IMG/VR virus record: IMGVR_UViG_3300037294_000266
Location: 62,001-126,000 of that record
Length of the DNA: 64,000 nucleotides
Strand: one strand, 5' to 3'
Part shown: one piece after another, positions 1 through 64,000 of the stretch
How positions within the stretch are numbered: position 1 is the stretch's first letter
Layout of the letters: every line of letters starts with the position of its first letter
Notes under the pieces: generated by a model
What the model was told of the DNA's origin: nothing
Seen by the model: only the letters and a program-made list of their open reading frames with translations
Database searches by the model: none
Translations under genes and position numbers: made by a program

Positions 1-777
1 GACCGACAGTGTAGATTTCTTCCAGAAAGGAGAACGCCCGTGGTATTTGTCAGGCTGAGGGAATGGAGCATAACCAGCTGGTATTTCCCCGGTACGATAA
101 CGGCCAAGTGATGTCTTTGAAACTTTAAGATAATCGGCTGCGGCTGCCGCTGTTAGCAGATCATCGTAGTCTGTTGCACCCCTAGTGAAATGAGTACTAC
201 ATAAAGAGACATCTTCGCGAATTGCTTCTTGCCATTGACGCATGACCGCTGCTCTTACTTTGTCTGATAGCAATGCAGTGGCGCGTCCAACGCGTTGATA
301 GAGATGCTCCATCAAACGTTCATAAGTGACAATAGTTCCTTCGTCGATAATGCTGCCATTGATTAACACTCCTGCCTGTGGCTTTCCAAGGGCACGGAGC
401 ATTGTTACGCTGTCTATCTTCATGGCAAGTTGGACGGATGTCTTAAACTCCATGATAAGCGTTTGATGTCCAGGAGGTCCAAAGACCTCGTGGTTGTCGC
501 CGTGAACACGCATGACCCCAGTGATTGCTTTGACCACCTTCAAATCGTGTTCCAGTGAACTAAGAATGCGTGACTGATCTTTCAAATCCACCAATCCTTC
601 AGGTGGGTGCTTAAGATCAAAGATAACTATCGTGGATGATGCATTAGTCAGGTAGTCGGAGCGGCTAAACGCGACGCGGTCGCCCAGTGATGATGGCTTG
701 TAGATGCACTCGACTATATCTTTTTCGTTATTGTAATAGTAACCATAGGGACGAGATATTTCTTCATTGATACACAT
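1..777 (-). CDS. Protein with C-terminal AlpA/excisionase-like HTH (partial, runs off window)
   Basis: Open frame from ATG 777 to base 1, absent from the ORF track because no stop is in the window. It ends DDLLTAAAAADYLKVSKTSLGRYRTGEIPAGYAPFPQPDKYHGRSPFWKKSTL, an HTH_17/AlpA pattern. Confidence 0.7.
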   Translation of the reverse strand, partial: MCINEEISRPYGYYYNNEKDIVECIYKPSSLGDRVAFSRSDYLTNASSTIVIFDLKHPPEGLVDLKDQSRILSSLEHDLKVVKAITGVMRVHGDNHEVFGPPGHQTLIMEFKTSVQLAMKIDSVTMLRALGKPQAGVLINGSIIDEGTIVTYERLMEHLYQRVGRATALLSDKVRAAVMRQWQEAIREDVSLCSTHFTRGATDYDDLLTAAAAADYLKVSKTSLGRYRTGEIPAGYAPFPQPDKYHGRSPFWKKSTLSV

Positions 778-807
778 GGGTTAATCTCTGATGGTAATAG
801 CACATGA

Positions 808-1056
808 CTATTGCGGGAACAATTCCACCATATCGCCAGCAAATGTTCGACACATCACGGACGTCACCGTGGTTGGATCGAGACCGTAGTCTTTCATGGC
901 AGCTGCAATAACAGTGCCACATGACCAGTCTGGGAATGCGGATACCTTAAATCGAAACCAGTAGTCTGTTTTATAGTGGTAGACGAAGTCTTCACCTCGC
1001 ACCACTATATCAAAACTAGCAGACGCTACCGGCACTACCGGTATCAGTTCTATCAT
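808..1056 (-). CDS. Hypothetical protein
   Basis: 82-aa ORF in a tightly packed co-oriented run. Confidence 0.55.
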   Translation of the reverse strand: MIELIPVVPVASASFDIVVRGEDFVYHYKTDYWFRFKVSAFPDWSCGTVIAAAMKDYGLDPTTVTSVMCRTFAGDMVELFPQ

Positions 1057-1438
1057 ACTTACTCCACCAAAGGTCAGGATCTTTAGTCATCAATAACCCC
1101 ACCTTCTTCATCCCGAACAGGTCGACTATTCTAACGAATGTACGATAAGTAATCAACGCGTCCAAGAGCAGAGTTTGCGGGATATCTCCCTTTGAGACTA
1201 TGTATTGTAAGTACATCCATACACGGTCTCGTTTGACATGACGACTCGAGTAAACGGCCTTGAAAGCAGCTTCTTCTACCGACATCGAACCTGCATGTTT
1301 GTACATACCATGAAGTGCTTTCCATGTCTCTGTCGTTTGTATATCGACTTCAAAAGCTTCGAATATGGCGTAGAGATCATGTTTAGCTCGATGGAAGAAC
1401 CAGATGTCTTTAAGATATTCACGGATACTTGAAAGCAT
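1016..1438 (-). CDS. Hypothetical protein
   Basis: 140-aa ORF with GGAG upstream. Confidence 0.65.
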   Translation of the reverse strand: MLSSIREYLKDIWFFHRAKHDLYAIFEAFEVDIQTTETWKALHGMYKHAGSMSVEEAAFKAVYSSRHVKRDRVWMYLQYIVSKGDIPQTLLLDALITYRTFVRIVDLFGMKKVGLLMTKDPDLWWSKYDRTDTGSAGSVC

Positions 1439-1447
1439 AAGTTTCTC

Positions 1448-1768
1448 CTAGAAGTAACATTCCTTACCTAGGTTGGAAAGGTCAGTGGTGTAAGGTTGGA
1501 ACTGGGAACTGCCAGGTCCTTCTGAACGCGGGGTGACACTGGCCAGGAAACCCATTGCCATCGGGAGCGCTGATTGAGGATTGAGGACAATTGCGTTAAT
1601 CAGCATTGCCTGGTCATCATACCCGTTGAGGTAGTATGCCTTGCCGATTTTGAATTTACTGATGTCAAGTTCAGTCAGTGCCTTGGCCTTCTTCAACTGG
1701 GCCTTTAACTGAGAGGTGATGGAGAACATACCACGGACATCAAGTACTTCTTCGTTGTCATCACTCAT
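1448..1768 (-). CDS. Hypothetical protein
   Basis: 106 aa, ATGA overlap with the upstream gene. Confidence 0.65.
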   Translation of the reverse strand: MSDDNEEVLDVRGMFSITSQLKAQLKKAKALTELDISKFKIGKAYYLNGYDDQAMLINAIVLNPQSALPMAMGFLASVTPRSEGPGSSQFQPYTTDLSNLGKECYF

Positions 1769-2394
1769 TTCTTTCTTCCTATTGGGAATTGACGTTTATC
1801 ACCGCGAACACGATGAGGGATTCGCTCACGCCGAGGTATCTTGACATTGGCGTCAAGGCCGAACACTTGATGAGTGAGTTCGTTATACATGTCGCCGTGC
1901 ATTCTTAGCAATTCGTCCAGATTATTCTTAGGGGGCTCATATGAATTGACGAGCACGATGTCCGGCAGTCCTTTGAGTAGTTCTATTAACCGCTGATGCA
2001 TCACATTACTTTTACCGCCGCCTGCGACAAGTACGCTTACAGGCGCCCTTACTGGGTTACGTGCAATGTGCTGCTTCAGCATACCGATGTACTCACGTGC
2101 TTGATAGTGAGTTAATTCGGGCACCAATGTGTCTACACAGTCGGAGTAACGAAGCCATGTGGATTCGTCAGTACCTGTGAAATCCCCGAGATTGTCTTCA
2201 ATCATTTCACGCCAAGGCTCGTATAGTCCTACCAACGGCGCAAATTGATTGAACGTGACCTGAGTACAGCCTTCACGGTAGTGGCGCTCTTGACGTTTCT
2301 GTTCAACGCTGGTTACGTCAACCACCCCTGCTGGGATTAGCTTCCATTTCCATTCAAGGAATTCTTCCAACCCCGTTCCTGGAAATGTATTCAT
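1765..2394 (-). CDS. Hypothetical protein
   Basis: 209 aa, ATGA overlap. Confidence 0.7.
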   Translation of the reverse strand: MNTFPGTGLEEFLEWKWKLIPAGVVDVTSVEQKRQERHYREGCTQVTFNQFAPLVGLYEPWREMIEDNLGDFTGTDESTWLRYSDCVDTLVPELTHYQAREYIGMLKQHIARNPVRAPVSVLVAGGGKSNVMHQRLIELLKGLPDIVLVNSYEPPKNNLDELLRMHGDMYNELTHQVFGLDANVKIPRRERIPHRVRGDKRQFPIGRKK

Positions 2395-2897
2395 ACCGCA
2401 TGTACTCGTTTGATAAGGAGCCAGCCTGCTTGCAAGGTCTGATCAAGTTCCGATGCATACAAATCCTTTTCAGACTGGGTGTACGTATGGTACTGGCTGC
2501 AGAACCGTCGATCGAGCATACGCTTGAGAGAATAGTCTCCCTGAGCGATCTCTACCTCAAGTTCTTTAGCATGCGGGCCGACCTGACCTTCGGCATCCTT
2601 GATGTGTTTATATTCGGCAAGGAGTTTAAGTCCCCAATCCAATGACAGTTCTTCCTCGCCACTGATGGTTTCGACCAGCTTGAGATCGATATCAGGAAGG
2701 ATGGTCGACATCAACGACAAATCACGCTCAGTGCTCAACTGATAACGGGATGGATGACCTGTACTGCGAGATTTAATTTCCATCTCATCAAAGACGACAC
2801 TAACTGCATCAAAAATAGCTTGCCTGTGGTCTTTGGTAATGGTAGTGAAATCCAAGCCATTGCCTTTGTAACTGAGGTCGTATATCAAGTAAGCCAT
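2391..2897 (-). CDS. Hypothetical protein
   Basis: 168 aa, operon-like packing. Confidence 0.7.
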   Translation of the reverse strand: MAYLIYDLSYKGNGLDFTTITKDHRQAIFDAVSVVFDEMEIKSRSTGHPSRYQLSTERDLSLMSTILPDIDLKLVETISGEEELSLDWGLKLLAEYKHIKDAEGQVGPHAKELEVEIAQGDYSLKRMLDRRFCSQYHTYTQSEKDLYASELDQTLQAGWLLIKRVHAV

Positions 2898-2907
2898 GCG
2901 TCATTCC

Positions 2908-3417
2908 CTATTCAATACGGTTCTTGGATTTAGACACGCGATCAAGCCATCCCTTACGATAGTCTCTCTGACGCTTCTTAACGAGACGCGAAGCTTCGCG
3001 CGGATCGTTTTGGATAGCCGCCAATTCAGTCCGACTGATGGCAAATTCACCAAGTAGTTCGCAGATTTGATTCTTGTCGAAGAACTCCTGCGAGGAGTCG
3101 TCAGGTCTGGCGTTACACTGGTCTCTCGTCACGCCGGTGAATTCCAAGAGAGCTTCGATCAACGATGATCCAATACCTTGCCTGCGATATTCTTCCGCTA
3201 CAAAAACCTGGACAAGCTTAGTGCGCTTGGTAAATGCAGCACATCCAACATACTTACCATCCACCATAGCGCCTACGATCCGATGTCGCCCGATATTGCC
3301 GCCATCCCAGACATCATCCAACGCTGAATGAAGAGGGCTCATGCGCCCTCTATTCAACTTAGCGTCTAGACAACCTGCGGCGATGGCTACCTGATCATTG
3401 TAAAGGATTTCCATCAA
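2908..3417 (-). CDS. GNAT-family acetyltransferase
   Basis: Acetyl-CoA motif A: VFVAEEYRRQGIGSSLIEAL. Confidence 0.85.
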   Translation of the reverse strand: MMEILYNDQVAIAAGCLDAKLNRGRMSPLHSALDDVWDGGNIGRHRIVGAMVDGKYVGCAAFTKRTKLVQVFVAEEYRRQGIGSSLIEALLEFTGVTRDQCNARPDDSSQEFFDKNQICELLGEFAISRTELAAIQNDPREASRLVKKRQRDYRKGWLDRVSKSKNRIE

Positions 3418-3430
3418 CTGCTCCTTGCCG

Positions 3431-4612
3431 TTAGGCTTTGGTCACTACGTACGTTTTCATAATCCGACCGCCTTCATCACGATTAACAACCACCTCAGGG
3501 ATCCATACACGCTCACCACTGGCCAATGTTCTCCAGTGTGCAATACGGGTGTGTTCACGAGGCGCGGCGTGTGTATCGCCCTGCCACGGCGTCTTACCTG
3601 CCTTTGGTTTACCGATCACATAACGGACTATGTTGAAACCGTCAGCCAATGCCGCTGGCGGCACAGGTATCGATTCATTACCAGGACCACGATATTGATT
3701 AGTTGTCTCAACCCCTTCACTTTCAAGTGCCTTTATAAGTCCAACCAAAGTCAGTACGTTGGCTCGTATTTGCTCTCTAGAGATGGACTGGTCATCGACC
3801 TTCGATGTGATGTCGAGTGGTTCACCTTCGTGTTTAATGATAAGTCCGGTACCAATGACGTTAACGTCATCGACAGCATCAACGGTAGCAAACTCAATGA
3901 AGACTTCATGATCATTGAGTTTGCTAACCACCATCACCTGCGGCGTTTTATCATCGCCCATCTTTAACATGAACTTAACGTACGGTAGTTTGAGGTCTAT
4001 TGGATCGTTCTCAATAGATAACTCGTGGGTAAATAACTCAGGATCCATGATGAAGATCGTTGGAATTGCTGCTACCTGGTCAGCGAGAGTTTGTTCTTTT
4101 ACAGGCGGAGCTCCATTGACCAGATAGTCTACAATGGATCGCATCGCTCCTCGATACAGATCGTCTTGATCAGACCAGCCGTCGATAGTGGCAATGTAGG
4201 GTTCTGGAATAGAGGGGAACTCAGAACGAACTCCGGTACCGGCGATACGAATTTTCCCGCTGTCTTTCTCAAGGAACTGGAACATCACAGCGCCGCAGGT
4301 ATGTAGTCGCACTACAACCTCTTTCACAATACCGCCGATGTTTACTTTGAAGACAGTAACTTCGGTAAGGTTCACTCGCCCCTTAGGAACAGATTCTTCT
4401 AGGTCTTCACGAGCTGTGAAACTAATGTTCTTGAGACCGTTGAGTGTTTTACGCAAGACTCCGATCTTATCTTTGAGAATCAGACGAGCTTTACGCCGAT
4501 CCCATTTCATGAGAATGGCGTCGTTCTGCTGTTGCCGGCGACTGAATGCTTCTTCACGACTAAGACTAGCGCCGGTGTTAAGATGTACCCGTTCGTGTAA
4601 TTGAATTTCCAC
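3431..4612 (-). CDS. Hypothetical phage protein, 393 aa
   Basis: Start revised to GTG 4612 behind GGAGG (4617-4621). C-terminal PREHTRIAHWRTLASGERVWIP motif recurs in uncharacterised phage proteins. Confidence 0.75.
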   Translation of the reverse strand: MEIQLHERVHLNTGASLSREEAFSRRQQQNDAILMKWDRRKARLILKDKIGVLRKTLNGLKNISFTAREDLEESVPKGRVNLTEVTVFKVNIGGIVKEVVVRLHTCGAVMFQFLEKDSGKIRIAGTGVRSEFPSIPEPYIATIDGWSDQDDLYRGAMRSIVDYLVNGAPPVKEQTLADQVAAIPTIFIMDPELFTHELSIENDPIDLKLPYVKFMLKMGDDKTPQVMVVSKLNDHEVFIEFATVDAVDDVNVIGTGLIIKHEGEPLDITSKVDDQSISREQIRANVLTLVGLIKALESEGVETTNQYRGPGNESIPVPPAALADGFNIVRYVIGKPKAGKTPWQGDTHAAPREHTRIAHWRTLASGERVWIPEVVVNRDEGGRIMKTYVVTKA

Positions 4613-4652
4613 GATGCCTCCATTATTCGGTTTGGTTATGCTATCATCGATA

Positions 4653-4659
4653 TAATGTA
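4653..4659 (-). promoter_or_regulatory. Candidate phage promoter motif TACATTA (representative copy)
   Basis: The same heptamer, behind an AT-rich tract, lies just upstream of minus-strand gene starts at 4653, 9968, 21798, 27369, 58890, 62193 and 62205. Confidence 0.5.
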
Positions 4660-4688
4660 CGACTAAAATAAAATGCAATCAGGTGATA

Positions 4689-4713
4689 GGAGAGGTGGGT
4701 TCCCCACCTCTCC
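4689..4713. terminator. Intergenic stem-loop
   Basis: GGAGAGGTGGG-TTC-CCCACCTCTCC, 11-bp perfect stem. Confidence 0.7.
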
Positions 4714-4721
4714 ATTATGGC

Positions 4722-5102
4722 CTATGCAAGCTTCTCGAGGCTATCAAGAAGCATATTGAATATCGCTTCCCAGCCATCGGGTAGCGTATGACGGTAACGA
4801 GAACTGTAATCGAGGAGATACATTCCAGGACTTTCTACCATGATGACGATATTGTCAGACGGTAGAGGTATTCTCACGTTAGGATCTAAACATGAAAGCG
4901 TCACCACCAATGAGCCCGGCATGCTCGCTTGATAATGTCGCCCGTTATGAATGGACTTACTCCCACTTGCCTTAAATGCATTCAATACGAACCAAATGCC
5001 TTCAGCTCTTTGAGAAAACGTAACTTCATCGGGGATGTTTGTTGGGTCGATGGCTAAGACCCGGAAAGCCATCTTGTCCTTTGGATCATCGATAGTCATC
5101 AC
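4722..5102 (-). CDS. Hypothetical protein
   Basis: 126 aa, GTGA overlap. Confidence 0.65.
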   Translation of the reverse strand: MMTIDDPKDKMAFRVLAIDPTNIPDEVTFSQRAEGIWFVLNAFKASGSKSIHNGRHYQASMPGSLVVTLSCLDPNVRIPLPSDNIVIMVESPGMYLLDYSSRYRHTLPDGWEAIFNMLLDSLEKLA

Positions 5103-5743
5103 GCCTCCCTATCAGTTACGTAGTCCAACATTGCGTCAAAGAACTTCTCAGCTTCAACCGCCCACGTCCGTTTACCGGCTTGGGTGAACAGCTCAGCATT
5201 GGATAGAAACACTCGCTGACCGGTGCACATTTCGTTATAACCGATGTTACGCCCTAAGGCAACTTGCATCTCAGAACGCAACGCTTCCAGCACAATGGCA
5301 GGATCGCCCGACATTGTAGTGTACAGGAGATCGGCATCTCGCAGTATCTTCTCAAGATGGTTCTTGGGAGGATTTACAAACGGGAACTGGGTACAGAAGA
5401 TTGCTGAATCGACTGCTTTGTAAACACAGTCTGGAAATTCAATAACCGACTTATCCATAAACGCCTTAGCATGCTCACGAGCCACTGTGACATTAACGTC
5501 ATCGGTTGTTTTACCAGCACTGTGGCCCCAGTCGTGTAATGATGCTGCGATCACGAGCACTGGTCCGATCCACTCTTCGGGTACAGCGACATCAGTTACG
5601 TGTTGTTTCTCCCTGGTCAATATCCAGCAGGCGATATCGCACACCTTGACCATGTGGACTGTGTTATGGTAGGGAGCTGATTTACTAGGGTTGCTTTTGA
5701 GTTCTTCGAGGAGCTCAGTGCTTAGGGTCTTACCGATATCCAT
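5099..5743 (-). CDS. HD-superfamily phosphohydrolase
   Basis: PYHNTVH...SLHDWGH...LRDADL. Start revised to 5743 (GGAG SD, no overlap). Confidence 0.85.
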   Translation of the reverse strand: MDIGKTLSTELLEELKSNPSKSAPYHNTVHMVKVCDIACWILTREKQHVTDVAVPEEWIGPVLVIAASLHDWGHSAGKTTDDVNVTVAREHAKAFMDKSVIEFPDCVYKAVDSAIFCTQFPFVNPPKNHLEKILRDADLLYTTMSGDPAIVLEALRSEMQVALGRNIGYNEMCTGQRVFLSNAELFTQAGKRTWAVEAEKFFDAMLDYVTDREA

Positions 5744-5759
5744 GTCATCTCCTTTATAA

Positions 5760-6113
5760 TCAATGGTATTTGAAAACCAATGGCAGTCGATAAGTGACTC
5801 TGACACCAGCGCCGTTGCAATAGGTGACATCGATACCTACTTCGCCAGCTTCACCGCTACCAGCTGCAAAGGTAATGCATATACCGGCATCATCAAGCAT
5901 GTCTTTAGCAAACGACCAGAAGTTACAGGCTCTCTGAGTGTTCACGTAGGCCATGTTGTCAGCAGGGAATAGCACTCGATGGATGTGTTGCGCAAGTCCA
6001 TCGATGCTGTTGTCGGCAACCAATGAAGCTTTTCCAGATTTATGAAGTCGCAGAAGAAATTCAAATAACGTCCTCTGCTCTCTGGTGAGAAACTCTACGT
6101 CAGACGTCATCAA
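5760..6113 (-). CDS. Hypothetical protein
   Basis: 117 aa in operon. Confidence 0.65.
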   Translation of the reverse strand: MMTSDVEFLTREQRTLFEFLLRLHKSGKASLVADNSIDGLAQHIHRVLFPADNMAYVNTQRACNFWSFAKDMLDDAGICITFAAGSGEAGEVGIDVTYCNGAGVRVTYRLPLVFKYH

Positions 6114-6304
6114 TAATGCCTCATCTTGCCATTACGGGCACGGTGGTAGAATGGTTGCGAGACCAGTTTGGGATTAGTGCGTTCGCCGTGATCAGCTTTG
6201 CTAGTACTGTTACGACGACGCATCTCTTCTTCAGAGGTGTCGTCAACGGCTTCGGGTTCGTAATAGTACATGTGTGAATAATTGAAGTCTCGTCCGGTAT
6301 TCAT
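6110..6304 (-). CDS. Hypothetical protein
   Basis: 64 aa, GGAGG SD. Confidence 0.65.
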   Translation of the reverse strand: MNTGRDFNYSHMYYYEPEAVDDTSEEEMRRRNSTSKADHGERTNPKLVSQPFYHRARNGKMRHY

Positions 6305-6313
6305 ACTGACCTC

Positions 6314-7027
6314 CTACTTACCGTCCTTTACAATGACCCACTTGTAAAAGCCGATGAATGAATTGATAGTGAACACTGTCCACATTACGACAATAGGCAT
6401 CGACCCTTCTCCATCAAGTGCAGGAAGCACCCACATGTAGATACAGAACAGATTGGCGGTTATCCAGAAGAACCACTGCTCAGCGTAATGTTTAACCATC
6501 AGCACAGTCCCAACTAGAGACAGTACGAGCATCGCTGCATCTGCGTAAGGATACGGATTGTCAGTATGGACTGCGAAATAATAGTGGACGATGCTGATGA
6601 AGAATACTGTCAGTCCACTGACTATAATCATCATACGACGAGTAAGAACATTGACTTTGACTTCGACGTCAAGACCATTAGACTCACCCATCGATTTATA
6701 CCACGTCCACCAGCCCCAGAACTGCGCACCAACGAACAATACGTTCAGAGATGCTGTACCGTACAACTTAGCATTGAACGCCACTACAGCCATGCCTACG
6801 ACGCCCACCATCCCCCAGTAGAAGTTGGACAAGCGACCCTTAGCGACTAACAGCACACAAACCACGTTAGCGATGGCCGTAACGATGTCGAGAGTGTTAC
6901 TTTCCATCAAGAGGGTGGACAGAATGATAGCGCCCACGGCTACTGCCAGCCACAGGCGATCCATGACACCCCAGCCTTTGAAGTCGCTCCAGATACTGTT
7001 CAGGCCTACTTGAATTGCTTCTTTCAT
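6314..7027 (-). CDS. pnuC: Nicotinamide riboside transporter PnuC
   Basis: Multi-TM protein with KGRLSNFYWG, GWWTW, PYADA and EQWFFWITAN motifs. Located next to nadR. Confidence 0.9.
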   Translation of the reverse strand: MKEAIQVGLNSIWSDFKGWGVMDRLWLAVAVGAIILSTLLMESNTLDIVTAIANVVCVLLVAKGRLSNFYWGMVGVVGMAVVAFNAKLYGTASLNVLFVGAQFWGWWTWYKSMGESNGLDVEVKVNVLTRRMMIIVSGLTVFFISIVHYYFAVHTDNPYPYADAAMLVLSLVGTVLMVKHYAEQWFFWITANLFCIYMWVLPALDGEGSMPIVVMWTVFTINSFIGFYKWVIVKDGK

Positions 7028-7185
7028 TTAGCGTTCCTGCCTTTAAGTGAAAGTTTCCGAATGCTTTCTCTCCATGCTAATTTCTTAGTTAGAGAGAAGT
7101 TCTGATATTTCCGACGCATCTTAATTTTGAAGCTAGGGTGTATGATTCGGAAAACATATTCTTTCTTCATGGTAAGATTTTTCAC
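7024..7185 (-). CDS. Small basic protein (53 aa) between nadR and pnuC
   Basis: GGAGG followed by GTG at 7185. Stop overlaps the pnuC ATG (ATGA). Below the ORF-track cutoff. Confidence 0.5.
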   Translation of the reverse strand: MKNLTMKKEYVFRIIHPSFKIKMRRKYQNFSLTKKLAWRESIRKLSLKGRNAK

Positions 7186-7208
7186 ACGACCTCCACGAAA
7201 TACAATGT

Positions 7209-8321
7209 TTAGATGTTGTAGTCGGACATGTAATCGTCGATGATCGAGACGGCTTCCATGTAACGCTTGTTGAAGTTATCAGACTCGATGGTGTAGGTAT
7301 ACTCCGGAGTCTGGTTAGGATATTCGACCAGCATGTTCTGGAACAGATCCCAGGTCTTGGTGCGGTTCGGATTGCTGCGCATGCCATCGTCTACCCACGG
7401 CACATTGTCTCGCAGAATGATAACCAGGTCGTAGTTTTCAGACCGGGCAATTGCCGAGACCACTGGATTCGAACAACCTTCGTAGAGTCTGTGGTAGAAC
7501 TCGGTGATTAATGCGTTCGTGTCAACCAGGCAAATTCGATTGGCAGACCGCATTGCTTTCTCTTCCAGGTGCTTATGACGATACGCAATCAACGGGTAGT
7601 CAGAACTACGCAACGTAGCCTCACTGCCAGCCAACTCAGTCTCGACATAGACACGACCGTACTCCTCTACCCATGAAGTATTGAAGTATTTGGCCAGTGC
7701 TCTTACCAAGGTGGTCTTGCCTGTGGATTCCGTACCGAGGATCACCACCTTGCGAGTGTAATCGCGGCGTACAATGGACGGCAGATACTCCCAATTGGCG
7801 TAAAGGTTTTCACGTACCTTGGTTGCTGAGATAGGCATGGTAGTACGATGGGCATCAACCACTTCATGGCTGACGTACGGGAGATACTTCTTGTAGTTCT
7901 CATCGTAGTCAACTTCACTGCTGAAGATAGCAGCTGTCCTGGCCGTACGTTGGAAACTCACTTCTACCTTTCGATTCTCGAGACATATTGGTGATTTATC
8001 CGCAGCCAAGTGACCGTTAATCAATTTACCTAACATCCCAGCGTACGCTTCCCAGCCATTGGGATACTGGGGGATTTCAGATTCATCGATTACAGCGACT
8101 TCGATGTGCTTGTCTTGTGCGAAGGTCTGCTGTAACCACCGCAGCCGGTTCTTCAATGCCAGGACTTCACGATCACGAGGCCGCTGGGAATCTACCCAAC
8201 GCTGATCGTGACTGAGTACCACAATGACTTTCTTAGCCTTGGTAGCTGCCTGGTTAATGAGCATGATGTGCCCACGAGTCAGTGGGGCAAACTTACCCAC
8301 CACAAATCCTAAATCGTACAT
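7209..8321 (-). CDS. nadR: NadR-type bifunctional NMN adenylyltransferase / nicotinamide riboside kinase (no repressor HTH)
   Basis: GKFAPLTRGH (HxGH-like), ISATKVR, P-loop GTESTGKTTL, DTN, VPWVDDGMR. Start at 8321 with GAGG SD. Confidence 0.92.
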   Translation of the reverse strand: MYDLGFVVGKFAPLTRGHIMLINQAATKAKKVIVVLSHDQRWVDSQRPRDREVLALKNRLRWLQQTFAQDKHIEVAVIDESEIPQYPNGWEAYAGMLGKLINGHLAADKSPICLENRKVEVSFQRTARTAAIFSSEVDYDENYKKYLPYVSHEVVDAHRTTMPISATKVRENLYANWEYLPSIVRRDYTRKVVILGTESTGKTTLVRALAKYFNTSWVEEYGRVYVETELAGSEATLRSSDYPLIAYRHKHLEEKAMRSANRICLVDTNALITEFYHRLYEGCSNPVVSAIARSENYDLVIILRDNVPWVDDGMRSNPNRTKTWDLFQNMLVEYPNQTPEYTYTIESDNFNKRYMEAVSIIDDYMSDYNI

Positions 8322-8373
8322 GCTAATTCCTCTGATGACATAGAGCACAGGGACGTCCCTGTGCTCTATGTAT

Positions 8374-8850
8374 TTATAACGTAGTGACAGTGATCTTTCC
8401 AATGTCTAACGTCGCTTCAAAATCACGATGCCAGAGTTTATGGAATTCGGCTTTCTTAGAAATCATGGAGAGTAAGTAACATGCATACGCACGCTCTGCA
8501 CTTCCCATGTCACTTCGCTCAATTCCAAACATGCCGTTATTGCGAGTCACAAGAACCGTTCTAAGGAATGTATTCCGTAACTCAAACGTAAGCTTTATGA
8601 CGTCGTGTTCGAGGAGCAGCGGTGAAATGTCCTGACCGTCCAAGTGCTTCCACATGGAATTCAAGACAGGACCTGCTCGACACACCTTACCTTTATATCC
8701 ACCCAACCAGGTCGATGCAATGTGCAGTTCGCTTAATAACACCTGCTCTGCTAGACGCCCTGGACTGTAGATACACTGACCACTTGGATCAAACCCAATG
8801 CATTTGAACACTCGGTTAAGTCGCTTGAAGAATTCTTCACGATCGTCCAT
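8374..8850 (-). CDS. Hypothetical protein
   Basis: Start revised to MDDREEFF. Confidence 0.65.
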   Translation of the reverse strand: MDDREEFFKRLNRVFKCIGFDPSGQCIYSPGRLAEQVLLSELHIASTWLGGYKGKVCRAGPVLNSMWKHLDGQDISPLLLEHDVIKLTFELRNTFLRTVLVTRNNGMFGIERSDMGSAERAYACYLLSMISKKAEFHKLWHRDFEATLDIGKITVTTL

Positions 8851-8851
8851 G

Positions 8852-9064
8852 TCAGGTCCTCGGGATCTTGACAACGATAATGACATCGTCGTCAGTGGTC
8901 TCCACGGTGGTAGTTGAACTCATCTCGAGACGCAGCTGAGCCAGGTTCATGGCAATGTTGCAGACGACATCGTGAGCGTCGGTCTGTTCTTCTAGACCAG
9001 CGTCCTCAATGAGAACTTCAACCAGTTCATCTACATTGCCATCGATGCACAGTACCGTACTCAT
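8852..9064 (-). CDS. Hypothetical acidic protein
   Basis: Start revised to the ATGA overlap. Confidence 0.6.
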   Translation of the reverse strand: MSTVLCIDGNVDELVEVLIEDAGLEEQTDAHDVVCNIAMNLAQLRLEMSSTTTVETTDDDVIIVVKIPRT

Positions 9065-9294
9065 GAATTCCATCCGTTTGGCAAGCATCGAGTAAGAGCC
9101 TGTTGAAATTCTCCATCTATCGCCAACGCATTGGCAATTTCAGTGAGTGTATCAAGAGAGCCAGGCATGTCCAGACCCCCTGCTACCATTTCAGGACCCG
9201 ATGATTTAATTACAGGGACTGTGACGCCGCAGGCTGGGAGGACACTGGCAACGGTTCCAATTCCAACCATTCTAAGAAAGTTTCTACGGTACAT
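9061..9294 (-). CDS. Small protein with twin-arginine signal and lipobox
   Basis: MYRRNFLRMVGIGTVASVLPAC: RRxFL motif, hydrophobic stretch, L-P-A-C. Confidence 0.6.
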   Translation of the reverse strand: MYRRNFLRMVGIGTVASVLPACGVTVPVIKSSGPEMVAGGLDMPGSLDTLTEIANALAIDGEFQQALTRCLPNGWNS

Positions 9295-9634
9295 GAATAA
9301 CCCCTTCGTTGTCAATGTTCACTTCATCGCCATACACAGATCCAACGATACCACGACAGAACCATACCAAGATACTGCCGGCGCGACCATCGACTTCATC
9401 ACGCCAGTTAGGCCCTAGTTGTTCGATAAGCCATGAGGTTGTCTCTCGCCAGTGCTTGTCAATCAACACCCCACATTGAGCCCAGTCACGATCGGGTCGG
9501 AAGTATTCTCGATGTCCGGCGACCATCACACGCTTGCCAATGCCATATTCTGGCGGGACAACAGTGAATGTGTAGCCGAGTGCTTTTGCAAGCATGATGC
9601 GCAATGGCAGGTCTTCTAAATCAGTTGTTTTCAT
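9284..9634 (-). CDS. DUF2591/NinX-like phage protein
   Basis: YFRPDRDWAQCGVLIDKH resembles the F-x-P-x-x-D-W-A-Q-G-G-P-I-I motif. Confidence 0.6.
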   Translation of the reverse strand: MKTTDLEDLPLRIMLAKALGYTFTVVPPEYGIGKRVMVAGHREYFRPDRDWAQCGVLIDKHWRETTSWLIEQLGPNWRDEVDGRAGSILVWFCRGIVGSVYGDEVNIDNEGVIHVP

Positions 9635-9939
9635 ATTGACGCCTCGTATCCAGCTGGTAGTTCGTCAATAATCTTGGCCATTGATAGAGCAGACATGGAA
9701 TAATTAGACTTAAAACCAATCAGTCTAACGATTACACGGTCTTCCAATGACAAGGCGATCACATGCATACCTACTTTGCGAACGCTAGGGGGGATGACGT
9801 GACAGACAACTCCATATAGGACAGGCGAATCAACGAAAGGATTGCTGTGTGGAGACAGACATTCAACAATCATCCCTTCGGTTATCGAAGTCTCATCATC
9901 TTTCCAGCTTTTTAATGTAGCTTCAACCAATGGATGCAC
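9631..9939 (-). CDS. Hypothetical protein
   Basis: 102 aa, GAGG SD, downstream of the TACATTA motif. Confidence 0.65.
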   Translation of the reverse strand: MHPLVEATLKSWKDDETSITEGMIVECLSPHSNPFVDSPVLYGVVCHVIPPSVRKVGMHVIALSLEDRVIVRLIGFKSNYSMSALSMAKIIDELPAGYEASI

Positions 9940-10003
9940 GTTATCACTCCTCGTCTATTCAATCGTATAATGTATCTTCAAAAGAAAATTCAGCGTAGGT
10001 AGA

Positions 10004-10027
10004 GTCAGAGGGATTTCTCCCTCTGAC
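10004..10027. terminator. Intergenic stem-loop
   Basis: GTCAGAGGGA-TTTC-TCCCTCTGAC. Confidence 0.7.
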
Positions 10028-10035
10028 ATGGCAGT

Positions 10036-10245
10036 TTACTTTGCTTTCAACTGTCGTTCGGCAAAGTCAAGAAACTTAAACCAACCGACTGCGACCATCG
10101 TAGTTACAAACAGAAATGCTTGAACCGAGATAAAACGCAACCATACCTTCACGTCGGCTGGTTCACTGGCACTTACTTCTACTTTAAAGTAGAGGATGGT
10201 GAACACAACGACCCAGATCAACAACAAAATAAATAGAATCAGCAT
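10036..10245 (-). CDS. Small two-TM membrane protein
   Basis: Two hydrophobic helices. GAGG SD before ATG 10245. Confidence 0.6.
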   Translation of the reverse strand: MLILFILLLIWVVVFTILYFKVEVSASEPADVKVWLRFISVQAFLFVTTMVAVGWFKFLDFAERQLKAK

Positions 10246-10262
10246 AACAGCCTCGTTATACA

Positions 10263-10288
10263 ACAGCCCTCCCATCAGGGAGGGCTGT
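10263..10288. terminator. Intergenic stem-loop
   Basis: ACAGCCCTCCC-ATCA-GGGAGGGCTGT. Confidence 0.7.
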
Positions 10289-10302
10289 ATTGTGCATGTT
10301 AA

Positions 10303-11182
10303 TTAACGAACTGCTTTGAGCGTACCGTTGATGCCACGGGCGATAGCGCGCTTGACTTCACGTGCTTGTTTCTTCTCGAGGCCGTCGGTGTAGGTTTCGT
10401 TGTAGACAACCGTGGCGTTCATGCAGTAGGTGTCAGGCTTACCCCCAGGTGCTGGTCTTGATGCCATTGGTCATCTTCTCAGTCAGTTCACATGTGTAGT
10501 ACAACGGATTACCTGCCAGGTCTTTGGTGTCACTGAACGAGGATTCGGCGATCTCACCAACCATCAACTTAGGACCGAAGTCAGTAGTGATGTCTTTGGT
10601 AATAAAACCAGGACGACCAACGTAAAGCATGCCAGCGATGTTAACGCGAACACCGGCCTTCATGGTGTAACCTTGAGCCACGGCTTCTGCCGCCAGGTAC
10701 CAGTCGTCAAATTCAACAGGGAGTACGTCCTTGTAGTCTTTGTCAACAGCGCGGAAGTTGTCAAGCGTTACTTCAGCACCCGAGCCGGAAACAATAGCAA
10801 CCTTCTTGCTGGAGTTTTCTTTAGAGGTCATGTCAGCGAAATCACTAACACCACCAGTACCGAAGATCCAGAAGACAGCTTCAACGTGTGCATTGGTGAC
10901 TGAGATACTGCGCGGCAGACCACGGGAGACAACAGCATCGCCCTGCATGATAGCCATGTAGCAGCTACCATCAGACATCAGCTCTGCGTTCTCGATAGAA
11001 CCGCCAGTGTTGATGACTTCCAGCTCACCACCGATCTTGCGAACAATGTCGCTACCGATTTGAGAACCCAGGGCCTCGTATGCACCACCTTCACCACCCG
11101 TACAGATAGTGAGTGGTTTCAGATCAGCCAATGCGACGTTCGCCATGAACATCGTGAATACAGCAAGCAACATCTTTTTCAT
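10303..11182 (-). CDS. TAXI/TRAP-type periplasmic solute-binding protein, with apparent frameshift near 10440
   Basis: Signal peptide, ICTGGEGGAY, TGGSIENAELM, AIMQGD. The frame stops at TGG GGG TAA (10439), but removing one G gives 46 more codons ending at TAA 10303, just before the hairpin. Confidence 0.75.
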
Positions 11183-11242
11183 GTTTTACTTCCTCGATTT
11201 AATGGGGTGTTGCGGTTTAAGTGAATCTAAGGGATTGACGCA

Positions 11243-11539
11243 TCAGACAGCAATTGGAGCAGAGATAGCAGCGTCGTGGACGTAATCAACCAGTTCGAAG
11301 TCATCAATGGTGAAACCGAAAATATCCTTAACATCAGGATTGATCTTCATCGTTGGCAGTGCATGCGGTGTACGGGTCAGTTGCAGATCAACCTGTTCCA
11401 CGTGGTTGCTGTAAATGTGGATGTCGCCACCCGTCCAGATGAACTCGCCAGGAACCATGTTAGTAGCCTGAGCCACCATCATGACCAGTAATGCGTAGCT
11501 GGCGATGTTAAACGGAACTCCCAAGAAGACGTCACAACT
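11243..11539 (-). CDS. thyA: Thymidylate synthase exon 2
   Basis: [18 protein letters not shown]...GDIHIYSNH...ISAPIAV. Confidence 0.95.
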
Positions 11540-12625
11540 CATTATATTCAGTTAGGTTCGTTAATCCTAACCCGCCTCTCAGTAGCAGGCAGCTGCATGT
11601 CGCCATGCAGAGTAGACTATATCACACTCCACTTCCATGTGGAGTCCTCCCATTTCGAGTCCACTTGGACCCTACAATACTCGGTTCGCCATTATCATCA
11701 ATGTGGCGCCTTTCTTTAGTCGTTGGGCCTTACCGTAGTCCGTATCCACTGTATTTTGGGTTCTTGCTTTTGATCCTGTAATGGATCGTAGGAACTGGAA
11801 TTCCTAACTGCCGGCCTGCCTCGGCCAGCGAAGGATAGACAACGCCATCTATAACCACACTGAGTGTGTTTGGCGGTATATTTCCTTTACGGGCTTCTGA
11901 CAACTTTGCGCGAGTTTCGAGGGTGTGACTACGGCCAAAGAACGGGTTACTTTCACCAGTCCTTGCAGATGCTATTTCAGAAAGTCGTTTTCGAGTCTCT
12001 TCTGATCTAACACTACCTGTAGCGTAACTGTTTCCTCGTTGAATATCGGATAAACGAGCAATGACTTCAGCAGTATGACTGCGCCCAAACATTCCGTTTG
12101 ATTCGCCTTGCCTTCCGTACACCTGTACTCGTTCTTCTTCCGTCATTCTTTCCAGCCGTAATCTAAGAGAATCACCTATCCGAGAAATTATATCTTCTCG
12201 ATCAGGATGTCTCGTTAGATTATCGCCACCGATAGCCTGCGTACCGATATTGAGGCACTTCTTATTAAAAGTACCGCGACGGATTAAATGATCTTCGCAC
12301 TTGTAAGCTTCTTCCCTAGAATCGTACTCTTGGATAGATGCTCGCATTTCATGGCCAGCGTCAAATAGCTGCTGAAGTAACTGGTTATGATGAGTCCCAT
12401 TATAGAGCTCTCGCTCATGCCGGTCTAATCGCTTGTCCAGTTCACCAGTGCTACCGACGTAGTAACTTCCAGTATTCAAATCAGTGATTACGTATGTGTA
12501 GTACATTGTCGTCTCCTTTGGATAGGAAACGGACTACGGCTTTAGCAACGGATTGTCTCTTAGAGAGTTCCCCGTTTTAGAGAGGTTTTCAAGATAGCTT
12601 ACGCTATCAGGGCGCAGTTTGATTT
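11540..12625 (-). mobile_element. Group I self-splicing intron (1086 nt) in thyA
   Basis: 5' exon ends in U with P1 GCGUA/UGCGC including the U.G pair. P-like AAAACGGGGAAC, Q-like AAUCCGUUGCU, R-like CCCAACGACUAAA, S-like GAUAUAGUCU, terminal G. Splicing restores LYQR|SCDVFLG. Confidence 0.93.
11730..12506 (-). CDS. Intron-encoded GIY-YIG homing endonuclease (I-TevI-like)
   Basis: YTYVI...YYVGST...R...H catalytic domain, three NUMOD3-like HT/S-x-E-T-R-x-K-L-S repeats and a C-terminal HTH. Flanked by the P6a arms GCCGTAGTCCGT / ACGGACTACGGT. Confidence 0.93.
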   Translation of the reverse strand: MYYTYVITDLNTGSYYVGSTGELDKRLDRHERELYNGTHHNQLLQQLFDAGHEMRASIQEYDSREEAYKCEDHLIRRGTFNKKCLNIGTQAIGGDNLTRHPDREDIISRIGDSLRLRLERMTEEERVQVYGRQGESNGMFGRSHTAEVIARLSDIQRGNSYATGSVRSEETRKRLSEIASARTGESNPFFGRSHTLETRAKLSEARKGNIPPNTLSVVIDGVVYPSLAEAGRQLGIPVPTIHYRIKSKNPKYSGYGLR

Positions 12626-13726
12626 ACGCTGGTAGAGCTGACAATAGAGACGCCGTTCTGGAACACCCAGTTCATTCAAGACCAGTGTTGCATTGACAAT
12701 TCCGCCCTGAGGGTCTTCACCTACTACGAAGCCTTTCTTCTTAGCAAGTTCTTGACGTTCTTCAAACGACAACGGAGCCGTGTAGAACTGGAACAGGCAG
12801 TGACATGGCGGTAAAGCCATCTGATCCACTTCAGCAGGGTTCCAGGCACTGACGATCAACCGCCGGCTGTCTGGGTTGTTCTTGAGCTGATTGATCAAGT
12901 TGGCGATCTGATCAATGGCCGGATTGATAACTTTAGCCACCCGCCGTTCTTTTGGAACGCCAAGACGATCGAAGGTTTCCGATAGGTTCTTCAACGCCTC
13001 GTTGCGCTCAGGACCGCTTGGTTTGACATACGCCTTACCAAGGAGTTCGAAGTAATCGTCGTGCTGATTGGCTTCGACACAGCGTTCGTAGATCGACAGG
13101 TTTTCACCCAACTTCACCATCTGAGGGTTTGGCCAAGAGCGCCACTGACTACCGTAGACAGGACCGAGTTCACCAGCGATCAGTTTCTTAGTTTCGATGC
13201 CGTAGAACTCAGCAATGTGCTTGTACGCATATGCCTGAGCCTGGGGTTCAGTCTCGTGATTGTCGAAGGCTTCTTTCTTACAGCGATTGTAGAAGTCCTC
13301 AGTCACAAGGAACAGTACGGCAGGATTGCTCTCAGGCCCTAGCATCTCAAATGAGATGTCGACTGGTTGATCGGCATGTTCGATTCCAGCCAGCCGGTCG
13401 GCTTTGAAGCGCTTTTTGATGCCGGTATGAAGTTCGGAAATGGTCAGATCTTGCCATTCTTCCGTACCTTCTTTGATCCACTCGTCCCAGATGGAGACGC
13501 CGTTTTCCTTCAGGTAACGGATGTTGGTCTCACCTTTAAGGAACCACAGGAGTTCGTGGATGATGGACTTCAGGTGGGTCTTCTTGGTCGTAACCAATGG
13601 AAATCCGTCAGACAGATCAAAACGCATCTGGTGACCGAAGATGGAGTACGTCCCTGTCCCGGTTCGGTCTTGCTTATACCTGCCGGTTTCACGGATGATG
13701 CGGAGGAGATCAAGATACTGTTTCAT
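12626..13726 (-). CDS. thyA: Thymidylate synthase exon 1
   Basis: DRTGTGT, FPLVTTKK, ELLWFL, LGPVYGSQWRSW, DSRRLIVSAWNP, LPPCH, LYQR. Spliced product is 465 aa. Confidence 0.95.
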
Positions 13727-13735
13727 GCTGTTTCC

Positions 13736-13972
13736 TTATTTGAAGAACACTTGGCATGAACGCCCGGTGAACTTGGCTTCGGTAAGGTAAATTTCATTAC
13801 CATTAACTTGCTTGGTCAAGACACGGCAAGCAGACGTTTCCATTACAACGGTGGGGTTATCAGGCACAGTCGTGACGCGTGTATCTACCACTTGTTTGTG
13901 CTGCATGAACGCGAAGAAAAGAGCCAGTACAACGACGATGACGATTAAGGCTGCCGTGACAACTGTTTTCAT
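13736..13972 (-). CDS. Small N-terminally anchored membrane protein
   Basis: N-terminal TM helix, ATGA overlap. Confidence 0.6.
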   Translation of the reverse strand: MKTVVTAALIVIVVVLALFFAFMQHKQVVDTRVTTVPDNPTVVMETSACRVLTKQVNGNEIYLTEAKFTGRSCQVFFK

Positions 13973-14319
13973 GATGTCTCCTCAACTGCACTTGGGTTGA
14001 AAGAGATGACGCCGGTAGGGCCAGCAATGTCACGCAGGTTCATGTACGTATCGACACTGAGCTGCACCAGAATGACATCGGTCAAGAACACGTTGCCGGT
14101 ATTCATCAGGGAGGTGACGTTGTCCTCAATCAGTCCATTGACTAAACGAGGTATTTTCTCGCCCAGCAGACCAACATCCTCACGGATAACATCAATCACC
14201 TCAGCTGAGATACGGATGAAATTCCAGAGTGATTTGAGATCACGACCGGTCTGAGTATCGTAATGGGCGATGATCTCATTAGCCTTAATCTTGTTAACTG
14301 CGATGATAACCTGCATCAA
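13969..14319 (-). CDS. Hypothetical protein
   Basis: 116 aa, ATGA overlap. Confidence 0.65.
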   Translation of the reverse strand: MMQVIIAVNKIKANEIIAHYDTQTGRDLKSLWNFIRISAEVIDVIREDVGLLGEKIPRLVNGLIEDNVTSLMNTGNVFLTDVILVQLSVDTYMNLRDIAGPTGVISFNPSAVEETS

Positions 14320-14663
14320 AGTTCTCCAGGTTCAAGATGATCGTCGCCGGTACTTTTCTCAGCACTGCGTCCGCTTGAATTGAGTCTGAAACGCTCGGCT
14401 GCTCCAGAGTCAATGAACTCCTTGTACTCGACCAGTTCTTTATAGCTGTTCTTCAAACCTTCCAGCCCACAGTAAATGATTTCACGGTGGCCTGAACCAA
14501 ATCCGGATTCGGAAGCACACCAGTCATCATCATTGTGTTTAACACCCCGGCCGATATCGGCAAACGAGACAGTCTTCCAGAGACCTCGTCCCGTTTCAAT
14601 AGCCAGGGCTGTAATGGCCGTTTTGAGTTCATCGACTGTTTCAGGGACTTTGCTCTCCATCAT
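14316..14663 (-). CDS. Hypothetical protein
   Basis: GGAGG SD, ATGA overlap. Confidence 0.65.
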   Translation of the reverse strand: MMESKVPETVDELKTAITALAIETGRGLWKTVSFADIGRGVKHNDDDWCASESGFGSGHREIIYCGLEGLKNSYKELVEYKEFIDSGAAERFRLNSSGRSAEKSTGDDHLEPGEL

Positions 14664-15088
14664 TCCCTCCAACGTGGCTTTCGAGCCAGTAAATCAATGA
14701 GCGCTTGATTCGGCTTGGCATCTGCATTATCAGTAAGAGCGGTAAGTCGATCAAACGCCTCGGGAGACAATTCGATCCGTTCGGCACGGATACTGAACAG
14801 AGTTAATTTATCCTCACGTTCTACTTCACGCTTCAGCAGCCGAGAAGCAATGTCACGCGCTTCCTTAGGAATGCCCACGGTATCTGGACGTTCGCCGGTT
14901 TGCCACGCTTCCTGATCGAGGAGATTTGGAGACTCTTGATGATTGTCGTACAGTACCGCCAGCATTGTATAAATACCGGTCGTAGCACGATCTTTAAGAA
15001 GGTCTTCAGGGAGGATGTACTGATCATCAACACCTTCAGATTTCAACTTGTTCTTGTACAATTGATACAGTTCAGAGAAATCACTCAT
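14660..15088 (-). CDS. Protein with C-terminal DUF1778/TacA-antitoxin-like segment
   Basis: C-terminus IELSPEAFDRLTALTDNADAKPNQALIDLLARKPRW fits the DUF1778 tail pattern. Start at the ATGA overlap, 15088. Confidence 0.6.
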   Translation of the reverse strand: MSDFSELYQLYKNKLKSEGVDDQYILPEDLLKDRATTGIYTMLAVLYDNHQESPNLLDQEAWQTGERPDTVGIPKEARDIASRLLKREVEREDKLTLFSIRAERIELSPEAFDRLTALTDNADAKPNQALIDLLARKPRWRE

Positions 15089-15318
15089 GCTACACCCCAC
15101 ATTTGCATCACACGTTCTACCAGTAAGTACATGGCATACGGCGGCATGATAACGGCAAACAGACACGACCAGAAACCCTTAGCCAGTACAATACCAGCGA
15201 GCCACCAGACGACAAAGATGAACAAGAATAACCCACCACCGCCAGTGACTCGTTCTACCCGGATGATGTTGGTGGTCTTGGCTGGAGCTTTGTTAGTTTC
15301 TTCGGTCATGTCACTCAC
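15085..15318 (-). CDS. Small two-TM membrane protein
   Basis: Hydrophobic segments GLFLFIFVVWWLAG and FAVIMPPYAMYLL. Confidence 0.65.
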   Translation of the reverse strand: MSDMTEETNKAPAKTTNIIRVERVTGGGGLFLFIFVVWWLAGIVLAKGFWSCLFAVIMPPYAMYLLVERVMQMWGVA

Positions 15319-15660
15319 TCAAAAATCTGAAATGAACGTGAAGTTATAGTCGTAAATGCGGAGACTATAACGCTTGTGATCCACTGTGTCCAGATCGAGG
15401 CCATACTTCTCACGCATGTACTGCATGTTACGCTCTCTGACCTCCTCAGACTCGTTCTCAGTAAGTTTCAGACCGTTGCGTATCGTACGGTAGAACGTGA
15501 AGAAGTCACGCGGGATTGGTGGCTCTGGAGGTCTTGCGTAGACTGGCTTATCGCGGCAATGTTCGACATAGGCTTTAATGGAAGGACATTCCTTCCAGTT
15601 TGAAAGGATAGTTGCTTCGTTATCAGGACGGACATTAATATCAAACACAGCAGACCTCAT
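15319..15660 (-). CDS. Hypothetical protein
   Basis: 113 aa. Confidence 0.65.
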   Translation of the reverse strand: MRSAVFDINVRPDNEATILSNWKECPSIKAYVEHCRDKPVYARPPEPPIPRDFFTFYRTIRNGLKLTENESEEVRERNMQYMREKYGLDLDTVDHKRYSLRIYDYNFTFISDF

Positions 15661-15709
15661 CTAGTGGCATGTCATAGTGACAGTTCATTCAAAATGACAT
15701 GACGACGGC

Positions 15710-15743
15710 ATATGGGAGAGCGGCACCTGCCGCTCTCCCATAT
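15710..15743. terminator. Intergenic stem-loop, 15-bp perfect stem
   Basis: ATATGGGAGAGCGGC-ACCT-GCCGCTCTCCCATAT. Confidence 0.75.
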
Positions 15744-15747
15744 TTAA

Positions 15748-16446
15748 TCAACCTACTTGTTCAAGAGAAGGCTGGTCGCAATGACCGACAGTGCCCACGT
15801 TAACAGGCATGCCCGCAGAAGCATAGGTCTTGCCGAAAACATTGTCCGTGTAGAACGGTTCACAGCGATACATGCGATCAACCGAATTGACACAATGGAT
15901 AGGGCGAACAAAACGAGCGAACTCGAAAGCCGTCAGATCGAATCGCTGTTGGATGGACAGGCGGTTATACGGCACGGGCGCTGGCACCGATGGCATGTTA
16001 CGCATGGCGATGTCCAACGTTTCAACCGCAGCGCAATCGTCTGGTAAATCCAGGGTGTCCAACCAATGCATTTCTCGGCAGCTCAGTTGAGTCACTGCAC
16101 GGTGCCGGTTCAATGCCGAGGAGATGTCATGAGGGGTGTGGAGCGAGATGAACATCAGATCGTTAGCTGACGTGTAAGCGCCTTCGTCCTTGCCACGTTC
16201 GGCGTCAACCGCAGCCATAGCCCGCCATAACGTGTTCCACGAGCCAGAAGGCCGGATGCGGAAGATCTTGACATGTTTGCCAGAGAGACCGACGGTCTTC
16301 TTGTTCAACTCACTCCCAGCAATCAGGAAGAACTCCTTAACGTTAGGGTTCTTCTCGATCACCTGAATAGCTTGTTCGTAGTCATTGACGAACACGATAG
16401 CGTGGCTCAGCAGTGACAGAGGGACTGTGCTATTAACATCTTTCAT
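15748..16446 (-). CDS. Hypothetical protein
   Basis: 232 aa, AGGA SD. Confidence 0.7.
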   Translation of the reverse strand: MKDVNSTVPLSLLSHAIVFVNDYEQAIQVIEKNPNVKEFFLIAGSELNKKTVGLSGKHVKIFRIRPSGSWNTLWRAMAAVDAERGKDEGAYTSANDLMFISLHTPHDISSALNRHRAVTQLSCREMHWLDTLDLPDDCAAVETLDIAMRNMPSVPAPVPYNRLSIQQRFDLTAFEFARFVRPIHCVNSVDRMYRCEPFYTDNVFGKTYASAGMPVNVGTVGHCDQPSLEQVG

Positions 16447-16487
16447 GAGGTTTCCTTACTTCTTTGGTTAGGTCAGGATTATTACAG

Positions 16488-16784
16488 CTAGAGTAATTCT
16501 GGGTCTACAGTACAGGTGCTATAAAATCCAAAGAGTATCTCAATGGATTCTACTAAGGTGTACGTGGTCGGAGTGACGTCTTTGATGTCAAGTCGCTCGA
16601 CCATTGCGTCCAATTTACGGCTGTATTCTTCCGTAATATCGGTCACGTATTTCAGTTGGATGGATTTCATGATCCGCCAAAGGGATTTGAACTCATTGAC
16701 TGCTCGATGCGACTTAGCTCGCTCAAGGTCATTGGTAAAACGTTCGAGATTATCAAACGTCTCCATCCATTTTATATTCAACAT
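16488..16784 (-). CDS. Hypothetical protein
   Basis: 98 aa, GTG start behind AGGAG. Confidence 0.6.
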   Translation of the reverse strand: MLNIKWMETFDNLERFTNDLERAKSHRAVNEFKSLWRIMKSIQLKYVTDITEEYSRKLDAMVERLDIKDVTPTTYTLVESIEILFGFYSTCTVDPELL

Positions 16785-16785
16785 G

Positions 16786-17271
16786 TCACTGTCTCCTAAC
16801 TAACTGCAATTCGGCTTGAGCAGGCTGTGCTGCGACCTCAGCTAAGACCGGACTGTCTTTATCAAGGATCTGTGCTTCTACATCTGATTTTCTACGACGC
16901 ATCATGCCACCTGAGTAAATGACTGGCGGCACAGAGATCAAGTTCAACTGACCATCTGTCATCGCGCCACCGGCATTAGCAGCGATCACATAGCGAATGG
17001 AGCTGTACGGGATGAACATGACATGATGACAGGCATCGAACCTGACAGCGATTGTAAGTTCTTCTGCGCCGAAATCAAGTTGCGTGGTGAACCCAGGAGC
17101 AACACAGATAATGAAGTCCGTGTCGTCTTCCCGACTGATTGCATTGAGCACCCCGTCTACTAACAGCGCGTTATCAACTACTAGACAGGCACGTGCGTGA
17201 CGTTCTGTAAAGTAATCAATTGCTGCTCGGATGAGGTGTTTGGCCCAAGTAGTGGGCGGGGAATGGTCCAT
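16786..17271 (-). CDS. sspB: SspB-like ClpXP adaptor homologue
   Basis: KHLIRAAIDYF / CLVVD / IICVAPGFTTQLDFGAEELTIAVRF / IPYSSIRYV align by eye with E. coli SspB (PYLLRAFYEWL / HLVVD / LNIAPRAVGNLELANDEVRFNARF / VPLAAVLAI). C-terminal LQLVRRQ resembles the XB motif LRVVK. Confidence 0.7.
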   Translation of the reverse strand: MDHSPPTTWAKHLIRAAIDYFTERHARACLVVDNALLVDGVLNAISREDDTDFIICVAPGFTTQLDFGAEELTIAVRFDACHHVMFIPYSSIRYVIAANAGGAMTDGQLNLISVPPVIYSGGMMRRRKSDVEAQILDKDSPVLAEVAAQPAQAELQLVRRQ

Positions 17272-17318
17272 GGACAGTACCTGTAAGTAGTTACGGATTG
17301 TGCCATAGGATCACTCGA

Positions 17319-18050
17319 TCACTCGTCTTCTAGGCACTCTGTGTCGAAGAACACCACCCCGGTCTCTTCATCTAACAAAAGGTTGAGGTTGGTAAGGTGC
17401 GAATTCCCACTGACTAGTTGAAAGGCCTGAACCAAGATAAAGTCCACGATGCCAGTTTCAACATCGACGACATCAATAGGACCTTGAACAAGTACCGTGT
17501 AGGCTTGACCATTGATACGCAACAGTCGGTTGATCATAGGGGCGGTGTAATCAGCACTGGCCAGACTGACCAGATCAGAACGATACGGTGTGTTGAACAG
17601 CATGGCGTAGATACGGTGGGTCAACGACCCTAGCAAAGCGTTTGTCGGGACCAGCATGTGCATGTCAACGTCCTTAAAGCTAAGGCACTGAACATGTTCA
17701 GCCTGACCAGCGATAGCCTTAAGTTCTGCGGTGAGGGCGGCATCTAACTGGATATCAACCGATGTACTGACGAGCAACAGGTCTTTGTTGAACGTCATGA
17801 CTGTACAAAACTTCCCGCCATTGTAATCAGACAACGGGATACAGCTGACCACAGTCATCATGTCGCCATCTAGCTTGACGTTAGGTACGTCAATGCCATG
17901 TTCCACCAATCGCCAAGCAGCAAGCAGAACTGCGTATGCGTCAGCCACTTCTGGTGCTTCGTGGATATCGATGGTGTATTCGATACGAATATCAATAGCC
18001 AGTTTATTCAATACAGCAGCCAAAGCCATTGTTGTATTTCGATTCGACAT
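17319..18050 (-). CDS. Hypothetical protein
   Basis: 243 aa, AGGA SD. Confidence 0.7.
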   Translation of the reverse strand: MSNRNTTMALAAVLNKLAIDIRIEYTIDIHEAPEVADAYAVLLAAWRLVEHGIDVPNVKLDGDMMTVVSCIPLSDYNGGKFCTVMTFNKDLLLVSTSVDIQLDAALTAELKAIAGQAEHVQCLSFKDVDMHMLVPTNALLGSLTHRIYAMLFNTPYRSDLVSLASADYTAPMINRLLRINGQAYTVLVQGPIDVVDVETGIVDFILVQAFQLVSGNSHLTNLNLLLDEETGVVFFDTECLEDE

Positions 18051-18102
18051 GATAGATCCTTGTTTGTCTTCATAAGACTCGGTGAAAGGTTTTTTATTTA
18101 AG

Positions 18103-18351
18103 TCAAGTGACTGACACTTTATCTTTCCACTCTAAGAACAGGAACAGTCCGTAAACGATGTAAATAAAGAGAACTGGATAAAGTAAGCCACAGTCCTTAA
18201 AATGCTTAAAGAGGGGTTTACTCTCTACGTCACAGTCAATCTCTATCCAGTTCTTTGGAGGCGGATAAGCCTGATTGCGGACAACCACCATGATACTTAT
18301 CAGGATGATTAACGATAACAATAGAAGAACAATTACCTGCACGAGGGTCAT
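18103..18351 (-). CDS. Small membrane protein
   Basis: Two hydrophobic helices. Confidence 0.6.
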   Translation of the reverse strand: MTLVQVIVLLLLSLIILISIMVVVRNQAYPPPKNWIEIDCDVESKPLFKHFKDCGLLYPVLFIYIVYGLFLFLEWKDKVSVT

Positions 18352-18830
18352 TATGGCGCCTTAATGAAAATAGGTTTATCGAAAGCAAACACAGACTGGA
18401 TGTCCCGACGTGTGTTTGGTAAAGGGAGTGTGTACGGCTTGACCGTCTCGAGGAATTTTGGGTCTACTGTCATCACTTCAGGCATTGGTACATTAGTCCC
18501 ATAACCTGCGTTTGGTTCTATGGCCGCAAGTACCCTCTGATGTTCTTCTTCTTTAGCTGCCAGTTCTCGTTGGGCTTGCTCGATAGCTGCATCGACTTCT
18601 ACTTTATACTGACCTGAGAACACTCCTAATTCCAAATAGAAGTTGGCAGCCGACAGACGTTTTTCTGCGGTAGGCACTTCCATTAACTTGTCAATCAATC
18701 GGGTTTGACGATCGAATTGTTTCTGTTCCATCTCAGCACGCCAGCGAAGAGAGTTGTCTGCAATGCTAGTGAGCGCTGTGATGAGGACAGGAATTACAGC
18801 AATGGCGATGTGCTTACCGGTGATTTCCAT
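18351..18830 (-). CDS. Membrane-anchored coiled-coil protein
   Basis: N-terminal TM followed by a helical charged segment. Confidence 0.65.
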   Translation of the reverse strand: MEITGKHIAIAVIPVLITALTSIADNSLRWRAEMEQKQFDRQTRLIDKLMEVPTAEKRLSAANFYLELGVFSGQYKVEVDAAIEQAQRELAAKEEEHQRVLAAIEPNAGYGTNVPMPEVMTVDPKFLETVKPYTLPLPNTRRDIQSVFAFDKPIFIKAP

Positions 18831-18885
18831 GACAAATGCCCTATGTGATTATTCACATGATGGGACATAGTTTCACAGGCCTTCT

Positions 18886-19482
18886 TTAGATGACGATGTC
18901 ATCGGCCTCAGCCTTATAGGTCACAATGAGATTGGACAGTGGGTTAACAAGGATGTCGCCGTTAATGACCTGCTCCTTAGCCACCCGTCCCATCACCGTA
19001 CCTAGCTGAGCTACCATCTCATCAACGACTTGGTTGTTATCGCCTTTGACTTCAAAGGCCCATACAAACTCGCCTTTAATTGTGGCAGGGAACTTAAAGT
19101 CCTTAGTGTCCAACTTCATGTCAATGTGAGGTTGGTCAAGTAAGATGACGATCTTGCCCACGATACTTGAACACAGTGACATCATTGGGTCGGTGGGGTT
19201 GTGACTGATGAAGTCATCCTGTTTGATAAGGAAGCTCACGTAAATCGACGGAAGGCCTTCTTTCGCAAAGGCGTAATAAATGATCTCTTCATCTACCACG
19301 GTATACGGGACGACATGTACTGCAAGTGGACGATAGCCAACTGGACATTCAGGTGCGATGTCCAGGAAGTCCATGATGACCGTGTCCAACATGTATTCGT
19401 TGGTGTCGTCTTTCTTGAAAGCCAGACGATCGATCTTTGCACTTACATCAGGAGAGTCGAGGACAAACAGAGGTAGATTCAT
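18886..19482 (-). CDS. Hypothetical protein
   Basis: 198 aa, TAATG coupling. Confidence 0.7.
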   Translation of the reverse strand: MNLPLFVLDSPDVSAKIDRLAFKKDDTNEYMLDTVIMDFLDIAPECPVGYRPLAVHVVPYTVVDEEIIYYAFAKEGLPSIYVSFLIKQDDFISHNPTDPMMSLCSSIVGKIVILLDQPHIDMKLDTKDFKFPATIKGEFVWAFEVKGDNNQVVDEMVAQLGTVMGRVAKEQVINGDILVNPLSNLIVTYKAEADDIVI

Positions 19483-20162
19483 TAGTTGCTCCGTGGTTTC
19501 TTGTTGACTCGCATGCCCACGATACGCCGCATTCTAGCAGCAAACTCTGGGGATGCGCCATCAGCATCTAGGTTATCAAGATCAGCAAACACATTCATCG
19601 TAACGCCTTTGCGGACGTAGTAGTTAGTGCCTGGATATTTGGTCATGCCTTCAGTGTCACCACACGCCATCTCGATGATACGCGGTTCTCCTGAGAAACC
19701 GAACTGGGGGAACAGTACTACTTTCCCGTAGAAAGAACCCTTATCGTGTTCCTGCATCCAGTTATTGCACGCATCATGCTGGATAATCATTTCCTGTTCT
19801 GGATCCCATTTGGTACCTTCAGTCAACCAATTGTCACGGGTATCAAGTTTCACCGGATAGACTTCCAAACCATCCTTGCCGGTGAACAACATTCCGTGAT
19901 TACCGTCTTCGATAAACTGTTCAACAAGAATAGCACAGTCACGGATCTTGTTGATACACGACCACATGTACTTCACAGGATCGTCTGCACGGAAGATATC
20001 GCGACACAGGCGCTTTTGGATATCGCTGGTGACTTCACCGTAAAGCCGCGATGCCAGCTTCTTAACCTTTTTAGGGTTTGGGTTCTTGATGCCTTCGAAG
20101 ATGTCTAGGATAGCGGACTCTTCTTTAAGGTTATCGTATTCTGCTGGCTGGATAGGATCCAT
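19482..20162 (-). CDS. Hypothetical protein
   Basis: 226 aa, AGGAG SD. Confidence 0.75.
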   Translation of the reverse strand: MDPIQPAEYDNLKEESAILDIFEGIKNPNPKKVKKLASRLYGEVTSDIQKRLCRDIFRADDPVKYMWSCINKIRDCAILVEQFIEDGNHGMLFTGKDGLEVYPVKLDTRDNWLTEGTKWDPEQEMIIQHDACNNWMQEHDKGSFYGKVVLFPQFGFSGEPRIIEMACGDTEGMTKYPGTNYYVRKGVTMNVFADLDNLDADGASPEFAARMRRIVGMRVNKKPRSN

Positions 20163-20193
20163 TATAAACTCCTGGGTATGAACTTGTTAAACG

Positions 20194-20216
20194 ATGAGGG
20201 AGCGTTGCTCCCTCAT
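20194..20216. terminator. Intergenic stem-loop
   Basis: ATGAGGGAGC-GTT-GCTCCCTCAT. Confidence 0.7.
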
Positions 20217-20225
20217 TATGCCGAC

Positions 20226-20897
20226 TTAGTTAAACCAACGACGGAACGCTGCGCTGACAGATTCCTTCAACAAATCTGAATGAATGGAATCCATTGTCGG
20301 TGCAATGAAATTCTTGATGAAATAATCACCCATTACATCAGGCGCATGCGCCATCGAGGTTCTGATGATGGTCTCGGCTTGTTCTGGCACAATGCGGCAA
20401 GGCGAACAGAAGTACTTGGTGGTGATCTGACTTCCACCAGCGTGTGCACCGAACTGATTCTTGTTGCTGTGCATGGCCCACTGTGTGAAGATGCCGTCGA
20501 CAACGAAGTATGTACCGCCCAAGACACTGAGGAGATCGAACAGTTCATCACAGTCAAGATCGGTGTCGTTGACGCCTGATGCATAGCGCTCTACGTCGAA
20601 CAAACGACTGATCGGAACAATCCCTTCTTCAACAGCCAAGACACGGAACGCTGTAACGAGTTCGTCAAAGACCATGTCGTAAGCATCCTGACAACCCACC
20701 GGCAGAAGCCGCTCGGGGAACGTATCGGACAGAGCATCGCAGAGGATGGTGGCTTCGCCTTCACTTTGAACGAGATCCCAGACATTAGGATCTTCCGTCT
20801 TTTCCATACCGAGCACTTCCGTCAACTCTTCGAGGAGTTCGCGGTTGGTAACGTTGGAGAAGTAGACGCGATGGTGAGTGGTTTGGCTTGTGTGCAT
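20226..20897 (-). CDS. Hypothetical protein
   Basis: 223 aa, GGGG SD. Confidence 0.75.
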   Translation of the reverse strand: MHTSQTTHHRVYFSNVTNRELLEELTEVLGMEKTEDPNVWDLVQSEGEATILCDALSDTFPERLLPVGCQDAYDMVFDELVTAFRVLAVEEGIVPISRLFDVERYASGVNDTDLDCDELFDLLSVLGGTYFVVDGIFTQWAMHSNKNQFGAHAGGSQITTKYFCSPCRIVPEQAETIIRTSMAHAPDVMGDYFIKNFIAPTMDSIHSDLLKESVSAAFRRWFN

Positions 20898-20916
20898 TGT
20901 AAATCCCCTTAAATAA

Positions 20917-21363
20917 TCAATGACGGGTTGGTTTCATGTACTTGGCGTAATACTCGGAAATAGAATCCCAGTCTGTCGAATGGAAGATAAGATTAACGCT
21001 TTTCTTACCGATCAGGATAAACGACAACTCGTTAACCTTTTTATAGGCTGTCGAGGTGGTGTCGAAAATGATATCTGACTGCGGATGTGCCAGGAGGCTT
21101 ACTGCTGCCAGATACCCTAGGTCAGATACGATGTGCTTTATCTCGCTATAACTGACTTCGACATAGTCAGACCCTATCATTACGTCACGACCGACCGAGT
21201 TCCAAAGCTCAACCTTATCACTCTCCATGGAGAATGCAAATTCCAAATATCCGTCTTCTGGAGTACCGGCTTCTTTGACCAAATGAAGGGTGGCAGTCTG
21301 GTTAGCTGCAAGGCTTTTAATACAGAACTCAACCGCCACGTCGATGTCTTTAAACTCACTCAT
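20917..21363 (-). CDS. Hypothetical protein
   Basis: Start revised to MSEFKD. Confidence 0.65.
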   Translation of the reverse strand: MSEFKDIDVAVEFCIKSLAANQTATLHLVKEAGTPEDGYLEFAFSMESDKVELWNSVGRDVMIGSDYVEVSYSEIKHIVSDLGYLAAVSLLAHPQSDIIFDTTSTAYKKVNELSFILIGKKSVNLIFHSTDWDSISEYYAKYMKPTRH

Positions 21364-21373
21364 CGAATCACCT

Positions 21374-21769
21374 TTAGAACTTGTGAATGAGATATTGTTC
21401 AACGACGTCTTTTGCTTCGTGGATCGTCAATAACTCAATCGACTCACGTAGTTCTCGAACAGCACTGACCACTCGGCCGGCTTCAGCATGCGTTCGCCAG
21501 TTAGGGATGGGCTTAGCTGACTCAAACTCACGGACGTACAGGACGCTGGCAAGGGACTGGAGTTTCTTAACAGCTTTACCAGCCTTCACGTTTAAAAGCC
21601 CACCGGCCTCAAGAATGCTGACGTTGGCGTGGGTTTTGAAATCGACCACTAGATCGAAATCATTGATGGTCATGAGAGAAGCTACCAGTTCTTCAATCTC
21701 ATTGAGTTTCTCGTCCACCACTTTCAATTTAGTGGAGAGTAATTTAGCTTTATCAATTAGAGCAGCCAT
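21374..21769 (-). CDS. Protein with C-terminal ribosomal L7/L12-CTD-like motif
   Basis: RVVSAVRELRESIELLTIHEAKDVVEQ resembles K-I-x-A-I-K-x-x-R-x-x-T-G-x-x-L-K-E-A-K-D-x-V-E. Confidence 0.5.
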   Translation of the reverse strand: MAALIDKAKLLSTKLKVVDEKLNEIEELVASLMTINDFDLVVDFKTHANVSILEAGGLLNVKAGKAVKKLQSLASVLYVREFESAKPIPNWRTHAEAGRVVSAVRELRESIELLTIHEAKDVVEQYLIHKF

Positions 21770-21811
21770 GATGAATCCCCTTGGATGTATACTTAGGTAA
21801 TGTACTGTTAT

Positions 21812-22129
21812 TCAGAATTTCAGATCGAATTGCACGGTTAGCTGATGAGCCAGCCAATCGGCCCTGTCACACGCCCGGCGATCTACGTACGACAGGTCGC
21901 CATAGCCCGACACACTGTAACCAATAAGCTGTGCGAACTGCTGGTGCTCTTCTTGAGTATAACGATTAAGTGCTATCTCATTAAGGCCATAGCCGTTAAG
22001 TTTACTGACCTCTAACACATCCCTGACGATTCGGTTGTCGAGGAAACGAATATGGCCATTAGAATCAAGATAGACGGGCTGGATAGGGGGTTCGTCACCC
22101 TCGTAAAGGATTACCATTTCACCGGACAT
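21812..22129 (-). CDS. Conserved phage hypothetical protein
   Basis: QP...G.IRF..N.IV...LNEIA...QFAQLIGYSVSGY pattern. Confidence 0.7.
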   Translation of the reverse strand: MSGEMVILYEGDEPPIQPVYLDSNGHIRFLDNRIVRDVLEVSKLNGYGLNEIALNRYTQEEHQQFAQLIGYSVSGYGDLSYVDRRACDRADWLAHQLTVQFDLKF

Positions 22130-22628
22130 AATTAATCACCTCTGTGGCATAACGACCACCTGTCTCTTTCATTACCTTACGGTGTTCTTCCAACCAGTCA
22201 GTGGCTGAAGCTGCCTCTGATTTACGTCGTTTAGGGCAGGTGTAGTTAGTAGTGACGTAGGTTATCTGCCACGAACCACCAAGGTCGATTTCTTCACCCG
22301 TACTTTCAAACACAGACTTGAGTGATGAATAAACGACTCCCGTGGCGAAATCAATACTGATCTCCAAGGTATGGATATACCCAGGAGTTCTAATCGTTCG
22401 ACTTACCGGCCCTTCTTTAAGGATCATTGCAGGAGTGAGTTCGATGGCCTGTCCTGCTATCGTTATAAACTTAACCATCGGACTTTGTTCAACACGTTCA
22501 CGTATCTTTAAACGTCCATCATCCGCATCCTGAAGCGCCGCTATATCGGCCGCAGATGTGGATTGTGATGCTTTATTGGCATATTGAGAAGATATAACAA
22601 GTGAAAGCATATTGAGCTTCATGTACAC
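22119..22628 (-). CDS. Hypothetical protein
   Basis: 169 aa, GAGGTG SD. Confidence 0.65.
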   Translation of the reverse strand: MYMKLNMLSLVISSQYANKASQSTSAADIAALQDADDGRLKIRERVEQSPMVKFITIAGQAIELTPAMILKEGPVSRTIRTPGYIHTLEISIDFATGVVYSSLKSVFESTGEEIDLGGSWQITYVTTNYTCPKRRKSEAASATDWLEEHRKVMKETGGRYATEVINYVR

Positions 22629-22643
22629 CTCACATCGGGCAAA

Positions 22644-22668
22644 AGAGTGGTGGGATTCCCACCACTCT
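22644..22668. terminator. Intergenic stem-loop after tmk
   Basis: AGAGTGGTGGG-ATT-CCCACCACTCT. Confidence 0.7.
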
Positions 22669-22672
22669 ATCT

Positions 22673-23356
22673 TTAGACAACAGGTCTTGCACGCATGACA
22701 GCATCGATATTCATCAGATGAGGTATTAGCTGAGCCTTTACCTGTTCTTCATTGACTTCCGCATTGATCAGTACGTAGCGTTCTTTGTTAGCCCACGCAA
22801 AGTCACGATACAGGTTACGGGTCTTATAATGGAAGTCAGAACCCATTTTGTCGAAATGATTCAACTTACTGGATTCACCACGCAACGCCAAGCGCTTACG
22901 AAAAACCTCAGGATCGCCATCGAGAACAATGGTCAGGTCTGGTACGATTCCGTCGAATGCCAGGTTGTGCATCTCACGCAGCTTAATGATGTCAAGTCCA
23001 CGACCAGCACCCTGGTAACAGAACGTACTGTCACAGAATCGATCAGTGATAACCAGACTACCTTCGGCAAGACGCGGCTTCACCATGTTGTCAAGATGCA
23101 GTGCACGAGCCACCATGAACAACAGTGTTTCTGCCATCGGGGAGATTGGCTCAGAAAGACTTTCACGATCGGCAAGAATGTACTTCTCACGAATCTGTTC
23201 AGCCAAAGGAGTACCGCCTGGTTCACGGGTCATGACAGGAACGATTCCCACAGAAGAAAAATACTCCTGCATGAAGTCTCGCATGGTGGTCTTACCAGAA
23301 CCGTCGGCACCTTCCAGACACAAGAAGAAACCTTTGTTTTTAGGTGTTGAAGACAT
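22673..23356 (-). CDS. tmk: Thymidylate (dTMP) kinase
   Basis: LEGADGSGKTT, TREPGGTPLAEQIRE, ITDRFCDSTFCYQGAGRG, PDLTIVLD. Confidence 0.95.
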   Translation of the reverse strand: MSSTPKNKGFFLCLEGADGSGKTTMRDFMQEYFSSVGIVPVMTREPGGTPLAEQIREKYILADRESLSEPISPMAETLLFMVARALHLDNMVKPRLAEGSLVITDRFCDSTFCYQGAGRGLDIIKLREMHNLAFDGIVPDLTIVLDGDPEVFRKRLALRGESSKLNHFDKMGSDFHYKTRNLYRDFAWANKERYVLINAEVNEEQVKAQLIPHLMNIDAVMRARPVV

Positions 23357-23449
23357 GCATGTCCCTTTTATAAATGGCGAGTCGTCTTTGGTAACGTTCG
23401 TAGGGCCAAAGCCACGCGCCAGGGCAGTTGCTCGATTCATTCGCATGAG

Positions 23450-23668
23450 TTAGCCTTTCTGAGGTTCGTTATCCTGAGACGTATCTTCAGGACTGAGATT
23501 GAATAATTGAGTCAGCGACATACCGCCTGGCCGCTTGACCTCCTTGACTTCGCAAACGACGCCTTGATCACCGTAACGATCGGTGGTCTTAAAACCAGGA
23601 GTCCGACACATCGAGGTCATGCTACTATGGCCAGATTTTAAAACGACTCCAGCATTTTCATTCAGCAT
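23450..23668 (-). CDS. Small hypothetical protein (72 aa)
   Basis: GAGG SD before ATG 23668. The longer ORF-track start overlaps the neighbouring gene. Confidence 0.55.
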   Translation of the reverse strand: MLNENAGVVLKSGHSSMTSMCRTPGFKTTDRYGDQGVVCEVKEVKRPGGMSLTQLFNLSPEDTSQDNEPQKG

Positions 23669-24176
23669 GATCGACCTCTTTGAATTCCAACGACAGTACG
23701 TTATCCACAATCTCTTGCAACTGCGGATTCGATTTGACACGGTATGTGAACTGACCGCTCTGGATACCGTCCGTCTTACAGACCCATTCAATAATTCGCT
23801 GCCCAGGCTTAGGGTCTTGGACGATTTCAACAATCGGTTCCCAGATCGAGTACTTCTGGTACTTGAAATTGCGATAGCGGGCCCACTGTACGAACGCTCT
23901 GCTTTTATAGCAGTCGTCTTCACCATCACCGTGGATCAGATCCACGATATTCACGATGCCAGCCGAGACTTTCATCATTCGGAAGAAGTTATCATCGAAC
24001 GACATCTGACTGATATGAAAGTTAGGTTCTTCCTTTGGACTGTGGCCCCAGGCTTTCCACCAGATACCTCGGAAGAAATCCTTCACCGGCAGCCAAGTGT
24101 TGACAAACTTGATTACCAGATAACATTGAAAGAAATGTCTGATGGCGTGCTGAACTTCTTGACTGATAGTGCTCAT
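23658..24176 (-). CDS. Hypothetical protein
   Basis: 172 aa. Confidence 0.7.
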   Translation of the reverse strand: MSTISQEVQHAIRHFFQCYLVIKFVNTWLPVKDFFRGIWWKAWGHSPKEEPNFHISQMSFDDNFFRMMKVSAGIVNIVDLIHGDGEDDCYKSRAFVQWARYRNFKYQKYSIWEPIVEIVQDPKPGQRIIEWVCKTDGIQSGQFTYRVKSNPQLQEIVDNVLSLEFKEVDHAE

Positions 24177-24178
24177 GG

Positions 24179-24808
24179 CTACTCCAGTGTTGGAATGGGT
24201 ATGTTTCGCTTGGTTAGTTGGACCTCGACCCAGGATTTGAACTTGTCACGTTCTTCTTCCAGATACAGGTTTACTCTTTTGACATTGTTCATGATGGCAA
24301 TTTGCACGGCAGTGTTTGTACCGCCTTTAACCAGACCTTTCTTGCCCACCGGTTTAGCGTAGAACAACACTACCCACACCGGATGAATTAAAGTCTCGCT
24401 CAGCACCTGCATTGGATTGCGGCTATGTAGACCGATGCCCGATGCAAACAACCCTTCAAATGAACCACGAGCCCTGAAAGCCATAGCTTTTGATTCTTCA
24501 TGGGTTTCGTAACGTTCTGCTTCATGACAACCAATGACGGGATCGTGAGGAAGACCCCGCTGGTTCTTGAGACCGGTGTAGTAGATCTGTGCAGGAGGCA
24601 TGTCTACCGCTTTACCAGTTAAGTAGCCACTGAGAAAGAAGAAGTCGGCACCTTCGGCATCTCCAGTACTAAGTACCCCACCTAAGAGGGCCATGCATCG
24701 ACCGGCCCAGATAAGAAAGGGGACGTGCTCAACAGGAACTTCTCGAGAACCTACGCCACACCAACGGAAATGCCACTTGAAGCCCATGCTCTTCCACAAA
24801 TCAGTCAT
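24179..24808 (-). CDS. SLOG-superfamily (DprA/YpsA-like) nucleotide-binding protein
   Basis: CGVGSREVP...LSTGDAEGAD...VLFYAKP...GGTNTAVQIA. Confidence 0.75.
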   Translation of the reverse strand: MTDLWKSMGFKWHFRWCGVGSREVPVEHVPFLIWAGRCMALLGGVLSTGDAEGADFFFLSGYLTGKAVDMPPAQIYYTGLKNQRGLPHDPVIGCHEAERYETHEESKAMAFRARGSFEGLFASGIGLHSRNPMQVLSETLIHPVWVVLFYAKPVGKKGLVKGGTNTAVQIAIMNNVKRVNLYLEEERDKFKSWVEVQLTKRNIPIPTLE

Positions 24809-25421
24809 GCCAACTCACTTTAGCCAGGTTCATGTAGCGTTTCATGCCGTCCTTAAATAGATCGGCACAGCCATTATTCGCACCAACAAGCGCCATCTTG
24901 AATTCAAGTAAAGCCTGTCGCTGCTGCCGCAATGCTACTTCGGCGACTGCACCGCCAGTTCCAACGCAGTACAGTGGACATAGTGCTTTCTTAAACACCA
25001 TTCCATTCTTTCTTTCATATTCGTGAACAGCTACAAGCGAACTGTACATGGACATGTAAGGAAGAAGAACGTCTGTAAACTGAGTGGGTACAAACATGGT
25101 TGGCGTGTAGACAAATCCACGTCCGTTGACCACGACCACTTCAGCGCGTCCTACAGGCATCATGCCGAAGTATTTGGTAGCGATCATCTGACGTATAGTA
25201 GTTTCAACCTCACTACCATAGACATCAACCACGCCCTGATCGAACCCTCCAGTCATGTGACCAAAACTATTGCCAGGGCAGAACACCAGATCAAAACGGT
25301 TCAGACTTTCACGGACCTCATCGTCGTCCTTTAAGAACACTGAAATGAAGTCCACCGAATCGTCCACTATGGCAAACTTAATTTGAGAGCGATCGTGGAC
25401 AACGAAAGACATGCGTTCCAT
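24801..25421 (-). CDS. Macro domain (ADP-ribose-binding/hydrolase) protein
   Basis: VFCPGNSFGHMTGGFDQGV...PTMFVP...CVGTGG. Confidence 0.8.
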   Translation of the reverse strand: MERMSFVVHDRSQIKFAIVDDSVDFISVFLKDDDEVRESLNRFDLVFCPGNSFGHMTGGFDQGVVDVYGSEVETTIRQMIATKYFGMMPVGRAEVVVVNGRGFVYTPTMFVPTQFTDVLLPYMSMYSSLVAVHEYERKNGMVFKKALCPLYCVGTGGAVAEVALRQQRQALLEFKMALVGANNGCADLFKDGMKRYMNLAKVSWHD

Positions 25422-25984
25422 TAAACGTCACCGTCTAACATAGCGCGCATGGCGCACAGATCAGGCATGGCCAGATCCATGGTAGTGATGATGCCGGCGT
25501 AATGTTTGATCTTGTCGTAATGGGCCATCTCAAATGGAATGCCTACGAACTTGTCGTAAAGTACCGATTTTAACGACTGGCTGTCAATCACGTCATCCAC
25601 GTGATCAGGGTCGACAATATTGCGCAGGGTCATAGGGACGATCAGATGACCGTCGAAGACTGTGCCGCGAGAGATGCTGTTAAAAGCCATTCGCAGATGA
25701 CCGGGAATAGGTGGGATGTTCATCTGACCGGTATCGCCCTGTTCCGACTGGTAATGTGCAGCCATCACATGGTAACTATCTAACCACCAGATAAATAGGT
25801 TACGGTTCTCGACCGAGTTTGGATCGGCCATCTCAACGAAACCCTTGCCACCATGATCAAGACGATAACGAGTCTCTGTTGAGATCACGTAGTAGATATT
25901 GTCATGGGTGATCTGGCCAGCTTGAAAAGCTTCTTCCAAGGCAGCCCGATCTTCGTAATTGATTTCTGGTTTGTAGTTGAGCAT
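25421..25984 (-). CDS. Hypothetical protein
   Basis: 187 aa, TAATG coupling. Confidence 0.7.
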   Translation of the reverse strand: MLNYKPEINYEDRAALEEAFQAGQITHDNIYYVISTETRYRLDHGGKGFVEMADPNSVENRNLFIWWLDSYHVMAAHYQSEQGDTGQMNIPPIPGHLRMAFNSISRGTVFDGHLIVPMTLRNIVDPDHVDDVIDSQSLKSVLYDKFVGIPFEMAHYDKIKHYAGIITTMDLAMPDLCAMRAMLDGDV

Positions 25985-25987
25985 TAC

Positions 25988-26179
25988 TTATCCCCTGTGC
26001 ATGATTTCAGCGAGGCCTTTACGGGCGACACTGAGTCGGTAATGAGCCGGTTGTCCAGCCACTTGGTAATGGACGCCTTTCTTTAGTTGCCCGGCATCAT
26101 GGGCGCGTTCTAGAGCAATCTTACTCTGGAACAGAATGGGTTGAGTCTTCATATTTTCTTTGGATTCGTTAATACACAC
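25988..26179 (-). CDS. Hypothetical protein
   Basis: 63 aa. Confidence 0.55.
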   Translation of the reverse strand: MCINESKENMKTQPILFQSKIALERAHDAGQLKKGVHYQVAGQPAHYRLSVARKGLAEIMHRG

Positions 26180-26223
26180 TATCTTGCCGATAGGTTTGTT
26201 TTTACAGATTGTAGGACTGACAG

Positions 26224-26254
26224 CATACAGGGAGGGCAGAACCCTCCCTGTATG
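26224..26254. terminator. Intergenic stem-loop of the CATACAGGGAGGG family
   Basis: CATACAGGGAGGG-CAGAA-CCCTCCCTGTATG. Confidence 0.75.
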
Positions 26255-26260
26255 TGCCGA

Positions 26261-26599
26261 CTAGACCGCTTTGTAAAACTTCAAGAACTTGGCCAGTGAG
26301 ATACTCTGGCTGTGCTTGTCGCTGGGCTGGTCTTTGTACAACGCTACATCCTTACGGATCTCGATCAGGTAGACCTGAGTTGTCTGGCCATTACGGACCG
26401 TCTTGTACCAGCTGTTGAGCTCACCGGTGAAGGCAAGAGGTTCAGGCTGGACTTGAGGAGGACGACGGGTGATCTCAGGCGCAGCAATTTCAACCAGCCG
26501 ACCAAGCGACTGGAAACTATCGGCACGTTGACCACGACCTTTAGATTGAAACTCGTCATTACGACTGGAGCATGGCGTTGTCATGGATTGTTGGCTCAT
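26261..26599 (-). CDS. Hypothetical protein
   Basis: 112 aa. Confidence 0.6.
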   Translation of the reverse strand: MSQQSMTTPCSSRNDEFQSKGRGQRADSFQSLGRLVEIAAPEITRRPPQVQPEPLAFTGELNSWYKTVRNGQTTQVYLIEIRKDVALYKDQPSDKHSQSISLAKFLKFYKAV

Positions 26600-27329
26600 T
26601 TACAGTTCCTTTACTCTTTGAGTTTTGGTTTTCTGTTGAAGGTGGTTTAAGTTCTGGAAGGTGTCGCATGAAGGAATTAGAACCGAAGATAGGGTTGGAT
26701 GTCAGGTCGACTCGTTCCACCATTACTGCGATCTCACTCATGTGTAAGGCGATATCAGACTGAAGTGCCAGTCGAAGACGCTCTATATCCTCATCACTGA
26801 TCAGCGTGTGCTGTCCATCGGGTATAACACAGAGTCTTAAGACCCCTAGGTAATCCCCTTTTAAATCAATAAGGTTGGCTGAAATGTAGAAGGGTGCTTC
26901 TATCCCGAACATAACAGTCAACATTTGCTGTTGATGATTAAGTATCGCAAACGACTTATGCGTGTAGCGGTGCGTAAGTTTCTCTTCCCAGAAGAACTCT
27001 GGGTTGATATCAAAGCGATACTCGTTAAGTAAACGTGCGGCAGGCCTCCTAGCAGCTCCGAAGTGCACCGATACCTCAGCACCGACATGAAGCAATCGCT
27101 TCCCTGCCAAATACTCTATAAACGCCGGTAGGGCGTTCTCAGTATAGATGTCTTTACCAGACCTGTTAGTCTTTTCACAGAACGTAGCCATCTCCTTACT
27201 TAAATCAATATCTGAGATAGCTACGACTGTGATTCTCCTCGGACGATCAGGGACGTTGTCGTCGAAGGTGAAAGTTATCAATTCTCCTGCTTTAACGAGT
27301 ACCAGTCCCAGTGTGTGTTTACCGGGCAT
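26559..27329 (-). CDS. Hypothetical protein
   Basis: 256 aa, downstream of TACATTA at 27369. Confidence 0.7.
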   Translation of the reverse strand: MPGKHTLGLVLVKAGELITFTFDDNVPDRPRRITVVAISDIDLSKEMATFCEKTNRSGKDIYTENALPAFIEYLAGKRLLHVGAEVSVHFGAARRPAARLLNEYRFDINPEFFWEEKLTHRYTHKSFAILNHQQQMLTVMFGIEAPFYISANLIDLKGDYLGVLRLCVIPDGQHTLISDEDIERLRLALQSDIALHMSEIAVMVERVDLTSNPIFGSNSFMRHLPELKPPSTENQNSKSKGTVNEPTIHDNAMLQS

Positions 27330-27384
27330 AAAGGCGAACCTCGGGTTGAGGGATGGGTATTCAAGTGATAATGTACTGTTGAAA

Positions 27385-28752
27385 TTATTTCTGTTCGTTA
27401 ACGAACGATGAATATTCAGGCGCTGTACGGTCTACCATCACCACCACTTCTGTAGTGACTTGGTGAATGCGCTGATGCATGCCTGTACCTGACAGTGCTG
27501 ATAAACCGTGCGTGTGCACAACAACACCATAAAGGAACTTGACTTCGTTGTTAACAAGGAATCCTACTTCACACTGCATTCCTGGAATAATGAGATCAGG
27601 GTCACTGTTCTCCCAGTGCATGGTAACGTAAGCTCCGTTACGTGCCGAGATCTTAGAGGCTTCTTGGAAAGCATTGGATGACGACACATCTTGGCTGACA
27701 CGCGTCATGGTAGGACCACGTCGAGCGACTGCGTCATACTCGTTTGCGTTGTTAGTTCTTTTTGCCACGGCTTTGTTATTACTGATTTCGAGGAATCCTT
27801 CCATCGCATTATCAGTGTTAGCAAACCGCGCTCCGTTACCGAGGTTAAGTAACATAGCCTCAGAGGGATCAGAACGACTCATGCCGCCCGTGATGAGGAT
27901 ATTGACAGTCTTGTCTACCTTACGCCACGTGCGTTCGATACCACGCGTTCTGGAACTGGGGGCGATGATGAACATCAATGTCCGTTCTGAGACATCGAAC
28001 AACTTGTAGTTATATAGAGGCCATACATACCAGAAGCCCTTCTGGAAATAACAACCAATGTCTGCTGTGTAGATCCCACCAAACTGGGTCTGCAACATCC
28101 CTGCCAGCGCAACCAGTGGAGTGCCATGTGGAATTACCAAATGGGCTCGTTTAGTTTTATTGTTCGGCGGGATAGCGTTGACTCCCAAGACAGCGTTTTC
28201 AATATCTGTCTTATAGTCAAGTGCCGTTTTATGCAGCAGCGATATAAGTACCTCAAACGGAACCGAATCTCTGAATACACCGCCCACTAACGTAGATCGA
28301 ATGAGTGCAAAGACTTCATCTTGCAATTGGACCGTGACAGTCTTGAGTCCCATGAGGTCAGCGGTATATTCACTCGCCACCTCTGGCCCGGAACTCATCA
28401 TAGCGCCTTCAGATTCCATGGGAAGGAACGCATCGAAGGTTTGCTCTAAGATGACATGTCCCGAATCCATTCCAGCCGAGTTGAGTTTTGTTCTCACCAC
28501 GGTGATCTTGAGATTCTCTTTAAACGGGGCGACCTGATGAAGATACTTGCCCCAAGGTACGACCAACTTTATCTGGATCTCGTCACCAGCCGCATTGCGA
28601 TAGTCACGAATCCAATCAACACTCACCACCGACATGGCTTCCAACGTACCCTTTTCAGTAACGAAGGTTGCAGTGTACTTGTAATAAGCCTCGGTACCTA
28701 ACTGGGTGATCAATGCTGCTTCAGCACCCAGTGGTGTGTTTTGGAATTCCAT
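27385..28752 (-). CDS. Virion structural protein (phiKZ gp101-like; possible tail/baseplate hub)
   Basis: 455 aa. Position at the end of the gp82-gp101-like syntenic block. Function is inferred. Confidence 0.65.
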   Translation of the reverse strand: MEFQNTPLGAEAALITQLGTEAYYKYTATFVTEKGTLEAMSVVSVDWIRDYRNAAGDEIQIKLVVPWGKYLHQVAPFKENLKITVVRTKLNSAGMDSGHVILEQTFDAFLPMESEGAMMSSGPEVASEYTADLMGLKTVTVQLQDEVFALIRSTLVGGVFRDSVPFEVLISLLHKTALDYKTDIENAVLGVNAIPPNNKTKRAHLVIPHGTPLVALAGMLQTQFGGIYTADIGCYFQKGFWYVWPLYNYKLFDVSERTLMFIIAPSSRTRGIERTWRKVDKTVNILITGGMSRSDPSEAMLLNLGNGARFANTDNAMEGFLEISNNKAVAKRTNNANEYDAVARRGPTMTRVSQDVSSSNAFQEASKISARNGAYVTMHWENSDPDLIIPGMQCEVGFLVNNEVKFLYGVVVHTHGLSALSGTGMHQRIHQVTTEVVVMVDRTAPEYSSFVNEQK

Positions 28753-28769
28753 AGGACACTCTCATGTAG

Positions 28770-29360
28770 TTAACGGCCTTTCTTACGTTCCGCTAACATT
28801 TGCTCAATTGAGTTCATGGCAGCGCCAGTGTCTTCGACAATAGCCCCGACACCCGTCGGATTGAACAGCTCAGCAATCCCTTCACCCATACCGAACAAAG
28901 CAGACACTCGTTTCAGATGAGGGACGTCCTGTACTTTTGGCTTGAACCCTTTAACCTGATTTTGGATCGTCTGACAATAATCCGACATCAGGTAGAGTGA
29001 TTCGAGAGGAGCGTTCTTTACGTTCGGATCGTTATTGACATGGCGCGCCCAGAAATGAAGGTGTGCAGTAAGGACTTCGTAGATTGTCACGAGATCCTTA
29101 CCATCGCGCATCTTAATGTCCGCCCCTTTTTCATAGAGGCGTAAGATGTCTTCAATTGTCCCGCCGATGTCAACGTATTCATTCATCACGGCTTGGTTCA
29201 ATGCTTTAGAACCTGTATCGAGATGACCGACTGTTTTGTTGTACTCTTTCGAATACCGATAATAGCCGGGTATAGCGTACAAATACGTCTTGTTGAAGAT
29301 ATGCTTACGCACAGCTTCTGGACTGCTTAGATCAACAGTCGAGGCGGGAACTTGGCTCAC
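28770..29360 (-). CDS. Conserved phiKZ-like protein (gp100-like)
   Basis: 196 aa, synteny. Confidence 0.6.
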   Translation of the reverse strand: MSQVPASTVDLSSPEAVRKHIFNKTYLYAIPGYYRYSKEYNKTVGHLDTGSKALNQAVMNEYVDIGGTIEDILRLYEKGADIKMRDGKDLVTIYEVLTAHLHFWARHVNNDPNVKNAPLESLYLMSDYCQTIQNQVKGFKPKVQDVPHLKRVSALFGMGEGIAELFNPTGVGAIVEDTGAAMNSIEQMLAERKKGR

Positions 29361-30754
29361 TTGATTCTCCTCCGGTACACGCGCAGCAGGGTGAACAGAA
29401 TCGGGAAGTAATAGAACCTCTCGACGTTATCCCAGCGCGGGGCACCTTTACATAGGTCGTCCAACATCTTGATGTCAATCGCTTGGCCCTTAAGAGCAGC
29501 CATCGTCAATGTTTCAAGCTTGGACAGTTTGGTTTCGGGCGTGTGTAAGTAGAAGTCTTCACTAAGAACATAGAAGTCGTCTACCGTCACCTGCTTAATC
29601 TGAGGGGCACGATCGGGCGATACAGCCTGATAAATCTCAAGCGTTGGATCCATTACCAGATCAGTGCGGCACAGTCGATTCAATTCACGGAACCGAGCAT
29701 GACCACGCACTAACTTGTTAAGACTTGGATCTAACGGAGGACAATACCCTGAATCTACATAGGTAGGGGACATGTCAGGATAAATAACTGCCCTCACGCC
29801 CGTGTAGTAAATGCTGTTCAATGTAGGACGTCCATTGAAGAAACACCCTACCCCAACAATACCTGCATGATGGATACTCATGCTCAGCATAGCGTGGTCC
29901 ATCGATTCCAGACAGTTCCAGAACGTGAACTCGTACATCGCCTGATCGCCCTGGACGTTGAACTCTGTCAGGTGGCGCATCATTGGATGATCGTCGGTGG
30001 TCAGGATGGTCTTGATATACCGAATCAGGAATGGATCGTACGTTGTCATTGGCTGATTCGGAATCAACAGTGTCTTCAGGTCACGGGAATAGAAGTCGTG
30101 GAAGTAAAGAGTAATCAAACGCCCGTAATGTTCCTTCAGGTTATTGATACTCTCGGTCTGATCTTCCGACAGCATTGGATCACTGCCAGACTCTAAGAAG
30201 TCTTTATGGAACACTGACGTCTGTTGAGTCTTTGCTTCTAGCTCTGCACGTAACTCAGCAGAACTCAGTCGGGTTACGATGTATTCAATCTCGTAGACCG
30301 CTGAATTGTAGTGAGAAAGCTTACGCGTGCTGGTGACAGTCAATAATCCTTCACGTCCATCACCGATATCAGCCAAGAACACTTCACCTTCAGTCGGAAC
30401 CACTACGCCATAGACGTTAGCCGTGCCTGTGATAGAGAAGTCCTTGGTATCTCCATCCTGAGATGACGACAGCGGAGACGTGACCTTCAGTTCAAGTCCT
30501 TTGATCTGATGATACTGTTGATACACGGGATGTAGTGCTGATTCGAATGGACGGGAGTCGTCGTCCTTGCCACGAATACGTGAGAAGTAGTCGACGTCCC
30601 ATGCCTGACCAGCCACGTAGGTAGTCAGGATGTCCAAGCGTACGGCTGACGTATCGACAACAGCACTGGAATACGACTTAGGTTGTACCGTTACAGGTTT
30701 GACAACAGGTTCTTTTACCGTGGTGTCTATGTTACCGTGTTGTGGGACTGGCAT
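29357..30754 (-). CDS. Virion structural protein (gp99-like)
   Basis: 465 aa, synteny. Confidence 0.65.
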   Translation of the reverse strand: MPVPQHGNIDTTVKEPVVKPVTVQPKSYSSAVVDTSAVRLDILTTYVAGQAWDVDYFSRIRGKDDDSRPFESALHPVYQQYHQIKGLELKVTSPLSSSQDGDTKDFSITGTANVYGVVVPTEGEVFLADIGDGREGLLTVTSTRKLSHYNSAVYEIEYIVTRLSSAELRAELEAKTQQTSVFHKDFLESGSDPMLSEDQTESINNLKEHYGRLITLYFHDFYSRDLKTLLIPNQPMTTYDPFLIRYIKTILTTDDHPMMRHLTEFNVQGDQAMYEFTFWNCLESMDHAMLSMSIHHAGIVGVGCFFNGRPTLNSIYYTGVRAVIYPDMSPTYVDSGYCPPLDPSLNKLVRGHARFRELNRLCRTDLVMDPTLEIYQAVSPDRAPQIKQVTVDDFYVLSEDFYLHTPETKLSKLETLTMAALKGQAIDIKMLDDLCKGAPRWDNVERFYYFPILFTLLRVYRRRIK

Positions 30755-30756
30755 GG

Positions 30757-32388
30757 CTACACCTTATTTCGTTTGAGTGCGACAATGGTAAGGATCTCGA
30801 CGTATGGCACGTCCATACGGAAACCAAAGTTGTCGTCATTATCAAGCCAAGTATCGCTAGGGTAGCGATTGTTGTTGTTAGTTCCGGTGGGTGTATCGAC
30901 TCCACCATATTGCTGATGGCGCATCCAACCGAAGAACCGCTTGATGTACGAGATACTCAACTTACCGTCTTCAGTCATGTGATTCTGATACGCATCCTCC
31001 ACATCAAGGCGGTTGACCACAGATTGGAAGAGCTTCAGTGCCACGATACCATTCTCATGAAGATCCATGAGTGCCTGTTCGGTATACTTCTCGATCTCTG
31101 TACAGAAACTGAGACGCATGTGGTACGACTGGCGAAGATCAACTGGTTCGGTTGTCTCGACTGTAAAGGCGGTAGGTGTCAACTTGATAGACAGTACACC
31201 ATCAGCGACAGGTTCTTTCCCACGGTAGATACCGAAGTGGAACGGAGACTGTCCTAACGTTACCATCTTAGATCCCTGAGCTCGCATGAACGCCATGACA
31301 TCTTCAGAGAAGTTGGCTCCTTGAATATCGGCTTCATCCAACGCTAAGACCATGTTCTTCTGACTGAACACCACCATCCAGTTAATGAGAGATGTGGTGT
31401 AAGGCCGTACCGAGTCAGGAATCCATTCGTCGTATTCAGGAATGCACTGACCACCTAGCGCTTTACGTGGTATTCGAGCAAGAAGGTCAAAGTGATCCAG
31501 CGCAAACCGGTAATCACTCTTATACGTCGGGAGTGCCAATGGGTCTTCTGTACGCTCACGCAATACAATGAAGTCTGGTGCGATGAGTTGGTTGTGTACA
31601 ATCTGAGGATAAACCACATTCAAGCTAACAGGCTTGTGATAACTGAACTTGTAATTGAATTGAACAAGGTAGCTAGGGCCGCTCTCGTTCTTCTCTTCCT
31701 CTATTGGCAACTCGAAATCAAACCACCCTTGAATACCGACTTGTTTCTCGCCGATTACAAGGAGTGTATTCCGGTCGTCTCCACCCTGAGTGGTCAAGAC
31801 TTTTGCACGTTTGGTGTAATGTAGCTGAAGATAATCGCCTAGCTTGTCACCATACCCTGCCTGAGCCTCTCTAAGCTCGTACACGTGCTTTAAGAGCATT
31901 GAGCAGAAGTCTGGTACCGGGAAGTGGTAATCGGCCTCGTGGAGGTGTGCCTGGCGGTTGTCAGCCATTCGTACTTTTACGTCGTCACGCCATACAGCAG
32001 CTTCTTGTTTCGACTTAGCGCGGTAGGTAAAGTTAAGCTCCATCTCTGTAGCACTGTAGATCGGCTTGATGTGAATGCCGATGTTAGGGTCTGCAAAGAT
32101 AGGTTGGGCATATGGGTGTCTGACTTCAGCGTTGATTACTTCGGAGTCGACATACGTTTCACGGAACGAGACAATGACACGTCCATCATGAATCAGGCGC
32201 AGATCGGGAGTGTTGAGGTCGCCGATCTCTGTACCAGGTTGTGCGGCTTTCTGTTGTTCACCACGGATCTCAACTCGAGTTGTCTTATCGAGACTAGTGA
32301 TGTGGATTATTTTGTCAATTACCGATTTGGCAACTGGGCGAGATACCGAATCCAAGGTATTCTCGATAGGGATCAGAAGGTTGGGCAT
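30757..32388 (-). CDS. Virion structural protein (gp98-like)
   Basis: 543 aa, two TATG motifs upstream, synteny. Confidence 0.65.
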   Translation of the reverse strand: MPNLLIPIENTLDSVSRPVAKSVIDKIIHITSLDKTTRVEIRGEQQKAAQPGTEIGDLNTPDLRLIHDGRVIVSFRETYVDSEVINAEVRHPYAQPIFADPNIGIHIKPIYSATEMELNFTYRAKSKQEAAVWRDDVKVRMADNRQAHLHEADYHFPVPDFCSMLLKHVYELREAQAGYGDKLGDYLQLHYTKRAKVLTTQGGDDRNTLLVIGEKQVGIQGWFDFELPIEEEKNESGPSYLVQFNYKFSYHKPVSLNVVYPQIVHNQLIAPDFIVLRERTEDPLALPTYKSDYRFALDHFDLLARIPRKALGGQCIPEYDEWIPDSVRPYTTSLINWMVVFSQKNMVLALDEADIQGANFSEDVMAFMRAQGSKMVTLGQSPFHFGIYRGKEPVADGVLSIKLTPTAFTVETTEPVDLRQSYHMRLSFCTEIEKYTEQALMDLHENGIVALKLFQSVVNRLDVEDAYQNHMTEDGKLSISYIKRFFGWMRHQQYGGVDTPTGTNNNNRYPSDTWLDNDDNFGFRMDVPYVEILTIVALKRNKV

Positions 32389-32434
32389 TGGGGTGCTCCC
32401 CGGTTGATGAACTTCGTCATAAAATCGGCATAAA

Positions 32435-32454
32435 GAGGAGGCCGAGACCTCCTC
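32435..32454. terminator. Intergenic stem-loop
   Basis: GAGGAGG-CCGAGA-CCTCCTC. Confidence 0.6.
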
Positions 32455-32460
32455 CGTATG

Positions 32461-33876
32461 TTAACGGTTGACTGCCACGTAACCTTTCAACTGTTCTTCG
32501 AGATTGTACAAGGTACCGTCGATGAAACGGAAGTAAGGCGCACGCAGGCTCTCGACACTGTAGTAGGCTTTGTCGAGGAAGGTGAACATTGCAGTTACAC
32601 CCACATCAAACCCACGCCACAGTTCGTTGCTCATGTGACTGAACTCAACGTTACTAACCATCGCCCACAACCGCTCATAAACTTCAGACGCTTCGTACCA
32701 CGCCTGACACAGTTCATTGTAGTAATCGAAATCACTCGCTGCGGCGTCACCAAGAATATCGGCCAATTCATTAGTGACTTCACTAAGAGCTGCCACATTT
32801 GCGTAACGGGTGTCGCACATGCCGTTCAGTCGAGGCTTACTTGGAGTAGCTGGCATTTCAACCAAGGTAACCAGTTCCATGATCCACTCGACATCACGGT
32901 AGCGGCTACGGTAGCCAACCGCTCCATCAAAGAATGTCAAGCCAGCGATTTCCTTAAGGCCATTTGCGATCTTAGCCGCCGGAAGAGGAGCGCCCACCTC
33001 TTTAAACAACTTGTGAAGTGCATCAGACGCTGAGATCTCATCACGCATGGTGAGGATGTTGGCAATCGAATCTGCAAGGGCATCCGAACGCTTGACAGCG
33101 TCTGGGTGGATCTCGGTGATAGCCTTCTTGAGAAGCCCAATCACTTTCTGGCCTGATGATTTAACAGCAGCGCTAGAGATTTCAACCGCCTTGCCATCAA
33201 AGTACATCTGCCCGACCATCCGACCGTCAAGACGCATTCCTTTAGCAGGAACACCGTAGTCAGCAGGGAGATTGGTGATGCGAGCTGTGATTGCAGCCAG
33301 GCGCTTATCGAACATGGCACGGGAATGAATGCCACGACGCATGGCAATTGTCATGTTCTGGAATTTCTCCTTGATCCACGTCTTCAATCGGCTCAGAAGA
33401 GTCTTCAGGAAGTCACCCAGACCTTCCATAGAAGCACTGGTCAACTGACCGTCTTCAGCTACCAGTACTGGTGGGGTGCAGTCACCCGCTTGCTGAGCAA
33501 TGTTGGCAAGAGCTGTGTTAGCCATGGCCACATCGCCCGCGTCCAGACTTTCCATGGAGGTGATTACACCTGCCATTTCCATACCGGCCGAGATGTTCTG
33601 GATGGTACCTGAGATCTCACTGAGATCACGACGCATGGCAGCGTGTTCTTCTTCGTTCTTGACGATGTAGTCTGTGCAGACTTCACGACAGGCTTCTTCG
33701 CTATTATAGCGTTCGGCTGTGACGTGTTCAAGGACCTCAGCAGAAATGGTATCTGCAGTGATTACCGTCAGGCCTTCGACAGGACCTGGGGTTTCTTCAG
33801 CCACACCGACTTCACTGGAAAGTGCGCGGAGATCCTGCAATGATTCTTGCAGAATGGATTCGAGACTCGATTTCAT
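32461..33876 (-). CDS. Internal head / inner-body family protein (phiKZ gp93-97-like)
   Basis: Acidic propeptide with SLE and SME sites, then GLGDFLKTLLSRLKTWI helix. Confidence 0.75.
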   Translation of the reverse strand: MKSSLESILQESLQDLRALSSEVGVAEETPGPVEGLTVITADTISAEVLEHVTAERYNSEEACREVCTDYIVKNEEEHAAMRRDLSEISGTIQNISAGMEMAGVITSMESLDAGDVAMANTALANIAQQAGDCTPPVLVAEDGQLTSASMEGLGDFLKTLLSRLKTWIKEKFQNMTIAMRRGIHSRAMFDKRLAAITARITNLPADYGVPAKGMRLDGRMVGQMYFDGKAVEISSAAVKSSGQKVIGLLKKAITEIHPDAVKRSDALADSIANILTMRDEISASDALHKLFKEVGAPLPAAKIANGLKEIAGLTFFDGAVGYRSRYRDVEWIMELVTLVEMPATPSKPRLNGMCDTRYANVAALSEVTNELADILGDAAASDFDYYNELCQAWYEASEVYERLWAMVSNVEFSHMSNELWRGFDVGVTAMFTFLDKAYYSVESLRAPYFRFIDGTLYNLEEQLKGYVAVNR

Positions 33877-33888
33877 GCCAGCACCTAT

Positions 33889-35148
33889 TTATTGATTATG
33901 AAGTGACTTACGAGCGTAAGTCAACAGATTGCGAGAAACGGTTAGCAGGTTGGTAGTCATCTGATCTACCGGACCAATAGCCATGTTTGCGTACGACCGT
34001 ACAAAACGAATGGTGCTCTGATCAAACGTATCACCGCCATCCAGAATGTTCTGATATCGTTCGCCAGCACGCAGGACGTTCTTGATCTGACTTTCAATGC
34101 GGTTGAATGCCATGACACGTTCCTGGGCATCAATCATGTCGAGAATTTCTACGACACGCTTACCAATGAGTTCTACCTGCTGACCGGAAGCTGTCTTCAC
34201 AATGCCACTCAGCGTGTTGCTGACGTTGACATTGGACATGGAGAACTTAACGCCCGTGGTGCGGAGCGCTTGTGCAAAAGCAATCGGATCAGACTCTAGC
34301 CCATCGCGTGCATCTGACTCGATTGTCAGGAAGAACATCGTCCAGCCACCAATGATCGGCGGAGCAGCCAGAACAAGACGGTTACCAAAGCGAGAGTCGC
34401 GATACGCCATGGCACGCATCTTAGATGCGATAGTGGTCACTGGAGAATCGTTGAACACACCGCAGACTTCTGAAAGGAGTTCTCGACTCACTTTACCACT
34501 GCCAAGCGCCCGTTCAAACTTCTTACCCATCTCAAGCATTGCAGGACCGTAACTTGAGGTCATTGCTTTGTATTGCTCAAGGGCTGCACTGACAGCACGA
34601 ATGATACTGTCAGGATCGCCTAAGGTATTAGAACCAACGATGAATGATTTGATCTCAATGCCAAGCTGCACATCTTGGTTCTTAATACTTGTGTTACGTC
34701 GAACTGCCCCATGCTTCTGGATATGTTCGGCTGAGAGGCGTAACTGTCCCCGATAGGTCGATACACTTGCCCAGAAGTTCTTTACGAACTGTACGATGGA
34801 AAGCACCATCGAGACAATGCGCTTCCACAGTTCACGGGTGAGGTCTTTGAGCGACTCTGTAGAAACAATACCTTGCTCGTGAGACTCAAGCGATGGGATG
34901 ATGTCATTTACAGTGATGCCAGTGCCCGAGACAAGGTTCTCGAAGCTGACCTTAATGGCTTGTTTGTGACCTGGAGAGACGACTTCATTACTGTCCAGGT
35001 GTGCGATCAGAGATTCCAAAGAATCTGCTGCATCTAAAAGGGACTCCATCTGAACCTTGGCATCGGTCAAATCACGATGAGCTTCCAGTACGTTGAATAG
35101 TCCCTCGTTCTCGAGGCCTGTAAGTTCAGGCAGTTGTTCATCAGACAT
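33889..35148 (-). CDS. Internal head / inner-body family protein
   Basis: SLE and STE sites, LWKRIVSMV helix, C-terminal LLTYARKSL. Confidence 0.75.
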   Translation of the reverse strand: MSDEQLPELTGLENEGLFNVLEAHRDLTDAKVQMESLLDAADSLESLIAHLDSNEVVSPGHKQAIKVSFENLVSGTGITVNDIIPSLESHEQGIVSTESLKDLTRELWKRIVSMVLSIVQFVKNFWASVSTYRGQLRLSAEHIQKHGAVRRNTSIKNQDVQLGIEIKSFIVGSNTLGDPDSIIRAVSAALEQYKAMTSSYGPAMLEMGKKFERALGSGKVSRELLSEVCGVFNDSPVTTIASKMRAMAYRDSRFGNRLVLAAPPIIGGWTMFFLTIESDARDGLESDPIAFAQALRTTGVKFSMSNVNVSNTLSGIVKTASGQQVELIGKRVVEILDMIDAQERVMAFNRIESQIKNVLRAGERYQNILDGGDTFDQSTIRFVRSYANMAIGPVDQMTTNLLTVSRNLLTYARKSLHNQ

Positions 35149-35215
35149 GGCAGATGCTCGTGTTAGAGATTGAGTTTATAATTCACCATAGAATTCGGTG
35201 AAACGAATAAAATAA

Positions 35216-35245
35216 ACATCAGCCCGGAATGAACCGGGCTGATGT
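35216..35245. terminator. Intergenic stem-loop
   Basis: ACATCAGCCCGG-AATGAA-CCGGGCTGATGT. Confidence 0.75.
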
Positions 35246-35278
35246 ATTCATTACAACAACTATCCGACCGGGGGTCGA

Positions 35279-36511
35279 TTAGTTGTAAGCAGCCATCGCT
35301 TTCTTAGCGAAGCCGAACGATGCTTTAGCAGCGTTAGCTGCGTAGGACATGTAGGCTGGGCCCAGGCCGCTGGACATGCGGTAGATCGATTTGAACTGCT
35401 TCAAGCTGTCGCGATAAGAAGCAGCTTCTTCTTTATCGTAATCGGCAGTCTTGACCAGCTTGTCTTGAGCAGCGATAAACGCGTCGAGTTCTTTCTGAAG
35501 CGCTTTGAAGTGCTTCTTATCGAACTCAGCGATCATGCGGCCGACGGCGATGATTTCGTTGGCGATAGCTTTAATTTCGTTCTTATTAGGAACGGCAACT
35601 TCGCTTTCTTTGCCATCGAATTCAGCAGCAGTATTCAACTTGAACACGTTTGCAGTGGTGTCGAATGCGATCATGCGGCCGCCAGGGAGTTTTACGTCCA
35701 TTGGAATGCCTGGGAATACTTTCTTGCCGTATTCAACGCCTTCTTCGAAACCGGCAGTCGCCGAACCCGACATGAAGCGACCGGCCAAGGCTTTGACTTC
35801 GCTTGCAGCATGGCTGGTGGCAGCCGATACTTTTACGCCGTTGGTCAGGATGTCTTTCAGCTTGCCGGCTACAGAGCCTTCAACCTTGCCATCAATGTGC
35901 AGGTACTTACCAGCACCGCCCATCGATACTTTCTTGTCGCCAGGCTCGCCAGACAGGCTGTTAGCCGAAGACTTCAGCTGGTTGCCAGCAACCATCAGGG
36001 CTTCGCCAGATTTGCCGATGGTCTGGATGAACTTAACCACGGCCTGGTAGGCAGACGTGATTGCATTCTTGACAGCATTCCAGATCTTGGCCAGAAGGTC
36101 TTTGGCGCCTTGCATGGCTTCCAAAGAAGCTTGCAGTTTGTCGCCAGTGCCGCCGAAGGATTCAACGGAAACGCTGTACTGGCTGCCATCGATAGGCAGA
36201 CGGCGAACGGCGTTAACCATGGCGCGGCCATGAACGTCAGCAGCCTGAGGATTCATGCCGCCGTCAGCGATGGCAGATTCCAGAGAAGCGATCAGAGATT
36301 CCAGGCTTTCAGCAGCGCCTTCCAGATCTTCAACAGCGTCATCGTGTTCTTCAACACTGTCAGCGCCGTCACGAACTTCTTCGAGGATCTCGTCGATCGC
36401 TACGGTGGTTTCTTCGGTGACCGGGTTCAGTTCAGCAGTTTCGCCTTCACCGTCCAAGGACTCCAAGGACGAGATGGCCAGTGCAGAGGCGAGAATAGAG
36501 TTACGCATCAT
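35279..36511 (-). CDS. Major internal head protein (phiKZ_IP family, gp93-like)
   Basis: Several SLE/SVE sites, LAKIWNAVKNAI helix, C-terminal FAKKAMAAY, strongly biased codons. Start revised to 36511. Confidence 0.8.
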   Translation of the reverse strand: MMRNSILASALAISSLESLDGEGETAELNPVTEETTVAIDEILEEVRDGADSVEEHDDAVEDLEGAAESLESLIASLESAIADGGMNPQAADVHGRAMVNAVRRLPIDGSQYSVSVESFGGTGDKLQASLEAMQGAKDLLAKIWNAVKNAITSAYQAVVKFIQTIGKSGEALMVAGNQLKSSANSLSGEPGDKKVSMGGAGKYLHIDGKVEGSVAGKLKDILTNGVKVSAATSHAASEVKALAGRFMSGSATAGFEEGVEYGKKVFPGIPMDVKLPGGRMIAFDTTANVFKLNTAAEFDGKESEVAVPNKNEIKAIANEIIAVGRMIAEFDKKHFKALQKELDAFIAAQDKLVKTADYDKEEAASYRDSLKQFKSIYRMSSGLGPAYMSYAANAAKASFGFAKKAMAAYN

Positions 36512-36544
36512 TATCTTGTTGCTCCGTGTTTGCAAACAAAGGAA

Positions 36545-36580
36545 GAGATAAGGGTTCACCTAGGACGGAGCCCTTATCTC
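36545..36580. terminator. Intergenic stem-loop followed by a TATG motif on the minus strand
   Basis: GAGATAAGGGTTC...GAGCCCTTATCTC. Confidence 0.65.
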
Positions 36581-36610
36581 GCACACCATAGGTGTAATTT
36601 TACAGAGCAC

Positions 36611-37138
36611 CTAAGCGGCGTCTGAACGCTCGTGCCAGCCGTCTGGCAATGACCCTGCAATCAAGTGCAGACACACTACCAGATCAGTCAGACCGTCTTC
36701 ACGACCTAGCCAGGCTGAGATAATCTCGCCCTTGGATGCAGTGAACATCCAGCCGTAATCGTTCTCGCGGACCAACTTGCCAGCATCAACCGAAATCCGA
36801 TCTTTAGGATGGAACACCATCAGATCACGGTAGTTTTCAAGCGCCAGGGCTCGAGTCTTACCGTTGATAAAGTTGAGCGTGGAAATGGAGAAGTTCAATA
36901 CCCAGTTCGACTGAAGTTCTTTCAACTGATTAAGCAGAATGAACTGACCGGAACGGGTGAACAGTACTTGCTTCGCAGCTACGACAACATCTTCGAGATA
37001 ATCGAAATCATGCTCGAACCCATTGATGCTCTCCATGCGATGGTAGAGCTTGTCAATGAGGGGAAGGTCGATGAAACCTTCTGGATGTTGGGACGTGGTG
37101 TCCAAGATGAAGCCGCGATGAGTTTTAATCACGCTCAT
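36611..37138 (-). CDS. Conserved phiKZ-like protein (gp91-like)
   Basis: 175 aa, synteny. Confidence 0.6.
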   Translation of the reverse strand: MSVIKTHRGFILDTTSQHPEGFIDLPLIDKLYHRMESINGFEHDFDYLEDVVVAAKQVLFTRSGQFILLNQLKELQSNWVLNFSISTLNFINGKTRALALENYRDLMVFHPKDRISVDAGKLVRENDYGWMFTASKGEIISAWLGREDGLTDLVVCLHLIAGSLPDGWHERSDAA

Positions 37139-38022
37139 CCGTACTTAGCCTCCATCTTAGCGATCTTCTCGGCTGTCTGGTTCAAGAACCGCTCGTACTT
37201 GCCGATGGTACTTTCCAACTGGGCATCGCTCTTGCCTTCTGCTTGAAGACGGAGTTGTTCGATACGCAACTGGATAGAACGAGCATCTTCTTTCAGACGA
37301 TCGTATTTAGCGACTTGCATCTGAGCACGCCAAATACCAATAGCCATGGCCACATCGCTGACGATAGGTACAAAGTTATTCTTCAGAGGGTCGAGTTTAG
37401 CCAGACCCACCTGAGGAGCAATGACCTTGTCGTCGTCTTCACCGATACTGATCTCAGGTATCGATTCGATGAGGGAGGCAATTTCACGAGAAGGGCGCGA
37501 GAAGGTTTGCAGCAAGGTAATGAACGCACGGCGGTTATCTTTAAGCCATGCCAGCTCAGGCCGAGGACGTTCTTGGCCTTCTGGATGTTCTTTAGATACC
37601 AGTGACGCTTCTGCCACAAGGATATAATGGAGCAACTGCATCGAGTAGTTGACCACGAAGTCCATGTAACCTAACGTACGTAGGAGTTCTGCACGACGGT
37701 AGGTAATGCCTTCTATCACGATGTCCTTACCGTAACTCTTCTCGACGATAGCGCCTAAGAGTTCTGCGGTAATGGACATGTTCGCCAGCACCTGACGAAT
37801 GTAGCCAAAAGCTGTCATGCGCGGTGGAAGACGGACGCCCTTGCTAAGGTCGGATTCGAAGTCCTTGCCTGCTTTCGACTTGAGGGTCGGAAGACCTGTC
37901 TCAGCATTCATGAACGTTTCGATTGCCTTCTGCAGACCTTGTGTAAAGATACGCATACGTTCTTTCAGTTCGTCCTTGGTGAAGGACGCCGCCAGCTGAC
38001 GGACGTAGTCGAGGATTCGCAT
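37135..38022 (-). CDS. Virion head protein (gp90-like)
   Basis: 295 aa, helical with C-terminal coiled coil, synteny. Confidence 0.65.
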   Translation of the reverse strand: MRILDYVRQLAASFTKDELKERMRIFTQGLQKAIETFMNAETGLPTLKSKAGKDFESDLSKGVRLPPRMTAFGYIRQVLANMSITAELLGAIVEKSYGKDIVIEGITYRRAELLRTLGYMDFVVNYSMQLLHYILVAEASLVSKEHPEGQERPRPELAWLKDNRRAFITLLQTFSRPSREIASLIESIPEISIGEDDDKVIAPQVGLAKLDPLKNNFVPIVSDVAMAIGIWRAQMQVAKYDRLKEDARSIQLRIEQLRLQAEGKSDAQLESTIGKYERFLNQTAEKIAKMEAKYG

Positions 38023-38049
38023 GTTCCTAGTTCCTTAATTGGGGAGTGA

Positions 38050-39408
38050 TCAGATACGGCCTGGGGCGCGCCCGAGCTGATAAGACTTGAGGATTTCCAT
38101 CATCTCTTTACTGTCAGACTTGCCAGCAGTACGGATGTCCTTTGCAGTCAGCTTGGTCGGCATTTCGATACCGCGCGTATAGATGACCAGAGATTCCCAA
38201 TCAGGATCTACAACAGCCAGCAACATCGAGTAGGTGTGACCGAAGATGCCTTGACGTACCTTGAAGTTCTCCAGCTTGCCGCCAATGCGCCGCTCAAGCT
38301 CTTGAGCAGTCAGTGTGTCGATTACAATCAACGCACTGGCAGTGGCCAGTGACGGGCCTTGAGTCAAGATCTCAGCAGTGGCGTTACGACGAGCACGAGA
38401 ATAGACAGCCTTGTAATAACCAGACTCGTCTTTCATCATTGCCGCACGGTGTGCGTCGACACGGTCCATCTGGAGAACGAAGTCAGACCAGAAACCGATC
38501 TCACCAGCACGCCATGCACGATAACGACTACCAAAGGTAGCATCTGAACCACCAACGGCCAAAGTCTGAATCATGGAGTCAGATGGCATCGTGGCCACCC
38601 GCAGACGAATGGTCACTGGGACAACGGCTTCTTTGCCATCTTCGCTGATCGTTACATCGATGACGTTACCGACAGCCAGGTTCACAGCCTTCTCGACATA
38701 CTTGGCAGCAGAAGTTACACCGGTGCCGTTGTTACTGTAATTCGCTTTCTTGAACTCGGCATCAAGTTCCTTAGCCAGCTTGGCGGCTTCGGCGCCTGTG
38801 CTCTTCTTGATGTTCTCGTAATCACGGGTCAGCTTTTCCTTAAGCTTCTCATCGGTGATCTTGGCCAAGGCTTCTTCAGGCGTTAGCGCTTCCATGGAAG
38901 CAGTGCGCTCAAGCAGTTCTTGTTCAGCAACGATCTCGTCAATGAAAGGAAGGCCGAATGATTCCATGGATGTGATCAGCTTCTCAGAAGCAGTCAGTGC
39001 ATCCATGGTGGCGTTGCCCAGATCGCGATCTGTGGCGAACTTATCAAGACGCCGACCGACCGAAATGCCGTTGATTTTGGTGTCAAGAGAAACAGCCAGC
39101 AACCAATAACCAGTGAACATGTTGTACATGCTGTAAACGACGTCTTGGATGAACGGAGTGTTCAAAGAACGCTTGTCCATTAAAAGAATCGGTTCAACAC
39201 GGGCAGATTGTGTGAAGCGTACAAGGTCGCCTTGATTACTGGCCGCCAAAACTTCCTTGGTCTTTTGGATTACTTCACCTGCTGCTTGCTTGCCAATTTT
39301 CTCGGCAATGGCAGAGATGACCTGCGGAGCGTATTTGGCAAGAAGACTGCCACCGGCGATAATTAACGAGCCGGTGATAAGACCTTCTTGCGAGACTTGT
39401 TTGTTCAT
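38050..39408 (-). CDS. Virion head protein (gp89-like)
   Basis: 452 aa, SME sites, synteny. Confidence 0.65.
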   Translation of the reverse strand: MNKQVSQEGLITGSLIIAGGSLLAKYAPQVISAIAEKIGKQAAGEVIQKTKEVLAASNQGDLVRFTQSARVEPILLMDKRSLNTPFIQDVVYSMYNMFTGYWLLAVSLDTKINGISVGRRLDKFATDRDLGNATMDALTASEKLITSMESFGLPFIDEIVAEQELLERTASMEALTPEEALAKITDEKLKEKLTRDYENIKKSTGAEAAKLAKELDAEFKKANYSNNGTGVTSAAKYVEKAVNLAVGNVIDVTISEDGKEAVVPVTIRLRVATMPSDSMIQTLAVGGSDATFGSRYRAWRAGEIGFWSDFVLQMDRVDAHRAAMMKDESGYYKAVYSRARRNATAEILTQGPSLATASALIVIDTLTAQELERRIGGKLENFKVRQGIFGHTYSMLLAVVDPDWESLVIYTRGIEMPTKLTAKDIRTAGKSDSKEMMEILKSYQLGRAPGRI

Positions 39409-39437
39409 GTAAAATTCCCTTCAGAGGCGTGTAAGGA

Positions 39438-40559
39438 ATGGCTGATTATAAACTGATGAAAGAGGTGCTAGACACCATTGCCAAAGGCGGGGGCTTCGAC
39501 AGCGATGACGCATTGATGCGTCGTTTGACCCGTGAACAAGGCATGGGTGCCCTAGGGGCTCGGTTTCACGACTTGCTCGGCGGATACAACCGTACACAAC
39601 AAGGTTCTGCGGTACCAGCTAACACAGACATGCAGGGTTTGACGTTTTTCTCACGCCCAAATTTGAACCTGTCATACGATAACATCATGGCCATGCGTCA
39701 GTTGTCTGTAATGGCTAGTAATAAGCCCACTTCATACAACCGAATCATCCGTCGGATGCTCTGGCCTGACAGTATAGATAGTGACATTTCAGGCGATAAT
39801 AACATCTTCGACAACCGTCAAGCGTTTATGCCGTTACTCAGTAACTGCTTAACTAACATGTCGGGTTGGCCAGACCTTACGCTCCATGCATACAGCACAA
39901 ACGAGGGGATGGCCAAAGAAGTCTGGATGATGAACGACTCCATTGCAGAGATCAATGGTAGATTTACGCTGGACTGCACATTCGAAAACACCTTAGGCGA
40001 TCCTATATCATTCACGCTTTTTGCGTGGCTTCTATATATCGGCGGTGTCTACATGGGCACTAAGATCCAGCCAGCCGGGTACTCTATTGTCCAACGTGAA
40101 GTCGATTACATGACACGGATCTACCGGTTTGTTACAGACTGGTCAGGTCGCTATATTCAGAAGTGGGCTTCGTGTGGTGCTGCGTTCCCTGTCGGCCTTT
40201 CTATCGGTACGTCGTTTAACTATTCCCGTGAGACGCCGTACAACGAAAACAACAAACAAGTGCAAGCTTCGTTTGAATGTGTAGTAGCAGAATACAATGA
40301 CCCCATTACGTTATGGGAGTTCAACAAATTAGTGGTGATCTTTAACCCTGACATGGGTGACGGTAAGCGTGAGAAGACGATGGTGCATGTCTCCCCAGAA
40401 GAACGTAAGCTGTTTAACTATAAAGGTTTCCCGTGGATCAATCTTCAAGGTGATCCTGAACTGCAATGGTGGGTAGACAAGTCTGAATATGACGCTGTCA
40501 GTAAAGGGAAGTTGATTCTTCCAACCACCCTCAGTTCCACTCAGGTATCGCAACTATAA
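39438..40559 (+). CDS. Virion structural protein (gp88-like)
   Basis: 373 aa, divergent pair with the next gene, as recalled for phiKZ-like genomes. Confidence 0.65.
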   Translation: MADYKLMKEVLDTIAKGGGFDSDDALMRRLTREQGMGALGARFHDLLGGYNRTQQGSAVPANTDMQGLTFFSRPNLNLSYDNIMAMRQLSVMASNKPTSYNRIIRRMLWPDSIDSDISGDNNIFDNRQAFMPLLSNCLTNMSGWPDLTLHAYSTNEGMAKEVWMMNDSIAEINGRFTLDCTFENTLGDPISFTLFAWLLYIGGVYMGTKIQPAGYSIVQREVDYMTRIYRFVTDWSGRYIQKWASCGAAFPVGLSIGTSFNYSRETPYNENNKQVQASFECVVAEYNDPITLWEFNKLVVIFNPDMGDGKREKTMVHVSPEERKLFNYKGFPWINLQGDPELQWWVDKSEYDAVSKGKLILPTTLSSTQVSQL

Positions 40560-40573
40560 CACTGGAGTCTGTA

Positions 40574-43495
40574 ATGGCAAGAGCAGAACTTGATGCCTTG
40601 ATTGAGGCAGCAAAACTCAACCCGATGGCAGTGCAGCGGGCGGGTATCGAATACCTACAGCGCGTCACCAACGGTGAAGTCGAAGTCGTTGACCCAAGTA
40701 ACGCTTTCGTCTATCTGATGGAGTTTGCATCTACCCTGTTCAGTAACGGCCGGCGTAAAGCTGAGTTCTTGAACCGGGTTCAATATCCAGAACAAGCAAT
40801 GACTCGCAGTGATCTGTATCGCCACATGAGCGATGTGGATTATATCAACGTCTTCGGTTCTCCATCTGTGACCAAACTACTCATCTGTCCGAGTAAGAGT
40901 GAGGTCATGGATAAGGCGGTCGATACAGGTGTGGGCGGTATTCGTAAACTGGTCATCCCTCGTCACACCGAGATTCGTGCAGGCGATGTGCCGTTTACTT
41001 TACAATATCCGATTGAAATTCGAGTACTGGCGCACGGTGGTCTTCAGATCGTTTACGATAACGATCGTCCTTCGCCACTGATGGCTCTTGAAACCAACCA
41101 AGTCGATTGGTCTCTCGAGAACTACAACATCGGTAATGAAGAGTTCATCCAGATGGAAGTACCTGTACAGCAGGTCGCCATCAAAAGTTACACAGCAGCC
41201 CTCACTGCGGCTAAGGTATTCAGTAAGACGTACGCTATAAGCGACCAATTCCATTACTGTCGTGTCTATACCTCGTTGGGCAATGGTCAGTGGGAAGAGA
41301 TCAGAACCACTCATAGTGAACAGATCTTTGATCCAGCCACTCCTACAGCGGTTCTTAAGCTGACCGATGCTGGATTGAATGTATCGATCCCTCAGATCTA
41401 CTACAGCACAAACCTTGTCAACAAGTCAATCCGTGTCGATGTATATACCACTCGTGGTGTATTAGAACTGGCATTGAACGGTTACAGCGCTGATATGTTC
41501 ACTGCGACGTTCGCTGACTTCGACAACGATGACAACGGCAAGTACACGTCACCAGCCTCACGCATCACGTCAATCTACATGATGGCATCCAAGCCAGCTA
41601 CGGGTGGCAGTAATGCTATCAGCTTTGATAAGTTGAAAGAACGTGCGGTGAATAACGCCCTTGGTCCAATCGAGGTCCCAATCACCAACGTCCAGATCCA
41701 GACACAGTTAGATCAATTGACTGATTCGGGGTTCAGCTGCGTTCTGGTGATCGACAATACAACCCGGCGTCTTTACTCTGCCAGTCGTGAGCTACCCGCA
41801 CCGTTTGTGAAAGAAGTCTCCACAGGTGCCGGTGCTAACGTAGTGACTCTGAGTAAGTCAATTGCTCAGATCTTGGCTGAAGCCGATGTCATGGACAATG
41901 GTCAACGTATCACGGTAATGCCAACCACTCTGTATCGTGATAACGGCGGCTACCTGTCGATCGTCGATGCAGAGACTCGAGACGCGATGTTGCGTATGCC
42001 GAGCGATCTGCTGGTTGATCAGGTTACTAATGGCAACTACTTCTACACGCCTTTCCATTATGTCTACGATACTAACGACGGTGTGTTCACTGTGCGTCCG
42101 TATTACTTCGGAGACCCGACTGTAAGTAATCGGTTCTTCGTAACAGACAACGGCACCATGGGTGTGGGCGTGACGTCGAACAGTCATGTGTTTGAACGGA
42201 CTCCGACAGGCTGGGTAGTTCGGGTCATGACGAACAGCACTGATGCCATGAAAGATCTGGACGACGACGCGCTTGTTGCACAGCTAGCGTACATTCCTCC
42301 AGGCGAGATCAGTCGAGTTTACCTTAATGGTTCGCTCTATGGCCGTGACCCTAAGTCTAAGGAATGGATCTTTGAGTTCCGTTTCGATTCGACATGGGAT
42401 GTGGACAGCACTCATCACGTTTATCTGGATGGTTTTGAAGGCGAGGGGATTTCTCCTCACCCTTATCCAGCGTCGATGAACACTGTGTTCGACATCTTCT
42501 ACGGCGTAGAGACTGCTCAGGTCGAAGCGGGTGAGCGTACCAGCATTGATGACAACATGGGCATGTTCATGTACCCGAATAGCCTTGCTGGTCTGTATCA
42601 TGAACAGGTGACACTCAAGTTAGGTGAATCTCTTGAAGGTCTCTGGGCACGGGCTCGTTCAACTGCTGGTGAAGAACAGTACATGCGGTATGAGGAAGAC
42701 ATTCCTAGCCGTTATACCGCTAACGTTCCAGAGTTGAATGACGAGACGGGTGCGGTGGTTGTGGATTACGATGGCGATGGTAAGCCGTACGTTGTTTACA
42801 AGCATCGGGTCGGTGACATCATGACAGATCCTGAAACTGAGCATGAAATCATCCTGCATCGTGCAGGTACCATCATGTATCAGAATGGCGAACCTATCGT
42901 CAAGACGCCTCGTGCGGTTCTGCGACAGGTTGAACTCTGTCTTCTTGACGGTGCTTACTACTTTGTAACCAACGATACTGATGTTGCCTACCGGGAAACC
43001 GTCCCGCAACAGATTGTAGAGTGGGTTAACATCACTCTTGCTCCGATCCGTAAGAAGCTCTTGGAGAACACCACTCTGTGGTTCCATCCTAAGGCCACTG
43101 TGGGTCTGATCAAAGCAATCGTTGATGGTAGCTTAGCAATGACGATGCAAGCTGCTCAGCACCTTGAGGTGGAGTATTTCGTCGATGCTAACGTCTACCG
43201 TAACGAAGCCCTTAAAGAAGAAATTCGTAAAAGCACCCGCAAGACAATCACCGCTGCATTTAAAGCACTTCAAGTAAGCCGCGATGGATTACAAAGCGAA
43301 CTGAAAGATGTGATGGGTGATGATGTAATGTCTGTCTCTGTGAGTAATCTCGGAGGCGTGAGTAATTACAGCGTCATTACCATGGCAGATGAGTCTTCTC
43401 GTCTGTGTATCGGTAAGAAGCTTGTAGCACTGCCGAACGCAACGTTCGGTGTTGAAGACAGTATAGACATCGTCTTCTCGAAACATTCATCGTGA
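40574..43495 (+). CDS. Large virion structural protein (gp87-like; possible baseplate component)
   Basis: 973 aa, beta-rich, synteny. Confidence 0.7.
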   Translation: MARAELDALIEAAKLNPMAVQRAGIEYLQRVTNGEVEVVDPSNAFVYLMEFASTLFSNGRRKAEFLNRVQYPEQAMTRSDLYRHMSDVDYINVFGSPSVTKLLICPSKSEVMDKAVDTGVGGIRKLVIPRHTEIRAGDVPFTLQYPIEIRVLAHGGLQIVYDNDRPSPLMALETNQVDWSLENYNIGNEEFIQMEVPVQQVAIKSYTAALTAAKVFSKTYAISDQFHYCRVYTSLGNGQWEEIRTTHSEQIFDPATPTAVLKLTDAGLNVSIPQIYYSTNLVNKSIRVDVYTTRGVLELALNGYSADMFTATFADFDNDDNGKYTSPASRITSIYMMASKPATGGSNAISFDKLKERAVNNALGPIEVPITNVQIQTQLDQLTDSGFSCVLVIDNTTRRLYSASRELPAPFVKEVSTGAGANVVTLSKSIAQILAEADVMDNGQRITVMPTTLYRDNGGYLSIVDAETRDAMLRMPSDLLVDQVTNGNYFYTPFHYVYDTNDGVFTVRPYYFGDPTVSNRFFVTDNGTMGVGVTSNSHVFERTPTGWVVRVMTNSTDAMKDLDDDALVAQLAYIPPGEISRVYLNGSLYGRDPKSKEWIFEFRFDSTWDVDSTHHVYLDGFEGEGISPHPYPASMNTVFDIFYGVETAQVEAGERTSIDDNMGMFMYPNSLAGLYHEQVTLKLGESLEGLWARARSTAGEEQYMRYEEDIPSRYTANVPELNDETGAVVVDYDGDGKPYVVYKHRVGDIMTDPETEHEIILHRAGTIMYQNGEPIVKTPRAVLRQVELCLLDGAYYFVTNDTDVAYRETVPQQIVEWVNITLAPIRKKLLENTTLWFHPKATVGLIKAIVDGSLAMTMQAAQHLEVEYFVDANVYRNEALKEEIRKSTRKTITAAFKALQVSRDGLQSELKDVMGDDVMSVSVSNLGGVSNYSVITMADESSRLCIGKKLVALPNATFGVEDSIDIVFSKHSS

Positions 43496-43498
43496 CAG

Positions 43499-43530
43499 CA
43501 TACAGGGAGGGCCTAGGCCCTCCCTGTATG
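43499..43530. terminator. Stem-loop between convergent genes (CATACAGGGAGGG family)
   Basis: CATACAGGGAGGGC-CTAG-GCCCTCCCTGTATG. Confidence 0.75.
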
Positions 43531-43533
43531 TCG

Positions 43534-44736
43534 TTATGCTTTAACAACCCCTGCTTCAATAAGGGTCTTTGACATTTTGGTAGTTGTCGTTATGAAGACA
43601 CTGACCAGCACTTGGAGATTGTACAACACGTTAACTACTTCACGCTGAACTGTTAGATCGCCCGTTACTTTGTCAAGTACTTCTTTTGTGGCAGCTTTGT
43701 CTGTCGCTTTCTTTTCAAGACTGTCCACTGACTTATTGGCCATGACAAGCGCACTGTTAACCTTAGAGGTCATCTTGCCAGCTATGCCTTTAGGGATCGT
43801 TGCCAATGTAGCCTGATAACGTCCAATGGTGCTGACCGCTTCGAATTCTTTATGGCTTACTGGGAGGTTGATCAGTGCACGCGCATCGAATGCAATGTCG
43901 GTACTGCCAATGCCAATCGAAGTGATCGTGCGGGCCGAGTTAGATTCGTTCGGAATCACTTCGGCGATTTCTTTCACGATCGGTAACAGTTGCTCTAACG
44001 TAACCGCCTCACCTGCATCAAGATACACGTCGCAGAACTTCACTACGTTATATGTCAACCCTCGGATCATAGAGCCTCTGATCATGTGGTAGATAAACAT
44101 ATTGGATTTAACGTAAACCAAACTTTCTTTTCGTTCGAACGAAGGGAATGGTTCTGGTGTGAAGTGTTCAGCATTTGAAAGCTCTGGTTTGATGAGATCC
44201 AAGTTGGTTTTCGATACCACCTTTTGGTTGAACTCATCTGCAGCTTTGGCTTTTGGCAGGTTTGCACGGAAGGTAGCAGAGAAAGATTTGATCTTACTCC
44301 TTATCCACGCAATGATTTTTCGAATGGTCGCCACGACAGAAGTCAACGCTCTTGAGAAAATACTTTCCATGGAAACGTCAAAGTTGACTTTGGAAGGCAT
44401 CTCGGTAAAGCTGTTGATTGGAGTGCTGGCGAACATGTCGTCGAAGCCTTCCATTGACGCTGTCATTGCATGGAGAGACTGGGCATCCACACGAGAAATA
44501 GAACCAGACTCTCGGATATTTCCCAACACTGCCAGTAGGGATTCAAGACTAGGAGAAATCCCCAATTCTTCTAATGTATCTGGGGGTAGGAGAGACAGTT
44601 CACCATCAACGCGGTCGATCTCTTCAACCAGTTCTTCAAACGACGCTGACTCAATACGTGTAACTTCTTCAGGTGATAAGCATGCAGCAATCTCGTTGAT
44701 ATCTAGGATTGCTCCTGACTCAGAAATCATGGTCAT
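43534..44736 (-). CDS. Internal head protein (gp86-like)
   Basis: SFE, SLE and SME sites, then IRKIIAWIRSKIK helix. Confidence 0.7.
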   Translation of the reverse strand: MTMISESGAILDINEIAACLSPEEVTRIESASFEELVEEIDRVDGELSLLPPDTLEELGISPSLESLLAVLGNIRESGSISRVDAQSLHAMTASMEGFDDMFASTPINSFTEMPSKVNFDVSMESIFSRALTSVVATIRKIIAWIRSKIKSFSATFRANLPKAKAADEFNQKVVSKTNLDLIKPELSNAEHFTPEPFPSFERKESLVYVKSNMFIYHMIRGSMIRGLTYNVVKFCDVYLDAGEAVTLEQLLPIVKEIAEVIPNESNSARTITSIGIGSTDIAFDARALINLPVSHKEFEAVSTIGRYQATLATIPKGIAGKMTSKVNSALVMANKSVDSLEKKATDKAATKEVLDKVTGDLTVQREVVNVLYNLQVLVSVFITTTTKMSKTLIEAGVVKA

Positions 44737-44752
44737 TTTAATTCCTCATAAC

Positions 44753-44774
44753 GCGAGGGAGCGGACTCCCTCGC
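44753..44774. terminator. Intergenic stem-loop
   Basis: GCGAGGGAG-CGGA-CTCCCTCGC. Confidence 0.7.
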
Positions 44775-44783
44775 TGTATAGAT

Positions 44784-45215
44784 TTAGACAATGAAACGAC
44801 GGACGAATTCGGTCAGTTCACTACGAAGAAGACCACCCATGCCTGTCTGTAGGACGTTGGCATGCACTGCACTTACCGAAGCCTGGAATGCTGGCCGGCT
44901 CAACTGCGCGCAGATGTCTTCAACAGACAGTAGACGCGGCTCGTAAGCGACGGTGTAACGATTCTTGTAGACATCGACCACCATGGTGTACACGACGTTT
45001 ACTGCGAATGGATACATCTCGTTCAGTTCGCCAATGACGCGCTTGGCATTATCAGAATGGAACTGTTCAAAATGAGCGACAATGCTTTCCACTTTGCCGC
45101 TTGGCAGATCAAACGCGTAACCGAGTTCGATGGCGATGGCAACTTCCAGTGCAGGTTTACGCGACTGTGCTTCTGGAATCGTGTCCAGCAGTTGGATCAA
45201 GCGAGAGATGTTCAT
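44784..45215 (-). CDS. Conserved phiKZ-like virion protein
   Basis: 143 aa, synteny. Confidence 0.6.
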   Translation of the reverse strand: MNISRLIQLLDTIPEAQSRKPALEVAIAIELGYAFDLPSGKVESIVAHFEQFHSDNAKRVIGELNEMYPFAVNVVYTMVVDVYKNRYTVAYEPRLLSVEDICAQLSRPAFQASVSAVHANVLQTGMGGLLRSELTEFVRRFIV

Positions 45216-45217
45216 GG

Positions 45218-46549
45218 TTACACCGTTTGGGTCTGGAGTTTGTTGGAGAGTTCGAAAAGCCGGTTGTTGACCAAGCTCTCTAATTGACGTTGGAACTTCT
45301 GCTGAGCAGGATGTCCGGTCATGATCCCAAGAAGGAAATCGCCGATCAGTGACGGACCAAAGAAACTACTGGTAGTCAATGACTTCAGCACTTCGTCGAT
45401 GGCTTCGATCTGAGCAATAATTTCAGTACGCTGCCGGACTGACAGATTCTGATCTTTAGACGACGAGATCAATTCACGACGCATCGCTTCATACCGCTTA
45501 GGAATCGGATCGTAGATGCCATTGTCGTAATCGGCAAGCAGTGACGTAAGAACAAACAGACTACCTGCTAGGATAAGTGGAATGCCGCCGCCTATAGCAG
45601 ACAGTCCGATGGTGACCGCTCCGATGTAGATGCCACCTGCCCCTAAGAACAATTTAAGATAACCGTAAAGGGAGGCCATCGTGTTGGCAAACCGGCCACG
45701 ATACTCTTTGAAGTAGACTGGATAAGCGCGATACATGAAGTCGAGAGCTTCGACAATATACTGGCCGCCGCCATGTCGAGCAACGAATTGGTCTGCCGAG
45801 AACTCAAATGCACGGCGATCGTAAAACTTGGTGCCGAGTTCAGAACGAATGCTCTCAACCATACCTGCCATGACGATCTGCTGAATCAACAACGGATCAG
45901 TCGAGCGGTTGATTTCGCCAAGGTCGCGCAGGCGCCAACCTGTTTTCTGTTCAGCAACCTTAACGATCTCCTGGATGATCTTGTCATCCCCTCCTTCATG
46001 CTGACGACGAGTGATTTCAGCCACCACGACGTTAGACAGCACAAAGTTACCCAGGTAGCGAAGGTAGGTAAAGCCGTGACCGATTTCATGCAGTGCCACG
46101 GCTGCGATGTGTTTACCAGTGATTTCACGCATGTCAGGATCGGTGAAGAACTCAGTTGCTACAAACACATCCACTGGGATTTCACTGTAGATGCCAGATA
46201 CCTTACCTTTCTTAACATCGACGATGCCTTTGAAAAGCTCCTGTTCTGACACAGGACGGCCGAAACGCTGTACCTTGGTAGCCAGTTCGTCTGGACGCAT
46301 TGGTGAAGCGATATCAGCCTGTGGTGGGATCACGTAAGCGTTCGGTCCGCCACAACGGACGAAGTGGAAGTTGAAGTGCATCCCAGTGTGTTTCTTGGCG
46401 ATCTTGTGGAGGGCAGCTGAGGCTTTGTTGAAGACGTCCTTAGTAGGAGTCTGGATACAAGCATCGTACTGTGCAGCCATTTCACTGAGGAGCGTAGAGT
46501 CCCGTTGGAAGTCAATGGCTTCCATCGATGCTGTAAGGGCTTTATTCAT
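45218..46549 (-). CDS. Virion head protein with zincin metalloprotease motif
   Basis: N-terminal ASME site, ALHEIGHGF (HExxH) and EFSADQF. Start revised to 46549. Confidence 0.7.
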   Translation of the reverse strand: MNKALTASMEAIDFQRDSTLLSEMAAQYDACIQTPTKDVFNKASAALHKIAKKHTGMHFNFHFVRCGGPNAYVIPPQADIASPMRPDELATKVQRFGRPVSEQELFKGIVDVKKGKVSGIYSEIPVDVFVATEFFTDPDMREITGKHIAAVALHEIGHGFTYLRYLGNFVLSNVVVAEITRRQHEGGDDKIIQEIVKVAEQKTGWRLRDLGEINRSTDPLLIQQIVMAGMVESIRSELGTKFYDRRAFEFSADQFVARHGGGQYIVEALDFMYRAYPVYFKEYRGRFANTMASLYGYLKLFLGAGGIYIGAVTIGLSAIGGGIPLILAGSLFVLTSLLADYDNGIYDPIPKRYEAMRRELISSSKDQNLSVRQRTEIIAQIEAIDEVLKSLTTSSFFGPSLIGDFLLGIMTGHPAQQKFQRQLESLVNNRLFELSNKLQTQTV

Positions 46550-46678
46550 GACAAAGTCTCTTAAATTAATTACTGTCGGACAAATCCAATCATAGTGATT
46601 AGCGTAAATTCTTACCAAGTTTAGGTATTACTTTGTATAAGGACTGCGGTCAGCCAGAATCAATAGTGAGACATACCA

Positions 46679-48403
46679 ATGACTACTGTTAAGAAAACGC
46701 CTCTATTTGATAAAGAGGATGTACTCGGCCTTGAGTGTAAACATGCCGTTTATACCGAAAGTACTCGTAATGATACAGACGATCTCCTGACCGTAAAGGA
46801 GCTCGTCCACCTTAAAGATGGACGGAAGGTTCCACGCCTCCGGTTCTACAAGAACCGTCCACGTCCATTCTGGATCACGAAAGAAAAGTACAAGAACCAC
46901 ACTGACAAAAAAGAAGTAGAGTACGAAGACAAGTTAGTGAAGGTCGAGTGTCAGCAACGTGAACTTAACAGACAGATTGTTAAGCGCCTTGGTTATGGCA
47001 ACCCTAAGCAGCAGTTACGTACTCTGTGTCGCGACCCATTCATCTACGGTGCTGACATCAGTCCAGCTACTCTCCTCAAGAACCAGTATCAGGAGAAATG
47101 GCCTGGTCTCTTCCATTCCAATAGCGTAGCGGTACTCGATACCGAGACTGACATGTGGAATGAGAATGGTGGTAAGGACATCATCATTTCTACAGTCACT
47201 CTGAAGAACAAGGCCATCGTTACAATCCTCGACACCTGGATTGCCGGCATTCCTGATGCTGAGAATCAGATCCTTGAGGCGCTTGATAAGAACCTAGGTC
47301 ATATCACTAAGCCACGTGGTATCGAGTTCGAGATCAAGATCATGAAGTCTCCTGGGGCTATGGTCAAGGAATGTATCGACAAGTGTCACGAATGGATGCC
47401 TGACTTTGTGACGTTCTGGAACATGGACTTCGACATGACGGTGATGCTCAGAGCGCTAGAAGCAGAAGGCTATAACTTAGCTGATGTCTTCAGTGCACCT
47501 GAAGTACCACCTGAATATCGTTACATGCGTTATAAGCGCGGTCCTGACCAGAAGATCAAAGCAGACGGCAAGGCTGAGAACCTGGCATGGTACGACAAAT
47601 GGCACGTGGTAGAGACACCATCCAGTCATTTCTGGATTGATGCGGCTGCTGTCTACCGGAACATCCGTCGAGCTAAGGGTAAGGAGCCCAGTTACTCTCT
47701 TGACAACATTTTAAAGAAGAACCTGGGCGAAGAGTGGGGTAAACTCTACTTCCCCACAGGCGACTCCACAGCGCCTTCTGGCAGTGTCGAGTGGCACCAA
47801 CAAATGCAGAAGTACTTTAAAGTCAATTACGTCGTATACAACGTCTACGACTGCATTGGTGTTGAGTTGCTTGATGAAAAGGTAACTGACCTGAATACTC
47901 AAATCGGGATCCTGTCAGGCAGTTCTGAGTACAATGTGTTTAACTCTAACCCTAAGCGTAACGTCAGTGCGTTTTACTTTGACATGCTTAAGGAAGGGCT
48001 GATTGCAGGAACGTTGTCGGATCAGATGGAGACTGAGCTTGATAAGTCTCTACTCGGGAAGGAAGATTGGATCGTAACACTCTCTACGCACAACGTAGTG
48101 CCTAACGGCGTGTTCATGGTTCGTGATCTACCATCGGTTCGTTCATTTGTACGACGGTACACATCAGACGCTGACATCGGTTCGACTTACCCTAACGGTG
48201 AGATCATCATGAACCTGTCTAAGATGACGACCATGTACGAAGTATGTCGTATAGAAGGCGTGACGTCCAGTAAGCAACGACTCATCGGCGTTAACCTTAC
48301 GGGCGGGCCTGTGAACGCCATTGAGATCCTCATGGATACCATGAAGGCTCCTGATCCATTCGTACTGTTAGAAGATTATCGTAAAGAACTTGCAGCTGCT
48401 TAA
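46679..48403 (+). CDS. Split family-B DNA polymerase subunit with 3'-5' exonuclease (phiKZ gp82-like)
   Basis: ExoI LDTETD, ExoII FWNMDFD, ExoIII YNVYDC, motif A DADIGSTYP, NLSKMT. Motif C is absent and is expected in a separate subunit. Confidence 0.85.
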   Translation: MTTVKKTPLFDKEDVLGLECKHAVYTESTRNDTDDLLTVKELVHLKDGRKVPRLRFYKNRPRPFWITKEKYKNHTDKKEVEYEDKLVKVECQQRELNRQIVKRLGYGNPKQQLRTLCRDPFIYGADISPATLLKNQYQEKWPGLFHSNSVAVLDTETDMWNENGGKDIIISTVTLKNKAIVTILDTWIAGIPDAENQILEALDKNLGHITKPRGIEFEIKIMKSPGAMVKECIDKCHEWMPDFVTFWNMDFDMTVMLRALEAEGYNLADVFSAPEVPPEYRYMRYKRGPDQKIKADGKAENLAWYDKWHVVETPSSHFWIDAAAVYRNIRRAKGKEPSYSLDNILKKNLGEEWGKLYFPTGDSTAPSGSVEWHQQMQKYFKVNYVVYNVYDCIGVELLDEKVTDLNTQIGILSGSSEYNVFNSNPKRNVSAFYFDMLKEGLIAGTLSDQMETELDKSLLGKEDWIVTLSTHNVVPNGVFMVRDLPSVRSFVRRYTSDADIGSTYPNGEIIMNLSKMTTMYEVCRIEGVTSSKQRLIGVNLTGGPVNAIEILMDTMKAPDPFVLLEDYRKELAAA

Positions 48404-48428
48404 ACAAATAAAAAATGTTTGACAAAGA

Positions 48429-48465
48429 AGACCACTATACCGACATGTAGCCGGTATAGTGGTCT
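48429..48465. terminator. Stem-loop between convergent genes
   Basis: AGACCACTATACCG...CGGTATAGTGGTCT, 14 bp. Confidence 0.75.
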
Positions 48466-48479
48466 CTATGTTGGTTTCA

Positions 48480-48701
48480 TTAGAACATTGTTCTTAACAC
48501 GTCGAACAGCCAGGATGCTTTCTGCGAATAAACGTCCCATCTCATCAGTACCTTAAATAGCCCGAATGACACTCGCCATTTGTTATCGACAAGTAGTTTA
48601 ACCATTCTCTTTACTAACGGTGTTTTCTGCTTCTTTCTTACCTCCCTTTTCTTTTTGTTATGTCTGTTGTTTCTATTGTGTAGCTTGTTTTTATTTTTCA
48701 T
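48480..48701 (-). CDS. Small highly basic protein
   Basis: Lys/Arg/Asn-rich N-terminus, AGGGA SD. Confidence 0.55.
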   Translation of the reverse strand: MKNKNKLHNRNNRHNKKKREVRKKQKTPLVKRMVKLLVDNKWRVSFGLFKVLMRWDVYSQKASWLFDVLRTMF

Positions 48702-48822
48702 AGTTAAGTCCCTGTTAAGGCGAGGACAATCGTCCCCAACCCGGTTAATTAGTCATTGAATCTCGCAATGAGATCGGGGTTGACTTAGACCCTCTCTTAA
48801 TTTAACATACTAGAGGAGTATG

Positions 48823-49197
48823 TCAACGACCATTCGTCGAATGAAGCTTATTCATGAGCAGCATACGGTCTTCTCGTGAGATGAGTACGACCTGCATCCC
48901 AAGTTCAGGATAGCGGTATGTGGCTACTTGCGTTTCAATCTGTCGAGTGCCATCGGTCAATATAACATCACATTTAAATGAAGTCGTATAGAAGAAAGCC
49001 CCTGTTGTGATGACGGTTACAATCGCTGCTGTAACACTTACAGTGGTTATAACCGATTCACGGCGGTTTGGATAGATATACAATGCAATCAGCATAGAAA
49101 CAATGATGATGATCACTGCAATGATAAACAGTCCCACTGCCCTACCGTCAAGCATTGGAATACAGGAGAAATCCAGTAATGTGAAATACTTACTCAT
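48823..49197 (-). CDS. Two-TM membrane protein
   Basis: Two hydrophobic helices. Confidence 0.65.
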   Translation of the reverse strand: MSKYFTLLDFSCIPMLDGRAVGLFIIAVIIIIVSMLIALYIYPNRRESVITTVSVTAAIVTVITTGAFFYTTSFKCDVILTDGTRQIETQVATYRYPELGMQVVLISREDRMLLMNKLHSTNGR

Positions 49198-49490
49198 TTG
49201 ATATCTCCCTCAAAGCTATCAAGTTTACGCTGCCGGCGACAAATCGCCGTCTTAGTCTTACGTGACGCGTTGTTGTAACGACGACGGTTGTTGACAGGAT
49301 CTTCGTTGTACTTCAATGCCGACTTAATGATCGCCAGACCTCGGCGAACATATTCGATGTCATTGAGAGGACGGTGTTTGAAAAGAAATGATTTGGTGGC
49401 AGACCGCGACACCACTTCAGGTTCTTGATGTGCAGTGATGTCATACGCATGCTCAATTGGTTTTGCAAACATTTCGCTATCGATGTCCAT
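49194..49490 (-). CDS. Hypothetical basic protein
   Basis: 98 aa, AGGA SD. Confidence 0.6.
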   Translation of the reverse strand: MDIDSEMFAKPIEHAYDITAHQEPEVVSRSATKSFLFKHRPLNDIEYVRRGLAIIKSALKYNEDPVNNRRRYNNASRKTKTAICRRQRKLDSFEGDIK

Positions 49491-49520
49491 GGCAGTTCCT
49501 TAACTCTAAACAAAATAAGA

Positions 49521-49540
49521 AGAGGGGCCGGAGCCCCTCT
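49521..49540. terminator. Intergenic stem-loop
   Basis: AGAGGGGC-CGGA-GCCCCTCT. Confidence 0.65.
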
Positions 49541-49542
49541 CA

Positions 49543-49866
49543 TTAAGCAACCATCAAACGTTCCATTGTGGTGTCTAAGACATCACAGGCAGCCTCAATA
49601 AGGTCTTCAAACCCTATCTCCAGCTCCTTCCAGGTATCCAACTGCAGAATGCACAGTTCAGTAACCCGCTCCCCAATAACACGCGCTTCCACCAAACCCA
49701 CACCGAACATACTGTAACGCACGATCCCTTCATCGCGCATTACTTCGATATGGAAGCAATGTCCTGTAGCTGAGAATGCCGTGTCATCAATGACATTAGA
49801 CATTACCAGCTTGTTAAGACATGCTGCTAGGATTTGGTTGAGCTTTCGCTTGTTATCTACTTTCAT
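49543..49866 (-). CDS. Hypothetical protein
   Basis: 107 aa. Confidence 0.65.
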   Translation of the reverse strand: MKVDNKRKLNQILAACLNKLVMSNVIDDTAFSATGHCFHIEVMRDEGIVRYSMFGVGLVEARVIGERVTELCILQLDTWKELEIGFEDLIEAACDVLDTTMERLMVA

Positions 49867-49938
49867 GTACTACCCCTGGTTATCAATTCGTTATTGTTGG
49901 ACTTTGTCCGTATTATTAGTGTGAAACGTATTGCTTGA

Positions 49939-50346
49939 TTAGAACTCGGTGCGAGACTTAAGCGATGTTGGTACGTCTTCAAAGAAAGACTCGATGTATT
50001 TCCTCGAGATACATTCACCGTCTTTGAATCTCGCAAGGATGGCGATGCTGTGGGTAACTGTAACCTCACCGATCTTAGACAACTCTTGAGCGATCTGATA
50101 AACGTGATCTTGGAACTCCGCCCAGAACGTGATATCATAATGCCCGCCATCTGGACGAGGGACTTCTAAATTGATGCTCAGTTGGTGGTAGAACGGTCTT
50201 ACAGCAGAGTATGGAATGATCTCGACGCCCTTGTCCATGAGACTGTTAAGTCTATCGATAGTGCCAGCAAGACCATATAAACCCTTGACGCGAGTCATTA
50301 CAAGACTGCCGTAATTTACGTCGTCAATAACTGTATTCGTTTCCAT
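49939..50346 (-). CDS. Hypothetical protein
   Basis: Start revised to METNT (GGAG SD). Confidence 0.65.
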   Translation of the reverse strand: METNTVIDDVNYGSLVMTRVKGLYGLAGTIDRLNSLMDKGVEIIPYSAVRPFYHQLSINLEVPRPDGGHYDITFWAEFQDHVYQIAQELSKIGEVTVTHSIAILARFKDGECISRKYIESFFEDVPTSLKSRTEF

Positions 50347-50425
50347 GCAAAGATCTCCAATGATCAGGGTTATGGTTGTTTGATCACCCTTATCATGTAC
50401 TGTCAAAATAAATTCGAATCAGTAT

Positions 50426-50454
50426 ACAGGAGGAGGGCACTGCCCTCCTCCTGT
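50426..50454. terminator. Intergenic stem-loop
   Basis: ACAGGAGGAGGGC-ACT-GCCCTCCTCCTGT. Confidence 0.75.
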
Positions 50455-50465
50455 GATATGTACCA

Positions 50466-51020
50466 CTACCACCTGAACGATGCAGGAAGGCTCTCTGTGG
50501 AGACCTCAGGTACTTTAGTGCCTGTATCCCTGATCATCTTAGAGAGATTCTTCTCTCGTTGTTTATCATCAAACAATGTCGACGAATCCCAACCCCATTG
50601 TAAAAGACCTTGACGCTGTTTAGCATGGCAATTGTCATCACTGAGTCGGCATGAACTTTTCACCTGACCCATGTGCCTAGCAACGAAACTCTTCCAACGT
50701 GCCACCTGCTTGTCATCTTCTTTCCCAAGTCTACGACCGAGATAGTAGAGACAGTACCAGTGGAACCAGCCTCCCTTGTCAGTCATGATCCATCCGTTCT
50801 CTTTCCATACTGACAAGGGCTGACGTGACTTGACTTTATAATGGTTGAGTTCTACATCAGGAGGATCGTTTGGCCCCACTACCTTTGGAAGTTTCTTCCA
50901 AGATGCAGGAATGCCTTTGATGATATTGATGTACTTGCCTTCAAACACTCCAAGCTTAAGCATCTCTTCTGGAGTATATGATGGTGTGAATTCTGGATGC
51001 CATTGCTTTGCTGAAGGCAT
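50466..51020 (-). CDS. Conserved protein of unknown function
   Basis: FTPSYTPEEMLKLGVFEGKY, GWFHWYCLYYLGRR, RQGLLQWGWD. C-terminal VSTESLPASFRW. Confidence 0.75.
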   Translation of the reverse strand: MPSAKQWHPEFTPSYTPEEMLKLGVFEGKYINIIKGIPASWKKLPKVVGPNDPPDVELNHYKVKSRQPLSVWKENGWIMTDKGGWFHWYCLYYLGRRLGKEDDKQVARWKSFVARHMGQVKSSCRLSDDNCHAKQRQGLLQWGWDSSTLFDDKQREKNLSKMIRDTGTKVPEVSTESLPASFRW

Positions 51021-51059
51021 GTTATGCCGTCCTATGGGTAGGAGTGCGTATATTGGTGA

Positions 51060-51977
51060 TTACGGCGTGTACTCAGATAGGCCATTGTTGACGCCAACTT
51101 CCGTGACTCCACCGAAAACATACATTTTGTTACCGTAAACCACAGCTGCCATTGAATGGTGGGTATTTGGACCGGCTGGTTTATCTACTATATCCCATGC
51201 ATTCGTAACGGGATCGTATACGTAGATAATAGTGGCAGTTACAGAGCCGCCTCCATAAACATATAACTTACCGTTTATCGAAAAGGCGGTGTGGTACTGT
51301 AGGGCGTTTGGCATGCCTGCTAAATCGGTCCATTTATTCGTGAGTGGATCATACATGGACAATCCGTACACGACGCTTCCCGTACTATTTCGACCACCGG
51401 TCACGTACATCTTATCACCGACTACCGCAGCGGCATGGTAACGACGTGGAGTACTTGAGGCGAGAGCCTTCCAAGTGTCGGTAGCGGGGGTGTATTCGTA
51501 CAGCGATCCTAATGCGTTGCCGGCATTACCAGCACCGCCGTAAACATATAACTTACCGTTGATAGCCACTGCGGAATGAGATTGTACTCCTACCGGGTAC
51601 GGGTTCTTAGTAGTCCAGGTATCCGATGATGGGTCGTAGACATCAAGACCGTTGGAAGTGCCGTATCCGTTATAACCGCCGAGAACATAAATCTTGTTAT
51701 TGATTGTACAGGCGGTGTGACGTATTCTTTTTAAAGCTGACTTTCTTCCACGCCACGTACCGTTAAGAAAATTGTATTCATAATGTAAATCTAGGACGGG
51801 TCCATTCACTGTACTCGACCCTCCGTAAACGTAGATACAATCTTCGGAAACGGCTGCTGAATACCAATGACTTTTAAATGACGTTGGAGCACTGCTTTTA
51901 GATATCCATGTACTAATCGCAACCGATAACTTACTTCGTTCAAAAGCGTGAGCTGCAGGTAATAGACTGGCTAACAT
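51060..51977 (-). CDS. Kelch-repeat beta-propeller protein
   Basis: Six repeats of the form H-x-A-x-x-x-N-G-K-I/L-Y-V-x-GG...Y-D-P-x-T-x-x-W. Confidence 0.92.
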   Translation of the reverse strand: MLASLLPAAHAFERSKLSVAISTWISKSSAPTSFKSHWYSAAVSEDCIYVYGGSSTVNGPVLDLHYEYNFLNGTWRGRKSALKRIRHTACTINNKIYVLGGYNGYGTSNGLDVYDPSSDTWTTKNPYPVGVQSHSAVAINGKLYVYGGAGNAGNALGSLYEYTPATDTWKALASSTPRRYHAAAVVGDKMYVTGGRNSTGSVVYGLSMYDPLTNKWTDLAGMPNALQYHTAFSINGKLYVYGGGSVTATIIYVYDPVTNAWDIVDKPAGPNTHHSMAAVVYGNKMYVFGGVTEVGVNNGLSEYTP

Positions 51978-52053
51978 AGAATCCTCGACATTTAACTAAA
52001 TGGGGTTGGTTGAATGTAGTTATTCAAAGAATACCGATAAAACGTTTAGACAA

Positions 52054-52077
52054 AAGAAAGGGATATCTCCCTTTCTT
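52054..52077. terminator. Intergenic stem-loop
   Basis: AAGAAAGGGA-TATC-TCCCTTTCTT. Confidence 0.65.
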
Positions 52078-52191
52078 AAACTAGGTATATTTTTCAATGA
52101 CGCCGGGTCGATGTGCGGAGCGCTCGATTGAATTTGTTTCCATTCGGAACAATACCGAATTCTATGACAGCCTCTTGGGAGGGTAAGTTAA

Positions 52192-52545
52192 ATGAATCGG
52201 ATTGCAGATATGATTAAGTGGATGATGGATAATTGGAAGCCAGCGTGCGCTCTGATCTATACGATCATTTGCGTGTTTGACTTTGTTGTGTTTCCATGTT
52301 GGGTGGGCTGGCATCGCATGCCTGTCAGTGAATTCCTTGTAACCACTCAGGGGATTGACGTGACCTTAAAGACAAACATCTTCGAATACCTCTACCGAGC
52401 GTACAGTCCGTACACTTTGTCAGGGGGCGGGCTGTTCCATCTTAGTTTCGGTGCTTTGCTGACAGGTGTGGCCATTACAGCCAAAGCCAAAGTTATCTCA
52501 GACAGACGGGCTCCAGAGACTGACAACGAACAAGAAAAGAAATAG
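52192..52545 (+). CDS. Holin-like membrane protein (3TM family)
   Basis: WKPACALIYTIICVFDFVVFP...PYTLSGGGLFHLSFGALL, TATG upstream, GGAGGG SD. Confidence 0.6.
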   Translation: MNRIADMIKWMMDNWKPACALIYTIICVFDFVVFPCWVGWHRMPVSEFLVTTQGIDVTLKTNIFEYLYRAYSPYTLSGGGLFHLSFGALLTGVAITAKAKVISDRRAPETDNEQEKK

Positions 52546-52553
52546 CCAACATA

Positions 52554-52585
52554 CATAGAGAGGAGGCGTTGGCCTCCTCTCTATG
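52554..52585. terminator. Stem-loop between convergent genes
   Basis: CATAGAGAGGAGG-CGTTGG-CCTCCTCTCTATG. Confidence 0.75.
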
Positions 52586-52599
52586 TTGCATGCAAGAGG

Positions 52600-53061
52600 T
52601 CACGAAGAATGAGATGTCAATTCAAACTCACGATAATCCTGGAACATTAAGTCCACATCACTTGCGTTATATAGTCTTCCACATGCCACGGTGGTTTTGA
52701 TGAGTAGATAGTCAACCGCGAATGTGTGGGTGTGTTTAATACCCTTCTCGCGAACAAACTGACAATTGAATTCGTTCAGCCCGATGTTACTGATTTCAAC
52801 ATGACCCCAGAAGGATTGTTTTGCATACAGTGCTTTGTTACTCACTATCATGCGCTTAGAAGGTTCGACACGCACTGCAGATACTTCAGTGTAGAGAGAC
52901 ACCTCTACATCACCACCATATCCCAACTTTGCAATGTACATACAACGACCTACAAGTCGATGCAAACCGGGTGTGATAGTGACCAGCTCATTGATGCGAG
53001 TGTTTATCTTAGTCAGTAAACGACTGCGAAGCTTTTGACGATGAGGGCGGGTTGTTTTCAC
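52600..53061 (-). CDS. Hypothetical protein
   Basis: 153 aa, GTG start. Confidence 0.55.
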   Translation of the reverse strand: MKTTRPHRQKLRSRLLTKINTRINELVTITPGLHRLVGRCMYIAKLGYGGDVEVSLYTEVSAVRVEPSKRMIVSNKALYAKQSFWGHVEISNIGLNEFNCQFVREKGIKHTHTFAVDYLLIKTTVACGRLYNASDVDLMFQDYREFELTSHSS

Positions 53062-53296
53062 GACGATATCCTTTATATTGCGACAATGAAATCATTGTCG
53101 AGGCGGCATAACACCCTACTGGATTTCTCCAGTAGGGTGACAGAGGCTTATTTCGGTTACTGCTTCAACCGTGTCACGTGCTGCGGCGGGTATTGCAACC
53201 AGATCGTACAACAGTCCATCAGGATATTACACATCGAACCATTCCCAGGATGAACCTCCAGGACGGCTAGCCTCTCCATGGTGCGGTGAGGGCGTG

Positions 53297-53512
53297 TCAG
53301 GTTTCGGAACGAGGGGCGAAGGCCATGTCAAGTCCTTCCCAAGCACCGACTGCATTGGAGGTGTCAATATAACCAGAAGGACCTCGTGCACCACAGTTGG
53401 TACATTCAACCTGATGTCCAGGCATTAAGCCTTCTACCTCAGGAGTGAGTCCTTTACTAAGAACACGAATAATACTTTCTTTGCACCAAGGGCACGGGGT
53501 CTTTGACTTCAT
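53297..53512 (-). CDS. Lar-family (restriction alleviation-like) zinc-finger protein
   Basis: CPWC...VECTNCGARGP...AVGAW, GGAG SD. Confidence 0.65.
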   Translation of the reverse strand: MKSKTPCPWCKESIIRVLSKGLTPEVEGLMPGHQVECTNCGARGPSGYIDTSNAVGAWEGLDMAFAPRSET

Positions 53513-53543
53513 GGGTATACTCCAGTTGATAAATCATCCACAC

Positions 53544-53612
53544 AAGCGGAACCTAAGCTCACACCAAGCCCGAAGGCTATTACAGACAGTGCAATGCGTT
53601 CATATACCGCTT
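53544..53612 (-). ncRNA. Small multibranch structured element with cUUCGg tetraloop
   Basis: Closing stem AAGCGG/CCGCTT, internal ATTGCA/TGTAAT and AGCC-TTCG-GGCT. Confidence 0.4.
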
Positions 53613-53661
53613 CCTACCTTTGATCCCAGCACGTTAGGGAGGCAGCACTAAAATAGTCTTT

Positions 53662-53810
53662 TGGTTCGTGTCGCGATGATATTAGATTCCATAGGCCGGT
53701 CGTAATGAGAGAGACTCTCGTTACTCCTTACTAAGCAGACAGACAGTTTCTCAGGCTGTTCCGTCTACGTTTCTCATCTTGAGCCTCGCCGTTGAGTACG
53801 GCTCTCGGAA
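53662..53810 (-). ncRNA. Three-hairpin structured element ending in CCA
   Basis: GCCGT/ACGGC, AGAC..ACAG/CTGT..GTCT, GTAA-GAGAG/CTCTC-TTAC. The 3' end reads GAACCA. Confidence 0.4.
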
Positions 53811-53812
53811 AT

Positions 53813-53995
53813 TGGCGGGAAATTGAGGATTTGAACCCCCTTCTCCAGACGTCTTTTCTTACCGTTCGGATTCCTGATTAACCCACTGGTCAGGTGGGAT
53901 TTCGCTTGGCCTCAGAACCACCTGAGACGAGCTACTGCCCTATGCACCGATAAGAGTACCGCCTGTCGCATTAAACATGTCTATGCTAAGATCCC
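53813..53995 (-). ncRNA. 183-nt tRNA-like RNA with pseudoknot-containing domain replacing the anticodon arm
   Basis: Acceptor GGGA/TCCC with G-CCA end, D-stem GCAT/ATGC, T-loop TTCAAAT, extended stem CAGGCG/CGTCTG and TCTTATCG/CGGTAAGA, pseudoknot CCCAC/GTGGG with CCTGA/TCAGG. The first G is the G of a TATG motif. Confidence 0.7.
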
Positions 53996-54005
53996 ATAAC
54001 TGTTA

Positions 54006-54194
54006 TCAAAGACTGCTCAAGTAATTATCTCGTCTTTCGACGAACGCCTGATGGGTCTTTGATGTCTTAACCATTTCGTTGATAACAAAGGTAATGTCGT
54101 CAACTGCATCCTTACCCTGCTCTTTGAACACGCGATCGAGAATAGCATCGCGCTGAGCTAAGGTAAGTCGTTTGTGTGTTTCAATGGGTATCAT
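54006..54194 (-). CDS. Hypothetical protein
   Basis: 62 aa, GAGG SD. Confidence 0.6.
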   Translation of the reverse strand: MIPIETHKRLTLAQRDAILDRVFKEQGKDAVDDITFVINEMVKTSKTHQAFVERRDNYLSSL

Positions 54195-54206
54195 GCTAAC
54201 CTCTAG

Positions 54207-54653
54207 TTAAAGGCCGCACCAACCAACTTTAGTGCCGCCAGAATAAGGGACTGCGAGTCCTCGAGCAATAAGCTCATCTCCAACGACTCTGCCGTCTACG
54301 ACCACAGTGGCCAGTAAGCGAAAGTACTTATCACGATCGAGGTTGGTCAGTGTCACTCGTTTACCATTGGCAATCATTTCACCGACAGCGTCACGAGCTT
54401 TTATGGCCAGTATTTTCTCTGCATCACGTTCAGCCTTTGTGGCACAGTCACTCCGCATCTCTGGTGTATCGATGCCATTTACTCTGACTGACAACCGATC
54501 TCCAAAGACATCAGGCAGGTACGGAATCTGGACAGTGAGTGTGTCACCATCGTAGATACTGACAACGTCCTCAGGAATGAGTTTTATCTCTTCAAGAGGA
54601 TACGCTTGAACGGTGCCACATGCCAGCAGAAAACTAAGAAGTAAAATACGCAT
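54207..54653 (-). CDS. Secreted thermonuclease (SNase family)
   Basis: Signal peptide, YDGDT, VRVNGIDTPE, DKYFRLLA, LIARGLA. Confidence 0.9.
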   Translation of the reverse strand: MRILLLSFLLACGTVQAYPLEEIKLIPEDVVSIYDGDTLTVQIPYLPDVFGDRLSVRVNGIDTPEMRSDCATKAERDAEKILAIKARDAVGEMIANGKRVTLTNLDRDKYFRLLATVVVDGRVVGDELIARGLAVPYSGGTKVGWCGL

Positions 54654-54797
54654 GATGACTCCAGGTCAATGACAGTTAATTCATAGTCATTGACCTGTAA
54701 AGGGGTGAGTGATGAGTTTACCAAACTAGGTGGTCACCCGCGCAACGGAGACCTCATCAACTCGATCAACACTGTCCATGGCAGGACAGAGTTAAAA

Positions 54798-54885
54798 TGG
54801 CGGAAGCGGTGAGATTCGAACTCACGGACCCCGAAGAGTCGACAGTTTTCAAGACTGTAGGATTCAACCGCTCTCCCACGCTTCC
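54798..54885 (-). tRNA. trnS: tRNA-Ser(UGA)
   Basis: Complete type II cloverleaf GGAAGCG...ACAGTCT-TGA-AAACTGT...long variable arm...GTTCGAATC...CGCTTCC-G-CCA. Confidence 0.97.
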
Positions 54886-54890
54886 AATAC

Positions 54891-54963
54891 AGGTGCTGAT
54901 ACCGGGAATCGAACCCGAGTCCTCCGTCACCAACAGGTGCGCCTTCTCTGCGCCACTATCTAC
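54891..54963 (-). ncRNA. Degenerate tRNA-like element (intact T-arm, weak anticodon arm, ACCT end)
   Basis: D-stem GCGC/GCGC, T-arm TCGGG-TTCGATT-CCCGG, acceptor 6/7 bp. Confidence 0.6.
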
Positions 54964-54965
54964 CA

Positions 54966-55039
54966 AGTAGATAGACAGGACTTTAACCTGCGACCTCCTG
55001 TCTCGTTTACCGGGACACTACCAGCTGAGCTATAACGGC
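54966..55039 (-). ncRNA. Degenerate tRNA-like element with non-matching acceptor strands
   Basis: TAGCTCAGCTGGTAG D-region, T-arm GCAGG-TTAAAGT-CCTGT. Its 3' strand CTATCTAC pairs with the next element rather than its own 5' end. Confidence 0.55.
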
Positions 55040-55044
55040 GAAAT

Positions 55045-55133
55045 AGGCGGAGAGCCACCTTAGACTTCCTGATGTGCCCGACGGGAGAGCACGGAAGTAA
55101 CGGGTTAGATTAGCACCCTCCAAGGGGCTCTCC
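55045..55133 (-). ncRNA. Y-shaped RNA with long acceptor-like stem and G-CCT tail
   Basis: GGAGAGCC/GGCTCTCC plus CCTTGG/CTAAGG, hairpins GGGT/ACCC and ACTTCC-GTGC/GCAC-GGAAGT. Confidence 0.55.
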
Positions 55134-55137
55134 TGTT

Positions 55138-55258
55138 TGGTCCAAGTATCCGGGTTCGAACCGGTGGAGTATAACATCCGATCGACGTGCGACCATAGTC
55201 GCGTTCGTCATCAGACATCACTCCCAGAGCCACCTCCCAAACCCGATCATAATCTTGG
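55138..55258 (-). ncRNA. 121-nt tRNA-like RNA with long irregular stem replacing the anticodon arm
   Basis: Acceptor CCAAG/CTTGG with A-CCA end, T-arm CCGG-TTCGAAC-CCGG, about 24-bp interrupted stem capped by GCGAC-TATG-GTCGC. Confidence 0.7.
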
Positions 55259-55440
55259 GACTAAGGCCGAATTACACGGCGAGCACGGATCTCTGTACTT
55301 GTACACTAGGCGCGAGCGTTTACGACCATCGAGTTCTTTTGCTTCCGAACGCTAAAGGTAAGGGGCCTCGACGTCATCTACTCGCATTAATCGGTTCTCT
55401 CACTGCGGATCTCTACATATATCAGCAGTGTTAATATTTT

Positions 55441-56691
55441 TTAATTGGTTATTACAGTACACCCACGGCTTATTAAAGTGTTTTTAGACGCTATACCGTT
55501 TGCAGAAGGTGCAGCGCTGGTTCCAGTTATTGTAATGTTTTCATTAGTAAATAACGTGGTCCCATTAGTTCCGTCTAATGAAGCAAATTGTGCAAGAAGA
55601 GCATCGACAGAAACAGCTGATAGTGGACAGTTGATATAAACCGATCCATTGACTTCTTTTAAACTATTGCTTAATTTAAATATAGTGAGTCCAGTCAGCG
55701 TAGGCCCGAGACTTATAGCATTGCCGTCAGTTAGGTTACAGCCTATTTTCTCTAACGAACTAAAGGTTAAATTTGTTATAGCTGGTGCTGTTGAAATACT
55801 TAGCCTTCCTTTAATTTGAGTTAAATTAGGAAGACTGACGGTTGTACATGCAGCCAATTCGTTTATACTGAAATTACCTTCTACAGTGGTCAAGCCGGCA
55901 AAGTTAACCGTGGTGCACCCAGCTAAGGTGTTTAACGAAAAGTTACCGTATACCGTAATCAATGAAGGGACGGAGATTATTGCAAAGGCTACATTACTTG
56001 CTATGTTAAAATTACCAACCACCACAGTCAATAGCGGACAAGATAAACTTGTTAGACCAGCCAGGTTAGAGGTAGAGAAACCACCCATTACAACCTTTAA
56101 CTCTGGAAAATTAAGAAAGGATAATGCAACCAATCCACTAATCGACAAGGTCCCTGTAAGGCCTTGTAAATTACTGAACGTTAAAGTCGTTATATCCACG
56201 TTAGCACTTGGAACGACTAACGTGGAAGCCCAAATGCCTGAATAGTCCGGAGTCACAACACTATTTATAGCGGTCGGGGGAGGTGTCAGGATAGCTGTAA
56301 TTGGTTCAGCCACCACTCCTACTGTTGAATAATCTAAAATAAATAAAGTACCGATTGGTGTACCGCCTAAACTAAACCAATCATCCCCATTAAATCCTTC
56401 GAACCATGTGAAATCGGTATTAAACCTAAAATGTCCGCCCTCGGTTACAATGGGGCGGTTTAGTGTAGAACCTACTGAAAACCATTTAACTAAAAAGTCT
56501 AATTTAATTTTATCATCAGACGACATAAAACCGTTTTCTAAAAGGTTTACAATGGCGTGAGCGAGACTTCCAGATTCAAGATGACTTAATAGTGCTGGAG
56601 GTATCAGATCTTGCTTTTTATCAACCCTGGCTATGAGACGTGTCATCAATTTGTTAAATTCTTTTACCATTGTTTCGATGACAGTTGTCAT
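55441..56691 (-). CDS. AT-rich L-domain/LRR-like beta-solenoid protein (possible tail appendage or receptor-binding protein)
   Basis: About 23-aa repeats (F/L-P-x-L-x-x-V-x-G-x-F-x-I), C-cap AAPSANGIASKNTLISRGCTVITN. Start revised to 56691. Confidence 0.75.
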   Translation of the reverse strand: MTTVIETMVKEFNKLMTRLIARVDKKQDLIPPALLSHLESGSLAHAIVNLLENGFMSSDDKIKLDFLVKWFSVGSTLNRPIVTEGGHFRFNTDFTWFEGFNGDDWFSLGGTPIGTLFILDYSTVGVVAEPITAILTPPPTAINSVVTPDYSGIWASTLVVPSANVDITTLTFSNLQGLTGTLSISGLVALSFLNFPELKVVMGGFSTSNLAGLTSLSCPLLTVVVGNFNIASNVAFAIISVPSLITVYGNFSLNTLAGCTTVNFAGLTTVEGNFSINELAACTTVSLPNLTQIKGRLSISTAPAITNLTFSSLEKIGCNLTDGNAISLGPTLTGLTIFKLSNSLKEVNGSVYINCPLSAVSVDALLAQFASLDGTNGTTLFTNENITITGTSAAPSANGIASKNTLISRGCTVITN

Positions 56692-56721
56692 ATATAAATT
56701 TCCTGTGCTCATTTTGTGGAT

Positions 56722-56763
56722 GTAACATCCGATCAGAGTAATGGTACTCTGATCGGATGTTAC
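56722..56763. terminator. 19-bp perfect stem-loop
   Basis: GTAACATCCGATCAGAGTA-ATGG-TACTCTGATCGGATGTTAC. Confidence 0.7.
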
Positions 56764-56820
56764 GTCGAGCGCGGATCTTTATACGAGTCATGTCATCTAC
56801 TCACATTGACTTTATAGCCT

Positions 56821-57090
56821 TTAACAGCCTAATGAGCAGATCTCTTCGTTACCTACAACTATCTTGACCAAAGGTCGCTCTCCAGACGCATCGAGCTTTA
56901 CGTCGATGTCGTATTCATGGAAACCAGCCTTCTGGTCTTCGAGGGCTTCGTTCATTGCATGACGAGTGCGTTCATCAATAAGGACATCGCCAGTCTCCGA
57001 TAATGCATGGAGGGTGGCTCTTACTCTTAGAACTACCGCATCTACAATGGACTTGTCTGCGGGACGGTAGATATCAAGCTTCTTACTCAT
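56821..57090 (-). CDS. Hypothetical protein
   Basis: 89 aa, GAGG SD. Confidence 0.65.
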   Translation of the reverse strand: MSKKLDIYRPADKSIVDAVVLRVRATLHALSETGDVLIDERTRHAMNEALEDQKAGFHEYDIDVKLDASGERPLVKIVVGNEEICSLGC

Positions 57091-57250
57091 ACCACTTCCT
57101 CAGACATAAATAACTACACGTTAGCTTCCATTGACCCACAGGCTTTTTCCGTCATCCAGGATCTCTCCTACACTGACGCCTATCCACAGGATTCACCTTA
57201 CGAGGGTTACTTTGGTTTGTGCTGTCATCGCTCGCGTGTATCGCAGTGCA

Positions 57251-57397
57251 CTACGATTCTTTACCGAATATCCTATCCATTGCCAGACGAAGTCTTTCTT
57301 CATCTTCTGGGGTAGGAGTAGGAAGGGGCTTTCCAGGGCAGGCGTGAATGCCACAGATATTACATATCGGACAACACTGCCTTTCGTCTTCTAACAT
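57251..57397 (-). CDS. Small Cys-rich protein (48 aa)
   Basis: MLEDERQCCPICNICGIHAC. The SD GGGGG is supplied by the 3' acceptor strand of the upstream tRNA-like element. Confidence 0.5.
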   Translation of the reverse strand: MLEDERQCCPICNICGIHACPGKPLPTPTPEDEERLRLAMDRIFGKES

Positions 57398-57491
57398 GAT
57401 ACCCCCTACAGGATTCGAACCCATGCTCGCGCAGTATCCGAATGCGAATTTGGACACTACCCAGCTCTAACCAACTGAGACTTAAAGAGGC
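57397..57491 (-). ncRNA. tRNA-like RNA with 7-bp anticodon stem and 12-nt loop
   Basis: Acceptor GCCTCTT/AGGGGGT, CTCAGTTGGTTAGAG D-arm, AGTGTCC/GGATACT, T-loop TTCGAAT, A-TCA end. Confidence 0.65.
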
Positions 57492-57504
57492 TTAACAGAA
57501 ATCG

Positions 57505-57825
57505 TGGGTTGATGACCTGAAGCGGTCTTAGATGTTTTCACATCACCCGTCAACCTACTGGGCTTGCCGTTACCATTTCGCCCGAATGGTCAAGGGGATC
57601 TGTCATACGCTTCTAGATCTTGGGCAGGGCGGTGACTAAACAGTTCTATTGTTCAGACACATCCTTCTCGGGGTGCGGCTTTGGACTTCCCTGATCGCAC
57701 GTCTCCAATAGACTAGAGGATGCGGTCGTAGGGTTTCAGATAAGAGATCAGACTGTGCAGTCCGGTGCCTAGGTGAGTAGGGCACTGTCTTGATCAATCA
57801 TTCCCCAGCTGGTTGAGGGGGAATT
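57505..57825 (-). ncRNA. Run of structured non-coding elements
   Basis: GGTTGA/TCAACC junction with GATGT-GAAA-ACATC and GACC/GGTC, plus ACCATT/AATGGT, GTGCC/GGCAC, GACTG/CAGTC and ATTCCCC/GGGGAAT. No ORF of 60 aa or more in the track. Confidence 0.5.
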
Positions 57826-57828
57826 AAA

Positions 57829-57910
57829 CACCTCTAGCGAGTCTCGAAGTCGCACACCGTCGATTAGAATGGCTACCAATCGACTGTCCTACCAATTGGA
57901 CGATAGAGGT
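57829..57910 (-). ncRNA. tRNA-like RNA with 7-bp anticodon stem and 12-nt loop
   Basis: Perfect acceptor ACCTCTA/TAGAGGT, D-arm GTCC-AATTGGTA-GGAC, GTCGATT/AATCGAC, T-loop TTCGAGA. No encoded CCA. Confidence 0.75.
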
Positions 57911-57924
57911 ATAAACGCTGTATG

Positions 57925-58050
57925 TAAGTATGATGGGATTCAAACCCACGTACGCTTTGGTATAGCCAATGGACTGGCACCTCGGCGTTCTAGTCCAACC
58001 GTCCGCGTTACCGGACATTTCACCCTTAAGCCAGGCTCAGGAACATACTC
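57925..58050 (-). ncRNA. 126-nt tRNA-like RNA with three hairpins between the D- and T-arms
   Basis: Acceptor GAGTATG/CATACTT, D-stem CCT/AGG, hairpins GTCC/GGAC, GGACT/AGTCC and TTGG/CCAA, T-arm GTGGG-TTTGAAT-CCCAT. Confidence 0.7.
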
Positions 58051-58060
58051 ACACACAAAC

Positions 58061-58148
58061 AGGTGGCAGCCGACCGAGTTCCCCCGATCCGATCCAGTAT
58101 GGGTTCGAAAACGCACTAAGGCAATCGACGTACTGAACTTAAGCTACC
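58061..58148 (-). ncRNA. Degenerate tRNA-like element (acceptor, long arm, T-like arm, ACCT end)
   Basis: GGTAGCT/GGCTGCC, TTCAGTA/TACTGGA, GATCG/CGGTC. Confidence 0.5.
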
Positions 58149-58157
58149 ATTGTAACG

Positions 58158-58270
58158 TCGAGAACGCGGGCCGGCGCCGCGTATGGCTGCCTCATTGGGC
58201 TGCCGATCATAGTGCGCGCTGCCACTAGGGCTGCCGCTGATCCGGTGCGGAGACGAACCCGCGTTCTCGA
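58158..58270. ncRNA. Multibranch hairpin with 13-bp closing stem and four GGCAGC motifs
   Basis: TCGAGAACGCGGG/CCCGCGTTCTCGA. GCTGCC on the + strand at 58186, 58199, 58218 and 58230. Confidence 0.65.
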
Positions 58271-58321
58271 ACTCTTACACGATTGTTAATCGTGATTAAA
58301 ATGGCGATTTGGCGTAATTAT

Positions 58322-58858
58322 TTAAGCTGTCGTATAGCGTTTACCGGAGTGTATGTTCTCTACAACACCCCTACTAATTCCAAACATTCTGGCTATTTCA
58401 CGCTGAGAATGTTTACCCTTTAATGAGAGAACTCTATTCGCCTCTTCTTGAGTAAGAACAGCATTATGACTATCGGCTCCGCGACGTTGTTTCAATAAAC
58501 CATTTTCTTTTGCATGGTCCATATTACCTTGCCGAGTAGTCCACTCTAATTGAGTGTAACCATTTTTGGCTTTATCGCAGAAAACATGATTGACTTCAAG
58601 ATCATCACTTTCTCTTCCAACAAAGGCTTTGGCAACCTGTACATGGATTTTTATACAGATGTTCTTACCCTTCCTACCACCTATTTTACTAGCATGGGTC
58701 AGGTAGCCATTATGATTCAATGTCTGAGACAGTATTTTACCTGTCCTGCGACTTCTCAAGGTGCCTTTCGAACCAATATCAAAGTGTTCTGGATAATCCG
58801 GACACGGAACAAATATTTCATCTTCGTCGTCAAGTGTCCAGCCAACTAATTTACTCAT
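58322..58858 (-). CDS. Free-standing NUMOD4-HNH homing endonuclease with C-terminal HTH
   Basis: IGSKGTLRS, IHVQVAKAF, EVNHVFCDKAKN...LEWTTRQGNMDHA, SQREIARMFGISRG. Start at 58858 with GGAGG. Confidence 0.85.
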   Translation of the reverse strand: MSKLVGWTLDDEDEIFVPCPDYPEHFDIGSKGTLRSRRTGKILSQTLNHNGYLTHASKIGGRKGKNICIKIHVQVAKAFVGRESDDLEVNHVFCDKAKNGYTQLEWTTRQGNMDHAKENGLLKQRRGADSHNAVLTQEEANRVLSLKGKHSQREIARMFGISRGVVENIHSGKRYTTA

Positions 58859-58865
58859 GTTGACC

Positions 58866-58889
58866 TCCATCTGTTTATTGTCAGATGGA
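58866..58889 (-). promoter_or_regulatory. Hairpin occluding the HNH ribosome-binding site
   Basis: TCCATCTG-ACAATAAA-CAGATGGA overlaps GGAGG, with TACATTA immediately upstream. Confidence 0.6.
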
Positions 58890-58912
58890 TAATGTATGAT
58901 CTAAAGAAAAGG

Positions 58913-58949
58913 AACAGCCAGCTACTCTACCTGTCTGAGCTATCATGGA
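58913..58949 (-). pseudogene. 5' half of tRNA-Asn(GUU), truncated right after the anticodon
   Basis: TCCATGA-TA-GCTC-AGACAGGTA-GAGT-A-GCTGG-CT-GTT, then unrelated HNH leader sequence. No matching 3' half (CCAGC...TCATGGA) found. Confidence 0.75.
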
Positions 58950-58957
58950 ATTAAATT

Positions 58958-59203
58958 GTGTAGCGCTGAGGACTTTCACCTCTCCTTTTCATGTCAGAGT
59001 TTAGTCGGACACGGAACACAACGCCACCTATGTTCAGAGTAATCGCCTGTCAGGACGGAATCCACCTTCATGGTGCGCGATGCGCACCATTGCTGACAGA
59101 CTATTGCTACAACGGAACGGAGACCAGTCCTATTCAGAACCGATAAGACAGCCGTGAAGAAGTCTCGTCCGTTCTGCCTTTGCAGCAAATTCTTCTAGGC
59201 ATA
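58958..59203 (-). ncRNA. Long-hairpin structured element(s) plus decayed tRNA-like tail
   Basis: TTGCTGCA/TGTAGCAA-closed hairpin, GTCTGTCAG/CTGACAGGC enclosing ATGGTGCGC/GCGCACCAT, T-like GAGG-TGAAAGT-CCTC. TATG at 59200-59203. Confidence 0.5.
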
Positions 59204-59223
59204 CAATACAGAGAATCAGTTAT

Positions 59224-59382
59224 TTAACACACCATCTCTGGAACTGGGATATCTTGTTCTTTACAGAATCGCTCAAGGTTAGCCTGAGCCAGTTGAAACT
59301 TCAAGACAGCTTTTAGAGTCTTCTGTCGGTTATCTTCAGAAGGACATCCTCTTAGTACAGCAACCTTAATCGTCTTGATCAT
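59224..59382 (-). CDS. Small hypothetical protein (52 aa)
   Basis: MIKTIKVAVLRG..., below the track cutoff. Confidence 0.4.
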   Translation of the reverse strand: MIKTIKVAVLRGCPSEDNRQKTLKAVLKFQLAQANLERFCKEQDIPVPEMVC

Positions 59383-59537
59383 GACCGATACCTCACGATG
59401 GGTACATTCTCCTCATCTGCACCTAGGACACGTGCCATTCTGGACGGGCTAGGATACAGATGAGGGGCTATCATCGCATCCAACATGGGACGCAAGTGTT
59501 TCACATATTGTACGCTAACAATGTTATTTTTTACAAG

Positions 59538-59969
59538 TCATTGTTCTTGGTTCAACACGTCGACAACCGAACCGAGCATATGAGCTGTCTTCAGATCAAT
59601 GATACCGCGCTGGAAGGATGAGTTGGCATGGTCGTGCCGATAACCCTCAATGGAGCTCAACACGGTACATAGCGTGTAAGAACGAATACGTCCTTCTCCA
59701 CACTGAATGTAGATCGCTTCCGCACCTGCCTTACGCTGTTCTTCACAGAACGCAACGAGCTGTTCACCTTTATCCTTAGTGAACAGTCGCTCTGCAGCTA
59801 CGTCGTTATGGAAGTGATCGCCTGGAAAGAAGCTAAGGCGAAGGACAGGACGGTTGGCTTCGTTAGGTATTTCGATATGGCTGGAGTAGACATCACCAAT
59901 ACTTACGATAGGGACATCCTTAGGAATGTCCTTTATGCGGTCTTTGCCGACATTGAGTAAACGGGTCAT
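59538..59969 (-). CDS. Protein-tyrosine/dual-specificity phosphatase-like protein
   Basis: IVSIGD...LRLSF...IYIQCGEGRIRS (CX5R P-loop). Confidence 0.7.
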   Translation of the reverse strand: MTRLLNVGKDRIKDIPKDVPIVSIGDVYSSHIEIPNEANRPVLRLSFFPGDHFHNDVAAERLFTKDKGEQLVAFCEEQRKAGAEAIYIQCGEGRIRSYTLCTVLSSIEGYRHDHANSSFQRGIIDLKTAHMLGSVVDVLNQEQ

Positions 59970-61090
59970 TCGTTTTCTTCCTTTACAGGGATGGGGATGT
60001 ACCATTCCGCATCGGGGAATAGTCCGTTCATGTACACTTCAACAGCATCTTTGACAGTGTTGAGGATGGATATTGGGAGTTGTCGTTCGCTTACATTCAC
60101 TCCATGAAGTTCGATGGTCTCAAACGTCAAGGGTGTTTTGTCACGCGCCCAGGAGTTCTTCATCTTCAATTCATTCATACGCTCCCAACTATTCCAGTCG
60201 GTATCGTTCGTAGAAATGGAGACGTGACCACCATCGAATTTAATCTGTCTGCCGTAGCCAGAACGAGAACGGTCGTTGAAATGATACATGCCTTTATTAA
60301 GGGCCGCAATCACTCGATCAGAATGGACTTTGCCAGCAGCGATCTCGAGCAGTGCGGATGGAGAGAACGAGCGACGTGATTGGTTATGCGCCGAGCTTAG
60401 TATGGTATCGACAGTTTCATCAACCATCAATTCTTCAGCCAGTACATCGAGGACGCTTTGGGCGAGGTACTTGTTAGTAAGGGACACGAACGCGTCTTCG
60501 ACATGATGGCAGAGATGTGCTGAATGGTATTGGAAATTGTTGTTATAAAGCGCATGACTGCGTTCGATCGATCCGGTAAGATCCCACCAACACTCTGGAG
60601 TATAGATGCGGTAACTGACCTTATCGATATATGACATACCTTCACTGGAAGAGGATTTAGGAGTCAATTCAATGTCGATGATCAACGACCCAGAATGAAT
60701 GACCTTTATCATCTTGCCATCAGTATCAAAGTCACCCGTCGGCCATAGCTTCATTAACATCTGACTCCATCGGCACATGGCGTAGATCAGATGTTCTTCA
60801 TCGATGACAGGGAGGACTTTAACAGCTAGGTTGTCAAGATTACCTTCGACGGTTTGGCCGAGGTATTTACACGCATTACGCAAAGCCGTTGACTGGATGC
60901 CACGACCGCTCAAAATAGTACCTTCATGACTAGTGGTAATCATGCCGATGTTCGCCATGGCGTTGTCAGCGATCTGGCGGAATTCATTTCTCACCATCTC
61001 CGGCAACGCGGCGTTGTTAGACAACTGACTGAGACCAGATGCAATCATATCCAAAGTCTGTCTGATGTGAAGCATGTTCATAGTGTCCAT
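59966..61090 (-). CDS. Hypothetical protein
   Basis: 374 aa after start revision. Confidence 0.7.
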   Translation of the reverse strand: MDTMNMLHIRQTLDMIASGLSQLSNNAALPEMVRNEFRQIADNAMANIGMITTSHEGTILSGRGIQSTALRNACKYLGQTVEGNLDNLAVKVLPVIDEEHLIYAMCRWSQMLMKLWPTGDFDTDGKMIKVIHSGSLIIDIELTPKSSSSEGMSYIDKVSYRIYTPECWWDLTGSIERSHALYNNNFQYHSAHLCHHVEDAFVSLTNKYLAQSVLDVLAEELMVDETVDTILSSAHNQSRRSFSPSALLEIAAGKVHSDRVIAALNKGMYHFNDRSRSGYGRQIKFDGGHVSISTNDTDWNSWERMNELKMKNSWARDKTPLTFETIELHGVNVSERQLPISILNTVKDAVEVYMNGLFPDAEWYIPIPVKEENE

Positions 61091-61095
61091 ACGAA

Positions 61096-61539
61096 CTATC
61101 TCTTCTGTAAGACGGTGATAAACCGTCGATCGTGGTAAGGGAAGATGGCTTTGTAAACCAGACTGATGTCTTTGTCCCAACTAAGACCGCCATTGCCACA
61201 ACCCATAGGGGGTAGGGCGATTGTTCCCATCTGAGGATGACGATTGGCAAGTACGGCCAATCGATTGATGTTGTGGATAACTAAGCCCCGTGGAGACTTT
61301 TGCTTCCAGTCTAATTTGGTAGGTATGAGGAGATAAAGTACTCCATCATGCTTGTACGTGATAAACTGTCCCGGTTCGATCGTCGAGTACATCTTCTTGT
61401 AATGTTTGTAGAGCCCTGGAATGTTATCACGGGCTGATTTTGCCACGCCGGCGCCCATTGCCCCTACAAGGTTAATTGTGATGACTTTAGTATCTGCTTT
61501 GACGGACAGGATGTCGTTGTATTCGAACTCTAGAGACAT
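61096..61539 (-). CDS. DarG/OARD1-like macro domain protein
   Basis: INLVGAMGAGVA, IPTKLDWKQKS, TIALPPMGCGNGGLSW. Confidence 0.8.
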   Translation of the reverse strand: MSLEFEYNDILSVKADTKVITINLVGAMGAGVAKSARDNIPGLYKHYKKMYSTIEPGQFITYKHDGVLYLLIPTKLDWKQKSPRGLVIHNINRLAVLANRHPQMGTIALPPMGCGNGGLSWDKDISLVYKAIFPYHDRRFITVLQKR

Positions 61540-61558
61540 GTATAACTCCAGGATGAAA

Positions 61559-62167
61559 CTAATCCATGAGGTCGAGACCTACCAGCGCCATTGGTAAGTC
61601 GGCATTCTTGGTTACGACCACCTTTGCCGTCTTGTTAACGTATTTGATAGATTCTACGTCACCGCCGGACAGGGGGTCTAGCTGCAAGACAGTTGACATT
61701 ACCTGTGTCAGACTGATCTTAGGGAATATAGTCATGACCGCTTTAGCAAACTTACTGCCAGTGCCTGTCATGAAAGGGAACTCTTCAATCTTACTGACAC
61801 GGGTGTTGTGCTCAGAGAGATTGATCGAATAGCTACCTGCCTCTGTGATAACAATCACATTCACTGTCTTATCGAATGACAGCGGCATTAGTTTCTGTGC
61901 ATCTGTCATGATTTCAACAGGACACTTCCCAGATTCGATCATGGCGTATACGCGACGCGATTGAGCTTTGTTGCCAGCAGCAGTCATGGCAATGATCTTA
62001 CTGCCTTTGTAGCTGCATGGTTTTTCAGGAACGTGGATCTTCGATGACGCTGTTACCTCTCGCACGTTCGTGCCAGAACAATCCGCGCATTTGTGAGAAG
62101 CCTTCAAATCCAACGAAGCCTGACCGTCTGTGATCAACATGTCTTTTGTTAGAATAACTGTGGTCAT
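61559..62167 (-). CDS. HslV/proteasome-beta-like Ntn peptidase
   Basis: N-terminal MTT, D at position 14, K, AAG, TGTG, and DPLSGG. CxxC insertion. Confidence 0.7.
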   Translation of the reverse strand: MTTVILTKDMLITDGQASLDLKASHKCADCSGTNVREVTASSKIHVPEKPCSYKGSKIIAMTAAGNKAQSRRVYAMIESGKCPVEIMTDAQKLMPLSFDKTVNVIVITEAGSYSINLSEHNTRVSKIEEFPFMTGTGSKFAKAVMTIFPKISLTQVMSTVLQLDPLSGGDVESIKYVNKTAKVVVTKNADLPMALVGLDLMD

Positions 62168-62233
62168 TACAATGTAGTCCGTTTGGATTGTTTAATGTAC
62201 CTTATAATGTAGTTCCATGCAAAAGTGGAATAA

Positions 62234-62256
62234 AGAGGGGGCCGAAGCCCCCTTTC
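62234..62256 (-). terminator. Stem-loop with cUUCGg loop and T-rich tail
   Basis: Minus strand GGGGGC-TTCG-GCCCCC followed by TCTTTATT. Confidence 0.75.
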
Positions 62257-62678
62257 TATTTCTTACCGCCAGTGGCCCCATCCATTAAGTTCTGAACAGC
62301 GGTGTCTTCCTTGGTCGATACAGTATCGCATCGTTTAAGGACGGCATCTGCTCGATCTCGCGGCAACTTGAGGAACTCGCTAAACGACATGCCTGTGAAT
62401 TTAAGTACGTTGGCAACCAAGTACCGTTCAAGGTAGACGTCATACGCGTCGACAGCTACAACATCTTCAGGGTCATGCATGGCAACAGAAGCAAAGTTAG
62501 ATTCACCAAACTTACTGTTGCTATAGATCCCGAAGTAATCGTCGTAACATTCTATCGCAACGATCTGGGCAGGAATACTGGTCAGTAATGCATCAGACTC
62601 GGCCAGTACAGTGTCAAGGATCGAAGGTTCATCAGACTCAAGTTGTCTGGTGCCGAAAGGGCGGTCACTGACATGCAT
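62256..62678 (-). CDS. Conserved phiKZ-like protein
   Basis: Start revised to avoid overlap. Motif GMSFSEFLKLPRD. Confidence 0.6.
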   Translation of the reverse strand: MHVSDRPFGTRQLESDEPSILDTVLAESDALLTSIPAQIVAIECYDDYFGIYSNSKFGESNFASVAMHDPEDVVAVDAYDVYLERYLVANVLKFTGMSFSEFLKLPRDRADAVLKRCDTVSTKEDTAVQNLMDGATGGKK

Positions 62679-62692
62679 GCCAATCGGCAAGT

Positions 62693-64000
62693 TTACACGG
62701 CCGCGCCTTCGACTAGGCTGATCTTCAGCACGGCTAGGGTGAAAAAAACGTAGCCTATGTCGATCGGGATGAGGTGAGGATGCGACTGGTCTTCCGGCTC
62801 CTGCTGGCATGACGGACAGGCAGACTTTGGCAGACCAACGTAGCTTACCGTTGTCTTACGCACCCATTCAATGATACGCTTCGTCAACGCCAGAGAGATC
62901 TCTGGGTCTTCAGTCAACATATCGAGCATCCGATCTTTGTTCTGAAGGTCTTCGATGATACGCGGCTGACTGTCAGGATCGGTGGTGTGTTCAAACTGCT
63001 TGATCCAGTGACTATGTTGCCGCAGACCGCTGATAGCACCAGAACGCATGATGTGACGGACACGTTCCATGTCGGACAGGCGGGCGCCGAAGGCATTGCT
63101 GGTAGCCTTAGAGATACCGTCTACCCACATGTGACCTGCATCGATCTGATCTGCCAATGATGGAACGGCCAATACAGCTACCAGTCCACGCCCAAGATCA
63201 ACACGTTCTTCAAAGAACGTAAAGTCAGCTTGATATTCTGCCAGTTGCAGCGCTGTCTTCTTGTCCTTACGGTTCGCCATCATGCGCGCTTGTTTCTCAG
63301 TGATCTTGTCCCGGTCGGTGAAGCCCATCCGAGCAAAGTTGAGAAGCAATTCGTCCATGTGCTCGCACTTGTCCGTGTTGGCAACGCATGGCTGACGGAA
63401 GGGGTAACCGTCAGGATACATCGCAGTAACCAGACCCAGGCACATCTGTTGGTAATCACGGTTACGGATCACGCCAAGCAGTTCTTCAACAGCATCGCTG
63501 GTCTCGAGCTTATACGTAGTCGAGATAACGTGTTCCAATACGAACCGCATGTAGAGTTCGACCGTGTACACTTCGACGTTCGAGAAGACCATGCCATTAG
63601 TCGAGCGACCAAGATTCATCTTCTCAAGGCGAGCGCGTTGATCGAAGTCCAGGAGTTCTTGTACCGTCGGTGCTTTGACCGAGATCCAGATGCCTGTGTT
63701 CCAGAGAGGGACTTGGATAACAGTGCCTTGACCAAACGTGGCGCGGATGGCCATGATTGGGTCGGACATCGTTTCTACTTTAAAACGCCCGATGCCGAGG
63801 CGGCTGGTATCATGCTGAACTGCCTGATGCCAGTTGCCTGTTTTATCGATGTCGTCGAAATAGACGTCTTGCCAGATCTGAGTCAGGCTGCGGGACAGTG
63901 AGACCAAACGTCTGTCGCTGTTGGACAGTTTCTCGATAGCGGAGTCGTCGAGATCGACCAGGCCGCGTGCTTGCAGAATGGATTCGAGTTCGTCGATGTC
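62693..64000 (-). CDS. Conserved phiKZ-like core protein with C-terminal CxxC (partial, start outside window)
   Basis: Frame is open to the window edge (DIDELESILQARG...). Motifs VPLWNTGIWISVKAP and CPSC. Confidence 0.7.
   Translation of the reverse strand, partial: DIDELESILQARGLVDLDDSAIEKLSNSDRRLVSLSRSLTQIWQDVYFDDIDKTGNWHQAVQHDTSRLGIGRFKVETMSDPIMAIRATFGQGTVIQVPLWNTGIWISVKAPTVQELLDFDQRARLEKMNLGRSTNGMVFSNVEVYTVELYMRFVLEHVISTTYKLETSDAVEELLGVIRNRDYQQMCLGLVTAMYPDGYPFRQPCVANTDKCEHMDELLLNFARMGFTDRDKITEKQARMMANRKDKKTALQLAEYQADFTFFEERVDLGRGLVAVLAVPSLADQIDAGHMWVDGISKATSNAFGARLSDMERVRHIMRSGAISGLRQHSHWIKQFEHTTDPDSQPRIIEDLQNKDRMLDMLTEDPEISLALTKRIIEWVRKTTVSYVGLPKSACPSCQQEPEDQSHPHLIPIDIGYVFFTLAVLKISLVEGAAV

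What the first reader, a model, noticed from the sequence alone, without database searches (positions are those of the whole stretch)
11540..12625. Group I intron in thyA at QR|SCD, 21 nt upstream of the T4 td insertion site
The T4 td intron sits at FLG|LPFN. This one has a similar architecture (GIY-YIG ORF looped out of P6a) but interrupts the gene seven codons earlier, close to where I-TevI cuts. This suggests independent invasion and different homing-site geometry. In nucleus-forming phages such endonucleases can also act in phage-phage interference (precedent: PhiPA3 gp210), which is inference here.
Basis: partly seen in the sequence, partly recalled or inferred. Interest (0 to 1): 0.6.

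Follow-up and report, generated by a model that had tools for sequence, protein, structure and literature searches.

The report
Mobile group I intron in thyA
The thymidylate synthase gene of this large, probably nucleus-forming phage is interrupted by a self-splicing group I intron that carries a homing endonuclease gene; the intron is real and well preserved, but it sits at an insertion site already known from Bacillus and visible in published jumbo-phage genomes, so it is an ordinary new member of a known kind.

Summary
Confirmed. On the minus strand, thyA is split after ...TAC CAG CGT (exon 1, 13726-12626) and resumes at AGT TGT GAC (exon 2, 11539-11243). The two exons match E. coli thymidylate synthase up to residue 166 and from residue 167.

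The 1086 nt between them (12625-11540) is a T4-td-like (IA2) group I intron:
- It has a U.G 5' splice site, a terminal G, and P1/P10 pairings that covary with the exons.
- The P3-P9.2 core is supported by compensatory changes.
- A 258-aa GIY-YIG/NUMOD3/I-TevI-type endonuclease ORF is looped out of a 12-bp P6a stem.

The window scores below Rfam's threshold only because the ORF splits the model. A natural ORF-less twin, with 3 differences in 293 ribozyme nt, scores 63.2 bits against a cut-off of 50.

The site is 21 nt upstream of the T4 td site, as claimed, but it is not new. SPbeta-like Bacillus phage, phiKZ-like Pseudomonas phages, Erwinia RisingSun and Dickeya JA29 all use it, and it fits the published I-BmoI target numbering.

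Relatives carry intronless, ORF-less, other-ORF and endonuclease-bearing alleles, which is the usual pattern for a mobile intron. Splicing, cleavage and any role in phage-phage interference remain untested, because no RNA data exist.

Verdict: new member of a known kind, modest interest.

The parts
12626..13726 (-). thyA exon 1 (367 codons, ends ...LYQR). It has three insertions relative to E. coli TS.
   Evidence: Pfam PF00303 profile 1-169, E 8e-65. PDB alignments to E. coli TS residues 1-86, 88-105 and 109-156.
11540..12625 (-). Group I intron, 1086 nt, td-like subgroup IA2. It starts after the U of CGU and ends in G.
   Evidence: The ORF-less twin L106:3536-3835 scores 63.2 bits for Rfam Intron_gpI.
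12612..12619 (-). Internal guide sequence. GCGC (12615-12612) pairs with exon 1 GCGU to form P1, with U.G at the splice site. AACU (12619-12616) pairs with exon 2 AGUU to form P10.
   Evidence: Read. Covariation with the exons in RisingSun (CACU/AGUG), JA29 (UUGA/UCAA), SPbetaL1 (GCGG with exon CCCGU) and L105 (CACU/AGUG).
12594..12609 (-). P2 hairpin GAUAGC-GUAA-GCUAUC.
   Evidence: Sequence. Recovered in the MFE fold of the ORF-less twin.
12545..12585 (-). 5' strands and hairpins of the core: P3 5' (12585-12580), P4 (12576-12571 with 12552-12547), P5 (12566-12563 with 12559-12556), P6 5' (12546-12545).
   Evidence: Pair table across 12 td-like cores. P3 is canonical in nearly all sequences, with several pair types per position.
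12529..12540 (-). P6a 5' strand (GCCGUAGUCCGU).
   Evidence: It pairs with 11743-11732 over 12 bp. In the ORF-less relatives the hairpin is closed by 7 nt between 12532 and 11738.
11730..12506 (-). Homing endonuclease gene, 258 aa: GIY-YIG, three NUMOD3 and an I-TevI-type DNA-binding domain. GGAG lies 6 nt upstream of the ATG. The 3' end of the ORF overlaps the P6a 3' strand.
   Evidence: Pfam. PDB I-TevI 1i3j E 1e-9 and 1mk0 E 2e-3. Catalytic Y, Y, R, H, E and N align with I-TevI Y6, Y17, R27, H31, E75 and N90. dN/dS is 0.16 against the L099 copy.
11732..11743 (-). P6a 3' strand (ACGGACUACGGU).
   Evidence: Complement of 12540-12529.
11540..11729 (-). 3' half of the ribozyme: P6 3' (11728-11727), P7 (11721-11717 with 11619-11615), P7.1 (11708-11704 with 11691-11687), P7.2 (11672-11667 with 11662-11657), P3 3' (11651-11646), P8 (11645-11639 with 11632-11626), P9 (11610-11604 with 11599-11593), P9.1 (11592-11587 with 11577-11572), P9.2 (11571-11566 with 11556-11551), terminal G at 11540.
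   Evidence: RNAalifold on 9 relatives predicts P7, P7.2, P8, P9 and P9.2, with 18 of 31 pairs compensatory. Shuffle and slide controls. Own pair table.
11243..11539 (-). thyA exon 2 (98 codons plus stop, [11 protein letters not shown]...).
   Evidence: Pfam profile 169-266. PDB E. coli TS residues 167-264.

Best explanation
This is a self-splicing group I intron of the T4-td family (subgroup IA2), inserted in thyA between the codons for the active-site residues R166 and S167 (E. coli numbering).

Splicing, inferred. After transcription the RNA folds into the P1-P9.2 core. The internal guide pairs first with the end of exon 1 (GCGU, with U.G at the splice site) and then with the start of exon 2 (AGUU). 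Guanosine-initiated transesterification joins ...UACCAGCGU to AGUUGUGAC..., restoring an intact thymidylate synthase message.

Mobility, inferred. The loop of P6a holds a separate module, a 258-aa GIY-YIG homing endonuclease of the I-BmoI/I-TevI type. By analogy with those two enzymes, its C-terminal NUMOD3 and helix-turn-helix part binds the conserved TS coding sequence downstream of the insertion site. Its catalytic domain makes a staggered cut in the CNNNG motif (CAGCG here), 2 to 4 nt upstream of the insertion site, in intronless alleles. Repair from the intron-bearing copy then spreads the intron and the nearby exon sequence. The phage's own allele is protected because the intron replaces the critical upstream bases.

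What is shown: the gene split, the ribozyme homology and covariation, the ORF domains and catalytic residues, and the allele series in relatives.

What is inferred: splicing itself, the cleavage position, and mobility.
For: Gene split
- thyA is split exactly at R166|S167.

Ribozyme structure
- Both halves of the ribozyme are homologous to the T4 td intron and to 10 other phage td-like introns.
- An independent RNAalifold run finds P7, P7.2, P8, P9 and P9.2, with 18 of 31 pairs compensatory.
- 92.3% of cells are paired against 79.3% in shuffles (0 of 500), and against 30-43% when the partners are slid.
- P3 pairs the two halves across the ORF, with CG, UA, AU and GC variants.
- P1 and P10 covary with the exon sequence in five same-site introns.

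Rfam scores
- The ORF-less twin L106 differs at 3 of 293 ribozyme positions. All three changes are structure-neutral: G.U to A-U, and two loop bases.
- L106 scores 63.2 bits for Rfam Intron_gpI against a cut-off of 50.
- L105, another ORF-less intron at the same site, scores 70.9 bits.

Conservation against relative L099
- The ribozyme is 92-94% identical. The HEG is 82% and the exons 65-79%.

The endonuclease
- The domains and catalytic residues are intact.
- HEG dN/dS is 0.16, and its dS of 0.70 is below the exon dS of about 1.6.

Allele series in relatives
- Intronless alleles: L107/P0122, P0123, P0124, ChrisDB, SPAsTU, SNUABM_9.
- ORF-less alleles: L105, L106, and runs X2 and X5.
- An allele with a different ORF: L100.
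- HEG-bearing alleles: L099, L103, L104, run X8.

Homing site
- CNNNG and G-2 are present in this exon 1 (CAGCG|U) and in the closest intronless allele (CAAAG|A).
- This matches the published I-BmoI and I-TevI requirements.
Against: - There is no RNA evidence. No RNA run holds this sequence, and the one run labelled RNA was judged probably DNA and showed no exon-exon joint.
- The window itself reaches only 21.4 and 16.8 bits for Rfam Intron_gpI, and nothing at the gathering score.
- P1 is short, at 4-5 bp.
- The endonuclease has not been assayed. Its cleavage position is taken from I-BmoI and I-TevI by homology (28-39% identity).
- In T4, efficient td splicing depends on ribosomes translating exon 1. 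In a nucleus-forming phage, transcription and translation are separated, so splicing efficiency here cannot be assumed.
Confidence: 0.9

Rival explanations
1. The intron is a decayed relic that no longer splices, so thyA is a pseudogene and the phage relies on host thymidylate synthase.
For: No RNA data. The Rfam score on the window itself is below threshold.
Against: All core helices are intact. The ribozyme is 99% identical to an ORF-less twin and 92-94% identical to a relative whose exons are only 65-79% identical. The three differences from the twin are structure-neutral. Both exons keep full-length, uninterrupted TS frames with exon 2 dN/dS of 0.06.
Confidence: 0.05
2. There is no splicing. 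thyA is a genuinely split gene with a free-standing endonuclease gene between the halves, and the two polypeptides reassemble.
For: Depositors annotate the homologous loci as separate CDSs, for example RisingSun gp186/187/188 and JA29_025/026/027.
Against: The split lies inside the active site, between R166 and S167. The non-coding flanks of the ORF are the most conserved part of the locus and fold into a group I core with covariation. ORF-less versions of about 300 nt exist at the same site and pass Rfam.
Confidence: 0.02
3. Beyond selfish homing, the endonuclease acts as a weapon. During co-infection it enters a shared or foreign phage nucleus and cuts the intronless thyA of a competing chimallivirus, lowering that competitor's yield, as PhiPA3 gp210 does to PhiKZ. 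This would add to the best explanation rather than replace it.
For: The genome encodes a chimallin homologue, so it is probably nucleus-forming. Close relatives with intronless alleles and an intact CNNNG site exist. The gp210 precedent is experimental.
Against: gp210 is an HNH nicking enzyme in an essential virion RNA polymerase gene. thyA is a metabolic gene that the host enzyme may replace. A double-strand break here is more likely to be repaired by homing. Nothing is known about import of this protein. Frequent loss of the ORF in relatives (L105, L106) argues against strong benefit to the phage.
Confidence: 0.12

Closest known systems
Bacillus thyA/thy introns at the R|S site: the B. mojavensis thyA intron encoding I-BmoI and the phage beta22 thy intron, represented here by Bacillus phage SPbetaL1 (L003)
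   Same: The insertion site is the same, after the Arg codon CGU and before Ser. The SPbetaL1 exon context fits the published I-BmoI numbering: G-2, A+4/A+5, A+8/C+9. The intron is td-like. The endonuclease is of the same type, GIY-YIG plus NUMOD3 repeats plus a helix-turn-helix, with no zinc finger. The expected cut is 2-4 nt upstream of the insertion site.
   Different: The host is a probable chimallivirus from a salt-lake metagenome rather than a Firmicute or its phage. The ORF sits in P6a here and in P8 in SPbetaL1. Protein identity is only 39%. That beta22 and I-BmoI sit 21 bp from the td site rests on my memory of Bechhofer 1994 and Edgell & Shub 2001, which were not held.
T4 td intron with I-TevI
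   Same: Same gene and same intron family. Blocks of the core are near-identical, P7.1/P7.2 are present, P9 has a GNRA loop, and the 3' end reads CUGAAYAUAAUG. The ORF is likewise in P6a with its 3' end running into the core. The endonuclease is homologous (28% identity; PDB 1i3j and 1mk0).
   Different: The td intron sits 21 nt further downstream, at FLG|LPFN. I-TevI has a zinc-finger linker and cuts 23/25 nt from its own insertion site (distance from memory). Here the homologous cut position is 2-4 nt from the insertion site.
Unremarked thyA introns in published jumbo phages: Pseudomonas phiKZ-like SL2, T2P, OMKO1 and PA02; Erwinia RisingSun and Joad; Dickeya JA29
   Same: Same R|S site, the same td-like core, and related GIY-YIG endonucleases at 40-49% identity. 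RisingSun and JA29 also carry the ORF in P6a.
   Different: SL2-type introns carry the ORF in P9.1. Exon and intron sequences are only about 70-76% identical to the window. The depositors annotate these loci as separate CDSs, not as introns. I found no paper describing them.
PhiPA3 gp210 intron endonuclease (interference competition)
   Same: [quoted passage not shown]
   Different: gp210 is an HNH nicking enzyme in a virion RNA polymerase gene. Its import and its fitness effect were shown by experiment. None of this has been tested here.

Membership tests
Group I intron (Rfam RF00028), td-like subgroup IA2 | The 5' splice site follows a U that forms a U.G pair with the internal guide (P1), and the intron ends in G. 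| tested here: met
   Exon 1 ...GCGU pairs with GCGC at 12615-12612, and the last base is G at 11540. P1 position -4 covaries in SPbetaL1, and P10 covaries in RisingSun, JA29, SPbetaL1 and L105.
Group I intron (Rfam RF00028), td-like subgroup IA2 | A conserved catalytic core (P3-P4-P6 and P7-P8-P9) supported by covariation. | tested here: met
   Pair tables on 12 cores. RNAalifold gives 18 of 31 compensatory pairs. 92.3% of cells are paired against 79.3% in shuffles, 0 of 500.
Group I intron (Rfam RF00028), td-like subgroup IA2 | The covariance model reaches Rfam's gathering score (50 bits) on the window itself. | tested here: not met
   21.4 and 16.8 bits for the two halves, and none at the gathering score. 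The 777-nt ORF in P6a splits the model.
Group I intron (Rfam RF00028), td-like subgroup IA2 | The covariance model reaches the gathering score on the same ribozyme without the ORF. | tested here: met
   The natural ORF-less twin L106:3536-3835, with 3 differences in 293 nt, scores 63.2 bits. L105 at the same site scores 70.9 bits.
Group I intron (Rfam RF00028), td-like subgroup IA2 | The peripheral P7.1/P7.2 helices typical of subgroup IA. | tested here: met
   P7.1 is 11708-11704 with 11691-11687. P7.2 is 11672-11667 with 11662-11657 and covaries.
Group I intron (Rfam RF00028), td-like subgroup IA2 | Guanosine-dependent self-splicing that gives ligated exons. | not testable with these tools
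   No RNA run holds the sequence, and contigs showed no exon-exon joint.
GIY-YIG homing endonuclease of the I-TevI/I-BmoI type | An N-terminal GIY-YIG domain with the catalytic Tyr, Tyr, Arg, His, Glu and Asn. | tested here: met
   PF01541 E 6.6e-11. I-TevI catalytic domain 1mk0. The residues align with I-TevI Y6, Y17, R27, H31, E75 and N90.
GIY-YIG homing endonuclease of the I-TevI/I-BmoI type | A modular C-terminal DNA-binding region (NUMOD3 repeats and a helix-turn-helix). | tested here: met
   NUMOD3 in three stretches and PF20987 I-TevI_DNA-bd. 1i3j E 1.2e-9 over residues 180-248.
GIY-YIG homing endonuclease of the I-TevI/I-BmoI type | A zinc finger in the linker (specific to I-TevI). | tested here: not met
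   The Cys-rich segment of I-TevI has no counterpart. As in the SPbetaL1 (I-BmoI-like) protein, an extra NUMOD3 repeat takes its place.
GIY-YIG homing endonuclease of the I-TevI/I-BmoI type | The target carries the CNNNG cleavage motif, with G at -2 relative to this insertion site. | tested here: met
   CAGCG|U in the window's exon 1, CAAAG|A in the closest intronless allele L107, and CAGCG|U in ChrisDB, SPAsTU and SNUABM_9.
GIY-YIG homing endonuclease of the I-TevI/I-BmoI type | Site-specific double-strand cleavage of the intronless allele. | not testable with these tools
   This needs the purified protein and a substrate such as L107.
Mobile (homing) intron | Sporadic distribution among related genomes, and a history that differs from that of the host gene. 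| tested here: met
   Intronless, ORF-less, other-ORF and HEG-bearing alleles occur among relatives. The ribozyme is 99% identical to L106 while exon 2 is 85%, proximal exon 1 is 94.5%, and distal exon 1 is barely alignable. HEG dS of 0.70 is below exon dS of about 1.6. This evidence is indirect.
Interference-competition endonuclease (PhiPA3 gp210 type) | An HNH nicking endonuclease in an essential virion RNA polymerase gene. | tested here: not met
   This is a GIY-YIG enzyme in thyA. gp210 is described.
Interference-competition endonuclease (PhiPA3 gp210 type) | Import into the phage nucleus and a lower yield for the co-infecting competitor. | not testable with these tools
   Only a chimallin homologue in the genome could be shown.

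The most novel reading that the evidence does not exclude
A td-family intron is maintained, almost unchanged, in a phage that separates transcription (inside a protein-shelled nucleus) from translation. In T4, splicing of this intron family is helped by ribosomes translating exon 1.

If so, this intron must either splice without ribosomes inside the phage nucleus or splice after export. Its endonuclease would have to be re-imported to find DNA. That could make it subject to the import selectivity that decides whether it only homes or also damages co-infecting relatives.

The natural series of intronless, ORF-less and endonuclease-bearing alleles found here would make this testable.
Probability: 0.15. 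Interest if true: 0.6.

Novelty: new member of a known kind. Interest (0 to 1): 0.3.

Why it matters
For annotation, thyA in this genome and in many deposited jumbo-phage genomes should be one spliced gene, not two TS fragments plus a stray endonuclease.

For biology, the locus adds a clean natural allele series. It contains an intronless site, an ORF-less intron that is 99% identical in its ribozyme, an intron with a different ORF, and endonuclease-bearing introns at 82-92% identity. This series illustrates the gain-and-loss cycle of homing endonucleases. It also extends the I-BmoI-type thyA site from Bacillus to Gram-negative jumbo phages.

If the host phage can be cultured, it would also be a handle on how group I splicing and endonuclease import work in nucleus-forming phages. 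None of this overturns current understanding.

Tried and rejected
- Near-identity search of the whole locus in the phage collection found nothing.
- Rfam at the gathering score on the window gave only tRNAs. At the E-value threshold it gave sub-threshold Intron_gpI hits, plus chance hits to SNORD25 and bxd_5 that I disregard.
- 80 IMG/VR thyA loci fetched with exon 1 were all uninterrupted at this site and too distant to help.
- The reads tools gave DNA contigs only. They held no RNA and no spliced joint, so splicing is untested. Some loose ends near 11527-11533 are uninterrupted thyA of other organisms and not alleles of this phage.
- Edgell & Shub 2001, Bechhofer 1994 and Liu 2006 are not held. 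The '21 bp' statement for I-BmoI and beta22 is therefore from memory, supported here by the SPbetaL1 sequence and by the nucleotide numbering.
I redid the work with coordinates only.
Exons were searched separately by reference. ORF-less cores of ORF-bearing introns were assembled only inside scripts, from coordinates, for pair counting.
- An nhmmer profile of the 3' half found no second td-like intron in the 266,646-bp genome.
- Intein, group II intron and assembly artefact were considered and dropped. The exons abut exactly, the core is group I, and independent contigs from other samples show the same arrangement.
Full report
**Observation**

The finding lies on the minus strand. ORF listing and direct reading show a thymidylate synthase frame from 13726 that runs through ...CTC TAC CAG CGT (ending at 12626). 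It continues for 8 codons to a TAA. A second frame, ATG AGT TGT GAC..., runs from 11542 to 11243.

Pfam Thymidylat_synt matches profile positions 1-169 on the first piece and 169-266 on the second. Against solved structures, exon 2 taken from 11539 aligns end to end with E. coli TS residues 167-264. Exon 1 aligns with residues 1-156 and onward.

T4 td, read from the T4 record, ends its exon 1 at ...YQRSVDVFLG|. This break is therefore 7 codons, or 21 nt, upstream of the td site.

They were searched one by one, by reference.

**What the insert is**

The ORF. The central ORF (12506-11730, 258 aa) has a GIY-YIG domain, three NUMOD3 motifs and the I-TevI DNA-binding domain. It matches the I-TevI DNA-binding domain (1i3j, E 1e-9) and catalytic domain (1mk0).

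Resemblance to T4 td. The non-coding flanks resemble the T4 td intron block by block.

The helices, read from the sequence:
- Internal guide: AACU-GCGC at 12619-12612. GCGC pairs with exon 1 GCGU (U.G at the splice site), and AACU pairs with exon 2 AGUU (P10).
- P2: a GNRA-capped hairpin.
- P3: CCUCUC with GGGAGG, spanning the ORF.
- P4, P5 and a 2-bp P6.
- P6a: a perfect 12-bp stem (12540-12529 with 11743-11732) that encloses the ORF.
- P7: GACUA with UAGUC.
- P7.1, P7.2 and P8.
- P9: with a GCGA loop.
- P9.1 and P9.2.
- A terminal G at 11540.

**Tests of the fold**

Alignment and pair counts:
- I aligned 12 td-like cores, cut by coordinates. They came from thyA of this window, RisingSun, JA29, SL2, SPbetaL1, T4 and Klebsiella EI, plus introns in other genes of phiKZ, LC, JSE, 4HA13 and a Nitrincola phage.
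- P3, P7.2, P8, P9, P9.1 and P9.2 keep pairing through many double changes.
- RNAalifold on nine contiguous 3' halves independently predicted P7, P7.2, P8, P9 and P9.2, with 18 of 31 pairs compensatory.
- Counting pairs on that alignment gave 92.3% paired cells against 79.3% in shuffles (0 of 500). Sliding the partners gave 30-43%.

Splice-site pairings. P1 and P10 track the exons:
- RisingSun has CACU with AGUG.
- JA29 has UUGA with UCAA.
- SPbetaL1 has GCGG with exon CCCGU.
- L105 has CACU with AGUG.

Rfam scores:
- On the window, Intron_gpI gives only 21.4 and 16.8 bits for the two halves, because the ORF splits the model.
- A natural ORF-less twin settles this. L106 is a 27,964-nt Logan contig of the same length as the ORF-less contig seen when laying run X5.
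- It has a 300-nt intron at the same site whose ribozyme differs from the window's at 3 of 293 positions.
- The three differences are a G.U to A-U change in P6a and two loop bases.
- L106 scores 63.2 bits against a cut-off of 50.
- A second ORF-less intron at the same site (L105) scores 70.9 bits.

**Is the site new?**

No. The same R|S site is occupied in four published groups:
- Bacillus phage SPbetaL1
- phiKZ-like Pseudomonas phages (SL2 and at least ten others)
- Erwinia phages RisingSun and Joad
- Dickeya phage JA29

The SPbetaL1 exon context (CGT|AGTAATGAT) fits the nucleotide numbering used in the I-BmoI papers: G-2, A+4/A+5, A+8/C+9.

Those papers state that I-BmoI and I-TevI are isocaudomers that nick the same positions of homologous TS sequence. 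They also state that I-BmoI needs the G-C pair at -2, next to the top-strand nick. The published geometry is therefore the one proposed here: the cut falls 2-4 nt from this insertion site.

That beta22 and I-BmoI lie 21 bp from the td site is from my memory of papers that are not held.

This window's endonuclease is closer to the same-site enzymes than to I-TevI:

| Compared with | Protein identity |
|---|---|
| SL2 | 49% |
| JA29 | 43% |
| RisingSun | 40% |
| SPbetaL1 | 39% |
| I-TevI | 28% |

It lacks I-TevI's zinc finger. The ORF position varies among same-site introns: P6a here and in RisingSun and JA29, P8 in SPbetaL1, and P9.1 in SL2. This suggests that related ORFs entered related introns more than once.

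**Evidence for activity and mobility (indirect)**

The 99-aa exon 2 ORF has about twenty database relatives of exactly 99 aa, on contigs of up to 267 kb. Their contexts show four kinds of allele:
- Endonuclease-bearing introns: L099, the 236-kb contig, L103, L104, a 20.9-kb contig, and run X8 at about 92% identity.
- An intron with an unrelated 160-aa ORF: L100.
- ORF-less introns: L105 and L106.
- Intronless alleles. The closest exon 1 relatives (P0122 at 66%, P0123 and P0124) are full-length, uninterrupted proteins of 456-464 aa. The P0122 site reads ...CAAAGA|TCAGCG..., which keeps CNNNG and G-2.

Identity to relative L099, by region:

| Region | Identity to L099 |
|---|---|
| Ribozyme | 92-94% |
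| Endonuclease gene | 82% |
| Exon 2 | 79% |
| Exon 1 tail | 65% |

The endonuclease has dN/dS of 0.16 and dS of 0.70, against about 1.6 for the exons.

Identity to ORF-less twin L106, by region:

| Region | Identity to L106 |
|---|---|
| Ribozyme | 99% |
| Proximal 291 nt of exon 1 | 94.5% |
| Exon 2 | 85% |
| Middle of exon 1 | barely alignable |

This mosaic is what homing with co-conversion, or recombination around a mobile element, would leave.

The more distant L099 carries the same ORF at the same place, while the near-identical L106 lacks it. Recent loss of the ORF in L106 is therefore more likely than recent gain here. That is an inference.

**Context**

The window is part of a 266,646-bp IMG/VR virus record from a salt-lake metagenome. 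The genome encodes a full-length homologue of phiKZ chimallin gp54 (E 2.4e-26), so it is probably nucleus-forming. It holds only this one td-like intron.

The PhiPA3 gp210 precedent for interference is real. It concerns an HNH nicking enzyme in an RNA polymerase gene whose import was shown by experiment. Nothing here bears on import or on harm to competitors.

I found no paper describing thyA introns in chimalliviruses. Depositors list the pieces as separate genes.

**Verdict**

The observation and the structural interpretation are correct. The element is a well-preserved, probably active, mobile td-family group I intron with an I-BmoI-like endonuclease, at a known thyA insertion site. It is a new member of a known kind. 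Splicing, cleavage and interference remain to be tested.

Noticed in passing
window 12626-13726 (minus): ThyA exon 1 is 367 aa against about 166 in E. coli TS. It has three insertions, of roughly 98 aa (after residue 86), 68 aa (after residue 105) and 40 aa (after residue 156). Relatives differ greatly in these segments; exon 1 ORFs range from 294 to 477 aa.
   Followed up: partly
P0170 (relative found with exon 1): A 625-aa ThyA relative carries Hint/intein and LAGLIDADG Pfam domains. In some relatives, thyA is therefore invaded by an intein rather than an intron.
   Followed up: no
L100:3331-3813: A relative has, at the same thyA site and in a related intron, a 160-aa ORF with no Pfam hit in place of the GIY-YIG gene. 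The P4-P6 part of its intron is of the phiKZ/LC type, while P1-P3 and the 3' half resemble the window, so the intron looks mosaic.
   Followed up: partly
window 57829-57910 (minus): Rfam calls a tRNA here (41.5 bits) with 11 extra nucleotides in the anticodon-loop region. ARAGORN does not call it.
   Followed up: no
window 54798-54963 (minus): Adjacent tRNA-Ser(tga) and tRNA-Thr(ggt) by ARAGORN. Rfam at the gathering score lists only the first.
   Followed up: no
G000:C1:50086-50289 (outside the window): A second, short GIY-YIG-like frame (30-35% identity to the N-terminal 55-70 residues of the intron endonucleases). It may be a free-standing or decayed endonuclease.
   Followed up: no
G000:C1:153359-155155 (outside the window): A 649-aa homologue of phiKZ gp54 (chimallin), 25% identity over the whole length, which marks the genome as a probable nucleus-forming phage.
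   Followed up: partly
L091 (Pseudomonas phage LC) 1650-1899 and 3061-3382; L096 (phiKZ) about 1640-1885: phiKZ-like phages carry several further td-like group I introns that are unannotated in the records. Two in LC pass Rfam at 88.9 and 79.1 bits. The phiKZ one lies between gp71 and gp73, with gp72 inside it.
   Followed up: partly

What the first reader, a model, noticed from the sequence alone, without database searches (positions are those of the whole stretch)
24179..25421. Coupled SLOG and macro genes mirror the two Thoeris signal-sensing domains
The genes overlap by 8 nt. Type I ThsA senses gcADPR through SLOG, and type II ThsA senses His-ADPR through a macro domain (established). Free-standing copies could sponge or hydrolyse ADPR-derived signals or reverse ADP-ribosylation. 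With nadR/pnuC and the second macro at 61096, they form a dispersed NAD/ADPR toolkit.
Basis: inference. Interest (0 to 1): 0.6.

Follow-up and report, generated by a model that had tools for sequence, protein, structure and literature searches.

The report
Coupled phage macro and SLOG genes
A phiKZ-like jumbo phage has an ADP-ribose-handling macrodomain gene overlapping a DprA-like SLOG nucleotide-binding gene; both are real, but this pairing was already described and predicted to counter NAD-based bacterial immunity, and close relatives often lack the macro gene.

Summary
Both genes are real: two minus-strand ORFs, 206 aa (24801-25421) and 209 aa (24179-24808), overlapping by 8 nt (ATGACTGA). 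The upstream protein is a Macro_2/yeast-Ymx7-type macrodomain with an intact N-x6-GG-F-D catalytic loop. The downstream protein is a stand-alone SLOG domain. It is closest to DprA and Moco-carrier folds, not to ThsA, and is the ortholog of phiKZ gp207.

The genome is a 266.6-kb DT01-like chimallivirus. The orthologous pair (gp212/gp213) was already noted in the pPa_SNUABM_DT01 paper. Iyer et al. 2022 already predicted that viral SLOG+Macro neighbourhoods degrade ADPR-derived immune signals.

Linkage is facultative. In the 12-genome clade the backbone is UP187-[Macro_2]-SLOG-TMK. Five genomes carry the macro and seven lack it entirely.

Across 80 wider loci, SLOG genes recur next to three unrelated macro families and next to Prs-like/Nampt-like (NARP1-type) pairs. 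That supports an NAD/ADPR role without identifying the ligand.

Neither protein resembles the Thoeris sensors beyond superfamily level. The other 'toolkit' genes match systems published in 2026: PnuC+NadR is NARP3 and the second macro is AdfM (anti-DarT2).

Verdict: new member of a known, computationally predicted kind, with biochemistry untested.

The parts
24801..25421 (-). Macro_2 / Ymx7-type macrodomain protein, 206 aa, acidic (pI 5.8). The catalytic loop PGNSFGHMTGGFD (N51...G58 G59 F60 D61) is invariant in the family.
24179..24808 (-). Stand-alone DprA-like SLOG domain protein, 209 aa, basic (pI 8.7), ortholog of phiKZ gp207. Conserved motifs: GVGSR (18-22), GxAxGxD (49-55), HxRN (128-131), GGTNT (162-166). 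No acidic residue at the position of the LOG catalytic Glu.
24801..24808 (-). 8-nt overlap ATGACTGA: the SLOG start codon lies inside the last codons of the macro gene.
25421..25984 (-). 187-aa protein of unknown function, joined to the macro gene by TAATG. It is the conserved upstream neighbour of the SLOG gene in every genome of the clade, with or without the macro.
23658..24176 (-). 172-aa protein of unknown function, starting 2 nt after the SLOG stop. This is the variable slot between SLOG and thymidylate kinase in relatives.
22673..23446 (-). Thymidylate kinase, the conserved downstream anchor of the SLOG gene. TMK lies within 6 kb in about 20 of 80 related loci.
6314..8402 (-). PnuC-like transporter (6314-7027) and NadR-like NMN adenylyltransferase/ribosylnicotinamide kinase (7209-8402), adjacent and co-directional. 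This is the architecture published as NARP3.
   Evidence: PMC13464706
61096..61539 (-). Second macrodomain, 147 aa, 39% identical to phiKZ gp104 (AdfM, DarG2-like anti-DarT2 factor). The positions of AdfM N23 and K78 are kept.
   Evidence: PMC13309987

Best explanation
The locus is a facultative juxtaposition of two separate NAD/ADP-ribose-related phage genes, inside a tightly packed co-directional gene run of a DT01-like, nucleus-forming (chimallin-encoding) jumbo phage.

Shown: gene 1 is a Macro_2/Ymx7-type macrodomain with a complete catalytic loop. Gene 2 is a stand-alone DprA-like SLOG domain, the ortholog of phiKZ gp207. It keeps the phosphate-binding loops of the superfamily but lacks the catalytic Glu of LOG enzymes.

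Inferred for the macro: it hydrolyses a group on the 1'' position of free ADP-ribose. The most likely reaction is ADPR-1''-phosphate to ADPR, as in yeast Ymx7/Poa1p and the phage enzyme Adpp. Less likely substrates are O-acyl-ADPR or an ADP-ribosylated macromolecule. It behaves as an accessory counter-defence gene that is gained and lost.

Inferred for the SLOG: it binds, rather than LOG-type cleaves, a phosphate-rich adenine nucleotide derived from NAD/ADPR. It would act as a general, conserved helper of the phage's NAD/nucleotide economy.

The two proteins probably act on related metabolites and are co-translated here, but neither needs the other. Together with NARP3 (PnuC+NadR), an AdfM-like macro and a Nudix gene, they form this phage's layer against NAD-consuming and ADP-ribosylating host defences.
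For: - Folds and motifs support both domain identities.
- The macro is closest to an enzyme with demonstrated Appr-1''-pase activity: 1njr, Z 14.6 over 187 aa. A phage Poa1p-like macro, Adpp, was shown to convert ADPR-1''P to ADPR against the aRES defence (bioRxiv 10.64898/2026.01.28.702374).
- The macro has the patchy distribution typical of anti-defence genes: 5 of 12 clade genomes, always in the same slot, needing at least 2-3 gains or losses.
- SLOG homologs occur in 380 phage records.
- In 80 IMG/VR loci, SLOG genes lie within 6 kb of a Prs-like + Nampt-like pair in 15-16 loci. In L041 and L076 they abut that pair directly.
- SLOG genes lie within about 1 kb of three unrelated macro families: Macro_2, a PF01661-type macro in Pakpunavirus-like NARP1 clusters including cultured phage HHBS9_1, and an AdfM-like macro.
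- On the SLOG tree these associations need 6 (macro) and 5 (NARP1-type) changes.
- Osterman et al. found NARP1 in only 859 of 20,185 phages, so about 20% of SLOG loci is an enrichment.
- The LOG Glu position is Q/K/R or A in this family.
- Iyer et al. 2022 reached the same general prediction independently.
Against: - No biochemistry exists for either family.
- The window's genome has no Nampt-like gene and hence no NARP1, so an Adpp-like product (ADPR) has no known phage-encoded sink here.
- The SLOG's best sequence and fold matches are to the ssDNA-binding protein DprA.
- In phiKZ-like phages the SLOG's steady neighbours are DNA/nucleotide-metabolism genes: thymidylate kinase, dCTP deaminase/dUTPase, NAD-dependent ligase, PhoH. 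These fit a DNA role as well.
- Gene clustering in jumbo phages is loose, and 6-kb neighbourhoods are weak evidence.
- The macro could equally act on ADP-ribosylated protein or nucleic acid.
Confidence: 0.5

Rival explanations
1. First reader's reading. The free-standing SLOG and macro proteins are decoys of the two Thoeris sensors. The SLOG sequesters or cleaves 3'cADPR/2'cADPR (type I signal) and the macro sequesters or cleaves His-ADPR (type II signal), making the pair a dual anti-Thoeris module.
For: - ThsA SLOG and ThsA macro do sense these signals (PMC11204291; bioRxiv 10.1101/2024.01.03.573942).
- Both folds are of the right superfamilies.
- Phage enzymes and sponges against cADPR signals exist, and one of them, RyDEP, sits in NARP1 operons just as SLOG genes do.
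- Iyer et al. 2022 proposed cADPR degradation by viral SLOGs.
Against: - No PADLOC/ThsA model is hit by either protein.
- ThsA SLOG ranks about 3 Z units below DprA and Moco-carrier protein.
- ThsA macro is absent from the top 50 structural matches, and the macro is of an enzymatic Ymx7 type.
- The SLOG is conserved in 380 phage records, including most phiKZ-like phages. That looks more like a housekeeping gene than an accessory anti-Thoeris gene.
- The two genes are unlinked or the macro is absent in most relatives.
Confidence: 0.12
2. DNA-centred reading. The SLOG protein is a minimal DprA-like ssDNA-binding recombination or repair mediator working with the phage RecA-like system. The macro removes ADP-ribose from DNA or proteins, so the block serves genome maintenance.
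For: - DprA is the best profile hit (E 3e-3) and ties for best fold (Z 12.7). The DprA-type G-S-R and GxAxGxD motifs are conserved. The family is basic, median pI 8.5.
- 23 of 66 relatives hit Pfam DprA.
- Neighbours are thymidylate kinase, dCTP deaminase/dUTPase, NAD-dependent ligase, PhoH and thymidine kinase.
- Iyer et al. 2021 suggested an SSB-like role for jumbo-phage DprA/Smf proteins.
- ShosA, a DprA-like antitoxin, binds ssDNA.
- Deletion of the DprA/Smf-like ORF83 of phage DruSM1 sensitises it to the Avs (AVAST) type III defence, whose effector the EVADES preprint describes as a non-specific dsDNA endonuclease. Deletion of the phage ligase has the same effect.
Against: - The protein is a bare Rossmann domain without DprA's SAM or DML1/winged-helix parts.
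- The EVADES analysis found ORF83 lacks DprA dimerisation and RecA-binding residues and predicts AMP binding instead.
- Recurrent adjacency to macro genes and NARP1-type pairs is not expected for a recombination mediator.
- The phage already has a dedicated DarG2-like macro, AdfM-like, for DNA de-ADP-ribosylation.
Confidence: 0.2
3. Coincidental neighbours. The macro gene simply inserted into a permissive slot upstream of a conserved SLOG gene. The overlap reflects compact phage gene packing, and the two products have unrelated roles.
For: - Macro_2 is absent from 7 of 12 clade genomes while UP187-SLOG-TMK stays intact.
- The coupling is not conserved: annotated ends share 1 nt in DT01, and a gap of about 340 nt separates the genes in L010, L011 and L013.
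- All junctions in this block are equally tight.
- Macro_2 homologs in phiPA3 and Noxifer have unrelated neighbours.
Against: Three unrelated macro families sit next to SLOG genes in separate lineages. By my rough estimate, chance would give well under one such case. Iyer et al. 2022 report SLOG-Macro fusions and a genome-level co-occurrence above chance.
Confidence: 0.18

Closest known systems
Pseudomonas phage pPa_SNUABM_DT01 gp212 (Macro_2) / gp213 (YspA-SLOG)
   Same: Orthologous pair (46.5% and 66% aa identity) in the same order and context: macro, SLOG, small hypothetical gene, thymidylate kinase. It is already annotated and discussed as NAD/ADPR-processing in the DT01 paper.
   Different: A different phage species with no megablast-level DNA match. 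In DT01 the annotated ends share 1 nt rather than 8. DT01 also carries a NADAR gene, which is absent here.
Viral SLOG + Macro/NADAR neighbourhoods and fusions (Iyer, Burroughs, Anantharaman, Aravind 2022, Viruses 14:1977)
   Same: Stand-alone viral SLOG next to a macro gene in a large phage. The paper predicts they process soluble ADPR derivatives from host immunity.
   Different: That paper places most viral SLOGs in a YpsA-like clade. Here Pfam and PDB profiles put the family nearest DprA, with 0 of 66 members hitting YpsA. The prediction remains untested.
Yeast Ymx7 (YMR087W, PDB 1njr) and Poa1p; phage Adpp of the NARP1-AP pathway
   Same: Macrodomain with the N-x6-GG-x-D loop. Ymx7 is the best sequence and structure match. 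Adpp shows that a phage macro can dephosphorylate ADPR-1''P to defeat RES-type NAD+ cleavage.
   Different: About 18% identity to Ymx7. This genome has no Adps/Namat partner. tblastn with the Macro_2 protein found no Vibrio phage record at E <= 1e-3. I did not fetch the Adpp sequence of Vibrio phage Gary, so the two were not compared directly. Activity is untested.
DprA/Smf Rossmann-fold domain; ShosA antitoxin
   Same: Best profile match, tied best fold, and shared G-S/T-R and GxAxGxD motifs.
   Different: No SAM or C-terminal DML1 domain. There is a family-specific insert carrying RGSFEGL...HxRN. The gene context includes NAD-salvage genes.
ThsA sensors of Thoeris (type I SIR2-SLOG; type II macro-TM)
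   Same: Same two superfamilies, both with ADPR-derived ligands.
   Different: No fused effector domain. No PADLOC hit. Lower structural rank for the SLOG, and no match listed for the macro.
AdfM (phiKZ gp104), DarG2-like anti-DarT2 macrodomain
   Same: A chimallivirus-encoded macrodomain used in counter-defence.
   Different: The AdfM ortholog in this phage is the other macro, at 61096-61539 (39% identity). The Macro_2 protein shows no BLAST similarity to gp104 (E 1.0).
RyDEP, a cADPR glycosidase inserted in NARP1 operons
   Same: An accessory gene beside Adps/Namat that feeds ADPR into NAD+ rebuilding. SLOG genes occupy comparable positions in L041, L076 and Pakpunavirus-like phages.
   Different: An unrelated fold (RyR R12 repeat). 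No activity is known for the SLOG.

Membership tests
SLOG superfamily | Rossmannoid three-layer alpha/beta fold with a parallel sheet, matching solved SLOG members | tested here: met
   AF2 pLDDT 96.7. VIA Z 12.7 (DprA, MCP), 10-11.5 (LOG, PpnN), 8.5-9.9 (ThsA SLOG), 9.6 (TRPM2 MHR1/2).
SLOG superfamily | Glycine-rich phosphate-binding loops after strand 1 and in the GGxGT-like motif | tested here: met
   GVGSR (18-22) and GGTNT (162-166) are invariant or nearly so in 66 sequences.
DprA/Smf (Pfam PF02481) | Sequence membership above the Pfam threshold | tested here: inconclusive
   The query has no Pfam hit. 23 of 66 relatives hit PF02481 at E <= 0.01, best 2e-9. The family profile hits DprA chains at E 3e-3.
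DprA/Smf (Pfam PF02481) | Accessory SAM and/or DML1/winged-helix domains; ssDNA binding and RecA loading | tested here: not met
   The protein is a single 209-aa domain. ssDNA binding and RecA loading are not testable with these tools.
LOG phosphoribohydrolases | PGGxGTxxE motif with catalytic Glu | tested here: not met
   The position three residues after the motif Thr is Q/K/R (Q169), or A167 in the other register. No acidic residue in either case.
Thoeris type I ThsA SLOG sensor | Match to ThsA models; fusion to a SIR2 or TM effector; gcADPR-binding pocket | tested here: not met
   No PADLOC hit at E <= 0.1. Stand-alone protein. ThsA ranks 31st or lower. Ligand binding is not testable here.
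Macrodomain superfamily | Macro fold plus the N-x6-GG-[VLIF]-D loop and a second glycine-rich phosphate loop | tested here: met
   Z 14.6 to 1njr and 12-13.6 to YmdB, macroH2A, DarG and TARG1. N51, G58, G59, F60 and D61 are invariant; G154 is invariant and T155 nearly so.
Macro_2 (Pfam PF14519, Ymx7-like) | Score above the gathering threshold; Ymx7-like N- and C-terminal extensions | tested here: inconclusive
   The query scores 25.5 bits against a cut-off of 27. 20 of 24 relatives are pre-annotated PF14519. The 1njr alignment spans residues 1-201.
Thoeris type II ThsA macro sensor | Match to ThsA macro models or structures; fused transmembrane effector | tested here: not met
   No PADLOC hit. 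Not among the top 50 Foldseek or VIA matches. Stand-alone soluble protein.
Adpp / NARP1-AP | Macro gene within a NARP1 (Adps + Namat) operon; ADPR-1''P phosphatase activity | tested here: not met
   No NAPRTase-family gene in the 266.6-kb genome. The enzymatic activity is not testable here.
AdfM / DarG2-like macro | Sequence similarity to phiKZ gp104 / DarG2 with catalytic N and K | tested here: not met
   BLASTP E 1.0 against gp104. The other macro, at 61096-61539, meets it with 39% identity, E 2e-21.
NARP3 (for the nadR/pnuC part of the finding) | Adjacent PnuC-type transporter and NadR-type NMNAT/RNK genes in a phage | tested here: met
   PF04973 at 141 bits. phrog_3462 E 5e-121 and phrog_1880 E 2e-53, adjacent on the same strand. 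Function is inferred from PMC13464706.

The most novel reading that the evidence does not exclude
The phage DprA-like SLOG family (phiKZ gp207, DT01 gp213, this gene, and Pakpunavirus 'DprA-like' proteins; at least 380 phage genomes) could be an unrecognised, widespread accessory of phage NAD+ reconstitution. It would be a binder or non-LOG-type glycosidase for a cyclic or otherwise modified ADPR species (for example N-glycosidic cADPR variants). It would neutralise TIR-type signals and hand ADPR to NARP1, in the way RyDEP and Adpp do. Macro genes would then be recruited next to it repeatedly because they trim the same metabolites.
Probability: 0.2. Interest if true: 0.7.

Novelty: new member of a known kind. 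Interest (0 to 1): 0.3.

Why it matters
If the prediction holds, stand-alone SLOG proteins would be a large, still uncharacterised class of phage counter-defence or NAD-economy factors. They are present in therapeutic-candidate Pseudomonas phages of the phiKZ, PAK_P1/Pakpunavirus and DT01 types.

The DT01-like clade offers a natural experiment: near-isogenic genomes with and without the Macro_2 gene in the same slot. As it stands, though, the locus adds one more example to a published computational prediction. The accompanying 'toolkit' genes correspond to systems characterised in 2026 (NARP3, AdfM). A specialist would not be surprised by it.

Tried and rejected
- Megablast of 23000-27000 against GenBank phages gave no match.
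- NCBIfam and PADLOC scans gave nothing useful for the four genes of the block.
- phmmer of the SLOG protein against PDB gave only a chance hit. The family profile was needed to reach DprA.
- The ESM-Atlas feature search for the 187-aa upstream protein gave no lead above noise. For the SLOG it only returned viral 'DprA-like' clusters.
- The sigma-70 promoter and terminator scan of 22000-29500 found no more sites than shuffles. It is not informative for a phage with its own RNA polymerases.
- A literature search for phiKZ gp207 localisation or function found nothing relevant; the 'gp207' in Fossati et al. is a phiPA3 protein.
- DruSM1 ORF83 could not be compared directly because no sequence was held. 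The E. coli phages hit by the query are phAPEC8-like, not Queuovirinae.
- Complex prediction was not run. I do not claim that the two proteins bind each other, and the macro is dispensable in relatives.
- The large protein-representative search was not used, because the word search and family scans settled the identities.
- I considered and rejected a LOG-type phosphoribohydrolase (no catalytic Glu) and an AdfM/DarG-type role for the Macro_2 protein.
- Only genetic code 11 was used.
Full report
OBSERVATION. The window (G000:62001-126000 of a 266,646-bp IMG/VR virus record) carries two minus-strand ORFs at the stated coordinates: 24801-25421 (206 aa) and 24179-24808 (209 aa). The junction reads ATGACTGA, so the downstream start codon lies 8 nt inside the upstream gene. 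The gene upstream of the pair (25421-25984) ends TAATG on the macro start. The gene downstream (23658-24176) starts 2 nt after the SLOG stop. The pair is therefore part of a run of at least four tightly packed co-directional genes, followed after 211 nt by thymidylate kinase (22673-23446; Pfam E 7e-39). Both ORFs have many full-length homologs (85 and 24 clusters), so they are genuine genes.

WHAT THE GENOME IS. No GenBank phage matches at the DNA level. At the protein level the nearest cultured relative is Pseudomonas phage pPa_SNUABM_DT01 (66% and 46.5% identity). The genome encodes a homolog of the phiKZ nuclear-shell protein (E 2e-26) and phiKZ-type virion and polymerase families. It is a DT01-like chimallivirus-type jumbo phage.

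THE MACRO PROTEIN.
- Pfam Macro_2 scores 25.5 bits, just under the 27-bit cut-off, and 20 of 24 relatives are pre-annotated PF14519.
- The only significant PDB sequence hit is yeast Ymx7/YMR087W (1njr), an ADP-ribose-1''-monophosphatase.
- The AF2 model (pLDDT 86.3) matches 1njr best: Foldseek E 2e-8, VIA Z 14.6 over 187 residues. Next come YmdB, macroH2A, DarG and TARG1 at Z 12-13.6.
- The loop PGNSFGHMTGGFD, which is the N-x6-GG-x-D signature of catalytic macrodomains, is invariant in 24 sequences.
- The PHROG label 'tail protein' (phrog_14717) is inherited annotation and is not supported by the fold.

THE SLOG PROTEIN.
- The query has no Pfam hit. phrog_768 'DprA-like' matches at E 2e-36.
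- The AF2 model is very confident (pLDDT 96.7). VIA gives Z 12.7 to H. pylori DprA and to Moco-carrier protein, 10-11.5 to LOG, PpnN and ShosA, and 8.5-9.9 to ThsA SLOG.
- The family profile hits DprA chains at E 3e-3 and a LOG at E 0.33.
- 23 of 66 relatives hit Pfam DprA and none hits YpsA.
- Conserved positions are GVGSR (18-22), GxAxGxD (49-55), a family-specific RGSFEGL...HxRN...Q segment (114-134), GGTNT (162-166) and N180.
- The position of the LOG catalytic Glu is Q/K/R or Ala, so LOG-type chemistry is unlikely.
- The family is basic (median pI 8.5) and the macro family is acidic (5.5).
- The protein is 35% identical to phiKZ gp207. I found no functional data on gp207.

IS THE PAIR LINKED IN RELATIVES? 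In DT01 the orthologs gp212/gp213 are adjacent, and that record already carries Macro_2 and YpsA-SLOG notes.
- Among ten further genomes of the same clade from IMG/VR (SLOG 57-71% identical), the conserved backbone is UP187 - SLOG - (variable small genes) - thymidylate kinase.
- A Macro_2 gene sits between UP187 and SLOG in only three of them (L010, L011, L013), and there it is separated from the SLOG by about 340 nt.
- A profile search of the whole records finds no Macro_2 gene anywhere in the other seven, of which six are at least 94% complete. It does find the gene in all three positive controls.
- On a SLOG tree the 12-genome clade is well supported. The macro state needs three changes, of which at least two are forced by strongly supported branches. 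The window's nearest SLOG relative (L004) lacks the macro.
- In more distant jumbo phages both genes exist but lie far apart: Noxifer about 27 kb, RTH11 about 68 kb, HPP-Temi about 12 kb, and phiPA3 about 15 kb (gp271).
- The SLOG family occurs in 380 phage records and the Macro_2 family in 36.
- The SLOG is therefore the conserved gene and the macro a facultative neighbour.

WIDER CONTEXT OF THE SLOG FAMILY. In 80 IMG/VR loci (+-6 kb), the recurrent neighbours are:
- dCTP-deaminase/dUTPase-like genes: 28 loci.
- Thymidylate kinase: about 20 loci.
- A Nampt-like gene (16 loci) together with a Prs-like gene (15 loci).
- NAD-dependent DNA ligase: 13 loci.
- PhoH: 11 loci.

The Prs-like + Nampt-like pair is the architecture of NARP1 (Adps + Namat).
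- In L041 and L076 the SLOG gene abuts that pair directly; in L041 the SLOG and Prs-like ORFs overlap by 4 nt.
- In seven Pakpunavirus-like loci, and in cultured P. aeruginosa phage HHBS9_1, the order is Prs-like, Nampt-like, a PF01661-type macro ('phosphatase'), one or two small genes, then the DprA-like SLOG.
- A third macro type, AdfM-like, lies about 0.7 kb from the SLOG in L023 and L024.
- On the SLOG tree, macro adjacency needs six changes and NARP1-type adjacency five.

This is independent support for the SLOG-Macro association reported by Iyer et al. 2022. It also links the SLOG family to NAD+ reconstitution. Two other accessory genes of NARP1 operons have recently been shown to convert immune-derived ADPR species into ADPR: Adpp, a Poa1p-like macro acting on ADPR-1''P, and RyDEP, which hydrolyses 2'/3'cADPR. 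The window's own genome, however, has no Nampt-like gene and no NADAR gene. It has a Nudix gene outside the window.

THE REST OF THE 'TOOLKIT'.
- PnuC (6314-7027) and a NadR-like gene (7209-8402) are adjacent. They match the two-gene NARP3 pathway shown in 2026 to rebuild NAD+ from nicotinamide riboside against Sir2-HerA.
- The second macro (61096-61539; Pfam Macro 20.6 bits against a cut-off of 22) is 39% identical to phiKZ gp104 (E 2e-21), with the Asn and Lys aligned to AdfM N23 and K78. gp104 is AdfM, a nucleus-imported DarG2-like enzyme that removes DarT2 ADP-ribosylation from phage DNA.
- The Macro_2 protein shows no BLAST similarity to gp104.

INTERPRETATION. What is shown: the identity of the two folds, conservation of catalytic (macro) and phosphate-binding (SLOG) motifs, facultative linkage, and recurrent but lineage-specific association of SLOG genes with macro and NARP1-type genes.

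What is inferred:
- The macro is an ADPR-derivative hydrolase, most likely Appr-1''-pase-like, used as an accessory counter-defence gene.
- The SLOG binds an NAD/ADPR-derived nucleotide.
- The two act on related metabolites without depending on each other.

I put this at about 0.5. The rivals are:
- The DNA-centred reading, about 0.2, with the SLOG as a minimal DprA-like ssDNA mediator. It rests on the best fold and sequence matches, DNA-metabolism neighbours, ShosA's ssDNA binding and the DruSM1 ORF83 knockout phenotype on Avs type III alongside the phage ligase. The EVADES analysis predicts AMP binding for ORF83 instead.
- Coincidental adjacency, about 0.18.
- The specific dual anti-Thoeris decoy idea, about 0.12. 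It is weakened by the absence of any ThsA-model hit, the lower structural rank of ThsA, and the housekeeping-like breadth of the SLOG family.

NOVELTY. The exact orthologous pair was pointed out in the DT01 paper. The general hypothesis, that viral SLOG + Macro process host ADPR signals, was published in 2022. No experimental characterisation of a phage SLOG of this family turned up in the library searches. The locus is a new member of a known, predicted kind. The one possibly underappreciated point is the repeated placement of this SLOG family beside NARP1-type genes.

LIMITS. Neighbourhoods were sampled from 80 loci, not all phages. Prs-like/Nampt-like pairs were not distinguished biochemically from true Prs/Nampt. 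Structural conclusions rest on predicted models.

Noticed in passing
window 6314-8402 (-): Adjacent PnuC-like transporter and NadR-like NMNAT/RNK genes. This is the two-gene NARP3 architecture published in 2026, so far reported mainly in Salmonella and Escherichia phages. Here it sits in a DT01-like jumbo phage.
   Followed up: partly
window 61096-61539 (-): The second macrodomain is the ortholog of phiKZ gp104 (AdfM, anti-DarT2): 39% identity, with the catalytic Asn and Lys positions kept. The ORF list also shows a 404-aa TTG-start ORF (59966-61180) overlapping its 3' end by 85 nt. Its start was not checked.
   Followed up: partly
window 51060-51977 (-): A 305-aa protein made of Kelch repeats (Pfam Kelch_1 E 1e-50, five repeats). 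A beta-propeller of a mostly eukaryotic type is unusual in a phage.
   Followed up: no
window 25421-25984 (-): A 187-aa protein with no family, fold lead or Atlas lead. It is the invariant upstream partner of the SLOG gene in all 12 clade genomes and is joined to the next gene by TAATG here. It may be the SLOG's real functional partner.
   Followed up: partly
L041 5989-9114; L076 5992-9051; L093 (HHBS9_1, PQ287655) 2981-7550: DprA-like SLOG genes lie directly beside, or a few genes from, Prs-like + Nampt-like (NARP1-type) pairs. In Pakpunavirus-like phages a PF01661-type macro 'phosphatase' lies between them. In L041 a thymidine kinase precedes the SLOG.
   Followed up: partly
window 58322-58870 (-): NUMOD4/HNH-type homing-endonuclease-like gene (NUMOD4 E 1e-7).
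   Followed up: no
G000:C1:41845-42183 (-) (outside the window): Nudix hydrolase gene (74 bits). It could be the sink for ADPR in this phage, which lacks NARP1 and NADAR.
   Followed up: no
window 27385-35148 (-): The macro/SLOG block lies immediately downstream of virion structural and internal-head protein genes (phrog_3013, phrog_2497). Whether the two proteins are packaged in the virion is unknown.
   Followed up: no

What the first reader, a model, noticed from the sequence alone, without database searches (positions are those of the whole stretch)
53540..59205. Array of anticodon-less tRNA mimics and structured ncRNAs: candidate undescribed RNA system
In 5.7 kb there is one normal tRNA but at least eight elements that keep acceptor and T-arm (often D-arm) pairing, while the anticodon arm is remodelled differently in each. 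There are also about seven other folded elements. All are co-oriented. Pairing is preserved with many G.U and compensatory-looking pairs while arms have grown, which argues against simple decay. These would be elbow and acceptor substrates for RNase P, CCA-adding enzyme, synthetases and EF-Tu but cannot decode normally. Hypotheses (inference): decoys for tRNA-targeting defences (PrrC, RloC, PARIS AriB, VapC, GNAT toxins), ribosome or stringent-response modulators, or tRNA scaffolds that stabilise cargo RNA domains.
Basis: partly seen in the sequence, partly recalled or inferred. Interest (0 to 1): 0.9.

Follow-up and report, generated by a model that had tools for sequence, protein, structure and literature searches.

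The report
Phage tRNA operon full of tRNA-like RNAs
A giant phage's tRNA gene cluster holds one working tRNA, some freshly broken tRNA genes, and many conserved folded RNAs of no known family, including a new "double tRNA" fold. Several use a tRNA frame whose anticodon end is replaced by other RNA, so they cannot decode.

Summary
The window is a phiKZ-like jumbo phage contig, and 53.1-59.2 kb is its expanded tRNA operon. Only tRNA-Ser(UGA) is a normal tRNA. Three kinds of element lie around it.

1. Recent debris. An HNH homing-endonuclease gene has replaced the 3' half of tRNA-Asn. A 206-nt deletion fused the start of tRNA-Thr(UGU) to the next RNA. A ~97%-identical strain still has both tRNAs intact.

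2. Conserved, covarying tRNA-frame RNAs whose anticodon end carries other RNA. The clearest is a "twin", a domain-swapped double tRNA-like RNA found in four related phages: 41 pairs, 27 with compensatory changes, 98.8% paired. E5, domain A and E0 also belong here.

3. Conserved non-tRNA folds: E1, B85, EX, UP, domains B and C, and a terminal element.

None of these elements matches another Rfam family above threshold. Apart from tRNA-Ser, the two stretches compared with GenBank phages (53.5-55.4 and 57.4-58.1 kb) found nothing.

E2, E3 and E4 are lineage-specific. They may be relics.

Best reading: tRNA-scaffolded, non-decoding stable RNAs made through the tRNA-processing route, mixed with recombination debris. 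No RNA data exist, so expression, ends and function are inferred.

The parts
58958..59215 (-). 5' structured block. It includes a 68-nt mini tRNA-like element at 58960-59027: a 7-bp closing stem and a hairpin in the T-arm position with loop UGAAAGU.
   Evidence: Folds (mini element z = -2.4). 76% conserved in metagenome contig L007.
58913..58948 (-). Remnant 5' half of tRNA-Asn(GUU), running to anticodon position 36.
   Evidence: The strain variant L011 has the intact tRNA-Asn at 6629-6705 (65 bits). In the window the 3' half is replaced by 607 nt.
58322..58870 (-). HNH/NUMOD4 homing-endonuclease gene (182 aa), inserted at the anticodon loop of tRNA-Asn.
   Evidence: Pfam NUMOD4 at 1.2e-7 and a weak HNH_3 match. 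Absent from the variant strain.
58159..58271 (-). E1: a 113-nt RNA closed by a 13-bp stem, with repeated GGCAGCC motifs. Not tRNA-like.
   Evidence: z = -4.2. Six homologous copies in five phages have unrelated outer-stem sequences.
58062..58148 (-). E0: a three-way RNA with a 7-bp acceptor-like closing stem, followed by ACC. A conserved 7-bp hairpin sits in the T-arm position.
   Evidence: Folds in five phages. The closing stem covaries: GGUAGCU/GGCUGCC in the window against GACAGCU/GGCUGUC in DT01.
57926..58050 (-). E2: a 125-nt tRNA-like element with acceptor, D arm, T arm, a hairpin with a 6-nt loop in the anticodon position, and a large extra arm. Lineage-specific.
   Evidence: z is only -1.05. 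No homolog found. Replaced in the variant strain.
57829..57910 (-). E3: a tRNA-like element with a 7-9 bp anticodon stem and an 8-12 nt loop. Lineage-specific.
   Evidence: Rfam tRNA 41.5 bits with an 11-nt excess in the loop. Fold z = -2.4. Replaced in the variant strain.
57401..57491 (-). E4: a tRNA-like element with a 9-bp anticodon stem and a 12-nt loop. Its 3' acceptor strand, AGGGGG, doubles as the ribosome-binding site of the next small ORF.
   Evidence: z = -2.3. Present in the variant strain with one U.G to C-G change in the acceptor stem. Not found elsewhere.
57100..57250 (-). EX: a conserved structured element lying between two small ORFs that form one fused gene in a relative.
   Evidence: Conserved core in four phages; 16 pairs, 5 compensatory. 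The ORFs are fused in L008 14694-15203.
55307..55388 (-). UP: a conserved element with invariant single-stranded motifs UAGAUG, CGGAAGCAAAA and GUAAAC.
   Evidence: 74% identity to L008 15614-15699. Alifold gives 20 pairs.
55138..55302 (-). E5: a 125-165 nt tRNA-frame RNA with a covarying acceptor stem and T arm and a large internal domain.
   Evidence: Acceptor CAAGUA/UACUUG in the window, CAAGCG/CGCUUG in L008, CAAGUG/CGCUUG in L015. 28 pairs, 10 compensatory.
55049..55133 (-). B85: an 85-nt three-way RNA, nearly identical across divergent phages.
   Evidence: z = -4.95. 87% identity to L008. 29 pairs, 4 compensatory.
54892..55039 (-). 5'-damaged copy of the twin (a domain-swapped double tRNA-like RNA). 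It is fused at 55024/55025 to the first 15 nt of tRNA-Thr(UGU). It contains ARAGORN's 'tRNA-Thr(ggt)' at 54892-54963.
   Evidence: The variant has 206 extra nt at this point, with an intact tRNA-Thr(UGU) and an intact twin. Twin structure.
54798..54885 (-). tRNA-Ser(UGA), the only normal tRNA.
54699..54782 (-). Conserved 84-nt noncoding block. In L008 it runs straight on into domain A.
   Evidence: 86% identity to L008 17071-17154.
54006..54653 (-). Inserted genes: a staphylococcal-nuclease-like protein with an N-terminal signal-like sequence (148 aa) and a 62-aa ORF. They split the conserved noncoding block.
   Evidence: Pfam SNase at 3.3e-8. The flanking blocks are contiguous in L008.
53813..53996 (-). 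Domain A: a 184-nt tRNA-frame RNA. It has a 5' GGGA.../...UCCC-G-CCA 3' acceptor, a D-arm-like hairpin, a canonical T loop UUCAAAU, and about 120 nt of branched RNA in the anticodon position.
   Evidence: Alifold consensus with compensatory pairs. It occurs as a discrete module ending at the CCA in L015.
53687..53810 (-). Domain B: a conserved branched RNA.
53533..53680 (-). Domain C: a conserved branched RNA ending just before the Lar-like ORF.
53106..53271 (-). Terminal element (E-term), the most widely conserved RNA of the cluster.
   Evidence: Present in six phages; 45 pairs, 21 compensatory.

Best explanation
The 53.1-59.2 kb stretch is the phage's tRNA operon, enlarged into a co-oriented array of stable noncoding RNAs.

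Several of these RNAs keep the parts of a tRNA that the cell's tRNA-processing enzymes recognise: a 7-bp acceptor stem, the D and T arms that form the elbow, and often an NCC(A) tail. In the anticodon position they carry unrelated RNA. The insert is 9-13 extra nt in E3 and E4, large branched domains in E5 and domain A, and a whole second, circularly permuted tRNA-like domain in the twin.

Inferred mechanism: the array is transcribed together with the tRNAs. RNase P and the 3'-trimming and CCA-adding enzymes cut each tRNA-frame RNA out and protect it. The insert then does the work, which is unknown. They almost certainly cannot decode.

Shown: the sequences, the folds, their conservation and covariation, and the absence of a normal anticodon loop.
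Inferred: expression, processing, stability and any function.

Mixed in is plain debris from gene turnover: the tRNA-Asn half beside the HNH gene, and the tRNA-Thr fragment fused to a damaged twin. E2-E4 may be debris too.
For: - Synteny places the array at the tRNA cluster of relatives: DT01 has tRNA-Asp and Asn there, and L006, L008, L015 and L018 have 2-5 tRNAs.
- Twin: RNAfold gives the same nested fold independently in three phages. L008 against L006 gives 41 pairs, 11 compensatory, none broken. Four copies give 98.8% of cells paired and 27 of 41 pairs with changes on both sides, against 37-46% paired when partners are slid.
- Tandem cloverleaves are impossible in L008 and L006. D-loop position 19 and T-loop position 56 covary in the swapped partnership: G/C, A/A or U/U.
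- Ordinary tRNAs align to the outer frame of the twin model.
- E5: 10 compensatory pairs, including acceptor and T arm.
- Domains A-C together: 133 pairs, 10 compensatory among three sequences. Domain A ends in GCCA and is a self-contained module in L015.
- In relative L018 a 109-nt tRNA (50 bits) carries a ~35-nt insert in the anticodon loop.
- Noncoding blocks are 84-99% identical between phages whose neighbouring protein is 69% identical.
- No element matches another Rfam family above threshold.
Against: - No RNA run holds this sequence, so transcripts, ends and stability are unknown.
- E2-E4 have no homolog in relatives or in 50,697 GenBank phages. E2 and E3 are replaced in a near-identical strain.
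- This genome's own twin is 5'-damaged, so it is not essential here.
- 'Stem followed by NCC' and the CCACCU motif are not enriched over chance.
- Folding z-scores of the tRNA-likes are modest.
- E1, B85, EX and the terminal element have no tRNA frame, so the scaffold idea covers only part of the array.
- The alignment used was fitted to the model, which favours the structure.
Confidence: 0.5

Rival explanations
1. The tRNA-like elements are only decaying tRNA pseudogenes and recombination debris, in a tRNA cluster churned by homing endonucleases. They have no function.
For: - Debris is demonstrably present. The HNH gene replaced the 3' half of tRNA-Asn, and a D-loop to D-loop deletion of 206 nt removed most of tRNA-Thr(UGU).
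- L008 carries a tRNA-Asp 5'-half remnant.
- E2-E4 are lineage-specific and the E2/E3 cassette is swapped between strains.
Against: - The twin, E5, E0, domain A, B85, E1 and the terminal element are conserved across divergent phages, with many compensatory changes and almost no broken pairs.
- Their noncoding identity exceeds that of neighbouring proteins.
- E3 and E4 keep every arm paired.
Confidence: 0.2
2. The tRNA-frame RNAs are decoys or sponges. They soak up host factors that recognise the tRNA acceptor end or elbow, such as defence toxins that modify or cut tRNA ends, RNase P, the CCA-adding enzyme or EF-Tu. This would protect the phage's translation.
For: Acceptor, D and T modules are preserved while the decoding part is lost. 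The twin offers two elbows on one rigid RNA. That phages use tRNA genes against tRNA-targeting defences is general background knowledge, not a tool result.
Against: - There is no defence or anti-defence gene context.
- Anticodon nucleases need an anticodon loop, which these RNAs lack.
- The large conserved inserts (domain A, E5) are not explained by a decoy role.
- There are no binding or expression data.
Confidence: 0.15
3. The twin and its relatives are bacterial Y-RNA-like (YrlA-type) RNAs that work with a Ro60/TROVE protein.
For: The inner half of the twin has the YrlA order: T arm, closed acceptor hairpin, D arm. Rfam gives a weak YrlA match of 21.3 bits. YrlA RNAs are known in 22 phages (PMC4201824).
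Against: - The score is far below the gathering score of 69.
- The YrlA authors warn that tandem tRNAs give false positives.
- Where YrlA has a Ro-binding stem, the twin has a second tRNA-like frame.
- The 20 window proteins scanned with Pfam include no TROVE protein.
[quoted passage not shown] Placing this phiKZ-like phage in that group is my inference.
Confidence: 0.04
4. The elements act in cis on the neighbouring mRNAs. They would be processing punctuation, 5'-UTR regulators or transcript stabilisers rather than free RNAs.
For: E4's 3' strand is the ribosome-binding site of the next ORF, and domain C ends just before the Lar-like ORF. EX sits between two ORFs that are fused in a relative.
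Against: Most conserved elements adjoin tRNAs or each other, not ORFs. Their neighbouring genes differ between phages.
Confidence: 0.1
5. E3, E4 and similar elements are real tRNAs with short inserts at position 37/38 that are removed before use.
For: Removing 9 nt from E3 or 13 nt from E4 leaves canonical 7-nt loops with U33 and A37, giving anticodons GGU and CCA. The inserts pair with the anticodon as eukaryotic tRNA introns do (read from the sequence).
Against: There is no bulge-helix-bulge motif and no group I intron match. No splicing enzyme is known in this context. The coincidence is not statistically strong, and there is no conservation.
Confidence: 0.03

Closest known systems
Stable RNAs of the phage T4 tRNA operon (species 1 and 2; from my own knowledge)
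   Same: Small stable RNAs of unknown function, encoded among phage tRNA genes, co-transcribed with them and cut out by the tRNA-processing machinery. The region is also home to homing-endonuclease genes.
   Different: No sequence relation. Here there are many more elements, several far larger, and the twin architecture has no T4 counterpart that I know of.
YrlA, the bacterial Y RNA-like family (Rfam RF02553; PMC4201824)
   Same: A tRNA-like domain with T arm, closed acceptor hairpin and D arm in permuted order. The inner half of the twin has exactly this order.
   Different: 21.3 bits against a gathering score of 69. No Ro60 gene nearby. The Ro-binding stem is replaced by a second, normally ordered tRNA frame.
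tRNA (Rfam RF00005)
   Same: Acceptor stem, D arm, T arm, elbow nucleotides and often an NCCA tail.
   Different: No 5-bp stem with a 7-nt anticodon loop. Most elements score below threshold.
Engineered 'tRNA scaffold' for expressing recombinant RNA in bacteria (from my own knowledge)
   Same: Cargo RNA replaces the anticodon stem-loop. The tRNA frame gives processing and stability.
   Different: That is a laboratory design. Here the arrangement is natural and conserved.
tRNA-like RNAs of murine gammaherpesvirus 68 (TMERs; PMC4337559 listed, paper not read here; details from my own knowledge)
   Same: A viral array of non-decoding tRNA-like RNAs whose tRNA part drives processing of attached RNA.
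   Different: An animal virus with RNA polymerase III transcription and microRNA cargo attached after the tRNA, not placed inside the anticodon arm.
Circularly permuted tRNA genes of algae and archaea (PMC3978253 listed, paper not read here; details from my own knowledge)
   Same: The 3' half precedes the 5' half, as in the inner domain of the twin.
   Different: Those mature through a bulge-helix-bulge splice into a normal tRNA. Here there is no such motif, and the permuted unit is nested in another tRNA frame.
Homing endonucleases in the tRNA regions of phages T4 and T5 (from my own knowledge)
   Same: Free-standing HNH-type genes that invade and disrupt tRNA clusters.
   Different: This explains only the debris, not the conserved RNAs.

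Membership tests
tRNA (RF00005) | Score at or above the Rfam gathering score of 29 bits | tested here: not met
   Met only by tRNA-Ser (53.9 bits) and E3 (41.5 bits). E2, E4, E5, the twin halves and domain A gave no tRNA hit even at E up to 10.
tRNA (RF00005) | 5-bp anticodon stem closing a 7-nt loop with U33 | tested here: not met
   E3 has a 7-9 bp stem with an 8-12 nt loop. E4 has a 9-bp stem with a 12-nt loop. E2 has a 6-nt loop. The twin, E5 and domain A have large inserts.
tRNA (RF00005) | 7-bp acceptor stem with adjoining T arm and a D arm | tested here: met
   Covariation is shown for the twin, E5 and E0.
YrlA / Y RNA-like (RF02553) | Score at or above the gathering score of 69 bits | tested here: not met
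   21.3 bits, E = 0.57, on L011 10214-10282.
YrlA / Y RNA-like (RF02553) | Encoded within about 4 kb of a Ro60/TROVE gene on the same strand (PMC4201824) | tested here: not met
   No TROVE hit among the 20 proteins of the cluster and its flanks that were scanned. The rest of the 266-kb genome was not tested.
YrlA / Y RNA-like (RF02553) | Ends form a Ro-binding stem carrying the GNCGAAN0-1G motif | tested here: not met
   The ends form a tRNA acceptor stem instead. Only a partial motif, GACGAG, is seen in L006.
tmRNA (RF00023) | tRNA-like ends plus an internal tag reading frame, detected by ARAGORN or Rfam | tested here: not met
   ARAGORN finds none at default settings. Rfam gives only a 15.4-bit T-arm fragment. 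Permuted tmRNA calls appear only at an 80% threshold and away from domain A.
Group I intron in a tRNA gene | Match to the group I intron model within or beside the interrupted tRNA | tested here: not met
   No hit at E up to 10. The variant shows that the HNH gene replaced the tRNA-Asn 3' half rather than sitting in an intron.

The most novel reading that the evidence does not exclude
These jumbo phages use a natural tRNA-scaffold system. A family of RNAs, including a domain-swapped double tRNA-like fold not described before, is cut out by the tRNA-processing enzymes. Their conserved cargo domains act on host or phage machinery, for example in counter-defence or in control of translation.
Probability: 0.25. 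Interest if true: 0.85.

Novelty: new variant of a known kind. Interest (0 to 1): 0.68.

Why it matters
Phage tRNA clusters are usually read as codon-usage or anti-defence tRNA sets, and the spacers are ignored. Here the spacers hold at least eight conserved, covarying RNA folds with no Rfam family. One is an architecture I could not find described: two tRNA-like domains formed by strand exchange between two tandem tRNA-like units.

If these RNAs are expressed, they would be a natural counterpart of the laboratory tRNA scaffold. They would also be a new class of viral tRNA mimics in bacteria. The cultured relative DT01, which infects Pseudomonas aeruginosa, carries E0, E1, the terminal element and one tRNA-like RNA, so the question can be tested at the bench.

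The strain comparison also catches a homing endonuclease and a deletion in the act of destroying tRNA genes.

Tried and rejected
- Near and distant BLAST of the region against 50,697 GenBank phages matched only tRNA-Ser.
- Rfam at permissive thresholds, on the window and on five relatives, gave only tRNAs plus noise: snoRNA and miRNA hits, a 15-bit tmRNA fragment and a 21-bit YrlA match.
- tmRNA, group I intron and Y RNA readings were rejected (see the membership tests).
- Relaxed ARAGORN adds calls only when its threshold is lowered: E3 as an odd or intron-containing tRNA at 90% (with one further intron call), and many implausible ones at 80%.
- The idea that a closing stem followed by NCC(U), or the CCACCU motif, marks processing sites failed. 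Neither is enriched over shuffles or over expectation.
- Sigma-70 promoter and intrinsic terminator scans show no excess. These phages use their own RNA polymerases, so this says little.
- The direct-repeat search shows the elements are not copies of each other.
- MAFFT misaligned the twin copies and the outer stems of E1. I used a covariance model for the twin instead. For E1 the outer stems were compared by eye.
- A search for RNA sequencing runs listed none. Only DNA contigs could be laid on the region.
- Two scans of bacterial and archaeal genomes for two motifs found nothing.
- Pfam on 20 neighbouring proteins found nothing tied to tRNA metabolism.

Full report
**Origin and setting.** The window is identical to IMG/VR contig IMGVR_UViG_3300037294_000266, which is 266.6 kb long. 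DNA runs place it in a salt-lake metagenome. Its proteins match phiKZ-like jumbo-phage families: split DNA polymerase, internal head proteins and virion proteins. The nearest cultured relative is Pseudomonas phage pPa_SNUABM_DT01, with a DNA polymerase 81% identical. By synteny, window 53.27-59.22 kb corresponds to the 1.1-kb tRNA cluster of DT01 (tRNA-Asp and Asn). So the finding sits in a much enlarged tRNA operon. Everything is on the minus strand.

**Relatives used.**
- D: DT01, locus L001.
- M: L006, IMG/VR.
- R: L008, a 247-kb metagenome contig.
- N: L015.
- Q: L018.
- V: L011, a ~97%-identical strain from a sediment metagenome.

The flanking baseplate-hub-like protein is 67-69% identical between the window and D, M and R.

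**Checking the observation.** ARAGORN and Rfam agree on one normal tRNA, Ser(UGA), at 54798-54885. Rfam also scores E3 (57829-57910) at 41.5 bits with an oversized anticodon loop. ARAGORN's 'Thr(ggt)' at 54892-54963 gets no Rfam tRNA call. Canonical T-arm motifs cluster at 57949, 57424, 55165, 54918, 54825 and 53840 on this strand. Folding and acceptor searches define about eight tRNA-like elements and about as many other folds. The elements are not duplicates of each other. Folding z-scores are strong for E1 (-4.2) and B85 (-4.95). They are modest for the tRNA-likes (-1.05 to -2.4), as they are for the real tRNA-Ser (-1.3).

**Debris, shown by the strain comparison.** Laying DNA contigs on the region gave three differences in strain V.
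- 58305-58913, which holds the HNH/NUMOD4 gene, is replaced in V by 36 nt. These complete a perfect tRNA-Asn(GUU), found in V at 6629-6705 with 65 bits. The window therefore keeps only the 5' half, at 58913-58948.
- V has 206 extra nt at 55024. They contain an intact tRNA-Thr(UGU), in V at 9969-10046 with 67 bits, and the true 5' end of the next RNA. The window has a deletion between two similar D-loops.
- 57820-58061, which holds E2 and E3, is replaced in V by a different 243 nt containing another tRNA-like element.

R also carries a tRNA-Asp 5'-half remnant. In R the noncoding block is continuous. In the window the SNase-like gene and the 62-aa ORF interrupt it.

**The twin.** V 10175-10321, R 15928-16093, M 16114-16262 and Q 3461-3608 share one architecture. 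In order, it runs:
- outer acceptor strand
- D arm 1
- a central helix that encloses T arm 1, a closed inner acceptor hairpin and D arm 2
- T arm 2
- outer acceptor strand
- ACC

RNAfold finds this fold independently in V, R and M. R against M gives 41 pairs, 11 compensatory and none broken. A covariance model built from R and M finds Q at 138 bits and V at 44.7 bits. On the four-copy alignment, 98.8% of cells pair and 27 of 41 pairs change on both sides. Controls with slid partners pair only 37-46% of cells. That alignment is fitted to the model, which favours the structure.

Two ordinary tandem cloverleaves cannot form in R or M. The elbow positions covary in the exchanged partnership: D-loop 19 with T-loop 56 is G/C, A/A or U/U. 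The RNA is therefore two tandem tRNA-like units that have exchanged strands. Seen another way, it is a tRNA frame whose anticodon loop is replaced by a permuted tRNA-like domain. Ordinary tRNAs align to its outer frame. The window's copy (54892-55039; 28 bits) has lost its own 5' strand.

**Other tRNA-frame RNAs.**
- E5 (55138-55302): the acceptor and T arm covary between the window, R and N; 28 pairs, 10 compensatory.
- Domain A (53813-53996): a GGGA/UCCC acceptor followed by GCCA, a D-arm-like hairpin and a canonical T loop. About 120 nt of branched RNA occupy the anticodon position. Compensatory pairs support it, and in N it is a module on its own.
- E0 (58062-58148): a covarying 7-bp closing stem followed by ACC, present in five phages.
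- Q carries a 109-nt tRNA (50 bits) with a ~35-nt insert in the anticodon loop.
- D carries an unannotated tRNA-like RNA with a perfect acceptor stem and an abnormal anticodon arm.

**Non-tRNA folds.**
- E1: six copies, with outer stems of unrelated sequence and repeated GGCAGCC motifs.
- B85: 4 compensatory pairs.
- EX: 5 compensatory pairs.
- UP: 20 pairs.
- Domains B and C.
- The terminal element at 53106-53271: six phages, 45 pairs, 21 compensatory.

**Lineage-specific elements.** E2, E3 and E4 have no detectable homolog in the relatives or in GenBank phages. E3 and E4 keep all arms paired and lengthen the anticodon stem to 9 bp. Removing 9 or 13 nt would restore canonical loops, but nothing supports splicing. 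Their status is open.

**Interpretation.** The anatomy fits natural tRNA scaffolds carrying cargo RNA, mixed with debris from homing-endonuclease and recombination turnover. Expression, processing and function are inferred. No RNA run was listed. The apparent NCC tail and CCACCU motif are not enriched over chance. Neighbouring proteins give no functional hint.

**Literature.** Searches found YrlA tRNA mimicry and its warning about tandem-tRNA false positives. They found TROVE proteins reported only in other jumbo-phage groups, and phiKZ noncoding RNAs that are unrelated to these. No description of a double tRNA-like RNA turned up.

Noticed in passing
window 58305-58913 (minus strand): An HNH/NUMOD4 homing-endonuclease gene has replaced the 3' half of tRNA-Asn(GUU) from the anticodon loop onward. 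A ~97%-identical strain has the intact tRNA and no HNH gene.
   Followed up: yes
window 55024/55025: A 206-nt deletion between two similar D-loops removed most of tRNA-Thr(UGU) and the 5' strand of the twin RNA. The strain variant L011 9969-10175 shows the undeleted state.
   Followed up: yes
window 54207-54653 (minus strand): A staphylococcal-nuclease-like protein with a hydrophobic N-terminal signal-like sequence, plus a 62-aa ORF, is inserted into a noncoding block that is continuous in L008. L015 has the nuclease next to an HNH gene at a different place.
   Followed up: partly
window 57251-57394 and 56821-57090; L008 14694-15203: Two small ORFs (one a zinc-ribbon-like peptide, the other 89 aa) are separate genes here with the EX RNA between them. 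In L008 they form one 169-aa ORF.
   Followed up: partly
window 59490-59540; L006 14561-14612: A conserved AT-rich motif (GTAAAAAATAACA ... TATGTGRAA) lies upstream of the cluster in two phages. It may be a phage-polymerase promoter for the operon.
   Followed up: no
window 55441-56712 (minus strand): A 423-aa protein with repeats resembling leucine-rich or receptor-L-domain repeats (Pfam below threshold) sits in the middle of the RNA array.
   Followed up: no
window 61096-61539 and 59538-60005: A weak Macro-domain match (E = 4.6e-4, below cut-off) lies next to a protein whose DT01 homolog is annotated as a tyrosine-phosphatase-like protein. This could hint at RNA-end chemistry, but the evidence is thin.
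   Followed up: no
window 51060-51977: A Kelch-repeat beta-propeller protein (Pfam 1e-50), unusual for a phage. The strain variant has a longer version.
   Followed up: no
window 55373-55388 and 56792-56807: The motif AATGYGAGTAGATGAC occurs twice, at the start of UP and again before the 89-aa ORF. Its meaning is unknown.
   Followed up: no
window 57500-57820 (minus strand): About 320 nt of noncoding sequence between E3 and E4 folds into several hairpins. Only a 27-nt stretch is shared with L015. It remains unassigned.
   Followed up: partly
L008 13750-13810: A tRNA-Asp 5'-half remnant joined to the 3' end of an E1-like element. This is further evidence of recombination between elements of the cluster.
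   Followed up: partly
L008 16181-16306; L015 1397-1530: Another ~125-nt tRNA-frame RNA in relatives, with acceptor ACCGUGU/GCACGGU followed by ACCA in L008 (ACCC in L015). It has no counterpart in the window.
   Followed up: partly
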